NCBI RefSeq assembly: GCF_014697475.1
Contig: NZ_JACJRV010000002.1
Span: forward strand, 21,515 to 61,514
DNA: 40,000 nucleotides
Origin: Nostoc sp. FACHB-152
GTDB lineage: Bacteria > Cyanobacteriota > Cyanobacteriia > Cyanobacteriales > Nostocaceae
Direction of reading: 5' to 3'
In this document: one piece after another, positions 1 through 40,000 of the stretch
Layout: every line of letters starts with the position of its first letter
Numbering within the stretch: position 1 is the first letter of the stretch
The notes under the pieces: model-generated
What the model was told of the DNA's origin: nothing
What the model saw: the letters and a program-made list of their open reading frames with translations, nothing else
The model's database searches: none
Translations under genes and position numbers: made by a program

Positions 1-474
1 GAGAATTTCAGCTTGAGGAAAGCGGAGAATATATGCACCCATCACCCCAGCGATCGCACCACTAGCCCCCAACGACGGGATGCCAGAATTTTGGGAGAAA
101 TACCACTGAGTCAGAGATGCTAAAATTCCGCAAGCTAAATAGAATATTAAATATTTTACATGGCCTAATTTGTCTTCAACGTTGTTACCAAATATCCACA
201 GAAACAACATATTACCGGCTAAGTGCAGAAAGCCACCGTGCAGAAATTGAGAGGTAATTAAAGTTGCCCACTCTGGTACTGGTTGGTGAACAGAAACACC
301 AGCAAAGCTTAAGCTAAGTTCTTTGGGAACTACAGCCGCAAGGTGTAAAAAGCCATTTAATGCTTGCGGAGGAAGGCTACTTTCATATATAAATGCCAGA
401 ACATTGATGGCAATTAATCCGTAAGTTACGTAAGGCGTAATTTGTGTAGGATTATTATCTCTAATGGGAACCAC
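1..474 (-). CDS. Rhomboid-family intramembrane serine protease, N-terminal 158 codons (gene runs off the window start)
   Basis: Absent from the ORF track because it is open to the window edge. Minus-strand translation from GTG at 474 reads MVPIRDNNPTQITPYVTYGLIAINVLAF...FLHLAGNMLFLWIFGNNVEDKLGH...SLGASGAIAGVMGAYILRF. This carries the rhomboid HxxGNxxxLWxFG and GxSG catalytic-serine motifs. In-frame TAG at 538-540; alternative TTG start at 510. Confidence 0.8.
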   Translation of the reverse strand, partial: MVPIRDNNPTQITPYVTYGLIAINVLAFIYESSLPPQALNGFLHLAAVVPKELSLSFAGVSVHQPVPEWATLITSQFLHGGFLHLAGNMLFLWIFGNNVEDKLGHVKYLIFYLACGILASLTQWYFSQNSGIPSLGASGAIAGVMGAYILRFPQAEIL

Positions 475-691
475 AGGCGTTTTTCCTGATTTTTGAGGAA
501 CTAGCCTCAAATTACTGAATTTTGCCTGTCTTTTCTTCTACCTCTTGGCTGGATATTAATATCTGCCTTCTAAACTAAGAGTATGAGCTAGATTGCCCAA
601 CACTGGAGATCCCGCTATGATGCAACAATTAACGCCAGATAAGATGTTAAGCACCTAAGAGAGCAGTTTAGACCGCTCTTGTGCAGGGGAG

Positions 692-730
692 GCAGCGCGT
701 TGCGGGGGTTCCCCCCGTTGTAGCGACTGC
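692..730. repeat. GC-rich nested-hairpin small dispersed repeat (SDR-like)
   Basis: GCAGCGCGTTGCGGGGGTTCCCCCCGTTGTAGCGACTGC. Inner stem CGGGGG/CCCCCG sits inside an imperfect outer stem GCAGCGC/GCGACTGC. The same architecture recurs at 21734-21875, 28936-28976 and 34925-34972. Confidence 0.6.
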
Positions 731-806
731 CGTGAGCAGAGGGGCAGAGGAGAGGGTTTAAGTCATTTATTCACAATTTCAATGGTGCAGCTTAAATGCT
801 GATTAG

Positions 807-902
807 CTTACTACACCAGACATCATCTACCCTGACAGTGATGGGCAACCAATGGCAGATAATACTAAACAATTCCGATGGATTGTCACTATCAAAGAAT
901 AA
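807..902 (+). pseudogene. Remnant of a Uma2-family (DUF820) nuclease N-terminus
   Basis: The frame bounded by TAG (804-806) and TAA (900-902) reads LTTPDIIYPDSDGQPMADNTKQFRWIVTIKE*. This matches the YPDSDGxPMADNTxQFRWI signature I recognise from cyanobacterial Uma2 proteins. No plausible start, about 31 codons only. Confidence 0.5.
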
Positions 903-1118
903 GAAAATATTTATGTAATAAATATGAATTTGGAGTAAACTGCTGCTTGACCGCAATATTGATTTTGCTCATTTAGAAGATTCTAAAGTATACCATCTTC
1001 AAAGTTTAGTATGTCAAAGTTTGACACTTTTTTACTCCAATTCAAGAGCAAGAAGGATTGACGATTGCTTGCTTTTGCGGAAATGATGCAAATTAAAGTA
1101 AATTATTTTAGCTAATTC

Positions 1119-1739
1119 ATGTTTTTTAGCAACTCTTTAGAAAACCAACTGCAACAGTGGAACGATATCATTCGCAGTCAACCAAATAACCCCAAAGCTT
1201 ACGTTAGACGGGGTATGGTTAAATTTCAGCTAGCCAAAATTGATGAATCTATTCAAGATTTTGATACGGCAGAAAAGTTAGATAATCGACTTACTCCATA
1301 CCTTTGGCAACGTGGTTTGTCGTACTATTATGCAGCAAGATTTGCTGAAGGCACTCAACAGTTTGAAATAGATTTAACAGTTAATGCTCAAGATGTAGAA
1401 GAAACAGTATGGCGATATCTCTGCATAGCTCGCCTTTCTGGTGTCGAACAAGCACGAAATTCACTATTAACTGTGAAAAATGACCCCCGGCGGATTATGC
1501 GGAGCGTGTACGATTTGTATGCGGTAAATTGCACACCTGATGATGTATTGAATGTTGGGAAGTCAGAAGGAGTGAAAGGTAATTTTTACAGTCATCTTTA
1601 TTTAGGATTGTATTACGAAGCAGAAAATAATCTAGATTTAGCTCAAGAATATATCGTTAAAGCTGCTGATAATTACAAAATTGATGACTATATGTGGTAT
1701 CTGGCACAGGTACATAAAAATCTACGAAAATGGAGCTAA
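1119..1739 (+). CDS. TPR-like helical repeat protein (function unknown)
   Basis: 206-aa ORF. TPR-like segments (PNNPKAYVRRGMVKFQLAKIDESIQDFDTAEKLD; FYSHLYLGLYYEAENNLDLAQEYIVKA). No catalytic motif recognised. Confidence 0.5.
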   Translation: MFFSNSLENQLQQWNDIIRSQPNNPKAYVRRGMVKFQLAKIDESIQDFDTAEKLDNRLTPYLWQRGLSYYYAARFAEGTQQFEIDLTVNAQDVEETVWRYLCIARLSGVEQARNSLLTVKNDPRRIMRSVYDLYAVNCTPDDVLNVGKSEGVKGNFYSHLYLGLYYEAENNLDLAQEYIVKAADNYKIDDYMWYLAQVHKNLRKWS

Positions 1740-1790
1740 TTTAACGGTTATCAGGCTAAGTAAAGCTTTACATTAGTTCGTAATGTTTTT

Positions 1791-1833
1791 AAACGCAGAG
1801 TCACGCAGAGTAAGCGCGGAGGAACGCGGAGAG
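1791..1833. repeat. Short CGCAGAG/CGCGGAG dispersed repeat
   Basis: aaaCGCAGAGtcaCGCAGAGtaagCGCGGAGgaaCGCGGAGag. Related words recur at about 28978-28990 and 32838-32870. Confidence 0.45.
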
Positions 1834-1877
1834 TTTCTCAAGTTAATTTGTCGTTACGGACTTATGCAATTCGGTAC

Positions 1878-1927
1878 TAAGTGCTAATTTCCTAATAATT
1901 TATCTCGCAGATGTTTGATGCGATCGC
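1878..1927 (-). repeat. Ghost copy of the uvrB 3' end (direct repeat of 3258-3307)
   Basis: 50 nt align without gaps to 3258-3307 with 5 mismatches. The minus-strand reading gives DRIKHLRDKLLGN*, versus [13 protein letters not shown] at the true uvrB terminus. Similarity stops at a HIP1 site (GCGATCGC) and is preceded by an in-frame TAA. Confidence 0.8.
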
Positions 1928-1987
1928 CTTAGTAAGTCTACTCATCGTAGGTTCTGGATTGCTTAGTATTGGCTCAAAATTGACGCG

Positions 1988-2224
1988 TTAATTAATATAT
2001 ACCACGAGTGAGTAAATATAATAACAAGCAGAACCTATGGTTTCATAGCTTTTTTGTAGTGATAATTTGCCAAGGTTCAACTTGATGGCTATTTCCCAAA
2101 GACTAGCGATGCTAAAATAAACTAAATCTGCGGTATTAATCATTATCCGCAAATGCTCTGGCAGGTTAGAATCATTCTCAGTTAGCCAAATAAAGGCATG
2201 AGTATCTAAAAGAAAAGCACTCAT
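1988..2224 (-). pseudogene. Truncated PIN-domain (VapC-like) toxin
   Basis: N-terminus MSAFLLDTHAFIWL...SIASLWEIAIKLNLGKL is PIN-like. The ORF is only 78 aa (typical length about 125-135), ends in unrelated residues, and lacks the C-terminal acidic-residue region. Its ATGA overlaps the upstream antitoxin ORF. Confidence 0.6.
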
Positions 2225-2451
2225 TCCATATATTCCTTAAAAGCTTCGAGAGGTTCATCAAAGTCATCAGGCAAAGGTAAAACAAAAGTTCCTTTTAAAA
2301 TACCAGACCGACGCTTTTTTTGGAGTAAGCTTTCTTGGGAAATAGGCTTTGAATAATTTTCAAGTAAATATTTGGCATAATGCAAGAGTTCTTGTTTAAG
2401 CGGCTCTGGCATTTGCTCTATTGTTTGTAAAATCTCTGCATCAATAGCCAT
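2221..2451 (-). CDS. DUF2281-type antitoxin-like protein
   Basis: 76 aa. MPEPLKQELLHYAKYLLE... followed by a C-terminal acidic tail, in the usual antitoxin-first vapBC order, with a 4-nt overlap to the PIN ORF. Confidence 0.6.
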   Translation of the reverse strand: MAIDAEILQTIEQMPEPLKQELLHYAKYLLENYSKPISQESLLQKKRRSGILKGTFVLPLPDDFDEPLEAFKEYME

Positions 2452-2596
2452 GATTTCTCCTCAGAAAAGGAATTAATTTTATTGGCGGTTAACTTGAATG
2501 ACGATCGCCAGCTACTTTTACATTTACTTTGGCTGATTTGCGGCTTGGTCTTATCAACGCGATCGCGCTGTTCAGTAGCTTGTTTATAATAGAAAA

Positions 2597-3184
2597 CTAA
2601 TTGTCATTTTCGGGTGCTTCTGTTTCAAACTGCACTTGGCGGTACAAATCCGCGATCGCGATTTCTACATTCACCGATTCCAGCCGCAATATCTCCCCGG
2701 AATTATACTCTGACAGTTCCCATTTCCCTTGTTCGTTGCGCCGGAATACTTCTACACCTGGTTGTTCTACTTGTACTAAGACATATTCTTGCAAGATTGG
2801 GGATTGGCGATATTTAGCAAACTTTTTCCCTCTATCGAAGGCTTCCGTTGAAGGTGATAGCACTTCAATAATTAAGCAGGGAAATTTTATTAATTGAGTA
2901 TCAGTATCTCGCTCATCGCAAGTTACAACTACATCTGGATAAAAATACTTCTGTCCTGGTTCTACCTGCACCTTCACATCTACTATATATACTTCACAGG
3001 AGCGTTCTGCCAGAGCATCATCTAAAAGCTTAAAAAAATTTCCAGAAACCCGATTATGGTTACGTGTACCACCAGTCATCGCTACAACTTCGCCATCCCA
3101 ATATTCGTAGCGTTGTTCTTGGGTGGGTTCCCAAATTAGATATTCTTCTGCACTCATCAAAATGCTATCGGGTAAAGCAACCAT
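2597..3184 (-). CDS. Uma2-family (DUF820, PD-(D/E)XK-like) endonuclease
   Basis: 195 aa. YEYWDGEVVAMTGGTRNHNRVSGN...PDVVVTC...LIIEVLSPST...DRGKKFAKY matches the Uma2 pattern (D...E-V-x-S core). Confidence 0.8.
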   Translation of the reverse strand: MVALPDSILMSAEEYLIWEPTQEQRYEYWDGEVVAMTGGTRNHNRVSGNFFKLLDDALAERSCEVYIVDVKVQVEPGQKYFYPDVVVTCDERDTDTQLIKFPCLIIEVLSPSTEAFDRGKKFAKYRQSPILQEYVLVQVEQPGVEVFRRNEQGKWELSEYNSGEILRLESVNVEIAIADLYRQVQFETEAPENDN

Positions 3185-3263
3185 CGGCGCGATTGGGTAA
3201 TAATTGACTTTATCTAGGATAGCGAAAAAAGAGAGTTCTCTTTCTTGCTATCCTAATTAAGTG

Positions 3264-5261
3264 CTAATGTCCTAATAGTTTATCTCGCAAATTTTTAATG
3301 CGATCGCGCAATTTTGCCGCCTCTTCAAATTCTAGTTTCTTCGCTGCATCTTTCATCTGTGCTTCTAGCTTGGCAATTAAGTCTGGAATTTCTTCCAAAG
3401 GTATTTCATTGATATGTTCATCTACGACTTTTAGCTCAGTTGCATTTAGCCGTCGAGACACTTCTAAAAATGACAAAATTGCGTTGCTTGATTTTTTAAC
3501 AATTGGTTGCGGCGTAATTCCATGCATCCGATTATGTGCCATTTGAATACCACGTCGTCTGTCTGTTTCTTCTATAGCTTTAATCATGCTGTCTGTTAAA
3601 TTATCTGCATATAAAATTGCCTGTCCTCGAATATGACGCGCGGCTCTACCAATAGTTTGAATTAAAGAACGTTCAGCGCGTAAGAAACCTTCTTTGTCTG
3701 CATCTAAAATTGCTACTAGAGAAACTTCAGGTAAATCTAAACCTTCTCGCAGCAAGTTGACCCCAACTAAAACATCAAAATTTCCCTCGCGTAATTCTTG
3801 GATAATCTCGATGCGCTGAATGGAATTAATTTCTGAATGCAAATAGCGCACGCGAATGCTGTGGTCTTGCAAATATTCGGTTAAATCTTCCGCCATGCGC
3901 TTGGTTAATGTGGTAATTAACGTTCTTTCATGACGGTCAACTCTGTCTTTAATTTCTCCCAATAAATCATCAATTTGTCCTTCGGTAGGACGTACAGATA
4001 CTTCTGGGTCAATTACGCCTGTGGGACGGATAACTTGCTCAACTATATGATTCTCAGATACTTCTAATTCCCAATTTCCTGGGGTAGCAGAAACAAAAAT
4101 ACATTGGTTTACTTTCTGCCAAAACTCCTCTGCTTTTAAAGGACGGTTATCCGCAGCACTAGGCAGACGAAATCCATGTTCAATTAATACTTTCTTCCTA
4201 GCTTGGTCGCCGTTATACATCCCCCGAATTTGCGGCACACTAACGTGAGATTCATCGATTACTAACAGCCAATCTTTAGGAAAGTAATCAATTAAACATT
4301 CCGGTGCTTCTCCGGCTTGTCTACCTGCAAGGTGACGAGAATAATTTTCTACGCCGTTACAATAACCAACTTCGCGCAGCATTTCTAAGTCGTAGCGTGT
4401 GCGCTGATCTATACGTTGCGCTTCTAGTAATTTCCCGCCTTGTTCTAGTTCTGCTTTGCGTTGTTTTAATTCAAAGGCAATATCTTCGCAAGCAATTTCT
4501 AATCGTTCTTCTGGTGTGACAAAGTGACGCGCGGGGTAAATATTTACTGCTTCTAAACTATTAATAATTTCGCCTGTTACTGGGTCAACATAGCGAATTG
4601 CGTCAATTTCATCGCCAAAAAATTCTACACGAATAATTCTATCTTCGTAAGCTGGGCCGATTTCTAAAACATCACCCCGAACGCGAAAGCGTCCTCGACC
4701 CATTTCGACATCGTTGCGGCTGTATTGGACAGATGCTAAATCGCGCAAAACTTCTCGTTGGTTCACTTCCATACCAATTTTTAAGGGGATGGCGGCTTTG
4801 AGATATTCTGCGGGAATTCCTAAACCGTAGATGCAACTGATTGATGCAACGACGATGACATCACGACGTTCAAAAAGCGATCGCGTCGCTGAGTGACGCA
4901 ACATATCAATTTCGTCGTTAATCGAAGCTGTCTTTTCTATATAAGTATCGGTGACAGGAATATACGCTTCTGGTTGATAGTAATCGTAGTAGCTGACAAA
5001 GTACTCGACTGCGTTTTTGGGAAAGAACTCGCGTAACTCATTACAAAGTTGTGCAGCCAAAGTTTTGTTATGTGCCAAAACTAAAGTTGGTTTGCCAATT
5101 TTTTCAATTACTGCTGCTACTGTAAAGGTTTTGCCGGTTCCTGTCGCTCCCAGTAAGGTTTGGTAACGATTCCCTGATTGGATGCTAGATACAAGCTGTG
5201 CGATCGCTTGTGGTTGATCGCCTGTCGGCGTAAAGGGAGCTTGAAGACAAAATTCTGTCAT
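3264..5261 (-). CDS. uvrB: Excinuclease ABC subunit B
   Basis: 665 aa. Walker [11 protein letters not shown], helicase motifs (DESH), and a C-terminal UVR domain ([13 protein letters not shown]). Confidence 0.97.
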
Positions 5262-5341
5262 ACAGTTTTGCTAGTAATACCCTATCTCATGTTAGCGATC
5301 TCACTAGACTTGTTGCAGAAGTTAGGGAAAAGCTACGCCTG

Positions 5342-5412
5342 GGGGAAAGGGTAAGAGTTTTGCTGTGGGTAAAAAGTAAAGGATTAAAAAATTGAGATTC
5401 TTCCCTTTCCCC
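5342..5412. repeat. Inverted repeat GGGGAAAGGGTAAGA / TCTTCCCTTTCCCC
   Basis: Arms at 5342-5356 and 5399-5412 are complementary (one mismatch) and separated by about 42 nt. Lies in the uvrB upstream intergenic region. Confidence 0.5.
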
Positions 5413-5632
5413 ATTTCCTTTTCTCCCTATACCTGTCGAGCTGGCGTTGCCAAATAACTATATAGAAATATTTCTTTACAATTCTTAATTGTTTTAATTT
5501 ACTTATGTATAAGTTTTGAAGATACTTATATCTATGCAAGGTTTTTTAAGGGTAGACTTTAATATACCGGAAAAAATCTATTTTTTCCTAAAATATTGTA
5601 AAGTTCATTAAAGCAACCAGAGGTGTTAGTTT

Positions 5633-6094
5633 ATGAGCATTAGCAGCACTGGCAAACCAGCTAGTACTCGTCAAAGACGTGCCAAGCTAAAGGGGGAATC
5701 TACAGTGGAAGTTGAAAATAATCAAGGTCAAGCTTTAAATAACGATCAAGCCGCACAAGGTAGCGATAAATCAGAAGAATCTGGAAAAATTGTGATTGCA
5801 GGTGTACGTCCTATTGCTGGTAGTGATTTGCAAGTTGCTGACACAGTATCAATTGCGGGTATACGTCCTATCTCAGCTAGTAATTTAGAAGTAGTAGAGA
5901 CAATCAACGTGATGGGGATTCGTCCCATTGGTGCTAACACCATCAATATTGTTGACAGTATTAACCTTTCTGGTATACGTCCAATTTCTTCCAGTACGTT
6001 AGTAATTTCTGATAGCTACTCTATCATGGGGAACCGTCCAGTAGCATCAAATTTTACTGATGATTCTGATTTACTTATGGGTTTTATCGACTAA
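5633..6094 (+). CDS. Repeat protein with five exact 19-residue periods (G-[VIN]-R-P-[IV] core), function unknown
   Basis: 153 aa. A basic/polar N-terminus is followed by Gly at residues 57, 76, 95, 114 and 133, each starting G-x-R-P-[IV]-x-[GAS]-[SN]-x-[LI]-x-[VI]. Followed by a good terminator. Confidence 0.65.
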   Translation: MSISSTGKPASTRQRRAKLKGESTVEVENNQGQALNNDQAAQGSDKSEESGKIVIAGVRPIAGSDLQVADTVSIAGIRPISASNLEVVETINVMGIRPIGANTINIVDSINLSGIRPISSSTLVISDSYSIMGNRPVASNFTDDSDLLMGFID

Positions 6095-6122
6095 ACCAAA
6101 AAAGCATCTCCATAATCCTGAT

Positions 6123-6153
6123 TAACCCGGTTTATTGATGAAATCGGGTTTTT
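6123..6153 (+). terminator. Rho-independent terminator
   Basis: AACCCGGTTT-attgatg-AAATCGGGTT (10-bp stem with one G-U pair) followed by TTTTT. Lies 29 nt after the stop at 6094. Confidence 0.75.
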
Positions 6154-6310
6154 TAATTATTTAATTAAAATGAAAAATTAGATATTGTGTTCAAGAATTT
6201 TGTTTTTATGAATACAACTTTAAATTAAGCTAACAGTTTATTACCAATTATTCTGAGGAATAGGATATAGAAACCCGTGTAGGAGTCGTAAAAAATAGAG
6301 ATAAGTAAAC

Positions 6311-6367
6311 GTAGACGCGTAAGCGGCTTGCCGCAGGCTACCGCCAAGAACGCCAAGAACGCAAAGG
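6311..6367. repeat. Dispersed repeat (TAGACGCG..AGCGGCTT.CCGCAGG family)
   Basis: gtagacgcgtaagcggcttgccgcaggctaccgccaagaacgccaagaacgcaaagg. Related to 28712-28757 (atagacgcggtagcggcttcccgcagg...) and to aaggacgctaaggacacgaag at about 28840-28860. Confidence 0.5.
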
Positions 6368-6584
6368 TAAGAAAGAAGAAAGAGATAGATATAAATTTCA
6401 CAAATGATTTAGGACTGCTATATTAGCTTGATTGTATTATCTTTCTTTGTATAGAGACAGCTAATATATCCTGTGGCGGAAGGCAAGAATAAAAATCTTA
6501 AGATAAGTTGTAATAGTAAGAATCAAGAAATCAAAGCAATTAATAGCTTTGAAACTTAGATTTATATAAGATTAGGAGAATAAA

Positions 6585-6767
6585 ATGAGCATAGAAGATC
6601 GTGCAAAAGCTACTGGCAAAAATATTGAAGGTAAAGCTCAAGAAGCTCTGGGTAATATAACTGGCGATCCAGAAGATAAAGCTGAAGGTAAAGCCAAACA
6701 AGCTGAAAGCGAAGTTCGCCAAGGCATAGAAGATGTGAAAGATTCAGTAAAGAAAAAGATTGACTAA
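6585..6767 (+). CDS. CsbD-family general stress protein
   Basis: 60 aa. KATGKNIEGKAQEALGNITGDPEDKAEGKAKQAE is the CsbD signature. AGGAG lies 8 nt upstream of the ATG. Confidence 0.85.
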   Translation: MSIEDRAKATGKNIEGKAQEALGNITGDPEDKAEGKAKQAESEVRQGIEDVKDSVKKKID

Positions 6768-7066
6768 GTAATAATTGTTTAGTCTCTAAACCTAAAAGGA
6801 AATAATCTTGATTTGGTGAAACAGTCAATCTCGAAATTTGACTTACATCCTTGATTTACTCTTTTTCTTTCGGAATTAAGCTAGGCTAACAGATAACACA
6901 GGTTCTGACTGTAGAGACGTGAAATATCGCGCCTCTACATTTCTAGTTTACTTAGCTAGATAAATAATGAATTTTGAGCTTAAAGACAACTTATATTTTA
7001 TTTAACTAGCTAAGAAATACAAAGAATTTAAAGTATTTAAATTGTTGCAGATTTAGGAGCGAAAAA

Positions 7067-7507
7067 ATGACGCTTTTCGAGCAGATTCGTAAAGTTGCGA
7101 TCGCCTTTGTTTTAATTGTGGTGCTAACTGTAACTACTGCTTGTGGTGGTGCTACAGTCAGCCAAGCTGACCGCACAAATACCCCGTCTTTAATTGGCAG
7201 AGATGTAGCTTATAGCCAATTAGAAAGAGGTAATACTCCAGGCGGACAAACTTTTGGTGACTGGGTTGTGCAAACATCCCAAGGATTAATTAAGGATGCC
7301 TTTGTTCGAGATAACAACAAATTAGGCGTAGTAATTTCTCGTGATGTTCGTCCTACTGAAGTTAAACCTTTAGCTAAATCATTAGTTCAAGGCTTTCACA
7401 AAAACTTCCCTAATCAAGATTTAACTGTTTTGGTTTACGGCCCTGACAAAAAGTTAATTTTGACAACTCAATACGATGTTCAGTCTCAGCAGGTGAAGTA
7501 TAGCTAA
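7067..7507 (+). CDS. Putative lipoprotein, unknown function
   Basis: 146 aa. N-terminal hydrophobic signal ending LTVTTAC-GG (lipobox-like Cys). AGGAG upstream. Confidence 0.6.
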   Translation: MTLFEQIRKVAIAFVLIVVLTVTTACGGATVSQADRTNTPSLIGRDVAYSQLERGNTPGGQTFGDWVVQTSQGLIKDAFVRDNNKLGVVISRDVRPTEVKPLAKSLVQGFHKNFPNQDLTVLVYGPDKKLILTTQYDVQSQQVKYS

Positions 7508-7650
7508 TTAGGGAATAGGGAACAGGTAATAGGCAATAAAAAATAGCCTTTTTGAAACCACTGAGTGTCCTTGTTCTAATTTATCCGGCTATTGCTATAC
7601 CAGTTTGATGAAATTGAAAACTAAAGATTCAAGAAATTAGGAGAAAAACA

Positions 7651-8172
7651 GTGTCTACTAGTGAAGAATACAGACGGCAAGTAATGAAAGATTTAGCTCA
7701 AGGTGATGTTGAATCATTGGATGATCCATCAACTGATGCAGCTACTCAATACGAGAATTTTGACGATTTTGCTCAAAGAACAACAACAGATCAACGTCGC
7801 CAGTTATTTGGTCGATCTATTCATCCAGACCGCATTCCTTCCAGCCAAATGGAACCGGAATTACAAAAAGCGATCGCACAAATTAAACCTAATGAGCGAG
7901 ATGATGTAGCGCGCGCCTTTTTCAAACACTTGAAAGGTAGAGGCTTAGATGAGCGTAACTTAGAGCAACAATTAGGTCTTTCCACTCATCACGCCAGCCG
8001 GATGAATGCTGATGATGTGAGCAAACTTGCATCCTTTGCTTATCACAACCACCCAGATGTTTTCCGCGAAGTGTTAGCAGAGCAACCAGGTATTATCAAG
8101 TTCCTCAGCAACCCTGTAGTCGCAGGAATTCTTGGGATAGCAGCTGCTAAGTGGTTAGGTAGCCGTAAATAA
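7651..8172 (+). CDS. Hypothetical protein with C-terminal hydrophobic anchor
   Basis: 173 aa, GTG start preceded by AGGAGA. C-terminal VVAGILGIAAAKWLGSRK. A strong terminator follows. Confidence 0.55.
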   Translation: MSTSEEYRRQVMKDLAQGDVESLDDPSTDAATQYENFDDFAQRTTTDQRRQLFGRSIHPDRIPSSQMEPELQKAIAQIKPNERDDVARAFFKHLKGRGLDERNLEQQLGLSTHHASRMNADDVSKLASFAYHNHPDVFREVLAEQPGIIKFLSNPVVAGILGIAAAKWLGSRK

Positions 8173-8200
8173 GTTTTCGTTTCCTGGAGAGTAAGACATC

Positions 8201-8227
8201 AAGGTGGGAAAGACCCACCTTTTTTTA
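8201..8227 (+). terminator. Rho-independent terminator
   Basis: AAGGTGGG-aaaga-CCCACCTT (perfect 8-bp stem) followed by a T6-7 run. Confidence 0.85.
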
Positions 8228-8275
8228 TGTGATTCGATTAATATCGTGTTCGGGAAGCGGTGTATCATTAAAGCC

Positions 8276-8310
8276 GCAGGGGAGCAGGGGTGCAAGGGTG
8301 CAGGGGAGAG
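8276..8310 (+). repeat. G-rich octamer tandem repeat (GCAGGGGW x4)
   Basis: GCAGGGGA GCAGGGGT GCAAGGGT GCAGGGGA GAG, giving four G3-4 tracts spaced by 4-5 nt. Confidence 0.7.
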
Positions 8311-8362
8311 TGTTTTTACGGTTTCTGCACAGATACACTCAACTATAACTAATCATCCAAAC

Positions 8363-8635
8363 CTCATTAAAGAAGCTCAAAGGTTCATTAAAGGAGTTCC
8401 AAGCCTCATTAATGAAGCTCAAAAGTTCATTAAAGGAGTTCTGAACCTCATTAAAGAAGCTCAAAGGTTCATTAAAGGAGTTCCAAGCCTCATTAAAGAA
8501 GCTCAAAGGTTCATTAAAGGAGTTCAAAGGCTCATTAAAGAAGCTCAAAGGTTCATTAAAGGAGTTCAAAGGCTCATTAAAGGAGTTCAAAGGCTCATTA
8601 AAGAGGCTCAAATACTCATTAATGAGGATTAATTG
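8363..8635. repeat. 13 x 21-bp strictly phased tandem array (two alternating unit types)
   Basis: Units start at 8363 + 21n with no indels. Type A is CTCATTAAAGAAGCTCAAAGG; type B is TTCATTAAAGGAGTTC[C/A]AAG[C/G]. The last units decay (CTCATTAATGAGGATTAATTG). Confidence 0.9.
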
Positions 8636-8636
8636 C

Positions 8637-9113
8637 TCATGAATCAGAAGCAACTTTATTTGGTCTACCTTTGATAGCTTTGAAGCGTTCGCCTAATTGT
8701 TCAGCTAGAGTTTTTAAGCCGGGAGTAGTTTTTGATGCTGTCTTAACGTAATTATAGACAGTTAAACTGCTGGACATAGCTTCACTACCGACTGCCAGTA
8801 AAGTATCATCTACTTGTTCAGTGAGTTGCCGCATGGAAATTAATACTTCAGTAAGTGCGATCGCTAACTGATAATCTTGTACCAACTCTTCAACGTTAAA
8901 AGTAGCCGGCAGAATATTACGGTTAGACTGAGCAGCAGTAGCACTATTATTTACAAAAGCCAGACTTTTATCACCCATCTTGACCATCTTGCGCCGTTCT
9001 TCCGCGCTGAGAGTAACCAGAAAAGGGAGTTTTGCATGGATAGTCTGGAGTGAAGCTTTAATTTCTTGGATATCTGCTGGCGAAAGGGAAGCGGTAATAT
9101 TTTGATAGGACAT
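8637..9113 (-). CDS. Conserved hypothetical protein (158 aa)
   Basis: Helical-looking ORF with an LPFLVTLSAEERRKMVKMGDKSLAFV motif that I recognise only as a recurrent hypothetical family. Last gene of the minus-strand string. Confidence 0.6.
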   Translation of the reverse strand: MSYQNITASLSPADIQEIKASLQTIHAKLPFLVTLSAEERRKMVKMGDKSLAFVNNSATAAQSNRNILPATFNVEELVQDYQLAIALTEVLISMRQLTEQVDDTLLAVGSEAMSSSLTVYNYVKTASKTTPGLKTLAEQLGERFKAIKGRPNKVASDS

Positions 9114-9203
9114 AGTAGAATCACCAATGTAACGCGAGGGTTAAGTAGCAATATTTGCTAAGTATATAATTCCCATTGGTGAGCGTAAAAGCACACAATT
9201 ACC

Positions 9204-9647
9204 CTACTTATTTATCCGTTTTAACGCCGATGCTGAGGGATACTGACCAGATAAAATCAAAGCTTGTCTTTCAATTACTCTTTCATCGACATTAAAATCG
9301 AAAATGCGGGCTGTTACTTCTCCAATTTCTGTTAGCGGTTGAATCAAAGCCTCATCTAACCAAAAATGCTCTCCCCAAAAGTCTCGACGGGGGTTAAAAA
9401 ATCGTACAAGTTCACCAGTCTGCCAATTAATTGAACCTAAATCCGTCCCTTTTTGCAAGTTGCAGAATATACAGGCATAGCAAAGATTATCTGCTGTTGT
9501 TGCACCGCCGTGTTTCACACTGATGATATGGTCAACTTGACAACCTGATGACCTATCGGCTTCAGAAACAAGACAATATTCGCAAATATGATCAGCGCGA
9601 CGAGCAACTAAACGCCGCAGTTCTGCATTAATTTAAGGAATAGACAC
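9204..9647 (-). pseudogene. HNH endonuclease interrupted by an early in-frame TAA
   Basis: The minus frame reads (GTG 9647) VSIP-TAA(9633-9635)-INAELRRLVARRADHICEYCLVSEADRSSGCQVDHIISVKHGGATTADNLCYACIFCNLQKG... This is a full HNH/CxxC core. The track ORF (9204-9518) starts after the first catalytic His. Confidence 0.6.
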
Positions 9648-9656
9648 TGGAAAAAC

Positions 9657-9911
9657 TTACTCCGCCTTAAGGTATTGATGTGCTTTTGCTTTTGCTAAGG
9701 TCATAATATGTTCTAACGTGAGGAAATGATCTAACTCCTTCTTTTCCTCTGGTGTGAGTTTGCCCATTTTGTGTTGATAAACCAAATATTCTAAACGCTC
9801 TTTTGTACTATCTGAAAGCTGAGACTTCACAACACTTTCGGGAGTAGTCCCAGCCGCAATAAAGTCAACAATTTCGTCGTAGACTTTGGCTGTATTTATG
9901 GATGTAGTCAT
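9657..9911 (-). CDS. Small helical protein (84 aa), usual upstream partner of this HNH type
   Basis: The ORF ends 9 nt before the HNH GTG. The LTPEEKKELDHFLTLEHIMTLAKAKA motif is common in small cyanobacterial ORFs. Confidence 0.55.
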   Translation of the reverse strand: MTTSINTAKVYDEIVDFIAAGTTPESVVKSQLSDSTKERLEYLVYQHKMGKLTPEEKKELDHFLTLEHIMTLAKAKAHQYLKAE

Positions 9912-9932
9912 GAATTTACCTGTTTAATTTTA

Positions 9933-10157
9933 TTATGCTACTTTTAATGGCTTGCCTAAAGTTTGAGGCTCTGGTAAAGTTTCGCCATCTGCCAAAGCAG
10001 ATTCAATGAGCATTTCTAAAACTTCCTGAGCATTTTTTAAAGCTTCCTCGTAAGAATCCCCGTGTGTACAAGGCTGCATTACATTAGTAAATTCAGGCAA
10101 CAAAACCACATAACATTTGTCTTCATCTGACCATTGAATAATAATTGTGTATTTCAT
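9933..10157 (-). CDS. hicB: HicB-family antitoxin
   Basis: 74 aa. MKYTIIIQWSDEDKCYVVLLPEF...GDSYEEALKNAQEVLEMLIE is the HicB N-terminal (UPF0150) fold signature. ATGA overlap with hicA. Confidence 0.8.
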   Translation of the reverse strand: MKYTIIIQWSDEDKCYVVLLPEFTNVMQPCTHGDSYEEALKNAQEVLEMLIESALADGETLPEPQTLGKPLKVA

Positions 10158-10378
10158 TCTTCTGTCTCCTCCGCTTTTTCTATTTTCTCTAATTCTGCAA
10201 GTGCTTCATTAACTTGCTTTTCTAAATAAGGTTTAGCATCGCTACCATCTTTACCAGCGATGATGATAGCTTGAGGCAATAGCGGATGTATCCATTTACT
10301 ATGACTACCTTTGGCAGGTTGATAAGTAAACCCTGCTTGCAGCAATAACCTTTTGAGTTCTCTAATTTTCTTGGGCAT
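10154..10378 (-). CDS. hicA: HicA-family mRNA-interferase toxin
   Basis: 74 aa. IRELKRLLLQAGFTYQPAKGSHSKWIHP...IAGKDGSDAKPYLEKQV matches the HicA pattern (GSH motif). Starts 15 nt after the NACHT gene stop. Confidence 0.8.
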   Translation of the reverse strand: MPKKIRELKRLLLQAGFTYQPAKGSHSKWIHPLLPQAIIIAGKDGSDAKPYLEKQVNEALAELEKIEKAEETEE

Positions 10379-10393
10379 AACCTCAGTTTATGT

Positions 10394-13300
10394 TCACCCT
10401 TGCCACCGTTTCAACTGTTTTTGAGCATATTCCCTTACTTGCTCATCTGGGTCATTTTCGGCGCGATCGCGCAACAGTGGTAAAGTTTTGGGATGCTGAG
10501 GAAATTGCTTAAAAATTATCTCCAATGCAACGCGCCGAGGGTTTGGGTTATACGATTCATGTTTACCTTCAAAGAGGTCATCTTTAGCACAGTTGTAGTA
10601 AACATCAAACAGTTCAGACTGATATTTGTAAACTTGAGCTAATTGTTGCACTGCTGTCCCTCGCACATCAGAATCTTCATCCGCACTCGCCAGTTGGCGC
10701 AACAGAGTTTTGGTATCGGGGTCTTCCTTGTAAACTTGAGCTAATTGTTGCACTGCTGTCGCTTGCACAACCGAATCTTCATCCGCACTCGCCAGTTGGT
10801 GCAGGAGAGTTTTGGTGTCGGGGTCTTCCTTGTAAACTTGAGCTAATTGTTCCACTGCTGTCTGTTGCACAACCGAATCTTTATCCGCACTCGCCAGTTG
10901 GCGCAACAGAGTTTTGGTATCGGGGTCTTCCTTGTAAACTTGAGCTAATTGTTGCACTGCTGTCCTTCGCACATAGGAATTTTTATCTGCATTCACCAGT
11001 TCTTGTAGAAAAGTTTTGGTATCGGGGTCATCCTTGTAAGCTTGAGCTAATTGTCGCACTGCTGTCATTTGCACAATCGAATCTTTATCCGCACTCGCCA
11101 GTTGACACAGGAGAGTTTTGGTGTCGGGGTCATCCTTGTAAGCTTGAGCTAATTGTCGCACTGCTGTCGCTTGCACAATCGAATCTTTATCCGCACTCAC
11201 CAGTTGACACAGGAGAGTTTTGGTGTCGGGGTCATCCTTGTAAGCTTGAGCTAATTGTCGCACTGCTATCATTTGTACAACCGAATCTTTATCTGCACTC
11301 ACCCGTTCGTGCAGCAGAGTTTTAGTATCGGGGTCATCTTTGTAAACTTGAGCTAGTTGTTGCACTGCTGTCTGTCGAACATAGGAATCTTTATCCGCAC
11401 TCGCCAGTTCGCGCAGGAGAGTTTTGGTATCAGGGTCTTCCTTGTAAACTTGAGCTAATTGTTCCACTGCTGTCCATCGCACATAGGAATCTTCATCCGC
11501 ACTCGCCAGTTGACGCAACAGAGTTTTGGTGTCGGGGTCATCTTTGTAAACTTGAGCTAATTGTTCCACTGCTGTATCTCGCACATCCGAATCTTTATTC
11601 GCAGTCGCCCATTGGCGCAGCAGAGTTTTAGCTGAATCTTGCCAAGTCGAAGTAATTGCAATAACTGCTTGAGTGCGAATTTCTCGAACTAACTGAGTTT
11701 CTTTGTGATTCCGCCCAGAGTCGTAATAATACCAAAGGTCATATTGAGTTAAGTTTTTTAATCTGTTGAGTAACTTATCAACTGACTTAATTACTGAGCA
11801 ATTTCTTACTTCTGTAAGACACTTAGCTGCTAAAAACAGATTAATAAACTTTTCCTCTTCACCATCCAGCGACATTAAATAATCAATAATGTCGCCAACA
11901 AATTCTTCCTCAATCATCCCAGCAATTAGCAGTAATACTTCATGCCACTTTTCATCTTGCCAGTGTTTGCCAAAAACATCTGTTTTTATTGCTTCTATAG
12001 TTAAACCATTTGCAGTTCCTCTTTTCTCAAACTGCTTAACAAACTCCCATGCACAAAAATACTCTAAAAATGTCCGATGCACAAAAGCATAATAATCAGC
12101 ACCCAAGAAACATAAAATAAAGTTGCGCTCCCTTAATTGCTCAATCAGCAAGCGTGCTATTTTTATTTCTGAGGTAACTCTCCGTTCTCGTAAATAGCTA
12201 ATTAAAGTTTCTTCTAACTCATCTTTACTAATTAGGTTCCCTGCTAAACCTGTCTCTGCTGCCTGCATTTTATAAGCAACCTGGCGTAACATTGCCTGTT
12301 TATCTTTCAAGTCAATTGTGTAAGGATCTATATCAGAAAATCTGAGTAATTTTGCTTCTACATCCCATTGATGTAATAGTACTCGTGATGCTTGTTCGTA
12401 AAGCGTAACTCTATCTCTAGGCAATTCCTGATTACGATTGAGAATTGCCATCATCGTCAACAGCAGAGGATTTCCTGCTAGTTCAGTAATAGCTTTGGAA
12501 TTCTCAATTCCTCTTTGCAGCCTTTCCCGTTTTCTAATTTTATCCGCTTCATCACTAAAAGTTAATTCATGCCAACGGTGAATAAAATTTTGAATTTGTT
12601 CTGAGTCCAAATCTTGCAATTCAAAATGGTGAAACTCAGCATCGCGTAAGCGTTGCATTTTATAGCCAATTTTACGAGAAGTTACAATCACCTGGACATT
12701 AGGATAGTCATTAGTAAAGCGATGAATATCAGTAATCACATCCTCTCGCTTACCATGATCAAATACTTCATCTAAACCATCAAACATCACGACAGCGTTA
12801 CCAGCTTTTAACTGTTCGTGAATTTTATGTTGATTTAAGTGGGTAACTACTCCGCTACATTTATGGAAAAATTCTAAAAAATTATGACATTCTTTATCCT
12901 CGCGTCGTCGCATATAAGTGCGTAACTCAATTAGCAACGGTATTGGTAATGAGATAACATTATCTACTGGTGATTCTGCCCAATTCAAAGTTAAATATTG
13001 CAATAATGTAGACTTACCCGAACCAGGATCACCCAAAATTACAATATATTTATAAGTCGTCTTGTCATTAACAACATCTAATACAGAACGTATCGGTTGC
13101 TCTAAATAAACTCGTTTATAACGTTCTAATTCCTCTGCTTGAATTTCTGCTTCTATTTGGTCACTCTCCCGCAATCTTTTTAAATGTTCTTTTGGCAGTT
13201 CATGAACTTGGTGCAAAACTTGATGCACCTCCCGCACATTTTGAGCAATAAACATTCGCCATAACTTCAGTTCGTTATAGGCATAACCGCTAGTGTCTAA

Positions 13301-13930
13301 ACTATCTAACTTCAGATTGCCGTAGCGTTCGCGGATGGATTCTTGATATTGTTGTAAATCAAACTCAGGAATAATACCCGCTATTTCTTTTGTATATCCC
13401 TTGGTTTGTTCTAGATTTTTAGAATCAAAAGTTTCTCTGAGTTCTGGTAATTCATGAATAATATTTTTAACCTTCTGCACATATTTCTTACCTACCCGTT
13501 TCCAATTAAAATCATCTGGTAACGGGTAGGATGAATTAAGCTCATACCAAATTTCTTCTAATCTTTTTGTGTCTACAGTCTGACAGTCATTCTGAAAGGC
13601 ATTACCTAAAATTTCTTTAACTTGTGAGTTCTTTAAAAATTGCTTTAGTCTTGGGGTATATTTTTTAATTTCATCTTCAGGAAGTTCACTGTCATCTAAA
13701 TCCTGCTGCATTAGTTCTAAATATTCTGTAACTGCCATAACAGCAGCTTTCTGAAGCGGTTCTTGCTTGAAACGTTCAGTTAGAGCAATATTAAAAGTAT
13801 TTTTGAAAAAATCTTTAGTATAGTCTTTGACGAAATCTTTGACAAACTCTTCGTTGATGATTGTTTTCACCAAAAAGCCTGCTGTTTTTGTTGCTATCCA
13901 AGTGGCAACCCATTCAAATATCATACTCAT
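10394..13930 (-). CDS. STAND NTPase: unknown N-terminal domain + NACHT + 10 HEAT-like repeats
   Basis: 1178 aa. Walker A GDPGSGKST (aa 300-308, nt about 13007-13033), Walker B VVMFDGLDEV. The helical NACHT-associated region is followed by ten 34-aa units D-TKTLL-x3-[AV]SAD-x-DS-x-V-x3-AV-x-QLAQ-x-YK-x-DP. The first 25 aa are hydrophobic (MSMIFEWVATWIATKTAGFLVKTII). Confidence 0.9.
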   Translation of the reverse strand: MSMIFEWVATWIATKTAGFLVKTIINEEFVKDFVKDYTKDFFKNTFNIALTERFKQEPLQKAAVMAVTEYLELMQQDLDDSELPEDEIKKYTPRLKQFLKNSQVKEILGNAFQNDCQTVDTKRLEEIWYELNSSYPLPDDFNWKRVGKKYVQKVKNIIHELPELRETFDSKNLEQTKGYTKEIAGIIPEFDLQQYQESIRERYGNLKLDSLDTSGYAYNELKLWRMFIAQNVREVHQVLHQVHELPKEHLKRLRESDQIEAEIQAEELERYKRVYLEQPIRSVLDVVNDKTTYKYIVILGDPGSGKSTLLQYLTLNWAESPVDNVISLPIPLLIELRTYMRRREDKECHNFLEFFHKCSGVVTHLNQHKIHEQLKAGNAVVMFDGLDEVFDHGKREDVITDIHRFTNDYPNVQVIVTSRKIGYKMQRLRDAEFHHFELQDLDSEQIQNFIHRWHELTFSDEADKIRKRERLQRGIENSKAITELAGNPLLLTMMAILNRNQELPRDRVTLYEQASRVLLHQWDVEAKLLRFSDIDPYTIDLKDKQAMLRQVAYKMQAAETGLAGNLISKDELEETLISYLRERRVTSEIKIARLLIEQLRERNFILCFLGADYYAFVHRTFLEYFCAWEFVKQFEKRGTANGLTIEAIKTDVFGKHWQDEKWHEVLLLIAGMIEEEFVGDIIDYLMSLDGEEEKFINLFLAAKCLTEVRNCSVIKSVDKLLNRLKNLTQYDLWYYYDSGRNHKETQLVREIRTQAVIAITSTWQDSAKTLLRQWATANKDSDVRDTAVEQLAQVYKDDPDTKTLLRQLASADEDSYVRWTAVEQLAQVYKEDPDTKTLLRELASADKDSYVRQTAVQQLAQVYKDDPDTKTLLHERVSADKDSVVQMIAVRQLAQAYKDDPDTKTLLCQLVSADKDSIVQATAVRQLAQAYKDDPDTKTLLCQLASADKDSIVQMTAVRQLAQAYKDDPDTKTFLQELVNADKNSYVRRTAVQQLAQVYKEDPDTKTLLRQLASADKDSVVQQTAVEQLAQVYKEDPDTKTLLHQLASADEDSVVQATAVQQLAQVYKEDPDTKTLLRQLASADEDSDVRGTAVQQLAQVYKYQSELFDVYYNCAKDDLFEGKHESYNPNPRRVALEIIFKQFPQHPKTLPLLRDRAENDPDEQVREYAQKQLKRWQG
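10627..11646 (-). repeat. 10 x 102-bp in-frame tandem repeat inside the NACHT gene
   Basis: Units begin (forward strand) TGTAA[A/G]CTTGAGCTA[A/G]TTG at 10627, 10729, 10831, 10933, 11035, 11137, 11239, 11341, 11443 and 11545. The period is an exact 102 nt. Confidence 0.9.
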
Positions 13931-14050
13931 GTCTGCTTATACGTTAATTACGAGTATATCCACCAGTTTTAGTAGCTATTGCCTAACTTAGGATAAGTTA
14001 ATCTCAGTGATAAAATTGCTACAGTTTCCGCTTATGCTACAACAACCAGA

Positions 14051-14854
14051 GTGAAAACAGACAGCATCTTTTATCGCCTATTTCAAGAATTACCCAGCAT
14101 TTTCTTTGAATTAATTGGCAACCCTCCCGAAACTGCAAATACCTATCAATTTTCTTCAGTTGAAATCAAACAAACAGCCTTTAGAATTGATGGTGTATTT
14201 CTGCCAACCCAAGATGAACAAAGCCTAATTTATTTTGTCGAAGTTCAATTTCAACCTGACTCAGATATTTACTTGCGCCTGTTGTCAGAAATCTTTTTGT
14301 ACTTACGCCAAAATAAACGCCCAAACTCTTGGCGAGGCGTGGTGATTTATCCTAGCCGAAACATAGATATTGGTGAACGCCAAGATTGCTATGAGTTTTT
14401 TAATAGCGATCGCATCAGTATAATCTACTTAGATGAATTAGCTGAAATTGCATCACTGCCCATAGGTATCGCTACCATCAAATTAATAATTGAAGATAAA
14501 GAGACAGCCATTTCCACCGCCAAACAATTAATCAACCGCACCAAGCAAGCAGTAAATTCGCAACTTCCACAAAAACAACTACTAGAATTAATAGAGACAA
14601 TCCTAGTTTACAAATTGCCTAACATCAGTCGAGAGGAGATAGAAGCAATGTTTGGGTTAAGTGAGTTAAAGCAAACACGAGTTTATCAAGAAGCTGAACA
14701 AGAAGGTAAAGAGAAAGGACGTTTAGAAGCAAAATTAGATGCTGTACCTAAACTGTTAGCATTGGGTTTGACTGTGGAACAGATAGCACAGGCTTTAGAT
14801 TTAGATGTTGCACAAGTTCAGCAAGCAGCAAAGCAGACATCACCAGAGCAGTAA
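14051..14854 (+). CDS. Rpn-family recombination-promoting nuclease / putative transposase (DUF2887/DUF4351 type)
   Basis: 267 aa, GTG start. MKTDSIFYRLFQELPSIFFELIG...EIKQTAFRIDGVF...YFVEVQFQ (PD-(D/E)XK-like core), with a C-terminal QTRVYQEAEQEGKEKG...LGLTVEQIAQALDL tail. Confidence 0.75.
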   Translation: MKTDSIFYRLFQELPSIFFELIGNPPETANTYQFSSVEIKQTAFRIDGVFLPTQDEQSLIYFVEVQFQPDSDIYLRLLSEIFLYLRQNKRPNSWRGVVIYPSRNIDIGERQDCYEFFNSDRISIIYLDELAEIASLPIGIATIKLIIEDKETAISTAKQLINRTKQAVNSQLPQKQLLELIETILVYKLPNISREEIEAMFGLSELKQTRVYQEAEQEGKEKGRLEAKLDAVPKLLALGLTVEQIAQALDLDVAQVQQAAKQTSPEQ

Positions 14855-14866
14855 AAAAATATTTCT

Positions 14867-15592
14867 ATGGTTCTACAAATTCAACCCAGTCAAAAAAAAC
14901 CTAATGTCAGTTGGGAACCACTTCCAGCCGACTTTATTTTATCTGACGACCCAGTGGAAAATATTCAGCAACCAACTCTCGCCGCAGCACTTACCGATGC
15001 TTTGGGTGCTAACGGACGCATCCAACCCCAAATGCTTATAGGCTCTAATTTTGGTCTAGTCGCTACAATTAACAAAAAAATTGTCGTCAAAGCACCTGAC
15101 TGGTTTTACGTCCCGCAAGTGCAACCTCTAGCCGCCGATGTTATTCGTCGTAGCTACACCCCCAATTTAGAAGGTGATGCTGTGGCTGTGGTAATGGAAT
15201 TTCTCTCAGAAACCGAAGGTGGAGAATTATCTATTCGCTCAACGCCACCCTACGGTAAACTTTATTTTTACGAAAAAATTCTCCAGGTTCCAACTTATGT
15301 CACTTACGACCCATACGTACCAAGTTTAGAAGTACGCATCTGGCAAAATGAACAATATACTTTACAGTCAGCAGATGCAAATGGCCGTTTTTGGATTCCT
15401 GAATTAGAGTTATTTCTGGGAATTTGGCAAGGTGAAAGACTCTGCCAAACTATAAACTGGCTGAGGTGGTGGGATAGCGAAGGAAATCTGCTGTTGTGGA
15501 GTAGTGAACAAGCCCAACAAGAACGCCAACGTGCTGAAAGATTAGCAGCTAAGTTACGCGAACTCGGTGTTGACCCTGATGCGATCGCCTAA
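14867..15592 (+). CDS. Uma2-family (DUF820) endonuclease
   Basis: 241 aa. APDWFYVP...AVVMEFLSET...YEKILQVPTYVTYDP, with the common C-terminal ERQRAERLAAKLRELGVDPD tail. Confidence 0.8.
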   Translation: MVLQIQPSQKKPNVSWEPLPADFILSDDPVENIQQPTLAAALTDALGANGRIQPQMLIGSNFGLVATINKKIVVKAPDWFYVPQVQPLAADVIRRSYTPNLEGDAVAVVMEFLSETEGGELSIRSTPPYGKLYFYEKILQVPTYVTYDPYVPSLEVRIWQNEQYTLQSADANGRFWIPELELFLGIWQGERLCQTINWLRWWDSEGNLLLWSSEQAQQERQRAERLAAKLRELGVDPDAIA

Positions 15593-15661
15593 CCAAAATG
15601 AAGACAATAATTAACTATACTTACCCGAAACAGTAGCAATTCACTGTTTGCTGAAAACGAG

Positions 15662-16552
15662 ATGCGGCTGAAGACAGGGAAACAGCACCCAAATTCCATG
15701 AAACAGCAAAAAAATCAATTCAGCCATCTCACAGCAATAGACAGAACTTACCTCTCATTTCCCGCAAAGTTTTTACTAAATCAAAACTTTCTGCAAGGTA
15801 AAATCCTAGATTTTGGTTGTGGTCTTGGTAATGATGTTAAATTATTACGTCAAAAAGGCTTTGATATCACAGGTTATGATCCCTATTACTTTCCCCAATA
15901 TCCTACTGATAAATTTGACACTATAATTTGCTTTTATGTTTTAAATGTCTTATTCCCTGAAGAACAAGCTAATGTGCTGATGGCAGTAGCACATTTATTA
16001 AAACCAGGTGGTAAAGCTTATTTTACTGTCAGAAGGGATATCAAAAAAGAAGGCTTTCGAGAACACTATGTCCATAAAAAGCCTACATACCAATGTAATG
16101 TTAAACTTCCATTTTCTTCAATCTTTCTAGATGAGAGTCGAGAAATATACCAGTATGTTCATTACAATCGTCAGCGCAATTCCTCGAATTACTGTATATT
16201 TTGCAACCCCCACAAAAATCTCAAATTATTAACAGAATCAGCAACAGCATACGCTATATTTGACGGCTATCCTATCAGTAAAGGTCATATTTTAGTCATT
16301 CCTAAACGTCATGTAAGTAATTATTTTGAACTCCCATTCAAAGAACAATCAGCTTGTTGGTTGATGGTGAACAAAGTACAAGAAATTCTCAAAGCAGAAT
16401 TTGCCCCCGATGGCTTTAATGTCGGGATGAACATTAACCGAGAAGCTGGGCAAAATATTATGCACGCCAGCATTCATATCATTCCCCGTTACAAAGGCGA
16501 CACGCCCTGTGCGAAAAGTGGCATCAGAACTGTCATTCCTAAACAGAAATAG
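15662..16552 (+). CDS. Fusion protein: class I SAM-dependent methyltransferase + HIT-family domain
   Basis: 296 aa, one continuous frame. N-terminal half has ILDFGCGLGNDV (motif I) and LLKPGGKAYF. C-terminal half has CIFCNP...FDGYPISKGHILVIPKRH...GQNIMHASIHIIPRYKGD (HIT fold; triad reads H-A-S-I-H). Alternative start at ATG 15698. Confidence 0.75.
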   Translation: MRLKTGKQHPNSMKQQKNQFSHLTAIDRTYLSFPAKFLLNQNFLQGKILDFGCGLGNDVKLLRQKGFDITGYDPYYFPQYPTDKFDTIICFYVLNVLFPEEQANVLMAVAHLLKPGGKAYFTVRRDIKKEGFREHYVHKKPTYQCNVKLPFSSIFLDESREIYQYVHYNRQRNSSNYCIFCNPHKNLKLLTESATAYAIFDGYPISKGHILVIPKRHVSNYFELPFKEQSACWLMVNKVQEILKAEFAPDGFNVGMNINREAGQNIMHASIHIIPRYKGDTPCAKSGIRTVIPKQK

Positions 16553-16564
16553 TTATAGCAACTG

Positions 16565-17515
16565 TCACCTGTCACCTGCTATGGCGATCGCAATTTTACC
16601 AACCGCTCGTTCACTCTCACTATAAGCATGAGCCGCAGCTAATTCTTGTAGTGGAAAAGTCCGGTCAATGACTGTGCGAATTTTACCAGCCTCAATCAAG
16701 TCTTTTAAATAAATCAAGTCTTGGCTATTTGGTCTTTCAACTACTAATTTCGCTTTTTGACCAGGTAAAAACGTTGTTAAAAAACCCTGTATTAAAACTT
16801 CTGGGCTAGGCAAAGTTGTTACATAAACTCCATTTGGTGTCAGCACTTCTCTACAGGTAGAAAATGCTCGTTTGGCAACTGTATCAAAAATAATGTCATA
16901 CTTTATTGCCTCTGTGGTGAAATCTTGCTGCGTATAATCAACAACGCGGTCTGCGCCTAAAGATTTAACAAAATCTAGATTTTTGGTACTGCAAACTCCC
17001 GTTACTTCCGTCCCCAAAGCCTTAGCAATTTGCACTGCAAATATACCCACGCCACCCGCAGCACCATTAATCAAAACTGTCTGTCCAGCTTGCATATTTC
17101 CCAAATCACGTAAAGCTTGCAAAGCCGTCAGCGCTGCTAAAGGTACGGTGGCTGCTTCTTCATAGCTCAAATTTGTTGGTTTGAGTGCTGCCACCTTTTC
17201 TGGAATTGCTGCAAATTCTGCATAAGCACCGCCAGGAAAGCTAGTGCTACCGTAAATCGCATCTCCAGGTTGAAAGCGAGTGACTTGGGAACCAACACTT
17301 ACCACTTCTCCCGCCACATCAAACCCCAAAATCAATGGGAAACTTCTACCAGTCAACACACTCAACATACCCTTACGAATCTTCCAATCAACGGGGTTAA
17401 CGCTGCTGGCGTGGACTTTCACTAGTAATTGGTCAGGCTTGATTTGCGGCTGCTTCCAATCTTCATACTGCAAAACATCAGTGGTTCCATAGCCTCGGAT
17501 AATGACTGCCTTCAT
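16565..17515 (-). CDS. NADPH:quinone oxidoreductase / zinc-type alcohol dehydrogenase-like (MDR family)
   Basis: 316 aa. MKAVIIRGYG...VKVHASSVNPVDWK...INGAAGGVGIFAVQIAK (Rossmann GxGxxG). Confidence 0.85.
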   Translation of the reverse strand: MKAVIIRGYGTTDVLQYEDWKQPQIKPDQLLVKVHASSVNPVDWKIRKGMLSVLTGRSFPLILGFDVAGEVVSVGSQVTRFQPGDAIYGSTSFPGGAYAEFAAIPEKVAALKPTNLSYEEAATVPLAALTALQALRDLGNMQAGQTVLINGAAGGVGIFAVQIAKALGTEVTGVCSTKNLDFVKSLGADRVVDYTQQDFTTEAIKYDIIFDTVAKRAFSTCREVLTPNGVYVTTLPSPEVLIQGFLTTFLPGQKAKLVVERPNSQDLIYLKDLIEAGKIRTVIDRTFPLQELAAAHAYSESERAVGKIAIAIAGDR

Positions 17516-17923
17516 AGCATTCCTCCTGTAACCCTGTATTGCTTGCCTATATCTTTAGTGTAGCGATCGCCCCCGCTTTGTGACGTAATTAACTTTTTAT
17601 GCTATCTGTTAGATATGCTGCTTTTTGAATATCAAAATATTTTACTTTTTATATAAAAAAATTAATTTTTGCAAATTATATTCATTAATTTTGACACTTT
17701 CCAAAAACTTGAAACCTAACAATAGCATACTCTTCAGTGCGATTTAATCTCATTAAACTTAGAAAACTTAAGAAAATGTGAATTACATTTTTCTCTAAAA
17801 AAAAATGATATGTTGTATACAGAATTGAATTTCGCACGTATCTGGAGTAGTACCAACGAATCTGCTCCAGTTTTTCCCCCTAAATCCTTTAGCCGTCGAG
17901 CTTTTTGGCAGGATTTAAGGGAT

Positions 17924-18136
17924 AGTTGAGTACAACTTTTTGTATCCCCAAATCAGCAGCAAATAGCTTCAAAGCATTGCTGAGATTGGGTTATAGCTGA
18001 GTACAAAGAAATCCTAAACCCCACTCTAAAAATACAAGAACCCTGACCTAAAAATACTAGAACCCCTACCCGAAAATAAAATTTATAAACTTTTTTATAG
18101 CTCAATATCAAGGTTTGCAGATTTGAGTACAAATCT
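17924..18136 (+). promoter_or_regulatory. Candidate nifB upstream control region: 3 x TGAGTACAA and 3 x 22-bp A-tract repeats
   Basis: TGAGTACAA occurs at 17927, 17998 and 18124. The first and third copies are embedded in AGTT-GAGTAC-AACT and AGATTT-GAGTAC-AAATCT. Tandem units AACCCCACTCTAAAAATACAAG / AACCCTGACCTAAAAATACTAG / AACCCCTACCCGAAAATAAAAT lie at 18017-18082. The region is 400-600 nt upstream of nifB. No function demonstrated. Confidence 0.3.
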
Positions 18137-18531
18137 AATAAATCCAATAAATTCTATCCAAATGTAACTCCAGTCGAGCTAAAAAACGGCTGCTATAAAT
18201 CATATATCGCCAATCACCAATGACTCGAAACAAAACAACGAGCCAAAAGTGAGTGGAGGGATGAGATAGCACCATGCCTCGGTGAATCGAAGTCGCGGCT
18301 GTACACACCAACTCTACCCAAAACCTCAAAGTTGACACACACCAGCCGAAACACAAGGATTCATAGCCTGCCATCATCAGCGAAGTTGCCCAACCAGTGG
18401 CTTTGCTACAACCAAAGGATGCACTCCTGCGGGCAGTGTGATAGCCGTGACTTCCATTCTACTAGGGCAAATAAAATAGCAACAGCATCTCCCACAGTGG
18501 CAGCTTAGTCCACCGACATTTGCGAAATTCA

Positions 18532-19980
18532 ATGACACCACAGGTTACAGACTCCTCCGTTACTGAATCGACACCTACCCAAGCAAAATCTGGTGGTTGC
18601 GGATGCGACAGCAAAAGCAGCGCCACCGTGGAAATGGACGAAAAGCTCCAAGAACGTATTGCTAAACATCCCTGCTACAGCGAAGAAGCTCACCACCATT
18701 ACGCGAGAATGCACGTTGCAGTTGCACCCGCTTGCAACATTCAATGCAACTATTGCAACCGCAAATATGACTGCGCCAACGAAAGTCGCCCTGGTGTAGT
18801 GAGCGAGTTACTGACACCGGAAGAAGCAGCACACAAAGCGTTGGTTATCGCAGGCAAAATTCCCCAAATGACAGTTTTGGGAATCGCTGGCCCTGGCGAC
18901 CCTCTAGCCAACCCAGACAAAACATTCCGCACCTTTGAGTTGATTGCAGACAAAGCACCAGATATTAAGCTTTGCTTATCAACTAATGGTTTGATGCTAA
19001 CTGAATACATCGATCGCATTAAACAATTAAATATAGATCACGTTACTATCACCCTAAATACCATCGACCCAGAAATCGGCGCGCAGATTTACTCATGGGT
19101 TCACTATAAGCGCAGACGTTACAGAGGTGTTGAAGGAGCCAAAATTCTGCTCGAAAAGCAGTTAGAAGGTTTACAAGCTCTGAGAGAAGCCGATATTCTG
19201 TGCAAGGTCAACTCCGTGATGATTCCCGGAATCAACGACCAGCACCTAGTTGAAGTCAACAAAGCAATTCGTGAGCGTGGTGCATTCTTGCACAACATCA
19301 TGCCTTTGATTTCTGCACCAGAACACGGTACACACTTCGGCTTAACAGGTCAGCGAGGCCCTTCACAAAAAGAACTCAAATCAGTTCAAGACCAGTGTGC
19401 TGGCAACATGAAAATGATGCGCCACTGCCGTCAATGCCGTGCAGATGCGATTGGTTTGTTGGGTGAAGACCGCAGCCAAGAATTCACCAAAGAGAATTTC
19501 TTGGAAATGGCTCCAGAGTACGACTTCAGCAAGCGCCAAGAAGTTCACGAAGGTATTGAGAAATTTAGAGAAGAAATTAAAGCAGCCAAAGAAAAGGCAA
19601 AAGCCGGCAAGCAGCAAAGTGCCAACAATCCTAAAATCTTAGTTGCAGTGGCAACCAAAGGCGGCGGATTAGTTAACCAACACTTCGGTCATGTCAAAGA
19701 ATTCCAAGTTTACGAAGTTGATGGTAGCGAAGTTCGTTTCGTTAGTCACCGCAAGATTGATCAATATTGTCAAGGTGGATACGGTGAAGCTGCCACCGCA
19801 GAGAATATCATGAAGACAATTGCAGATTGTAAAGCAGTATTGGTTTCTAAGATTGGCAACTGTCCCAAAGAAAAATTGCACGAAGCTGGCATACAGACCG
19901 TTGAAGCTTACGACGTAATCGAGAAAGTTGCTTTAGAGTTTTACGAACAGTACGTCAAAGAATTAGGGAATCGGGAATAG
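18532..19980 (+). CDS. nifB: Nitrogenase FeMo-cofactor biosynthesis radical-SAM protein NifB (with C-terminal NifX-like domain)
   Basis: [14 protein letters not shown] radical-SAM motif. The C-terminal roughly 110 aa resembles NifX/NafY. ATG 18532 is preferred over the track's TTG at 18520. Confidence 0.97.
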
Positions 19981-20107
19981 GGAATAGGTTACAGGGAACA
20001 GGTTACAGGTTACAGGAAATAGATTACAGATAATTTTCTATCTCCTGTCGCCTGTCACCTCTCACCTATCACCTCTCCCACTCCCTACTCACAACTCCCC
20101 ACTCCCA
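19978..20107. repeat. STRR block pair (G-rich GGTTACA heptamers, then complementary C-rich block) between nifB and fdxN
   Basis: TAGGGAATAGGTTACAGGGAACAGGTTACAGGTTACAGG...CCTGTCGCCTGTCACCTCTCACCTATCACCTCTCCCACTCCC. The two halves are imperfectly complementary. Confidence 0.8.
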
Positions 20108-20128
20108 TCATTCGCAAGGAGAATAATC

Positions 20129-20479
20129 ATGGCTTATAAGATTACCAGCCAGTGTATTTCTTGCAATCTCTGTGATTCTGTATGCCCCACCGGAGCAATT
20201 AAAAAAGTAGAAGGCTCAAGCTACTGGATTGATCCTGAACTTTGCACAAACTGCGTTGGCACTATTTACTCCGTGCCTCAATGCAAAGCTGGTTGCCCAA
20301 CCTGTGATGGTTGCGTTAAAGAGACAAACGATTATTGGGAAAGCTGGTTTGCTAAATATAACCGCGTTGTCGGGAAATTAACAAAAAAACAAGATTATTG
20401 GGAACGTTGGTTTGACTGTTATTCTCAGAAGTTCTCTGAACAAATGCAAAAGCATCAGGGTGAAATATTAGGGGTATAA
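20129..20479 (+). CDS. fdxN: 2[4Fe-4S] bacterial-type ferredoxin FdxN (uninterrupted)
   Basis: 116 aa. CISCNLCDSVCP and CTNCVG...C...CP cluster motifs. Position between nifB and nifS. Confidence 0.9.
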   Translation: MAYKITSQCISCNLCDSVCPTGAIKKVEGSSYWIDPELCTNCVGTIYSVPQCKAGCPTCDGCVKETNDYWESWFAKYNRVVGKLTKKQDYWERWFDCYSQKFSEQMQKHQGEILGV

Positions 20480-20485
20480 ATAAGA

Positions 20486-21688
20486 ATGAGCGTCATTTAT
20501 CTAGATAATAATGCGACTACTAAGGTAGACCCACAGGTTTTAGAGGCAATGATGCCCTATTTAACCGAATATTACGCCAACCCCTCAAGTATGCACACCT
20601 TTGGCGGGCAACTGGGTAAAGCAGTGAAAACAGCCAGGGAACAACTAGCCGCCCTCCTCGGTGCAGATGAATCAGAAATTGTTTTTACGAGTTGTGGAAC
20701 CGAGGGAGATAACGCAGCCATTCGCGCCGCTTTGTTAGCCCAGCCAGAAAAACGCCACATCATCACCACCCAGGTAGAACATCCGGCGGTGCTGAATGTC
20801 TGCAAACAACTAGAAACCCAAGGTTATAGTGTTACTTATCTTTCGGTGAATAGTCAGGGGCAGTTGGATTTAGATGAATTAGAAGCCTCGCTGACTGGGA
20901 ACACCGCCTTGGTAAGCATCATGTATGCTAACAACGAAACAGGTACGATTTTCCCGATTGAGCAGATTGGATTACGTGTCAAAGAACGCGGCGCACTGTT
21001 CCATGTCGATGCAGTGCAAGCAGTGGGTAAAATTCCCCTGAACATGAAGACCAGTACAGTAGATATGTTAACTATGTCTGGTCATAAGATTCACGCACCC
21101 AAAGGTATTGGCGCGTTGTATGTGCGCCGGGGCGTGAGATTCCGTCCCCTGTTGATTGGTGGACACCAAGAACGCGGTCGCCGCGCGGGTACAGAGAATG
21201 TTCCGGGTATCGTTGGTTTGGGTAAAGCAGCCGAATTGGAATTGCTGCATTTAGAAGAAGCAACTACCAGAGAAAGAAAGTTGCGCGATCGCCTGGAACA
21301 AACTCTCCTCGCTAAAATCCCTGATTGTGAAGTTAACGGCGATCCCAAAAATAGATTGCCCAACACCACCAACATCGGTTTTAAATATATCGAAGGTGAA
21401 GCAATCCTACTTTTGTTAAATAAACACGGTATCTGTGCCTCATCTGGTTCCGCTTGCACCTCCGGTTCACTCGAACCATCCCACGTTCTGCGGGCAATGG
21501 GTTTACCATACACAACCTTACATGGTTCCATTCGCTTCAGTCTTTCTCGCTACACCACCGACGCTGAAATTGATCGCGTCATTGAAGTCATGCCCGACAT
21601 TGTAGAACGTCTCCGCGCTCTGTCGCCATTCAAAAACGACGACGCAGGTTGGTTGCAATCTCAAGAACAAACATTGGCACATCGTTAA
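20486..21688 (+). CDS. nifS: Cysteine desulfurase NifS
   Basis: 400 aa. PLP-lysine motif SGHKIHAPKG and active-site SSGSACTSG. Confidence 0.96.
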   Translation: MSVIYLDNNATTKVDPQVLEAMMPYLTEYYANPSSMHTFGGQLGKAVKTAREQLAALLGADESEIVFTSCGTEGDNAAIRAALLAQPEKRHIITTQVEHPAVLNVCKQLETQGYSVTYLSVNSQGQLDLDELEASLTGNTALVSIMYANNETGTIFPIEQIGLRVKERGALFHVDAVQAVGKIPLNMKTSTVDMLTMSGHKIHAPKGIGALYVRRGVRFRPLLIGGHQERGRRAGTENVPGIVGLGKAAELELLHLEEATTRERKLRDRLEQTLLAKIPDCEVNGDPKNRLPNTTNIGFKYIEGEAILLLLNKHGICASSGSACTSGSLEPSHVLRAMGLPYTTLHGSIRFSLSRYTTDAEIDRVIEVMPDIVERLRALSPFKNDDAGWLQSQEQTLAHR

Positions 21689-21689
21689 T

Positions 21690-21733
21690 TAGGGAATAGG
21701 TTACAGGGAACAGGTTACAGATAGTTTCTATAG
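21690..21733. repeat. STRR module identical to the one after nifB
   Basis: The 31 nt TAGGGAATAGGTTACAGGGAACAGGTTACAG at 21690-21720 are identical to 19978-20008. The tail ATAGTTTCTATAGCCTGTCACC is related to 20030-20060. Confidence 0.85.
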
Positions 21734-21875
21734 CCTGTCACCCTTCGGGTTCGCCACTTGCTTTATGCCGGGAAACCCGTCCACCGCAGTGGTCTCACCT
21801 GTCACCTATCACCCTTCGGGTTCGCCACTTGCTTTATGCCGGGAAACCCGTCCACCGCAGTGGCTCACCTGTCAC
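21734..21875. repeat. Tandem duplication (about 71 bp x 2) of an SDR-like nested hairpin element
   Basis: CCT[G/A]TCACCCTTCGGGTTCGCCACTTGCTTTATGCCGGGAAACCCGTCCACCGCAGTGG(T)CTCACCTGTCACCT occurs twice, starting at 21734 and 21805. Inner stem CGGG-AAA-CCCG. Confidence 0.85.
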
Positions 21876-21904
21876 CTCTCTCCACTCAGCATTCGGAATT
21901 TAAT

Positions 21905-22825
21905 ATGTGGGACTACACAGATAAAGTATTAGAACTGTTTTACGATCCCAAGAATCAGGGAACGATTGAAGAAACCAGCGAACCTGGAGTTAAGGTTGCA
22001 ACAGGAGAAGTCGGCAGTATTTCTTGCGGCGATGCTTTGAGACTGCACCTAAAAGTCGAAGTGGAATCTGATAAGATTCTCGATGCACGTTTCCAAACCT
22101 TTGGCTGTACCAGTGCGATCGCTTCTTCTAGTGCATTGACCGAAATGGTTAAGGGTTTAACTTTAGATGAAGCCCTGAAGGTATCTAATAAAGATATTGC
22201 CAATTACCTCGGCGGTTTACCCGAAGCCAAAATGCACTGCTCAGTTATGGGTCAAGAAGCCTTAGAAGCCGCAATTTATAACTATCGTGGCATTCCTCTA
22301 GCTGCCCATGACGATGATGACGAAGGCGTTTTAATTTGCTCCTGCTTTGGTATTACTGATACAAAAATTCGTCGCGTAGTGAAAGAAAATAATCTTACTA
22401 CTGCGGAGCAGGTAACAAATTATGTCAAAGCTGGTGGCGGATGCGGTTCCTGTTTAACAAAAATTGATGATATTATTAAAGATGTAGAGCAGGAAGTCGC
22501 CACAACCAGTAAAAACGCAAATAACGGCATAAAGTCAGCAGAAATTCTTAACTCTGGTCAGATAGCTACAGCCACAAGACCACTGACCAACGTCCAAAAG
22601 ATTGCCTTAATTCAAAAAGTTCTCGACGAAGAAGTAAGACCCGTCCTCATTGCTGATGGTGGAGATGTAGAACTGTACGACATAGAAGGAAATACAGTTA
22701 AAGTCATCCTCAAAGGTGCTTGTGGTTCTTGTTCTAGCAGCACCGCCACCTTAAAGATAGCGATTGAATCGAGACTGCGCGATCGCATCAGCAAAGACAT
22801 CGTAGTACAAGCAGTTGAGCTATAG
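21905..22825 (+). CDS. nifU: Fe-S cluster scaffold NifU
   Basis: Starts [19 protein letters not shown]. IscU-like Cys motifs ([20 protein letters not shown]), central 2Fe-2S CSC...GGGCGSC, and C-terminal GACGSCSSS. The track's longer ORF (from TTG 21758) only reads through the SDR repeat. Confidence 0.95.
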
Positions 22826-23020
22826 CTCTTAGTTTTACCCACAGTATAAATACACCCTAATGTGCAACAGCCAAGAACAGAAAGTAGGATTTGACCGATA
22901 CAATTGTTCTCTCATCAATGTTTTATTCCTACTGACAACAAACAGCTAACAGCACATAGGCAAAGATATTCAACGCCTACCTGCAATTTCAATATCCAAC
23001 ACGCTTCAAAGGAAAAGGAT

Positions 23021-23380
23021 ATGAGTGCAACATTGTATGACAAACTCGGCGGACAACCGACTATTGAGAAAATAGTTGATGATTTACACAAACGCATCTT
23101 AGCAGACAACACTCTCAAACCATTTTTCGCTAACACAGATATGGCGAAACAGCGCGCTCATCAAGTTGCTTTCTTCTCTCTGATATTTGAGGGGCCAAAG
23201 CAATACACTGGTCGCCCAATGGACAAAACACACACAGGTATGAGTCTACAGGAACAACACTTTGATGCGATCGCCAAGCACCTAACTGATGCTATGGCTG
23301 TAGGTGGAGCATCAGCAGAAGATACCAAAGCAGCGTTAGATCGCGTTTCCAGCTTGAAGGGAGCTATTTTGAACAAGTAA
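23021..23380 (+). CDS. glbN: Group I truncated hemoglobin (cyanoglobin)
   Basis: 119 aa from ATG 23021. MSATLYDKLGGQPTIEKIVDDLHKRI...FFSLIFEGPKQYTGRPMDKTHTGM...HFDAIAKHL is very similar to the GlbN I recall from Nostoc commune. Same nifU-nifH position. Confidence 0.9.
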   Translation: MSATLYDKLGGQPTIEKIVDDLHKRILADNTLKPFFANTDMAKQRAHQVAFFSLIFEGPKQYTGRPMDKTHTGMSLQEQHFDAIAKHLTDAMAVGGASAEDTKAALDRVSSLKGAILNK

Positions 23381-23479
23381 TGGAACTGACGCATTGATTA
23401 TTGACTAATAGCTAAGTCAAGTCTTACCTAGCGTTCCCAGTTTCTCCAGATTATGGCGTATTTGTAAAGTGTGTAATTC

Positions 23480-23612
23480 CTTTGTCATTTGCATAAAACA
23501 CAAATGGCAAAGATTAAACAAAATTTTAACCCCGAATCATTATGACACCAACACCCACTGATTTTGCTGTAGAGCGATCGCCCCCGACGTGTGCCTAAGC
23601 GATCGTTCTACA
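23480..23612 (+). promoter_or_regulatory. Two stem-loops in the nifH leader region
   Basis: CTTTGTCATTTG-cataaaaca-CAAATGGCAAAG (23480-23512, one mismatch). TAGAGCGATCG-N19-CGATCGTTCTA (23570-23610), 92-132 nt upstream of the nifH ATG. Confidence 0.35.
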
Positions 23613-23689
23613 AACCCCTCACAGCCATAGCTCAACAGGCGTGAGATTCTCAAACAAACGCTCATACCCACTAAACCAACCAATTGTAG

Positions 23690-24589
<900 letters not shown>

Positions 24590-24735
24590 ATAATCCTGTT
24601 AGGAGATAAGGAAAGTTTGAAGTGCGAAGTATAAAGCCTGAAATCATCTCTTCATCCAGCTTTAGCTTTCAACCTTCATCCTTCTCCTCTCCCTCATCCC
24701 TTTTCCCCCATCCATAACTGTTACCGAGGCAGACT

Positions 24736-26229
24736 ATGACACCTCCAGAAAACAAGAATCTTGTAGATGAAAATAAGGAACTTATTAAAGAAGTTCTGCA
24801 AGCTTACCCCGAAAAAGCTCGTAAAAAGCGCGAAAAACACCTCAACGTCCACGAAGAAAGCAAGTCCGATTGCGGCGTTAAGTCTAACATCAAATCTATT
24901 CCTGGTGTAATGACCGCTCGTGGTTGTGCTTACGCAGGTTCTAAAGGTGTGGTTTGGGGGCCTATTAAGGACATGATCCACATCAGCCACGGCCCAGTAG
25001 GATGCGGTTACTGGTCTTGGTCTGGTCGTCGTAACTACTATGTAGGTATCACAGGTATCAACTCCTTTGGTACCATGCACTTCACCTCCGACTTCCAAGA
25101 ACGCGACATCGTATTCGGTGGTGACAAAAAATTAACCAAAATCATCGAAGAACTAGAAGTTCTCTTCCCCTTGAACCGTGGTGTTTCCATTCAATCTGAA
25201 TGTCCCATCGGTCTAATCGGAGATGACATCGAAGCTGTAGCTAAAAAAGCTTCTAAGCAAATTGGTAAGCCAGTTGTACCCCTGCGTTGCGAAGGTTTCC
25301 GTGGTGTATCTCAGTCTTTAGGACACCACATCGCTAACGACGCTATCCGTGACTGGATTTTCCCTGAATTTGACAAGGCTAAGAAAAACAATACACTCGA
25401 CTTCGAGCCAAGCCCATACGACGTAGCTCTAATCGGTGACTACAACATCGGTGGTGATGCTTGGGCAAGCCGGATGTTGTTAGAAGAAATGGGCTTGCGT
25501 GTTGTTGCTCAGTGGTCTGGTGACGGTACACTCAACGAGTTGATTCAAGGCCCTGCTGCTAAGTTAGTTCTGATCCACTGCTACCGTTCTATGAACTACA
25601 TCTGCCGTAGTTTGGAAGAACAATACGGTATGCCTTGGATGGAATTCAACTTCTTCGGCCCCACCAAGATTGCTGAATCTCTACGTCAAATTGCTGCTAA
25701 ATTTGACTCTAAGATTCAAGAAAACGCTGAGAAGGTCATCGCTAAGTACACACCAGTGATGACTGCGGTACTTGAAAAGTATCGTCCTCGCTTGGAAGGT
25801 AACACCGTAATGTTGTACGTAGGTGGTCTACGTCCTCGTCACGTTGTTCCCGCTTTTGAAGACTTGGGTATCAAAGTTGTCGGTACAGGCTACGAATTCG
25901 CTCACAACGACGACTACAAACGTACCACCCACTATATCGATAACGCCACCATCATTTATGATGACGTTACCGCCTACGAATTCGAGGAATTCGTTAAAGC
26001 TAAGAAGCCTGACCTAATTGCTTCTGGTATTAAAGAGAAGTACGCCTTCCAAAAGATGGGTCTACCCTTCCGTCAAATGCACTCTTGGGATTACTCCGGC
26101 CCTTATCACGGTTATGACGGATTTGCTATCTTCGCTCGTGATATGGACTTAGCACTCAACAGCCCAACTTGGAGCTTGATTGGCGCACCTTGGAAGAAAG
26201 CTGCTACCAAAGCTAAGGCTGCTGCTTAA
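24736..26229 (+). CDS. nifD: Nitrogenase MoFe protein alpha chain NifD (uninterrupted)
   Basis: 497 aa. [20 protein letters not shown] (FeMo-co Cys) and [15 protein letters not shown] (FeMo-co His region). Confidence 0.98.
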
Positions 26230-26257
26230 TTCATTCCCAAGAATAAAACGGATAGCC

Positions 26258-26278
26258 TGGGGTTTTTAGCCCCAGGAA
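26258..26278 (+). other. Intercistronic stem-loop after nifD
   Basis: CCTGGGG-tttttag-CCCCAGG. Followed by GAATGCT heptamers and complementary ATTCAT[T/G/C] heptamers (26290-26345). Confidence 0.4.
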
Positions 26279-26436
26279 CCCAGGGAAGAATGGTGAATGC
26301 TGAATGCTGGATGAAGACTTTTATTCATTATTCATGATTCATCACTCGTGACTCCCTAGGGGAGGAGCGGAACCCCCCCAGGCTCTCCCAACACTTCAAT
26401 TACTACACCAACCAGCAAGCGTAGAGAGACAGACAA

Positions 26437-27975
26437 ATGCCACAGAATCCTGACAGAATTGTAGACCACGTTGATCTATTCAAACAGCCAGAATACACCG
26501 AGCTATTTGAAAACAAGAGAAAGAACTTTGAAGGCGCACATCCTCCTGAAGAAGTTGAAAGAGTTTCTGAATGGACAAAATCTTGGGACTACCGGGAAAA
26601 GAACTTCGCTCGTGAAGCTTTAACCATTAACCCCGCTAAAGGTTGTCAACCTGTAGGCGCAATGTTCGCGGCTTTAGGTTTTGAAGGTACTCTTCCCTTC
26701 GTTCAAGGTTCTCAAGGTTGTGTGGCTTACTTCCGTACACACCTCAGCCGTCACTATAAAGAGCCTTGCTCCGCAGTTTCTTCTTCTATGACAGAAGACG
26801 CAGCAGTATTCGGTGGCTTGAACAACATGATTGAAGGTATGCAAGTTTCATACCAACTGTACAAGCCTAAGATGATTGCTGTTTGCACCACCTGTATGGC
26901 TGAAGTTATCGGTGATGACTTAGGCGCGTTCATCACCAACTCTAAGAATGCTGGTTCTATTCCTCAAGATTTCCCAGTACCTTTTGCTCACACCCCCAGC
27001 TTCGTAGGTTCCCACATCACTGGTTACGACAACATGATGAAGGGAATTCTGTTGAACCTGACAGAAGGCAAAAAGACAGCTACCAGCAATGGCAAAATCA
27101 ACATCATTCCTGGTTTTGATACCTATGTAGGCAACAACCGCGAAGTTAAGCGGATGTTGGGTGCTATGGGTGTTGACTACACCATTCTGTCTGACAGCAG
27201 CGATTACTTCGATTCACCCAACACTGGCGAATTCGATATGTACCCAGGTGGTACCAAGCTGGAAGATGCTGCTGATTCTATCAACGCTAAGGCAACAGTT
27301 GCTCTCCAAGCTTACACCACACCCAAGACCCGCGAATACATTAAAACCCAGTGGAAGCAAGAAACACAAGTTCTGCGTCCCTTCGGTGTTAAAGGTACTG
27401 ACGAGTTCTTGACTGCTATCTCTGAATTGACTGGTAAAGCGATTCCTGAAGAGTTGGAAATCGAACGCGGTCGTTTAGTTGATGCTATCACTGACTCCTA
27501 CGCTTGGATTCATGGTAAGAAGTTCGCTATCTACGGCGATCCTGACTTGATCATCTCCATCACCAGCTTCTTGTTAGAAATGGGTGCAGAGCCTGTACAC
27601 ATCCTCTGCAACAACGGCGACGAAACTTTCAAGAAAGAAATGGAAGCTATTCTCGCTGCTAGTCCCTTCGGTAAAGAAGCTACTGTTTGGATTCAAAAAG
27701 ACTTGTGGCACTTACGCTCTTTGTTGTTCACCGAGCCTGTAGACTTCTTCATCGGTAACTCCTACGGTAAGTACCTGTGGCGCGATACCAAGATCCCAAT
27801 GGTACGGATTGGTTATCCTCTGTTCGATCGCCACCACTTACACCGCTATGCTACCCTCGGCTACCAAGGTGGTCTAAATATCCTCAACTGGGTTGTTAAC
27901 ACTCTGTTGGATGAAATGGATCGTAACACCAACATCACTGGTAAGACCGATATCTCCTTCGACTTGATTCGCTAG
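26437..27975 (+). CDS. nifK: Nitrogenase MoFe protein beta chain NifK
   Basis: 512 aa. GSQGCVAYFR and CTTCMAEVIGDD P-cluster motifs. Confidence 0.98.
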   Translation: MPQNPDRIVDHVDLFKQPEYTELFENKRKNFEGAHPPEEVERVSEWTKSWDYREKNFAREALTINPAKGCQPVGAMFAALGFEGTLPFVQGSQGCVAYFRTHLSRHYKEPCSAVSSSMTEDAAVFGGLNNMIEGMQVSYQLYKPKMIAVCTTCMAEVIGDDLGAFITNSKNAGSIPQDFPVPFAHTPSFVGSHITGYDNMMKGILLNLTEGKKTATSNGKINIIPGFDTYVGNNREVKRMLGAMGVDYTILSDSSDYFDSPNTGEFDMYPGGTKLEDAADSINAKATVALQAYTTPKTREYIKTQWKQETQVLRPFGVKGTDEFLTAISELTGKAIPEELEIERGRLVDAITDSYAWIHGKKFAIYGDPDLIISITSFLLEMGAEPVHILCNNGDETFKKEMEAILAASPFGKEATVWIQKDLWHLRSLLFTEPVDFFIGNSYGKYLWRDTKIPMVRIGYPLFDRHHLHRYATLGYQGGLNILNWVVNTLLDEMDRNTNITGKTDISFDLIR

Positions 27976-28017
27976 AAATTACGCTCCAAGCTTGTTTGTT
28001 AAAAACAGCTAAAGATT

Positions 28018-28063
28018 AGGAACTGGGGACTAGGGAATATTTAATTCCCCATCCCCAATTCCT
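28018..28063. repeat. STRR-type hairpin after nifK
   Basis: AGGAACTGGGGACTAGGGAAT-attta-ATTCCCCATCCCCAATTCCT (imperfect 20-21-bp stem). Confidence 0.7.
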
Positions 28064-28116
28064 ATAAAAGATACTCAAGTTTCAACCTACCTATCTTTTG
28101 ATTCAGCATCTCTATT

Positions 28117-28434
28117 ATGGAAAGCATCAATCACACTCACTCTCACGTTCATTTCCATCCACCTAACTATAAAAAGTCTCCTGTACTTAATCCTTTACGT
28201 CGTTTAGTGGACGGAATTCAAGTTAAAAATAATCGCTTCGCTCATCTAATATGCCAGGTAATTCCTTGCTGTTGTCCTTTTGAGCGAAATATTAGTTTAT
28301 TTGGTCGGAGTTTCCATATTCCACCTTTATGTAAGCTTAATCCTCTCTATGATGAGTTTGTTGGTTTGCGTTTTCGGGCTTTGTCTTACCTCGCTGATGA
28401 ATGTGGTGAGGATGTGACAAGGTATATTTGCTAA
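28117..28434 (+). CDS. Mo-dependent nitrogenase C-terminal-domain family protein (small Cys-rich nif-associated ORF)
   Basis: 105 aa. HLICQVIPCCCPFERNISLFGRSFHIPPLCKLNPLYDEFVGLRFRALSYLADECGEDV matches the family found between nifK and nifE in Nostocales. Confidence 0.8.
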   Translation: MESINHTHSHVHFHPPNYKKSPVLNPLRRLVDGIQVKNNRFAHLICQVIPCCCPFERNISLFGRSFHIPPLCKLNPLYDEFVGLRFRALSYLADECGEDVTRYIC

Positions 28435-28718
28435 TTATCTTCAATCTCGCCTGAAGATAGGGGTTTGGGGCTATTTCTAAATATATATTTGTGTCGTTAT
28501 ATAAATGTCTCACCCCAAAATCTGGTAAACATTTTTTATCCTTCGTAGTGAACGATACTTTTAAGTTTCTTGTAAAAGTCGATGTTATAGAAATGAATTA
28601 CTGATGCACATGGGGAATTGTGTATCGGGTATGGAGAAGATTTTTGCAGGAAGTTTTTGTAACAGTTAACAGTAATCGGTAGATTTCTTGCATAAGTATT
28701 TTTTGTTTCGCGCATAGA

Positions 28719-28755
28719 CGCGGTAGCGGCTTCCCGCAGGGAAGCCGCTACCGCG
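28719..28755. repeat. Perfect 17-bp-stem hairpin (dispersed-repeat family)
   Basis: CGCGGTAGCGGCTTCCC-gca-GGGAAGCCGCTACCGCG. No T-run follows. Confidence 0.8.
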
Positions 28756-28935
28756 CAAAGAAAAGTTTGCAAAGAAGTCTAGTGAATTGATACATGATTA
28801 TTGTTAACTGTTTTTTTCAAGACTAAGAACGAACCGCAAAGGACGCTAAGGACACGAAGAGATAAAGGTTTGAGAGAGTTCTTGCTTAAGTCTTATCAAG
28901 AATAGAATACTGGCTTTTTATCGAACCACAGAGGA

Positions 28936-28976
28936 GCCAGTCGCGTGGGCGGGTTTCCCGACTTGAGCGAACTGGC
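28936..28976. repeat. SDR-like nested hairpin just upstream of nifE
   Basis: GCCAGTCGCGTGGGCGGGTTTCCCGACTTGAGCGAACTGGC. Flanked by the direct words CACAGAGGA at 28927-28935 and 28990-28998. Confidence 0.65.
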
Positions 28977-29004
28977 GTAGCGCGGAGAACACAGAGGAAG
29001 AGAG

Positions 29005-30441
29005 ATGAATACCCAAAAGAAGGTTAATGAACTGCTGAATGAGACGGGATGCGAACATAATCAGCAGAAGAAGGGCGAGAAGAAGAATAAGTCTTGTACG
29101 CAACAAGCGCAACCTGGGGCGGCTCAAGGTGGTTGTGCTTTTGATGGGGCGATGATTGCTCTGGTTCCAATTACTGATGCGGCGCATTTGGTTCATGGCC
29201 CGATCGCCTGTGCTGGTAATTCTTGGGGTAGTCGTGGTAGTCTTTCTTCTGGGCCTATGCTTTATAAGATGGGTTTCACTACCGATATGACTGAAAATGA
29301 TGTGATTTTCGGTGGTGAGAAGAAGCTCTACAAGGCAATTTTAGAAATTCATCAGCGTTATAATCCCACGGCTGTATTTGTTTATGCTACTTGTGTGACG
29401 GCTTTGATTGGGGATGATATCAATGCTGTTTGCAAGGCGGCGGCTGAAAAAATTGGTACTCCTGTTGTCCCGGTGATTGCGCCGGGATTTATTGGTAGTA
29501 AGAATTTGGGGAACCGTTTTGGCGGTGAAGCTTTATTAGATTATGTTGTCGGGACAGCAGAACCGGAGTTCACAACCCCCTATGATATAAACTTGATCGG
29601 CGAATACAATATCGCCGGGGAAATGTGGGGAGTCCTGCCTTTATTTGAAAAATTAGGTATCCGCGTACTATCCAAAATCACGGGTGATGCTCGTTATGAA
29701 GAAATTCGTTACGCTCACCGTGCCAAGTTGAACGTGATGATTTGTTCGCGGGCTTTGCTCAATATGGCCAGAAAGATGGAGGAGCAATATGGGATTCCCT
29801 ACATTGAAGAGTCTTTTTATGGGATTGATGATATAAATCGTTGTTTGCGGAATGTGGCTGCTAAGTTGGGTGATCCTGATTTGCAAGAGCGCACGGAAAA
29901 GCTAATTGCCGAAGAAACAGCCGCTTTGGATATCGCTTTAGCTCCTTATCGCGCCCGACTCAAGGGTAAGCGTGTAGTTCTGTATACTGGCGGTGTGAAG
30001 AGTTGGTCAATTATCTCCGCCGCTAAGGATTTGGGGATAGAAGTTGTGGCTACTAGCACCCGCAAGAGTACAGAGGAAGATAAGGCGAAAATCAAACGCT
30101 TGCTCGGTACAGAAGGGATGATGTTAGAAAAAGGCAACGCTCAAGAGTTGTTGCGATTGGTCAAAGACACTAACGCTGATATGTTGATTGCGGGTGGTCG
30201 TAACCAATACACAGCCTTGAAAGCGCGGATTCCTTTCCTCGACATCAACCAAGAACGTCATCATCCGTATGCTGGGTATGTGGGAATGTTAGAGATGGCA
30301 CGAGAGCTATACGAAGCCCTCTACAGCCCCATCTGGGATCAAATCCGCAAACCTGCGCCTTGGGATGAAGAAGCCGGGACTTTAAATAATTTTGTGTCAG
30401 CAGATGAGATGTTCTCTGCTTCAATAGAAGAGGTATTTTAG
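29005..30441 (+). CDS. nifE: FeMo-cofactor scaffold NifE
   Basis: 478 aa. [16 protein letters not shown] and [11 protein letters not shown] (NifD-like scaffold motifs). Confidence 0.96.
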
Positions 30442-31758
30442 ATGGCGATCGTTACTGTTCCCGAAAAATCAGTTGCAGTTAATCCCCTCAAACAAAGCCA
30501 AGCTTTAGGTGCATCCCTCGCCTTTTTGGGATTAAAGGGAATGATACCTCTATTCCACGGTTCTCAAGGGTGTACCGCCTTCGCCAAGGTTGTGCTTGTA
30601 CGGCATTTTCGGGAAGCGATTCCCCTAGCCACTACAGCCATGACTGAAGTAACCACGATTTTAGGTGGCGAAGAGAATGTGGAACAGGCGCTTCTGACGT
30701 TGGTTGAGAAGGCCAAGCCAGAAATTATCGGTTTGTGTACCACTGGATTAACAGAAACCAGAGGCGATGATATTGAACGCTTCTTGAAGGATATCCGCGA
30801 TCGCCATCGTGAATTAGACCACATCCCCGTTATATTTGCACCAACACCAGATTTTAAAGGTGCATTGCAAGATGGTTTTGCCACTGCTGTGGAAAGCATC
30901 GTTAAGGAAATTCCCCAAGCAGGCGGGATCAGAAGCGAACAAGTCACAATCTTGGCTGGTTCTGCTTTTACCCCAGGCGACTTACAAGAAATTAAAGAGA
31001 TTGTCACCGCTTTTGGATTAGAACCTATCTTCGTACCTGACCTCGGTGCTTCTTTGGATGGTCACTTAGAAGATAACTATAGTCCTGTTACAGGTAGCGG
31101 TACGAGTGTTAAACAACTACGACAAGTAGGTTGTTCTGCTTTCACCATCGCTTTGGGTGAAAGTATGCGGGGTGCAGCCAAAATTTTGGATGAGCGGTTT
31201 AACATTCCCTACGAAGTGTTTGGTGAACTGACTGGACTGGAAGCAGTAGATGAGTTTCTGCAAGCACTATCGATTTTGAGCAGCAACCCAGTACCCGAAA
31301 AGTACCGTCGCCAACGTCGCCAATTGCAAGATGCAATGCTTGATACGCACTTTTATTTTGGTGCAAAACGAGTATCTTTAGCGTTAGAGCCTGATTTGTT
31401 GTGGGGTACAGTGCGCTTCTTGCAATCGATGGGAACACAAATTCATGCTGCTGTGACCACGACGCGATCGCCTTTACTCGAAAAGCTCCCCATCAAGAGC
31501 GTTACTATCGGTGATTTAGAAGACTTTGAAGAACTAGCAGTAGGTTCTGACCTATTGATTGGTAATTCTAACGTGGGAGCGATCGCTAAACGTCTGTCGA
31601 TTCCGCTTTATCGTTTAGGCTTGCCCATTTACGACCGTTTAGGTAATGGTCTATTCACAAAAGTTGGCTATCGCGGCACGATGGAGCTTTTGTTTGGCAT
31701 TGGCAACCTCTTTTTAGAAGCTGAAGAAGAGCGAGTTAAACACTTTTTCAATGATTAG
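30442..31758 (+). CDS. nifN: FeMo-cofactor scaffold NifN
   Basis: 438 aa. HGSQGCTAFAKV and CTTGLTETRGDD. Its ATG directly abuts the nifE TAG. Confidence 0.95.
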   Translation: MAIVTVPEKSVAVNPLKQSQALGASLAFLGLKGMIPLFHGSQGCTAFAKVVLVRHFREAIPLATTAMTEVTTILGGEENVEQALLTLVEKAKPEIIGLCTTGLTETRGDDIERFLKDIRDRHRELDHIPVIFAPTPDFKGALQDGFATAVESIVKEIPQAGGIRSEQVTILAGSAFTPGDLQEIKEIVTAFGLEPIFVPDLGASLDGHLEDNYSPVTGSGTSVKQLRQVGCSAFTIALGESMRGAAKILDERFNIPYEVFGELTGLEAVDEFLQALSILSSNPVPEKYRRQRRQLQDAMLDTHFYFGAKRVSLALEPDLLWGTVRFLQSMGTQIHAAVTTTRSPLLEKLPIKSVTIGDLEDFEELAVGSDLLIGNSNVGAIAKRLSIPLYRLGLPIYDRLGNGLFTKVGYRGTMELLFGIGNLFLEAEEERVKHFFND

Positions 31759-31832
31759 TAATTGGGGAATTGGGAGTAGGGAATAGGGAGTAGTGAATTT
31801 TTACTCTCCACTCCCCACTCCCCACTCCCTAC
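31759..31832. repeat. STRR block pair after nifN
   Basis: TAATTGGGGAATTGGGAGTAGGGAATAGGGAGTAGTG-aattttt-ACTCTCCACTCCCCACTCCCCACTCCCTAC (complementary halves). Confidence 0.8.
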
Positions 31833-31849
31833 ACAAGTAGGAGAACAGA

Positions 31850-32263
31850 ATGAAAATTGCCTTTACAACCAGTGACCACATTCATGTCAATGCTCACTTT
31901 GGCTGGGCGAGAGAAATTGATGTCTACGAAATCGATGCAGAAGGATATCAATTTTTACAAACTCTCAACTTTGAGGGTGAGTTAAAAGAAGATGGCAACG
32001 AAGATAAAATCACACCCAAACTTGATGCACTGGTTGATTGTGCAATTGTTTATGTAACAGCAATTGGTGGTACTGCTGCTGCTAAGTTAATCAAGAAAGG
32101 CGTTACCCCAGTTAAAGCCCGCACCGAAGAAGAAAAAATTGAAGAGTTATTGACTAAATTAGTCCAAACTCTTAAAGGTAATCCTCCACCTTGGTTGCGG
32201 AAAGCTCTACAACCAAAAACCAAAACCTTTACAGATGATATTGAAAACGAAGCAACTGTATGA
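31850..32263 (+). CDS. nifX: FeMo-cofactor carrier NifX
   Basis: 137 aa. MKIAFTTSDHIHVNAHFGWAREIDVYEI... (NifX/NifB-C family). AGGAGA upstream. Confidence 0.9.
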   Translation: MKIAFTTSDHIHVNAHFGWAREIDVYEIDAEGYQFLQTLNFEGELKEDGNEDKITPKLDALVDCAIVYVTAIGGTAAAKLIKKGVTPVKARTEEEKIEELLTKLVQTLKGNPPPWLRKALQPKTKTFTDDIENEATV

Positions 32264-32736
32264 CCGCAGATAATTCTGTTAACGGAACCACCAGTATTGC
32301 AGCCTTAAACTCTCCCTTCATTAAGGCTTTAGTTCTCCAAATTCGCGGGCAAGATAGTTACGGATTTTACCGTAATTGGTCAGATGAATTAATCCTCAAA
32401 GCTTTCGTAGTTCCCAAAAAAAAGAAACGCGAAATCCCCATTGATGGTGAAGTTGATGCCGCAACCCAGGCACGGATTTTAGTATTTTTCCGAGCTATTG
32501 CTGCCAGAATTGAACAAGAAACCAATCTAATATCTCAGGTTGTAGTTAACATCAATCATGAGGGCTTTGGCTGGGCGTTAGTATTTTCTGGAAGGCTTTT
32601 GCTAACAGTCAAAACATTAAGAGATGCTCATCGCTTCGGCTTTGAATCTCTAGAAAAGTTAGCAGAAGAAGGCGAAGCTTTCGTCCAAAAAGGATTAGAT
32701 TTAGTTAATCGCTTCCCAGAAGTAGGTAAGTTATAA
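32260..32736 (+). CDS. NifX-associated nitrogen-fixation protein (DUF269)
   Basis: 158 aa. ATGA overlap with nifX, in the conserved position after nifX. Confidence 0.8.
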   Translation: MTADNSVNGTTSIAALNSPFIKALVLQIRGQDSYGFYRNWSDELILKAFVVPKKKKREIPIDGEVDAATQARILVFFRAIAARIEQETNLISQVVVNINHEGFGWALVFSGRLLLTVKTLRDAHRFGFESLEKLAEEGEAFVQKGLDLVNRFPEVGKL

Positions 32737-32770
32737 CTTTTTGTCATTAGTCATTAGTTATTCGTTATTT

Positions 32771-32889
32771 AAACCCCTCTCCAAACCTCTCCCCCAAAGG
32801 GAGAGAGGCTTTGAAATTCTGAATTTTTCGTTAAAAACGCAGAATATTTCTGCCCCTCTCCGACGCGGAGAGGGGTTGAGGAGAGGTTT
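32771..32889. mobile_element. MITE-like inverted-repeat element inserted in an STRR hairpin
   Basis: Terminal arms AAACCCCTCTCCAAACCTCTC / GAGAGGGGTTGAGGAGAGGTTT. Internal hairpins CCTCTCCC-ccaaa-GGGAGAGG and CCCCTCTCC-gacgc-GGAGAGGGG. Flanked by TGTCATTAGTCATTAG (32742-) and the complementary AAATGACAAATGA...CCAATGAC (32905-32945). Confidence 0.6.
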
Positions 32890-32940
32890 ATTAAAGTCAC
32901 GTTTATTCACAAATGACAAATGAGAATGGACAAATAACCA

Positions 32941-33141
32941 ATGACCATCGAGGAATTGAAAACCCAAATTAAACGCCTCAACAGCAAAGCAGGTCAAATG
33001 AAAATGGATCTGCACGATTTAGCCGAAGGTTTGCCAACAGATTACAAAACACTTATGGATGTTGCGGCGGCAACTTATGAAATATATCGTCAACTTGATG
33101 AGTTGAAACAGCAGCTAACAGCCTTGGAGAACGCAAAATGA
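32941..33141 (+). CDS. DUF683 / CCE_0567-family small nif-cluster metalloprotein
   Basis: 66 aa. MDLHDLAEGLPTDY motif, in the conserved position before nifW. Confidence 0.75.
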   Translation: MTIEELKTQIKRLNSKAGQMKMDLHDLAEGLPTDYKTLMDVAAATYEIYRQLDELKQQLTALENAK

Positions 33142-33455
33142 GTAAAACTATTGAAGAGTTCAAAAAACTAAGTGATGCCGAAGAATATTTTCAATTTTTT
33201 GAGCTAGATTACGATCAAAAAATTGTCAATATAAATCGTCTTCATATATTGAAAAAATTCTCGCAATATATCCAAGAAATTGATGATAATTCTGCTGATT
33301 TAAGTGCAGAAGAAAAGCTCAATCAATATTGCTTGGCTTTGCAAAAAGCATATCACGTATTTCTCGAATCAACACCCCAAGAACAAAAGGTGTTTAAAGT
33401 CTTTAAAGACAAGCCAAAAAATGTAATTACGCTGACAGAACTCTCTTCTGATTAG
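33138..33455 (+). CDS. nifW: Nitrogenase-stabilizing/protective protein NifW
   Basis: 105 aa. AEEYFQFFELDYDQKIVNINRLHILKKF is the NifW signature. ATGA overlap with the preceding ORF. Confidence 0.9.
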   Translation: MSKTIEEFKKLSDAEEYFQFFELDYDQKIVNINRLHILKKFSQYIQEIDDNSADLSAEEKLNQYCLALQKAYHVFLESTPQEQKVFKVFKDKPKNVITLTELSSD

Positions 33456-33465
33456 GAGGTAAATA

Positions 33466-34266
33466 GTGGTTAACCTAACTCCTACCGAGTTAGAACGTTA
33501 TAGTCGCCAAATGATGCTGCCTAATTTTGGCGAAGCGGCTCAGAAGCGCCTGAAGTCAGCGACAGTATTGGTGACAGGTGTGGGGGGATTAGGTGGTACA
33601 GCCGCGCTTTATTTAGCAGTAGCAGGCGTTGGCAAGCTAATTCTAGTCCGGGGTGGCGATTTGCGCCTTGATGATATGAATCGTCAGATTCTCATGACTG
33701 ATGATTGGGTGGGTAAGCCAAGGGTATTTAAAGCTAAAGAAACCTTGCAGGCTATCAATCCTGATATCGAAATCGAAGCGGTTCATGATTACATTACCGC
33801 AGAGAATGTAGATTCTTTGGTACAATCCGCAGATATGGCACTGGACTGCGCTCATAATTTTACAGAACGCAATTTGTTGAATGCAGCTTGTGTACGCTGG
33901 CGCAAACCAATGGTAGAAGCTGCAATGGATGGGATGGAGGCTTATCTGACAACGATTATTCCCGGTGTCACGCCTTGTTTATCTTGTCTGTTTCCCGAAA
34001 AGCCTGATTGGGATCGGCGTGGTTTCTCGGTGCTAGGTGCTGTTTCTGGGACGTTGGCTTGTTTGACGGCGTTAGAAGCAGTCAAGCTGATTACTGGGTT
34101 TAGTCAGCCTTTATTGTCACAATTATTGACAATAGACTTAAACCGGATGGAGTTTGCCAAGCGTCGTTCATACCGCGATCGCTCTTGTCCAGTATGCGGT
34201 AATAGCGCGCCTTGGAGATATTCACAATCTCCATCAATGGAAACCACCAGTAATTTTACAACTTAA
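33466..34266 (+). CDS. hesA: HesA (ThiF/MoeB-family adenylyltransferase)
   Basis: 266 aa, GTG start after AGGAGG. RYSRQMMLP...GVGGLGG nucleotide-binding loop, and CLSC...CPVCG zinc motif. Confidence 0.92.
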   Translation: MVNLTPTELERYSRQMMLPNFGEAAQKRLKSATVLVTGVGGLGGTAALYLAVAGVGKLILVRGGDLRLDDMNRQILMTDDWVGKPRVFKAKETLQAINPDIEIEAVHDYITAENVDSLVQSADMALDCAHNFTERNLLNAACVRWRKPMVEAAMDGMEAYLTTIIPGVTPCLSCLFPEKPDWDRRGFSVLGAVSGTLACLTALEAVKLITGFSQPLLSQLLTIDLNRMEFAKRRSYRDRSCPVCGNSAPWRYSQSPSMETTSNFTT

Positions 34267-34278
34267 TATTTTCGACCT

Positions 34279-34332
34279 TTGTCATTAGTCATTGGTCATT
34301 TGCTCTTTGTGTTCACAAATGACCAATGACAA
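34279..34332. repeat. STRR hairpin (TGGTCAT/ATGACCA heptamers) between hesA and hesB
   Basis: GTCATTGGTCATTTG (34288-34302) pairs perfectly with CAAATGACCAATGAC (34316-34330). 13-nt loop. Confidence 0.8.
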
Positions 34333-34393
34333 TTATCACAAAAATTCCAAATTCTAGATTAGAACAATCAATCGCTACAGATCAGGAGATTTA

Positions 34394-34765
34394 ATGACTG
34401 TTACTTTAACAGAAAAAGCAGAATTTCGTTTGCGGGCTTTCCTGCGAGGTTCCGGTTCCGATGACAATAGTGCAACTAAAGGCATCCGAATCTCTGTCAA
34501 CGGTGGCGGTTGCAATGGCTATGAATATGGCATGGATGTCACTAGCCAACCCCAACCAGATGATTTAGTAATCCAGCAAGGTAGTGTGCTGGTTTATGTC
34601 GATGCCAAAAGTGCGCCTTTGTTAGAAGGAATCGTGATCGATTTTGTCGAAGGGCTGGTAGAAAGCGGTTTTAAATTTACCAACCCTAACGCAACTAGTA
34701 CCTGCGGTTGTGGCAAATCTTTCCAAGCAGGAGACTGTACGCCAACTGGTGTCCCTTGTACCTAA
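34394..34765 (+). CDS. hesB: HesB (IscA-family Fe-S assembly protein)
   Basis: 123 aa. GGGCNGYEY...FKFTNPNATSTCGCGKSF. Confidence 0.92.
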   Translation: MTVTLTEKAEFRLRAFLRGSGSDDNSATKGIRISVNGGGCNGYEYGMDVTSQPQPDDLVIQQGSVLVYVDAKSAPLLEGIVIDFVEGLVESGFKFTNPNATSTCGCGKSFQAGDCTPTGVPCT

Positions 34766-34924
34766 AAGAGTTATCTTTTAGTGTCAAGTTAAACCATTGA
34801 GGCTTTACGTAAACGTACTCCGCACCAAATGTCAGAGACACTAGCTATAGCGGTAGTCACATAGGTTAGAACATTTGAAAAGCTTGAATGCCAGGAATAA
34901 TAATTTTACCTCCTGCCTTCTGCC

Positions 34925-34972
34925 CTTCGGGTTCGCAGTTGCTCATGGGGGAAACCCCCAAGACCGCACTGT
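34925..34972. repeat. SDR-like nested hairpin inserted in a CCTTCTG/CCTCCTG STRR block
   Basis: CTTCGGGTTCGCAGTTGCTCATGGGGGAAACCCCCAAGACCGCACTG. Flanked by TTACCTCCTGCCTTCTGCC (34906-) and TTACCTTCTGCCTCCTGC (34978-). Confidence 0.65.
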
Positions 34973-35097
34973 CTGTCTTACCTTCTGCCTCCTGCTATAA
35001 AACTCATCAAATGCAGTGTCTTCCTATTCATAGTTTCTCGAAGAGGAGACTGACACACTTCGAGAATTAACCGAACCGTAAAGAGGAGAATCGGAAA

Positions 35098-35397
35098 ATG
35101 GCTACCTATCAAGTAAGATTAATCAACAAAAAGGAAGACCTCGATACCACAATTGAGGTAGATGAAGAAACTACAATTGTGGATGCAGCCGAAGAAGCCG
35201 GCATTGAGTTACCTTTCTCTTGCCATTCAGGTTCTTGCTCTAGCTGTGTAGGCAAAGTTGTTGAAGGTGAAATTGATCAATCTGAGCAAATCTTTTTAGA
35301 TGACGAGCAAATGTCTAAAGGATTTGCGCTATTGTGCGTTACCTATCCTCGCTCTAACTGCACAATCAAAACCCACCAAGAACCTTATCTTGTTTAA
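35098..35397 (+). CDS. fdxH: Heterocyst-type [2Fe-2S] ferredoxin FdxH
   Basis: 99 aa. Plant-type motif [13 protein letters not shown]...LLCVTYP. Position after hesB. Confidence 0.93.
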
Positions 35398-35407
35398 CTG
35401 ACACCAA

Positions 35408-35574
35408 GCGACTGGAAGTCGCGGCTATACAGACAAAACCCGCTTATCGCGCTTGCGCTGCCCTTGGCGCACCACGCGGGTTGAAAATCTTGGTTTCATA
35501 CTAGTCCGCGCAGGTGGTTACTGAGCGTAGCCGAAGTGCGGACTTTGTTTGTATAGCTGCGATTTCTAATCGCC
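35408..35574. mobile_element. Composite MITE-like element with insertions in both internal hairpin loops
   Basis: Outer arms GCGACTGGAAGTCGCGGCTATACAGACAAA / TTTGTTTGTATAGCTGCGATTTCTAATCGCC. Internal hairpins AACCCGC[...31 nt...]GCGGGTT and AGTCCGC-gcaggtgg[...20 nt...]GCGGACT. Confidence 0.6.
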
Positions 35575-35678
35575 AAAACTATTTTTAGCTTTATTTTTAT
35601 GGTGAAATACATATCCCCGACTTGAAATAAATCGGGGATATTATCTATACAGTTGGTATACAGTTGGTAAATTATTTA

Positions 35679-35888
35679 TTAATCGACAGCAACGATCACA
35701 TCTGATGCTTTAATAACTGCATAAGCTTGTTTACCTTCTTGCAATCCCAGTCTATCGGCGGATGATTTGGTAATAATAGAGACTAACTCTACCCCAGGGG
35801 CTAATTCTAAAGTTATTTCGGTATTAACTGAACCAGTTACAACCTTCTTAACAGTAGTTTTTATCGCATTACGTGCGCTAATTTCCAT
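35679..35888 (-). CDS. mop: Molybdenum-pterin-binding protein Mop (single TOBE/Mop domain)
   Basis: 69 aa. MEISARNAIKTTVKKVVTGSVNTEITLELAPGVELVSIITKSSADRLGLQEGKQAYAVIKASDVIVAV. Confidence 0.9.
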   Translation of the reverse strand: MEISARNAIKTTVKKVVTGSVNTEITLELAPGVELVSIITKSSADRLGLQEGKQAYAVIKASDVIVAVD

Positions 35889-35989
35889 TTTTTTATTTCC
35901 TTTTGAAAGATGCTAGTTTCAAACAATACCAACTTTTTAGAATAACAAAGAAGTTTTTTAGATTTTCTTTATAAATGTAGCAGATATAG

Positions 35990-35997
35990 ATTATACA
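35990..35997 (-). promoter_or_regulatory. Possible extended -10 box (TGTATAAT) for mop
   Basis: The minus strand reads ...CATTTTGTATAATCTATATCTGCTACATTTATAAAG... about 100 nt upstream of the mop ATG. No clear -35. Confidence 0.25.
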
Positions 35998-36763
35998 AAA
36001 TGAGTTAACTAAGCGATCGCAAATAAAAATACTCCATTAGGGAGAAAAATTTAATTGCAATAAGTTGCAAAATTCATAGCTAATGGATGATTTATTTGCT
36101 TAAGATTTTTATACATAAATTGCACCAATAAAACTTAACTTCAAAAAATAAGTGTTGCCCAAAAAATAAACATATAAGACTCATTTTTTACTTTTGAAAA
36201 AATTCAGTATATTATTACCTACCTTCTTTGCTGTTGCCTATTGCCTGACTACACAAGTATGTTCAGTAATCAAACCGGATTCCTATATTTATATAGAGCG
36301 TTGGCTTTAAAAGCAGATTGAGTTAAAAGCATATTTTTTAAAATCTAATGTATTTCCTGATGCATTTTGATAATTTTTTGAGTTAATTAACTAATATCTT
36401 TAAGAGAATACACACTTGTTTATGGAACAAACTGATCAGAGTGATAATATATAAGTAAGCTAAATTGTTGCTAGTGAACCAAACTTCAGCAGCAAATGAT
36501 TACAGGGTTATCTAAGACGTTTCTACCTAAATCCTGGTACATCTGAAAGTTAGACAGACGATGCGATCGCTTCAACAAGATTTTAGGGAAAATGTGTAAA
36601 TCTTATACTTGCAATTAATGATTCTACTAAGTAGAACTTAGGGTTAATACTGCGTAATACCTGTGTCTAATTTTCCTAATGCTTAAACTAAGCAAACACA
36701 GTTTGGGAATAAGTGCAGCAGTTTAGAAATTCCCTTACTTGCAATACATAAGGAGCAGGAATT

Positions 36764-37390
36764 ATGCGAGCCAAACATATTATGACTCAAGATGTAGCTA
36801 CCATTCGCGGCTCTGCTACAGTAGCAGAAGCAGTGAAATTATTAAGGCTCAAACAACTGCAAGAATTAATTGTAGAACCTCGTCATAGTGGTGATGCTTA
36901 CGGTATTGTGACTGAGAGTGATATTGCAGGCAAAGTGGTTGCTTATGGAAAAGATCCTCAAAGAATTTATGTTTATGAAATAATGAGCAAACCCTGCGTC
37001 ACTGTAGATCCTGACCTTGATTTAGAATATGCTGCAAGGTTATTGATAAATACAGGAATGCGGAGTGCGCCTGTCATCCGAGGTGAATTACTTGGGATGA
37101 TTACTATCAGCGATATTATCCACAAAGGCGACTTTGTAGAAAAACCAAAACTCCTATTCTTGCAAAAAGAGATATATAAAGCTGTCTCGAATGCACGGGC
37201 AATTTCTGCGAACTACGGCCCCGACTCTAAACGCACAATTGAAGCTTGGGATTTCGTAGATGAACTCGAAGCTGAAGCTGGTTTTTATGGCGCACCCAAG
37301 CAAGAGAAATCTTCCAGAGAGCTATTCTCTGAAGAACCGAAACCAATGGTATCTGGGGAACAGCCTAACCAGACAATGAATGCTGTCTAA
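36764..37390 (+). CDS. CBS-domain pair fused to a CP12-like C-terminus (CBS-CP12 family)
   Basis: 208 aa. Two CBS motifs (IMTQDVATIRG...; IMSKPCVTVDP...GMITISDII), then ...NYGPDSKRTIEAWDFVDELEAEA, which resembles the CP12 core AWDxVEEL. Confidence 0.8.
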   Translation: MRAKHIMTQDVATIRGSATVAEAVKLLRLKQLQELIVEPRHSGDAYGIVTESDIAGKVVAYGKDPQRIYVYEIMSKPCVTVDPDLDLEYAARLLINTGMRSAPVIRGELLGMITISDIIHKGDFVEKPKLLFLQKEIYKAVSNARAISANYGPDSKRTIEAWDFVDELEAEAGFYGAPKQEKSSRELFSEEPKPMVSGEQPNQTMNAV

Positions 37391-37427
37391 TGAGGATGTC
37401 AGAGAAGTATTTCATACTTCTCTTGAT

Positions 37428-37514
37428 TACCCCCCTTAATCCCCCCTTTACAAGGGGGGAAACTAATAAATCTAATTCCCTCCCCTTTACAAGGGGAGGG
37501 TTAGGGAGGGGTAA
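37428..37514. repeat. Twin-hairpin inverted-repeat element
   Basis: CCCCCC-tttacaa-GGGGGG (37441-37459) and CCCTCCCC-tttacaa-GGGGAGGG (37468-37490). Both sit inside the outer arms TTACCCCCCTTAA / TTAGGGAGGGGTAA. Confidence 0.7.
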
Positions 37515-37606
37515 AAGTTCATCTCATAGACAGTATTTTCAAACAGTTTTTTATGAATGGTGGGCATTGTCCACCATTCCCTTTTGTTAGTGACTTGAGG
37601 CAATTT

Positions 37607-38071
37607 ATGAAGCAACACAGCCAACAAAGTTTGAGTAAAACAACTTGTGAATGGTTAGTAGCAAACAATTACAATCCTGAAGATTTAAATCAACCTGGGG
37701 AAAATGGCGATACAGCTTTGATGAAAGCTACCAGAGAAGGTAATTCTTCAGTCGTTCAAGAATTGATTAGTGTGGGTGCAGATATTAATGCCAGGAATAA
37801 CGATAATAACAATGCCTTATGGTTTGCTTGCTTTGGCAATCATTATGAATTAATTAATTTGCTTTTAAAAATGAAAATAAATATCGATAACCAAAATGAT
37901 AATGGCGCGACTGTTTTAATGTATGCAGCTTCGGCAGGCAAAGCAGAAGTTGTCAAGTTACTTTTACAACATCATCCCAATTTGAGTTTAAAAAATTTAG
38001 ACGATTACAAGGCTATAGATTTTGCCAGTACTGTCGAAGTTTTAAGGATGCTGAAAGATGCTGCAAAATGA
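37607..38071 (+). CDS. Ankyrin-repeat protein
   Basis: ATG 37607 (GAGG 7 nt upstream) is preferred over the track start 37553, which lies in a hairpin (AATGGTGG-gcattgt-CCACCATT). Ankyrin repeats: GDTALMKATREGNSSVVQELISVGADINARN, NNALWFACFGNHYELINLLL, GATVLMYAASAGKAEVVKLLL. Confidence 0.85.
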   Translation: MKQHSQQSLSKTTCEWLVANNYNPEDLNQPGENGDTALMKATREGNSSVVQELISVGADINARNNDNNNALWFACFGNHYELINLLLKMKINIDNQNDNGATVLMYAASAGKAEVVKLLLQHHPNLSLKNLDDYKAIDFASTVEVLRMLKDAAK

Positions 38072-39344
38072 TTTATCTAGCAAAAACTTTCATCAAGCGA
38101 CTAAACATTCTTACCTATCAGTGCAGCTTGATCCTAATTATATAGACTCTACAACTCAACCATCTGCTTTTAAGCGATATCCAAAATTTTATCGCAGATT
38201 GCAATTAAATCTCAATCATCCAATCCACTCATTCATTTATTTAACAAGTGCAATCACCCTAGAAAAGGCTTATAAGGATGTAGCCTACAAACTACGTGTA
38301 AATCCCTCGGCAGGTGGGCTATATCCTACCGAGATTTATGTACAAATTCGAGGAATTCCTGAAATAGTTGATGGCATCTACCATCTAGAAGTTGAGAATA
38401 ATTGTCTAACACTCATCTATGAATTAATAGATGATGGCTTAGAAAGTTATATTATACCGGGCAAATGTATCAGGGGAATCATTTTTTTAATTAGTTGCGT
38501 TTATTATAGGTCTAGTTGGAAATATAAAAACAGAAGTCTGAGATATTGCTTTTTAGATAGCGGACACCATTTGGGTACAATTGCCGCATCGGCTTATCTT
38601 CATGACAAAGATATCCAGCTAATTTTTGACTTTGATAAGTTAGCTCTTAACTTAGACTTAGGTTTTGAGAATAAAGAGTTTGTGACTGCTTGTGTTTTAT
38701 GTGGGGATGTAGAAGAAAAGAATCTCAGACGCTTAAGGCTGAAAGTTCCTTTTGTTTGTGGCACAGATTATTTTGAAGCTAATCAATTTATTGAAGATAG
38801 CTATGAGGTAACAGCGTTACAAAAGAGTTCCCAACAACAGCTAGAGCATCCAAAGTTTAAGTTTGACAAGGACAAATTTTATCAAACTGTTTGGCATAGA
38901 CGTTCAAGTAGACGTTTCCGGAAACAGGTAATTTCTCAAGAAGATTATTTCAGGATATTGCTAGAACTAAAGCAACCAATTCCAACAGAAAGTGGTGAAG
39001 CAATAAAAGTTTATTCAGTCGTGCATCGGGTTGAGGGGATATCCCCTGGGTTATATCAAGACAACCAGCTAATAAAAAGTGGCAATTTTAGCGAACATAC
39101 TGGTTATTTATGCATTAATCAAGCTATTGCTCGTGATTGTGCAGTAACTTTGTTTTTAGTGTCCGACTATACAAATTATCAAACCGCTATGCAATTAGCA
39201 GGTTTTCTAGGACACCGAGTTTACCTGAGTAGTAATTACTTGGGGATACAATGTAGCGCAATTGGTGCTTTTTATGATGATGAAACCCAGAGTTTCTTAG
39301 AAACGACAAAAGATATCCTCTACGCAATAGCTATTGGCAATTAG
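38058..39344 (+). CDS. SagB-type dehydrogenase / tandem nitroreductase-family protein
   Basis: 428 aa. FHQATKHSY...RVNPSAGGLYPTEIYV...YRSSWKYKNRSLRYCFLDSGH (SagB-type domain). The second half starts WHRRSSRRF (nitroreductase N-motif). 14-nt overlap with the ankyrin ORF. Confidence 0.75.
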   Translation: MLQNDLSSKNFHQATKHSYLSVQLDPNYIDSTTQPSAFKRYPKFYRRLQLNLNHPIHSFIYLTSAITLEKAYKDVAYKLRVNPSAGGLYPTEIYVQIRGIPEIVDGIYHLEVENNCLTLIYELIDDGLESYIIPGKCIRGIIFLISCVYYRSSWKYKNRSLRYCFLDSGHHLGTIAASAYLHDKDIQLIFDFDKLALNLDLGFENKEFVTACVLCGDVEEKNLRRLRLKVPFVCGTDYFEANQFIEDSYEVTALQKSSQQQLEHPKFKFDKDKFYQTVWHRRSSRRFRKQVISQEDYFRILLELKQPIPTESGEAIKVYSVVHRVEGISPGLYQDNQLIKSGNFSEHTGYLCINQAIARDCAVTLFLVSDYTNYQTAMQLAGFLGHRVYLSSNYLGIQCSAIGAFYDDETQSFLETTKDILYAIAIGN

Positions 39345-39361
39345 TAGTTTTGTAAGTAGGG

Positions 39362-39736
39362 ATGGTTAGGTATATGTATTATTTCAATGATGATTATCGT
39401 CCAATGCAGCTGACATCGGCAGATATTATTTTACGTCAACAATTAGAGCATTCTATTAGTAGATACTTTTACGAAGCGTGCGATCGCACAATTCAAAATC
39501 TTCTATCTAGTTGTCGATGGTATGTCACAACCGATGCCAATGCAATGACATTGGTAATTGAATGTACAGATCCCGTTACCAACTGGCGAGTCCTACAGAA
39601 AATCGTACCAATGGCAACATTACTCCAGACCATTGTTAGCAGTGCAAAAATTCGCGTTTGTCCTCCTGAAAGCCAAGGTATACCTTTTGAAATGAGGGTA
39701 GATGAACTCGCTGTTTACCGTGACATGGCTGGCTAG
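39362..39736 (+). CDS. Hypothetical protein (124 aa)
   Basis: An ORF with no motif I recognise. Alternative start at ATG 39374 (MYYFNDD...). Same strand, 17 nt after the SagB-type gene. Confidence 0.5.
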   Translation: MVRYMYYFNDDYRPMQLTSADIILRQQLEHSISRYFYEACDRTIQNLLSSCRWYVTTDANAMTLVIECTDPVTNWRVLQKIVPMATLLQTIVSSAKIRVCPPESQGIPFEMRVDELAVYRDMAG

Positions 39737-39770
39737 AAAAGTGCGTGAATGAGGAGAGTAGGAGAGGCCA

Positions 39771-39802
39771 ATTGACTATTGACCATTGACCATTGACCAA
39801 TT
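39771..39802. repeat. STRR heptamer run (ATTGACY x4)
   Basis: ATTGACT ATTGACC ATTGACC ATTGACC AATT. Overlaps the last codons of the minus-strand ORF. Confidence 0.85.
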
Positions 39803-40000
39803 ACAAATAATTGCAACTACCTCTTCAAAAACCAGGTCAGCAGAATGTTTAACTTCAGGGCTTAACTCTAGTCCAAAGCCAAGATTTGCCGCCTCAATTA
39901 AATAAACTGTCACATCTTCAGGAAAATCACCTTGAAATATTTTCCGTCCGGCGGCTAATGCATTATCCCATCGAAAATCATGCAAGTTATAACTAGGTTC
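39776..40000 (-). CDS. hupW: Hydrogenase maturation endopeptidase, C-terminal 74 codons (gene starts beyond window end)
   Basis: The frame is open to position 40000: EPSYNLHDFRWDNALAAGRKIF...VTVYLIEAANLGFGLELSPEVKHSADLVFEEV. This matches the C-terminal His and 'GxxLSPEV' region of HybD/HupW-type proteases. The symbol is inferred from my recollection that hupW lies near the nif cluster in Anabaena PCC 7120. Confidence 0.65.
   Translation of the reverse strand, partial: EPSYNLHDFRWDNALAAGRKIFQGDFPEDVTVYLIEAANLGFGLELSPEVKHSADLVFEEVVAIICNWSMVNGQ

Follow-up and report, generated by a model that had tools for sequence, protein, structure and literature searches.

The window analysed here is the whole stretch of 40,000 nt of DNA from Nostoc sp. 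FACHB-152. Six ORFs follow one another on its minus strand (Table 1); the gaps recomputed between them are 15, -4, 21, 9 and 90 nt, which agrees with the string described in an earlier note on this DNA. From 8637 to 13930 the minus strand shows no terminator-like site, as had also been proposed. Promoter-like hexamers numbered 17 against 15.8 expected in shuffled sequence; being no commoner than in the shuffled sequence, they carry no weight for or against. The adjoining cluster, previously described as core metabolic, is present and is identified here as nifB-fdxN-nifS-nifU-nifH-nifD (18520-26229).

Table 1. Features of the NACHT–hicAB locus in the window
Feature	Position	Strand	Basis
NNH2–NACHT–HEAT STAND NTPase gene, 1178 aa, intact	10394-13930	-	ORF; Pfam NNH2, NACHT, HEAT_2
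NNH2 N-terminal helical domain, aa 29-213	13292-13846	-	Pfam PF22734, E 8.9e-62
NACHT NTPase module, aa 295-455	12566-13048	-	Pfam PF05729, E 6.5e-13; Walker motifs
HEAT sensor array, 102-bp units	10626-11629	-	TRF
NACHT–hicA junction, 15 nt, GAGG Shine-Dalgarno-like motif	10379-10393	-	conserved across loci
hicA toxin gene, 74 aa	10154-10378	-	Pfam HicA_toxin, E 6e-11
hicB antitoxin gene, 74 aa	9933-10157	-	Pfam HicB_lk_antitox, E 9e-10
84-aa ORF (orf84)	9657-9911	-	ORF, below every family cut-off
HNH endonuclease reading frame, interrupted	9204-9647	-	Pfam HNH, E 4e-10
orf158, 158 aa	8637-9113	-	ORF, conserved in cyanobacteria
21-bp tandem array by orf158 3' end	8356-8622	.	TRF

In the translation of the first gene, both the Walker A (GDPGSGKST) and the Walker B (FDGLDEV) motifs are read. 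Pfam finds in it the NACHT domain and seven stretches of HEAT_2 (E 7.7e-70), which supports the earlier description: a STAND NTPase of NLR-like type whose sensor consists of repeats. The N-terminal region of about 225 aa had been taken to lack a recognisable motif; it belongs instead to a catalogued family, "NACHT N-terminal Helical domain 2" or NNH2, so that the architecture of the whole STAND NTPase reads NNH2–NACHT–HEAT. The AF2 model of the NNH2 region is a helical bundle with pLDDT of 80-96 across aa 1-170, and Foldseek gave no structural match to it in PDB (best E 0.95). The 1178-aa sequence matches a protein of Nostoc sp. FACHB-152 at 100% identity and has 2558 homologues.

NNH domains, HEAT sensors and NNH-NACHT-HEAT architectures are listed in the survey of bacterial NACHT (bNACHT) proteins (Kibby et al., bioRxiv 10.1101/2022.07.19.500537), whose members share with the present protein a tripartite order: a domain in the N-terminal effector position, then the NACHT NTPase, then repeats at the C-terminus as the sensor. 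The same survey notes many NACHT paralogues in cyanobacteria and shows phage defence for several clades. In its Figure S3 legend NNH1 is the sole NNH named among the tested proteins, and no test of an NNH2 protein was found in the survey. The NNH2–NACHT–HEAT family differs from bNACHT in being inherited vertically at fixed loci rather than patchily, and the PADLOC defence models, those of Avs included, gave no match to the protein. With Avs/AVAST it would share the STAND NTPase logic of sensing by repeats, oligomerising in a nucleotide-dependent way and acting through an N-terminal effector, but it is set apart from them by its NACHT clade and its apparently non-enzymatic helical N-terminal domain.

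The HEAT array consists of about ten near-identical tandem 34-aa units (TRF period 102, 9.8 copies, 86% matches). The nine in-register units have a mean DNA identity of 86%, and 59% of the non-synonymous differences are confined to 6 of the 34 columns, that is, to few hypervariable positions. NACHT homologues range from 964 to 1345 aa with varying HEAT copy number. Fungal HET-E/NWD-type NLRs combine NACHT with near-identical tandem repeats that differ at few positions and vary in copy number. The protein resembles them in its NACHT module with internally conserved repeats, focused variation and copy-number change, but it is bacterial and its units are HEAT, not WD40, ANK or TPR. It is not known to have an allorecognition role.

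Almost all Nostocales have the NACHT family, with two or three paralogues per genome and 63-75% identity between genera. Its chromosomal positions are fixed at nifB–nifP/V/Z/T and serA–rbcLXS with long-range synteny, and dN/dS of the gene is 0.19. Mobile defence genes are typically patchier in distribution. Together with the lack of a PADLOC match, these features would suit a STAND NTPase with a lineage-specific housekeeping or signalling function in heterocystous cyanobacteria, not an immune receptor, surrounded by selfish passengers (the TA pair, the HNH cassette, Uma2/Rpn-like genes) in a permissive intergenic zone. Such a role is nevertheless considered unlikely. Near-identical HEAT units with hypervariable positions and changing copy number are the signature of a diversifying receptor array, NACHT proteins from several bacterial clades have been shown to act against phage, and a 58% identical homologue lies on a mobilizable Gloeocapsa plasmid beside the defence-type genes HEPN and DUF1156.

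The two genes following NACHT are a bona fide HicA/HicB pair, and the toxin and antitoxin assignments made earlier hold in Pfam. HicA carries the KGSH motif with the catalytic His, G24-S25-H26 being invariant in 21 relatives, and its profile matches PDB 1whz (E 7e-4). HicB consists of the N-terminal HicB fold only (positions 1-63 of the 123-position Pfam profile), and Pfam shows no DNA-binding domain in its 74 aa. HicB therefore cannot autoregulate, which would fit reliance on an upstream promoter. The pair corresponds to the compact class 1 hicAB of the HicA context survey (Gerdes, bioRxiv 10.1101/2023.12.08.570793), in which hicA precedes and overlaps hicB (by 4 nt here), HicA has 60-85 aa, and HicB has 60-90 aa and no DNA-binding domain. 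Class 1 modules are predictions there, and NACHT or STAND genes are not mentioned among the 14 contexts of that survey; unlike class 1 modules, the present pair begins 15 nt past a NACHT stop codon. This 15-nt spacer recurs in 10 of the 11 loci compared, with both hicA types and in both the nif and serA–rbcL contexts; the exception (L028) has 9 nt. Each of the 80 hicA relatives from metagenomes (53-83% identity) has hicB beside it, and relatives also occur on Acaryochloris plasmids and in the Planktothrix phage PaV-LD.

Family searches with orf84 returned nothing reaching the cut-off. Its product is 33% identical (E 1e-14) to that of an ORF on pCC7120alpha that immediately precedes an HNH paralogue; there the pair adjoins an integrase. 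HNH accompanies orf84 in more than 20 loci, and orf84 is best read as the putative upstream partner of HNH in a recurrent two-gene cassette. In the window, codon 5 of the HNH gene is TAA (9633-9635), so the stop marked in the earlier note is real; five orthologues have TAT or TAC there. The next in-frame start, at 9518, falls within the HNH motif. The HNH gene of the window is inactivated by a TAT→TAA nonsense change.

No match to orf158 was found in Pfam, NCBIfam, PADLOC or PHROGs, and its AF2 model is helical with no PDB match. It matches 2210 cluster representatives with dN/dS of 0.11. The gene is present in loci without NACHT (L082, L086, L087, L171, L172), the genera with orf158 and no NACHT being Stenomitos, Chlorogloeopsis and Calothrix. 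It is an independent, strongly conserved cyanobacterial gene with a predicted all-helical product. Of 34 loci, 17 have at least three of the 21-bp units within 600 bp 3' of orf158; elsewhere the units are all but absent.

Linkage was followed in 52 informative loci, i.e., loci of NACHT homologues with enough downstream DNA. Parts of the string lie downstream of NACHT in 33 of them; a near-absence of these neighbours from orthologues, which would have refuted the idea of the earlier note, is thus not what is seen. Each of the three major NACHT clades has the string, which occurs in three contexts (nif, serA–rbcL and f105–f154), and dozens of genomes from several genera share the genes, their order and their strand behind NACHT homologues. 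Nostoc genomes are very rich in TA pairs and HNH genes. This abundance, like the presence of HNH paralogues on 35 cyanobacterial plasmids, would suit an accidental adjacency of six genes in one genome. That explanation is rejected as refuted, since the recurrence in 33 loci and three contexts with the conserved 15-nt junction means that the adjacency is not due to chance. The NACHT–hicAB order is old and widely inherited in Nostocales. All genes are under purifying selection (dN/dS 0.11-0.22). All five genes are intact in only 4 of the 52 loci and hicA in only 12. The same interval elsewhere holds tandem hicAB copies, XisH/XisI-like pairs or DUF6887/6888-like pairs.

A conserved linkage could also arise if NACHT, hicAB and perhaps orf84–HNH formed one operon-encoded abortive-infection system, as the earlier note supposed. 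Active NACHT would then free HicA, perhaps through sequestration or destabilisation of HicB; alternatively, the NACHT promoter would meter hicAB. The HicA RNase would be an executioner beside NNH2. The single strand, the 15-nt gap, the 4-nt overlap and the lack of a terminator-like site speak for this system, as do the junction kept across hicA types and contexts, the joint movement or duplication of the string with NACHT, the HicB without a DNA-binding domain and the purifying selection on all genes. There is also a published lead for HicAB acting with another immune sensor, Cas13a.

The losses go both ways, however. NACHT stands without the string in 19 of the 52 loci, as do the PCC 7120 and Gloeocapsa-plasmid homologues, and roughly half of the loci, including those of PCC 7120 and N. 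punctiforme, have an intact, conserved NACHT and no hicAB. Conversely, hicAB and orf158, in some cases along with orf84–HNH, are intact in three genomes where NACHT and its promoter are deleted or 5'-truncated: NACHT is a 123-aa stub in L081, is gone in L172 and is 5'-truncated in L173, where hicAB-orf84-HNH-orf158 are all intact. The scarcity of intact hicA behind NACHT also counts against one system. Among the 80 hicA relatives, 66 have enough upstream DNA, and a NACHT-HEAT gene lies upstream of hicAB in only 3 of these close relatives. The relatives usually have an upstream intergenic region of their own; in 61 of them, measured separately, the upstream gap has a median of 118 nt, and the upstream ORF is divergent in 15. 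Small genes that persist without the sensor resemble self-contained passengers and not parts of one machine. The survival of hicAB after NACHT loss can be accounted for by addiction, so persistence alone does not disprove a NACHT–hicAB coupling.

A further comparison is offered by EAD/Death-like adaptor conflict systems (Kaur et al., PMC8195603), in which multicellular bacteria likewise encode a STAND NTPase beside nuclease and toxin genes, the general idea being that effectors are recruited to the NTPase core. Their defining feature, an adaptor domain that an adjacent effector shares with the N-terminus of the NTPase, is missing here: hhalign gave no adaptor-type homology between NNH2 and any neighbour (probability <=3%). 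With modules occurring alone elsewhere, two-way losses, no such homology and no PADLOC match, nothing links the neighbours to NACHT in function, and the composite system is judged improbable and a less likely reading.

The preferred reading, given a probability of roughly 0.58, is that the locus joins a known kind of NLR-related gene to an old zone of autonomous cassettes downstream of it, both vertically inherited. The 15-nt junction and a strand order predating the split of contexts tell against it, since they would also be expected of a selected operon, and so do the HicB without a DNA-binding domain and the lack of a PADLOC match. By analogy with the family, a ligand-sensing surface may be formed by the near-identical HEAT units and their few hypervariable positions; a bound ligand would release the NACHT module for nucleotide binding and oligomerisation, which would gather the NNH2 helical bundles, whose role as effector or recruitment domain would be non-enzymatic. 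According to the preferred reading, the zone of small cassettes behind NACHT would have been fixed early in Nostocales and then, with the NACHT gene, copied or rearranged into two or three chromosomal contexts. In the present locus, transcription of NACHT probably continues over the conserved junction into hicAB, orf84–HNH would be a second cassette, and orf158 with its own 21-bp array would be the boundary of the zone. Each cassette would work and survive independently, and HicAB may contribute to abortive infection or to addiction, but would do so in parallel to the NACHT protein and outside its control.

The NACHT gene, encoding an NNH2–NACHT–HEAT STAND NTPase, is followed on the same strand by hicA, hicB, an 84-aa ORF (orf84), an HNH frame and a 158-aa ORF (orf158), here called the string. 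The six minus-strand ORFs lie where the earlier note had placed them, with gaps of 15, -4, 21, 9 and 90 nt, and its statement that no terminator intervenes also holds, the minus strand of the string being free of terminator-like sites. Promoter-like hexamers in the string, including those at 10414-10385 and 9189-9161, were not more numerous than in shuffled sequences, so that the promoter scan is uninformative. Scans of all six proteins against PADLOC, PHROGs and NCBIfam gave no system-level match; the PADLOC pair 'VakA' and 'HicA-like' was weak (E about 5e-3) and at noise level, and a literature search on 'VakA' returned no paper containing that term. Nothing was matched by Rfam in the whole window. 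The dN/dS medians of all six genes, where intact, were 0.11-0.22, which corresponds to purifying selection.

Features of the locus and of the 21-bp tandem array in the window and in three fetched homologous loci (L085, L072, L081)
Feature	Locus	Position	Strand	Basis or remark
NACHT gene, 1178 aa	window	10394-13930	-	ORF; Pfam NNH2, NACHT, HEAT_2
hicA	window	10154-10378	-	ORF; Pfam HicA_toxin
hicB	window	9933-10157	-	ORF; Pfam HicB_lk_antitox
orf84, 84 aa	window	9657-9911	-	ORF
HNH frame	window	9204-9647	-	Pfam HNH; in-frame TAA
orf158, 158 aa	window	8637-9113	-	ORF
DUF2887/Rpn-family recombination-promoting nuclease-like gene and Uma2 gene	window	14051-15592	+	divergent, upstream of NACHT
Methyltransferase–HIT fusion, 296 aa	window	15662-16552	+	upstream neighbour in 13 loci
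21-bp array	window	8356-8622	orf158 strand
21-bp array	L085	15029-15259	orf158 strand
21-bp array	L072	15548-15813	orf158 strand
21-bp array	L081	8501-8641	orf158 strand

The NACHT protein is tripartite, with NNH2 at aa 29-213, the NACHT module at aa 295-455 (PF05729, E 6.5e-13, over the cut-off) and HEAT_2 in seven stretches at aa ~770-1100. The Walker A (GDPGSGKST) and Walker B (FDGLDEV) motifs were confirmed in the translation. The N-terminal region, in which the earlier note had recognised no motif, is in fact Pfam NNH2 (PF22734, 'NACHT N-terminal Helical domain 2'), matched at E 8.9e-62 over all 181 profile positions, with a score of 208.4 bits where the cut-off is 27. The AF2 model covering aa 1-285 contains a confident helical bundle at about aa 1-170, and a Foldseek search of this model against the PDB gave no match; the domain therefore looks non-enzymatic. 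PADLOC defence models matched the protein only at the level of P-loop noise (mad8 E 1.8e-4, VakA E 6.5e-3), and single-sequence PDB searches with HicA, HicB and NACHT were all empty. The family is very large in Nostocales (2558 matches at E <= 1e-10, the best 120 of them with identity of at least 65% over aa 1-760), with 2–3 paralogues per genome. Bacterial NACHT architectures include NNH domains and HEAT sensors, and several NACHT clades provide phage defence (Kibby et al., bioRxiv 10.1101/2022.07.19.500537). The gene is most likely an NLR-related STAND gene with an architecture of known kind; sensing, oligomerisation and an effector mechanism may be presumed for its product.

The C-terminal array consists of HEAT units of 34 aa, each corresponding to one 102-bp unit of a tandem DNA repeat with 9.8 copies. 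Nine in-register units show 86% DNA identity, and 6 of the 34 columns (9, 19, 21, 22, 26 and 34) hold 59% of the non-synonymous differences. Copy number differs among orthologues, giving protein lengths of 964-1345 aa, and many assemblies break within the array. The pattern is that of a putative diversifying receptor surface. This argues against the NACHT family being a housekeeping signalling NTPase, vertically inherited at fixed positions, rather than an immune receptor, and so does a homologue standing alone on a mobilizable Gloeocapsa plasmid with HEPN and DUF1156 genes adjoining; such a housekeeping role is unlikely.

Conservation of the neighbourhood was followed in 80 fetched genome loci with NACHT homologues of 63-75% identity, using searches with the window proteins and ORF clustering; the counts cover the 52 loci having at least 3.5 kb of downstream DNA. 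At least one string member lies directly downstream of NACHT on the same strand in 33 of the 52, and 19 have none. Intact copies were found of hicA in 12/52, hicB in 23/52, orf84 in 20/52, HNH in 14/52 and orf158 in 23/52, and only four loci (L034, L050, L071, L072) have the complete set of five in intact form. The expected co-occurrence of NACHT orthologues with hicAB and the orf84/HNH pair thus stands for parts of the string, and fails for the complete set. Much of this conservation is plain vertical inheritance, since about 28 loci share two-sided synteny, in which nifU-nifS-fdxN-nifB plus an ADH-like gene lie upstream and nifP-nifV-nifZ-nifT lie downstream. Large-block synteny was rejected as the full explanation and accounts for part only, because the string is found behind NACHT in two further chromosomal contexts as well, serA…NACHT…panB-rbcLXS and f105–f154. 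In a neighbour-joining tree of NACHT, each of the three main clades contains loci with the string, one large subclade having lost it. The DNA sequence of the 15-nt NACHT–hicA junction, which includes a GAGG motif, is conserved in 10 of 11 loci compared, with both sequence types of hicA. As contexts, clades and junction are shared, the linkage of NACHT and string is old, goes back to one ancestral arrangement and is not due to chance.

The neighbouring cluster, described in the earlier note as core metabolic, is indeed metabolic and is more correctly nifB-fdxN-nifS-nifU-nifH-nifD. In many Nostoc genomes (window 14051-26229; fetched loci L029, L034, L072, L085, L174) the string is embedded in the nif region, with nifB-fdxN-nifS-nifU on one side and nifP(cysE)-nifV-nifZ-nifT on the other; in the window the nifP-V-Z-T side is missing past orf158. 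None of the tested window genes from 1-8172 has an orthologue beside the string in other loci, which points to a rearrangement at about 8.2-8.6 kb. The window NACHT (10394-16552 region) groups with paralogues of the serA–rbcL context (L001-L024, L038, L042; 72-75% identity) and carries the methyltransferase–HIT and Uma2 genes typical upstream of these, yet stands in the nif context, which suggests recombination or gene conversion between paralogous NACHT loci. The HIT half of the methyltransferase–HIT fusion matches PADLOC ThsC (E 1.7e-8), and its N-terminus gives a weak match to a dnd-related methyltransferase. Copies of DUF2887 occur on either flank of the string elsewhere (L029, L036, L053, L060, L172); these genes might mediate rearrangements of NACHT loci.

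The identification of hicA and hicB as a HicA toxin and HicB antitoxin was borne out by Pfam (HicA_toxin E 6e-11, HicB_lk_antitox E 9e-10). The catalytic histidine motif of HicA, G24-S25-H26, is invariant in 21 relatives, and the HicA profile matches PDB 1whz, with the motif aligned to the KGGH of 1whz. HicA is thus a dsRBD-like toxin and HicB has the partial RNase-H-like fold. The two genes overlap by 4 nt, in keeping with translational coupling, and hicB lies 3' of hicA in 80/80 metagenomic hicA relatives of 53-83% identity. HicB, with 74 aa covering profile positions 1-63 of 123, lacks the C-terminal DNA-binding domain (HTH/RHH) that serves autoregulation in classes 3/4. The pair is therefore of class 1 and not of the classical type, resembling the compact pairs with HicB devoid of a DNA-binding domain described by Gerdes (bioRxiv 10.1101/2023.12.08.570793). 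In the reverse test, a NACHT-HEAT gene was upstream in only 3 of the 66 hicA relatives having enough upstream DNA, and in only 2 of the 12 closest. The relatives have a median upstream gap of 118 nt and a divergent upstream ORF in 15/61 cases, so this class of hicAB is probably expressed on its own. Relatives of hicA are also known from plasmids of Acaryochloris and from the phage PaV-LD. Several genomes have two tandem hicAB pairs, or an orphan hicB, 3' of NACHT (L011, L018, L044, L064, L071). The tandem pairs are of two sequence types, with hicA showing about 85% or about 66% identity to the window gene, and the hicA of L003 contains internal stop codons; together these observations suggest that a tandem duplication of hicAB was ancestral and that differential loss followed. 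In L093 (metagenome contig JAESGS010000363.1) the order is the reverse of that in the window: a homologue of NNH2-NACHT (44% identity over aa 17-212) is preceded by two pairs of hicAB.

The window HNH frame retains its motif (Pfam HNH E 4e-10) and is interrupted at codon 5 by TAA (9633-9635), where five orthologues have TAT or TAC. Since the next possible start falls within the HNH motif, the gene is most likely dead in Nostoc sp. FACHB-152. On pCC7120alpha, an HNH paralogue with an integrase adjoining is directly preceded by an ORF that shares 33% identity with orf84 (E 1e-14), and in L045 a second orf84–HNH pair is located on the opposite strand, 3 kb upstream of NACHT. To judge from this distribution, orf84–HNH is a separate cassette. 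Other small gene pairs occupy the same interval elsewhere, namely a second hicAB, XisH/XisI-like and DUF6887/6888-like pairs. ORF families f58/f35, which we take from their sequences to be XisH/XisI-like pairs, lie between hicB and orf158 in L003 and L010 and upstream in L016, L017 and L034. DUF6887/DUF6888 pairs are found at the equivalent position in L082, L172 and L174.

As the most persistent neighbour, orf158 was considered as the true conserved partner of NACHT. This was rejected because it is found without NACHT inside and outside Nostocales: in Stenomitos, Chlorogloeopsis, Calothrix and a metagenomic contig, there among glycogen and glycine-cleavage genes. The gene is broadly conserved in cyanobacteria (2210 cluster representatives; 80-85% identity within Nostocales) and gave neither a family match in Pfam, NCBIfam, PADLOC or PHROGs nor a fold match. 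In Stenomitos frigidus, outside Nostocales (L086, 4429-8477), a hicAB pair of 52% identity lies about 3 kb from orf158, and a divergent 695-aa caspase-like Peptidase_C14 gene stands between them, where NACHT would be. A 21-bp tandem array, TTAATGAG(C/T)CTTTGAACTCC on the orf158 strand in 6-13 copies, starts at the orf158 stop codon or just past it. At least three units occur within 600 bp downstream of orf158 in 17/34 loci, and outside these stretches the fetched loci (about 1.3 Mb) are nearly free of such units; the array is kept even at loci missing the NACHT gene. The folding of its RNA is better than that of shuffled sequences (z = -4.6), and the array is distinct from the STRR heptamer type. 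This repeat also gives rise to two artefactual ORFs, 8204-8632(+) and 8339-8653(-).

Each module occurs by itself, and losses run both ways. In Nostoc PCC 7120 the NACHT gene has no string behind it; only hicAB is lacking in N. punctiforme and Calothrix NIES-2098, where the order is NACHT–orf84–HNH–orf158. Conversely, Calothrix NIES-2100 (L081) retains only the last ~123 codons of NACHT beside intact hicAB and orf158, in Chlorogloeopsis PCC 9212 (L172) hicAB and orf158 adjoin rbcLXS with no NACHT, and the NACHT gene of Mastigocladopsis repens (L173) has lost the regions for NNH2 and the NTPase but is followed by a fully intact hicA-hicB-orf84-HNH-orf158. The pattern of presence and absence so far is one of independence. 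These losses and the 4/52 intact sets speak against an obligate multi-gene defence operon with joint loss. In EAD systems (Kaur et al., PMC8195603) an adaptor is common to the NTPase N-terminus and a neighbouring effector, and this is absent at the window locus. Such a system was rejected, as NNH2 and the neighbours share no adaptor domain; hhalign of the NNH2 profile against those of orf158, orf84, HNH, HicB and HicA gave probabilities of 0.1-1.3%.

The earlier note had proposed that a NACHT sensor coupled to hicAB could be a composite abortive-infection system. The conserved 15-nt junction and a HicB without DNA-binding domain would be expected of an operon, and toxin–antitoxin addiction could account for hicAB outlasting the loss of NACHT. 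Against this stand the autonomy of the modules, the two-way losses and the missing common adaptor, which make the proposal distinctly unlikely. A more elaborate version, likewise unlikely, supposes an ancestral Nostocales operon NACHT–hicAB–orf84–HNH acting as a multi-effector NLR system. Here HicB, without a DNA-binding domain, would provide no self-regulation, so that hicAB expression would be governed by the NACHT transcript via the conserved junction. NLR-like activation would free the HicA RNase, the HNH nuclease serving as a second executioner where intact, and the present mosaic loci would be decay products.

Most likely, the locus comprises an NLR-related STAND gene with an old zone of self-contained cassettes behind it, and an independent conserved gene forms the boundary. 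The NACHT transcript may read through into hicAB. Given the reverse test with hicAB, the separate orf84–HNH, the occurrence of orf158 without NACHT and the two-way losses, the neighbours are probably not functionally tied to NACHT, and the evidence favours the toxin–antitoxin pair and cassettes as hitch-hiking passengers, an ordinary outcome. What is new, to a modest degree, is the conserved junction of NACHT and hicAB, while NNH2 NACHT, class 1 hicAB and the small HNH cassette are of known kinds. In its evolutionary profile, the NNH2–NACHT–HEAT family is vertically inherited, occupies 2–3 paralogous loci and has a HEAT array that diversifies. Phage-defence biology is little explored in cyanobacteria, and culturable relatives offer a natural experiment in which an NLR-like gene occurs with or without an abutting toxin–antitoxin pair and vice versa. 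With Nostoc PCC 7120 (NACHT alone), N. punctiforme (NACHT–orf84–HNH–orf158) and Mastigocladopsis repens (string, truncated NACHT), cooperation versus hitch-hiking of toxin–antitoxin modules beside NLR-like sensors is directly testable in this phylum.

Follow-up and report, generated by a model that had tools for sequence, protein, structure and literature searches.

Among fungal NLRs, highly internally conserved repeats have been described in the WD40 arrays of the Podospora HET-E, HET-D and NWD proteins, in ANK and TPR arrays, and in one NACHT/HEAT gene, Pa_6_7270 (PMC4986451). These arrays show repeat-number polymorphism, concerted evolution through unit shuffling, and positive selection at a few positions of the binding surface (PMC4986451). 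In multicellular bacteria, Dyrka et al. described NLRs with WD40 and TPR units that are 80-90% identical, for which rapid diversification was proposed (10.1101/2020.01.06.895854). According to the portions of Kibby et al. drawn on here (10.1101/2022.07.19.500537), bacterial NACHT proteins (bNACHTs) can also carry "antigen receptor-type" C-termini made of HEAT or other repeats, and several of them defend against phage; in those portions, the defenders tested in E. coli are mostly short-C-terminus (clade 14) proteins, and neither internal repeat conservation nor per-position hypervariability of HEAT units is analyzed. In Avs proteins, too, a STAND NTPase is joined to a C-terminal sensor of helical repeats, as in Avs4 bound to the phage portal (PDB 8dgf), and these sensors bind a phage protein, which leads to oligomerization. 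As to the cyanobacterial NACHT-HEAT family, a literature search returned no paper on repeat hypervariability, which is absence of evidence only.

A NACHT-HEAT gene of Nostoc sp. FACHB-152

The 40,000-nucleotide stretch of DNA analyzed here (the window) carries, at 10394..13930 on the minus strand, an open reading frame whose Pfam domains identify the 1178-aa product as an NNH2-NACHT-HEAT protein, that is, a bacterial NLR-like STAND NTPase. At 100% identity, the product matches a protein of Nostoc sp. FACHB-152 named "HEAT repeat domain-containing protein". Pfam places its domains in a tripartite order, with NNH2 at aa 29-213, NACHT at aa 295-455 and HEAT_2 from aa 771 to about aa 1100. The NNH2 domain (NACHT N-terminal helical domain 2; 13292..13846, minus strand; PF22734, E 8.9e-62) is presumed to be an effector or adaptor module; for its aa 60-160 the AF2 model predicts an all-helical fold (pLDDT 85-95), and a fold search against the PDB returned nothing significant (best E 0.66) from which an activity could be identified. 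The NACHT domain (12566..13048, minus strand; PF05729) scores 49.3 bits against a gathering threshold of 26.7. By motif search, it contains a Walker A motif of the form GxxxxGK[ST] (GDPGSGKST, aa 300-308, 13007-13033, minus strand), and a Walker B motif with the sequence DGLDE (aa 384-388, in the context VVMFDGLDE; 12767-12781, minus strand), which fits the NACHT signature D[GAS]hDE as defined in 10.1101/2022.07.19.500537. Domain score and motifs place the protein in the NACHT clade of STAND NTPases.

The repeats match HEAT_2 (PF13646, E 7.7e-70) in seven stretches and HEAT (PF02985) with an E of 3.8e-14. On both sides they are bordered by divergent elements that lie outside the homogenized array. 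A degenerate HEAT-like helix pair, ETQLVREIRTQAVIAITSTWQDS, forms an N-terminal cap at about aa 742-766 (11633..11707, minus strand), delimited from the sequence and from an AF2 helix at aa 742-762. At the other end, a C-terminal tail of two divergent HEAT-like units (NPRRVALEIIFKQF...; KTLPLLRDRAENDPDEQVREYAQKQLKRW; 10397..10612, minus strand; weak unit-HMM match at aa 1150-1171) acts as a C-cap, and is kept among orthologues, with 89% aa identity to that of Nostoc HK-01. PADLOC gave P-loop-level matches only (mad8 at 1.8e-4, VakA at 6.5e-3) and recognized no known defence system, while NCBIfam contained no specific family for this protein or for hicA, hicB and orf84, three genes downstream of it.

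When compared to the systems above, the Nostoc protein resembles fungal NLRs in having a NACHT or NB-ARC switch and, C-terminal to it, an array of highly similar repeats (PMC4986451). It differs from them in being bacterial, in using a short HEAT unit of the PBS/alphaRep-like type, and in its N-terminus, which is HET, HeLo or PNP_UDP in the fungal proteins and NNH2 here. With the bNACHTs of Kibby et al. (10.1101/2022.07.19.500537), it shares the NNH-family module, a NACHT domain with D[GAS]hDE, and C-terminal repeats that include HEAT; both are overrepresented in filamentous cyanobacteria, where they occur in multiple copies. The NLRs of Dyrka et al. display the same phenomenon, and the same regime has been proposed for them (10.1101/2020.01.06.895854); however, that work covered WD and TPR repeats only and included no selection test, whereas here the repeats are HEAT, and both dN/dS and concerted evolution were measured. 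The likeness to Avs proteins is one of architecture and structural match, as Avs4 bound to the phage portal was found by Foldseek at rank 46 for the full-length model. Nevertheless, Avs sensors consist of irregular TPR-like repeats that recognize conserved folds, rather than homogenized arrays with hypervariable residues in each unit, and Avs proteins have enzymatic N-terminal effectors.

Layout of the array and its predicted surface

The array consists of ten 34-aa (102-bp) HEAT-like units that cover aa 767-1106 (10613..11632, minus strand), from unit 1 at 11531-11632 to unit 10 at 10613-10714 on the same strand, as delimited by Tandem Repeats Finder, a DNA profile of the unit, Pfam HEAT_2 and the AF2 model. 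Over 10626-11629, Tandem Repeats Finder reported 9.8 copies with a period of 102, at 86% matches and with 0% indels, and the DNA profile found exactly 10 copies, with zero elsewhere in the 40-kb window. Together with the codon register, these results bear out the initial annotation in its description of ten tandem 102-bp units in perfect register; the interval it had given, 10627-11646, denotes this array with an offset of 14 nt, and is out of codon register. To call the units near-identical was, however, too strong, as pairwise identity ranges from 76 to 96% in DNA and from 56 to 94% in protein, where the mean is 75% and no more than 6 of the 45 unit pairs reach at least 85%. The array thus stays below the HIC criterion of >85% identity over at least 100 aa, which sets it apart from the fungal arrays (PMC4986451), while some relatives exceed that value (L002 with 96%, L035 with 87%).

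Nor do the differences keep to a few positions: of the 34 positions in the unit, just 14 are invariant, and the other 20 vary somewhere in the array. Multi-state variation was observed at positions 19 (7 residues), 16 (4), 6 (4) and 23 (3). The list of residues proposed for the block at positions 16-20, from DVRDT in unit 1 to DVRGT in unit 10, proved exact when checked in codon register, but that block is variable in part only, with 16 and 19 multi-state, 17 never varying and 20 varying once. What had been noted as position 24 is in fact position 23 (E/Q/R), Q24 being invariant, and positions 28 (V/A) and 31 (D/E) were missing from the list of variable sites. At the DNA level, the 20 nt after GCACTGCTGT do form the densest window, with 36 of 104 mismatches to the consensus, but they are not the sole variable one. 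Moreover, Q18, R23 and A28 occur jointly in the adjacent units 4-6, and therefore represent one inherited unit type rather than independent variation per site. A minimal count of the changes within the array gave 35.5 non-synonymous against 15.5 synonymous, the non-synonymous ones being over-dispersed across the codons, with an index of dispersion of 2.0 (p = 0.001 by permutation) and at least 7 changes at position 19 alone (p = 0.002); variation is hence neither mostly synonymous nor evenly spread.

The possibility was also considered that short-read collapse or chimeric joining had set the number, order or sequence of the units. The source is a draft assembly, a contig index search found the exact protein on no independent contig, at least nine related draft contigs break off inside their arrays, and fungal arrays of such type require long reads (PMC12222747). 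Against this, exact repeats within the array extend to 82 bp at most, and all k-mers from 83 bp upwards are unique, so that reads of at least 100 bp can order the units; the open reading frame is intact, with 0 indels, and every unit is unique. In addition, ten units fall inside the family mode of 10-12, and the same architecture is found in chromosomes that are complete or nearly so (AP018318, OY970166 and AP018194). An assembly artefact is consequently improbable.

In the AF2 model, helices of 13 and 14 residues alternate over aa 768-1117 with a pLDDT of about 90. Each 34-residue unit is predicted to be a helix-turn-helix HEAT-like repeat, with helix A at unit positions 33-11, the turn at 12-14 and helix B at 15-28, and the ten units to stack into an alpha-solenoid. 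The match to HEAT models and the stacked, antiparallel order of helix A, turn and helix B correspond to HEAT-like repeats of the PBS-lyase/alphaRep type, and Foldseek matches were HEAT solenoids, namely CAND1, PP2A-A, karyopherins and condensin. By sequence, the closest solved structures are those of alphaRep proteins (PDB 4xl5, 3ltj and 4jw2; PMC3754942), with 4xl5_C as the best match (E 3e-8) and a D-x-D-x-x-V-R motif common to both. alphaRep proteins differ in being artificial, in having 31-residue units and in lacking an NTPase; the Nostoc unit is longer by three residues, of which helix A accounts for two and the loop for one. In crystal complexes, the randomized positions of alphaRep, which are hypervariable in nature, form a concave, target-contacting face (PMC3754942), and by alignment alphaRep positions 18, 19, 22, 23, 26 and 30 equal unit positions 15, 16, 19, 20, 23 and 27. 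When helix B is drawn as a helical wheel, positions 16, 19, 20, 23 and 27 lie within +/-60 degrees, with the invariant V17, A21 and L25 on the opposite side. From this alignment and the helix geometry, we infer that positions 16, 19 and 23 are solvent-exposed on one face of helix B, and not in the helix-helix core. Not all variation lines that face, since about a third of it falls on helix A (positions 6, 9, 10 and 13), on the outer face according to the alphaRep alignment.

The initial annotation had likened the array to TALE repeats, which are also 34-residue helical units with few variable positions. In such a case, the 16/19/23 triad of a unit would serve to read a single element of a linear polymer, be it a nucleic acid or an extended peptide. 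Unit length is indeed the same, every unit has a single variable triad, placed on its concave helix, and a weak Pfam match to the DNA-binding, HEAT-like DNA_alkylation family was obtained (E 5.7e-6). However, TALE repeats read DNA base by base via loop residues 12/13, whereas the variable residues of the Nostoc array are on the helix B face; there is no TALE family among the Pfam hits and no sequence relation to TALE repeats, as opposed to the very strong match to HEAT_2. Moreover, the array is acidic (pI 4.68, 58 D+E against 42 K+R), which is unfavourable for nucleic acids, its triads do not draw on a small recurring alphabet, and alphaRep-type surfaces bind folded proteins (PMC3754942). Repeat length is thus the one point on which the analogy holds, as it fails on the fold, the acidic array, the helix-face residues and the NACHT domain. 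A TALE-like reading of nucleic acids was ruled out on the Pfam assignment and the acidic pI, and a code-reading array of the TALE or PUF kind is, as a whole, very improbable.

Homogenization and diversification of the units

Comparison with related genes showed that the array units are under concerted evolution. Unit number varies from 6 to 20 among 120 homologues, with protein lengths that step by 34 aa, and from 8 to 16 among syntenic orthologues, whose 16/19/23 triads are unrelated. Repeat-number polymorphism, compared here between orthologues and family members rather than between strains of one species, is illustrated by the 10 units of this array against 11 in the nifB-linked orthologue of Nostoc HK-01, where this closest-orthologue comparison found no interior 1:1 orthology of units, the terminal unit excepted. 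Against most of the related arrays in the comparison, several of them from syntenic orthologues, 4-11 scaffold differences are fixed throughout the array, and only one such difference separates it from that of the closest orthologue, L001. The nearest neighbour lies within the own array for 64 of 76 units, and within-array dS (0.10-0.25) is lower than the dS of the orthologue flank (0.33). It is from the varying unit number, the lack of 1:1 interior units and the array-wide fixed scaffold differences that concerted evolution follows; the proposal that the scaffold is homogenized by recombination finds support in the fixed differences, the lost 1:1 orthology and the lower dS within the array. 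Unequal crossing-over or gene conversion keeps the scaffold residues of the units alike and, between lineages, alters unit number as well.

Diversity of the variable codons could also be created by targeted mutagenesis, through a diversity-generating retroelement (DGR) or silent donor cassettes. DGRs do diversify the sensors of STAND-type conflict systems in multicellular bacteria (PMC10907252). The 40-kb window, however, holds no extra copy of the unit that could act as template repeat or donor cassette, and no reverse transcriptase was present among its fifteen other open reading frames of at least 250 aa, which rules out both sources within these bounds. Furthermore, the variable codons (GAT, TGG, CAG, ATG, GCG, AGG and GGG) do not have an adenine-specific pattern, and the fold is HEAT instead of C-type lectin or FGS. 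We therefore give this explanation next to no weight.

Selection was evaluated on positions 15, 16, 19, 20, 23 and 27, an a priori set of alphaRep-matched concave-face positions defined independently of the array. A set chosen from this array post hoc (6, 16, 18, 19 and 23) gave an omega of 3-3.7, but this choice is circular and was replaced by the alphaRep positions and by other arrays, with the window excluded. The dN/dS values come from crude minimum-spanning-tree/Nei-Gojobori counts rather than from a recombination-aware likelihood model. In this array alone, omega at the a priori set is 1.5, which is not significantly above 1 (p = 0.28), the heterogeneity between that set and the rest has a p of 0.10, and overall omega is 0.69. 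In 31 independent related arrays, changes at the same set numbered 461 non-synonymous against 55 synonymous, which gives an omega of 2.2 (binomial p 1.6e-9), and omega reached 5.3 at positions 16/19/23, compared to 0.65-0.71 at the remaining positions. dN/dS above 1 is accordingly significant at family level only, and it is at that level that the fungal-type feature of dN/dS > 1 at few surface positions is seen. In some relatives, e.g., L035, virtually all DNA variation falls within codons 13-16 and 19-20, and in both L035 and L002 the scaffold is the same even at synonymous sites while these codons differ. With fungal NLRs, the Nostoc array thus shares number polymorphism and concerted evolution and, at the level of its family, positive selection on surface positions (PMC4986451).

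These values also bear on a neutral by-product, in which an expansion homogenized by recombination would vary where a structural or scaffolding HEAT domain has its least constrained surface. The non-significant omega of this array and its overall omega of 0.69 agree with such an origin, as do the general tolerance of solenoid surface positions to change and the inheritance of some variable states as blocks (Q18, R23 and A28 in units 4-6). On the other hand, the omega values of the 31 other arrays (p < 1e-9 at family level) speak against it, and other exposed positions, e.g., 2, 13, 24, 30 and 31, remain below the omega of the 16/19/23 set. The pattern of L035 and L002, with an identical scaffold next to divergent codons, likewise tells against neutrality, as does the fusion of the HEAT domain to a NACHT switch, since C-terminal repeats are sensors in characterized relatives. 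We consider the neutral explanation unlikely.

Instead, the array is probably the sensor at the C-terminus of an NLR-like STAND ATPase of bacteria, combining a homogenized scaffold with diversified contact residues on helix B. Several observations weigh against this reading, namely the omega values of this array alone, its mean unit identity below 85%, the variation on helix A, the linked residues of units 4-6, the PADLOC result, the lack of a significant fold match for NNH2, and the conserved site of the gene next to the nif cluster. As judged from sequence, the suggestion of a diversifying ligand-contacting surface on a homogenized scaffold is supported, in that the changes are not mostly synonymous or evenly spread, the variable sites do not fall in the helix-helix core, and an assembly artefact, which would also have told against it, is unlikely. 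That the array would be the specificity determinant of the STAND protein is inferred from other STAND and NLR proteins. The few exposed helix B residues that would diversify are 16, 19 and 23, and in relatives also 13-15, 20 and 27. By analogy, the ligand of the concave surface would be a protein, be it a component of phage or of other non-self origin or a host protein that is guarded, and its binding would lift autoinhibition, upon which the NACHT module would exchange nucleotide and oligomerize. NNH2, perhaps aided by the HicA and HNH products encoded nearby, would then execute growth arrest or cell death.

Genomic surroundings and meaning for the family

Many copies of the family occupy a conserved position beside the nif cluster, and the FACHB-152 gene lies at this conserved chromosomal site, whose surroundings are not clearly those of a mobile defence island. 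The family is large and widespread in filamentous cyanobacteria, and at least some genomes hold multiple copies.

Four genes follow the NLR gene on the same strand. A HicA-family toxin gene (10154..10378, minus strand; 74 aa; PF07927, E 6e-11) begins 15 nt past the NLR stop codon, and in 14 of 70 related loci a homologue lies at the corresponding place. It is overlapped by 4 nt by a HicB-like antitoxin gene (9933..10157, minus strand; 74 aa; PF15919, E 9e-10), found in 25/70 loci. Further downstream, orf84 (9657..9911, minus strand) encodes a small helical protein with a weak DUF7667 match only; it is present in 24/70 loci and recurs with an HNH endonuclease gene (9204..9632, minus strand; PF01844, E 4e-10), whose frame spans 142 aa from stop to stop and 104 aa from the first canonical start codon, and which occurs in 17/70. 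The cassette of hicAB and orf84-HNH is, at least partly, found in 35 of the 70 related loci, across several orders. A scan of 8500-14200 revealed no terminator-like site, with promoter-like sites at chance level; there is nothing in it against co-transcription of the NLR gene and hicAB, and no more than that can be drawn from it.

A wider proposal is that the NNH2-NACHT-HEAT gene and the same-strand hicA-hicB and orf84-HNH genes form one conserved system of filamentous cyanobacteria, in which the array would recognize phage or conspecific non-self, and RNase toxin and HNH nuclease would be the executioners. The array, read as a lineage-specific surface for phage or non-self recognition, would be comparable to fungal het loci, and the HicA RNase toxin and HNH nuclease would supply the executioners that are missing from the enzyme-less NNH2 N-terminus. 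We regard such a system as doubtful, and quite unlikely as a whole.

Altogether, the locus is a known evolutionary regime on a HEAT scaffold, and no new principle. In fungal NLRs, repeat sensors that are homogenized by recombination and diversified at contact residues are a quick route to new recognition specificities, and the bacterial relatives of these proteins are immune proteins whose sensor evolution has hardly been measured so far. The positions that are hypervariable in nature are those that protein engineers randomize in alphaRep binders, and the result is a concrete map of the presumed ligand-binding surface. The family may thereby serve as a natural specificity library for finding the targets of cyanobacterial NLRs.

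Location, register and variation of the repeat array

The array lies in a single ORF of 1178 codons (10394-13930, minus strand), whose product is 100% identical to the "HEAT repeat domain-containing protein" of Nostoc sp. FACHB-152. Pfam identifies a NACHT N-terminal helical domain 2 (NNH2, aa 29-213), a NACHT domain (aa 295-455) and, over the repeats, HEAT_2 (E 7.7e-70); the Walker A motif (GDPGSGKST) and the NACHT-specific Walker B signature DGLDE are both present. Tandem Repeats Finder reported a 102-bp period at 10626-11629 (9.8 copies, 86% matches, no indels). In codon register, this corresponds to ten 34-residue units (aa 767-1106; 10613-11632, minus strand), and a DNA profile found exactly those ten copies, and none besides, in the whole 40 kb. 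The initial annotation had recognized the right array and listed its residues accurately, as judged against the codon-register units, but its boundaries (10627-11646) were offset by 14 nt. Moreover, its description of near-identical units with differences confined to a few positions was too strong, as unit identity is 76-96% for DNA and 56-94% for protein (mean 75%), and only 14 of the 34 positions are invariant.

Across the ten units, seven different residues occur at position 19, four each at positions 16 and 6, and three at position 23 (initially read as 24). At the remaining variable positions, two or three residues are seen, with at most two inferred changes per position, and several of these positions differ solely in an edge unit. 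Q18, R23 and A28 are found together in the adjacent units 4-6, and therefore mark one unit lineage instead of independent site variation. The 20 nt after GCACTGCTGT, proposed as the variable stretch, do concentrate 35% of the mismatches in 20% of the unit, but mismatches cluster a second time in codons 6-10. In the window array, non-synonymous changes are significantly clustered, with an index of dispersion of 2.0 (p = 0.001), and position 19 by itself shows a non-synonymous excess (p = 0.002). Compared with the 85% internal identity used as criterion for fungal NLR repeats, the window array reaches only 75%, whereas several relatives are much cleaner; it is a moderate example of internally conserved NLR repeats.

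The array comes from a draft assembly, the contig index yielded no independent contig with the exact protein, and at least nine related draft contigs end inside the HEAT array (L010, L020, L029, L034, L056, L057, L058, L063 and L074); arrays of this kind break short-read assemblies in fungi too (PMC12222747). Nevertheless, the ten-unit array is unlikely to be an artefact of short-read assembly, since its longest exact repeat is 82 bp (no k-mer of at least 83 bp recurs), its reading frame is intact, each of the ten units is unique, and the same architecture is found in complete genomes. As short-read assemblies commonly break in HEAT arrays, unit counts from MAGs need care.

Structural placing and selection of the variable residues

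In the AlphaFold2 model, built on a 30-sequence alignment, pLDDT is about 90 throughout the repeats and lower in the NACHT domain and linker. Each unit comprises helix A (33-11), a turn (12-14) and helix B (15-28), and the homogenized HEAT units are predicted to form an alpha-solenoid. Foldseek matches in the PDB are HEAT solenoids (CAND1, condensin, PP2A-A and karyopherins), with the STAND receptor Avs4 bound to phage portal at rank 46. By sequence, the nearest solved structures are the alphaRep proteins, artificial HEAT-like binders (4xl5_C, E 3e-8), whose randomized positions 18, 19, 22, 23, 26 and 30 align with unit positions 15, 16, 19, 20, 23 and 27, a mapping checked against Table 3 of PMC3754942. 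In complexes, the randomized alphaRep residues form the concave, target-contacting face (PMC3754942), and the alignment places the diversified residues of the array on the equivalent face. On a helical wheel of helix B, a sector of +/-60 degrees contains positions 16, 19, 20, 23 and 27, and the invariant V17, A21 and L25 are opposite. In helix A, positions 6, 9, 10 and 13 share one face, across from L4, L8 and A11, which the alphaRep alignment suggests to be the outer face. Hence, alphaRep alignment and helical-wheel geometry agree with the initial proposal that the variable residues lie off the helix-helix core, but point to two surface faces, not one.

Selecting the most variable sites from the array in which they are then measured gave an omega of 3-3.7, which is circular; therefore, the alphaRep positions were taken as an a-priori set. 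In the window array, this set has 13.5 non-synonymous and 2.5 synonymous changes (omega 1.5; p = 0.28 for omega > 1) vs 22 and 13 in the rest (omega 0.52; heterogeneity p = 0.10), a signal that, with 51 changes in all, is suggestive and not significant. Across 31 other arrays with at least 65% internal identity, taken from 80 loci of GTDB genomes with the window left out, the same set has 461 and 55 changes (omega 2.2, p = 1.6e-9), positions 16/19/23 have 273 and 12 (omega 5.3, p = 4.8e-14), and omega for the rest is 0.65-0.71; at helix-A positions 4, 7, 8 and 11 it is 0.93. Changes were counted by approximate minimum-spanning-tree and Nei-Gojobori procedures with arrays treated as independent, simplifications which the fivefold excess at 16/19/23 withstands. 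The pattern is seen in pure form in L035, on a complete chromosome (16 units by profile, 14 analyzed), where 17 of the 102 nucleotide columns vary, almost all within codons 13-16 and 19-20, and in L002, whose eleven units are 96% identical and differ in the interior at positions 8 and 19.

Concerted evolution at a syntenic locus

All 120 homologues are NNH2-NACHT-HEAT proteins from filamentous cyanobacteria, with lengths rising in steps of about 34 residues (6 to 20 units; mean internal identity 71%). The family occurs in multiple copies: FACHB-152 encodes a second paralogue with 12 units and 54% identity (P0073), and two or more members are present in several other genomes (pairs L004/L019, L008/L025, L045/L062 and L022/L057). 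Many related loci have the neighbours adh, methyltransferase-HIT, Uma2, nifB and o158 in common, which identifies them as positional orthologues; these have 8-16 units and unrelated 16/19/23 triads (the hypervariable helix-B residues of one unit). Unit number and content turn over rapidly. The closest orthologue, from Nostoc sp. HK-01 (L001), is nifB-linked and has 11 units and flanks of 81.5% protein identity, and its units show no unit-to-unit correspondence with those of the window save for the terminal one. Synonymous divergence between units is 0.25 in the window array and 0.10 in HK-01, compared with 0.33 for the non-repeat flanks between the two genes. In addition, 4-11 scaffold positions differ array-wide from most related arrays compared (only 1 from L001), and the nearest DNA neighbour lies in the same array for 64 of 76 units. 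The absence of one-to-one interior units, the array-wide scaffold differences and a within-array dS below that of the flanks bear out the suggestion that recombination homogenizes the scaffold, and together are the signature of unequal crossing-over or gene conversion. This homogenization does not extend to the degenerate N-cap or the two C-terminal units, which are conserved like ordinary orthologous sequence. For any pairing of a window unit with an HK-01 unit, synonymous divergence is 0.20, below the flank value of 0.33. As each unit offers only about 24 synonymous sites, this may be sampling noise, but the repeat DNA could also be under constraint or the arrays could have exchanged sequence.

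Apart from the NLR region, the window is ordinary Nostoc chromosome, with uvrB, Uma2, methyltransferase-HIT and alcohol dehydrogenase genes and, from 18.5 kb onward, a nifB-nifS-nifU-nifHDK-nifEN cluster. A 71-bp direct repeat (21734-21877; two copies, 97% identity) runs across the intergenic region between nifS and nifU and includes the TTG annotated as the start codon of the nifU ORF. The NLR gene lies a few kb upstream of nifB and nifSU-HDK-EN (14051-32000 in the window; also in L001, L007, L026, L036 and L049), and its conserved position and the neighbours common to many Nostocaceae indicate a vertically inherited syntenic locus, not an obvious mobile defence island. Divergent from it, 120 bp from its start, is a gene for an Rpn-family recombination-promoting nuclease/putative transposase (DUF2887; 14051-14854, plus strand), which is probably incidental, as it adjoins the NLR gene in just one other related locus (L016).

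Downstream cassette and proposed mechanism

The NLR gene is immediately followed, on its own strand, by hicA, hicB, an 84-aa ORF and an HNH endonuclease gene (9204-10378, minus strand). The gap from the NLR stop to hicA is 15 nt, hicB overlaps hicA by 4 nt, and no terminator-like sites were found in the NLR-cassette region. Downstream sequence was sufficient in 70 related loci; in 35 of these, one or more cassette genes lie in the same orientation no more than 2.5 kb downstream (hicB 25, orf84 24, HNH 17, hicA 14), and only one cassette-gene match was upstream. Loci with cassette genes include L001, L002, L005, L026, L048 and L059, and extend to non-Nostocalean genera such as Potamolinea, Coleofasciculus and Lyngbya. 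The linkage is partly inherited synteny, but that it keeps one orientation in different orders suggests a functional link; the cassette could provide effectors for an NLR that has no enzymatic domain at its N-terminus. Beyond it lies a tandem repeat (8356-8622; 42-bp unit with 21-bp sub-period, 5.9 copies, 92% matches) with putative repetitive ORFs on both strands, at 8204-8632 (plus, with LIKEAQRFIKGV repeats) and 8339-8653 (minus), for which Pfam gave only weak coiled-coil-like matches.

Judging from its motifs, the NACHT switch keeps an intact nucleotide-binding site. By analogy with characterized STAND/NLR proteins, including Avs4, the array would bind a protein ligand, binding would release autoinhibition, NACHT would oligomerize and the N-terminal module would act. 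With a pI of 4.68, the array is acidic, a property that favours a protein ligand over a nucleic acid. This model is weakest at its output step, as NNH2 showed no recognizable activity or fold relative in a PDB fold search with the AF2 model.

Our literature search found no paper analyzing the cyanobacterial NNH2-NACHT-HEAT family; the catalogue of bacterial NACHT proteins by Kibby et al. contains NNH N-termini and HEAT C-termini of the "antigen receptor-type" (10.1101/2022.07.19.500537). Dyrka et al. described high internal conservation in bacterial WD and TPR NLRs and predicted rapid diversification (10.1101/2020.01.06.895854). Repeat arrays of fungal NLRs, among them one Podospora NACHT/HEAT gene, are known to be highly conserved internally, polymorphic in repeat number and subject to concerted evolution, with positive selection acting on surface positions (PMC4986451). 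This evolutionary regime is hence already known from fungal NLRs, and the cyanobacterial HEAT array joins it.
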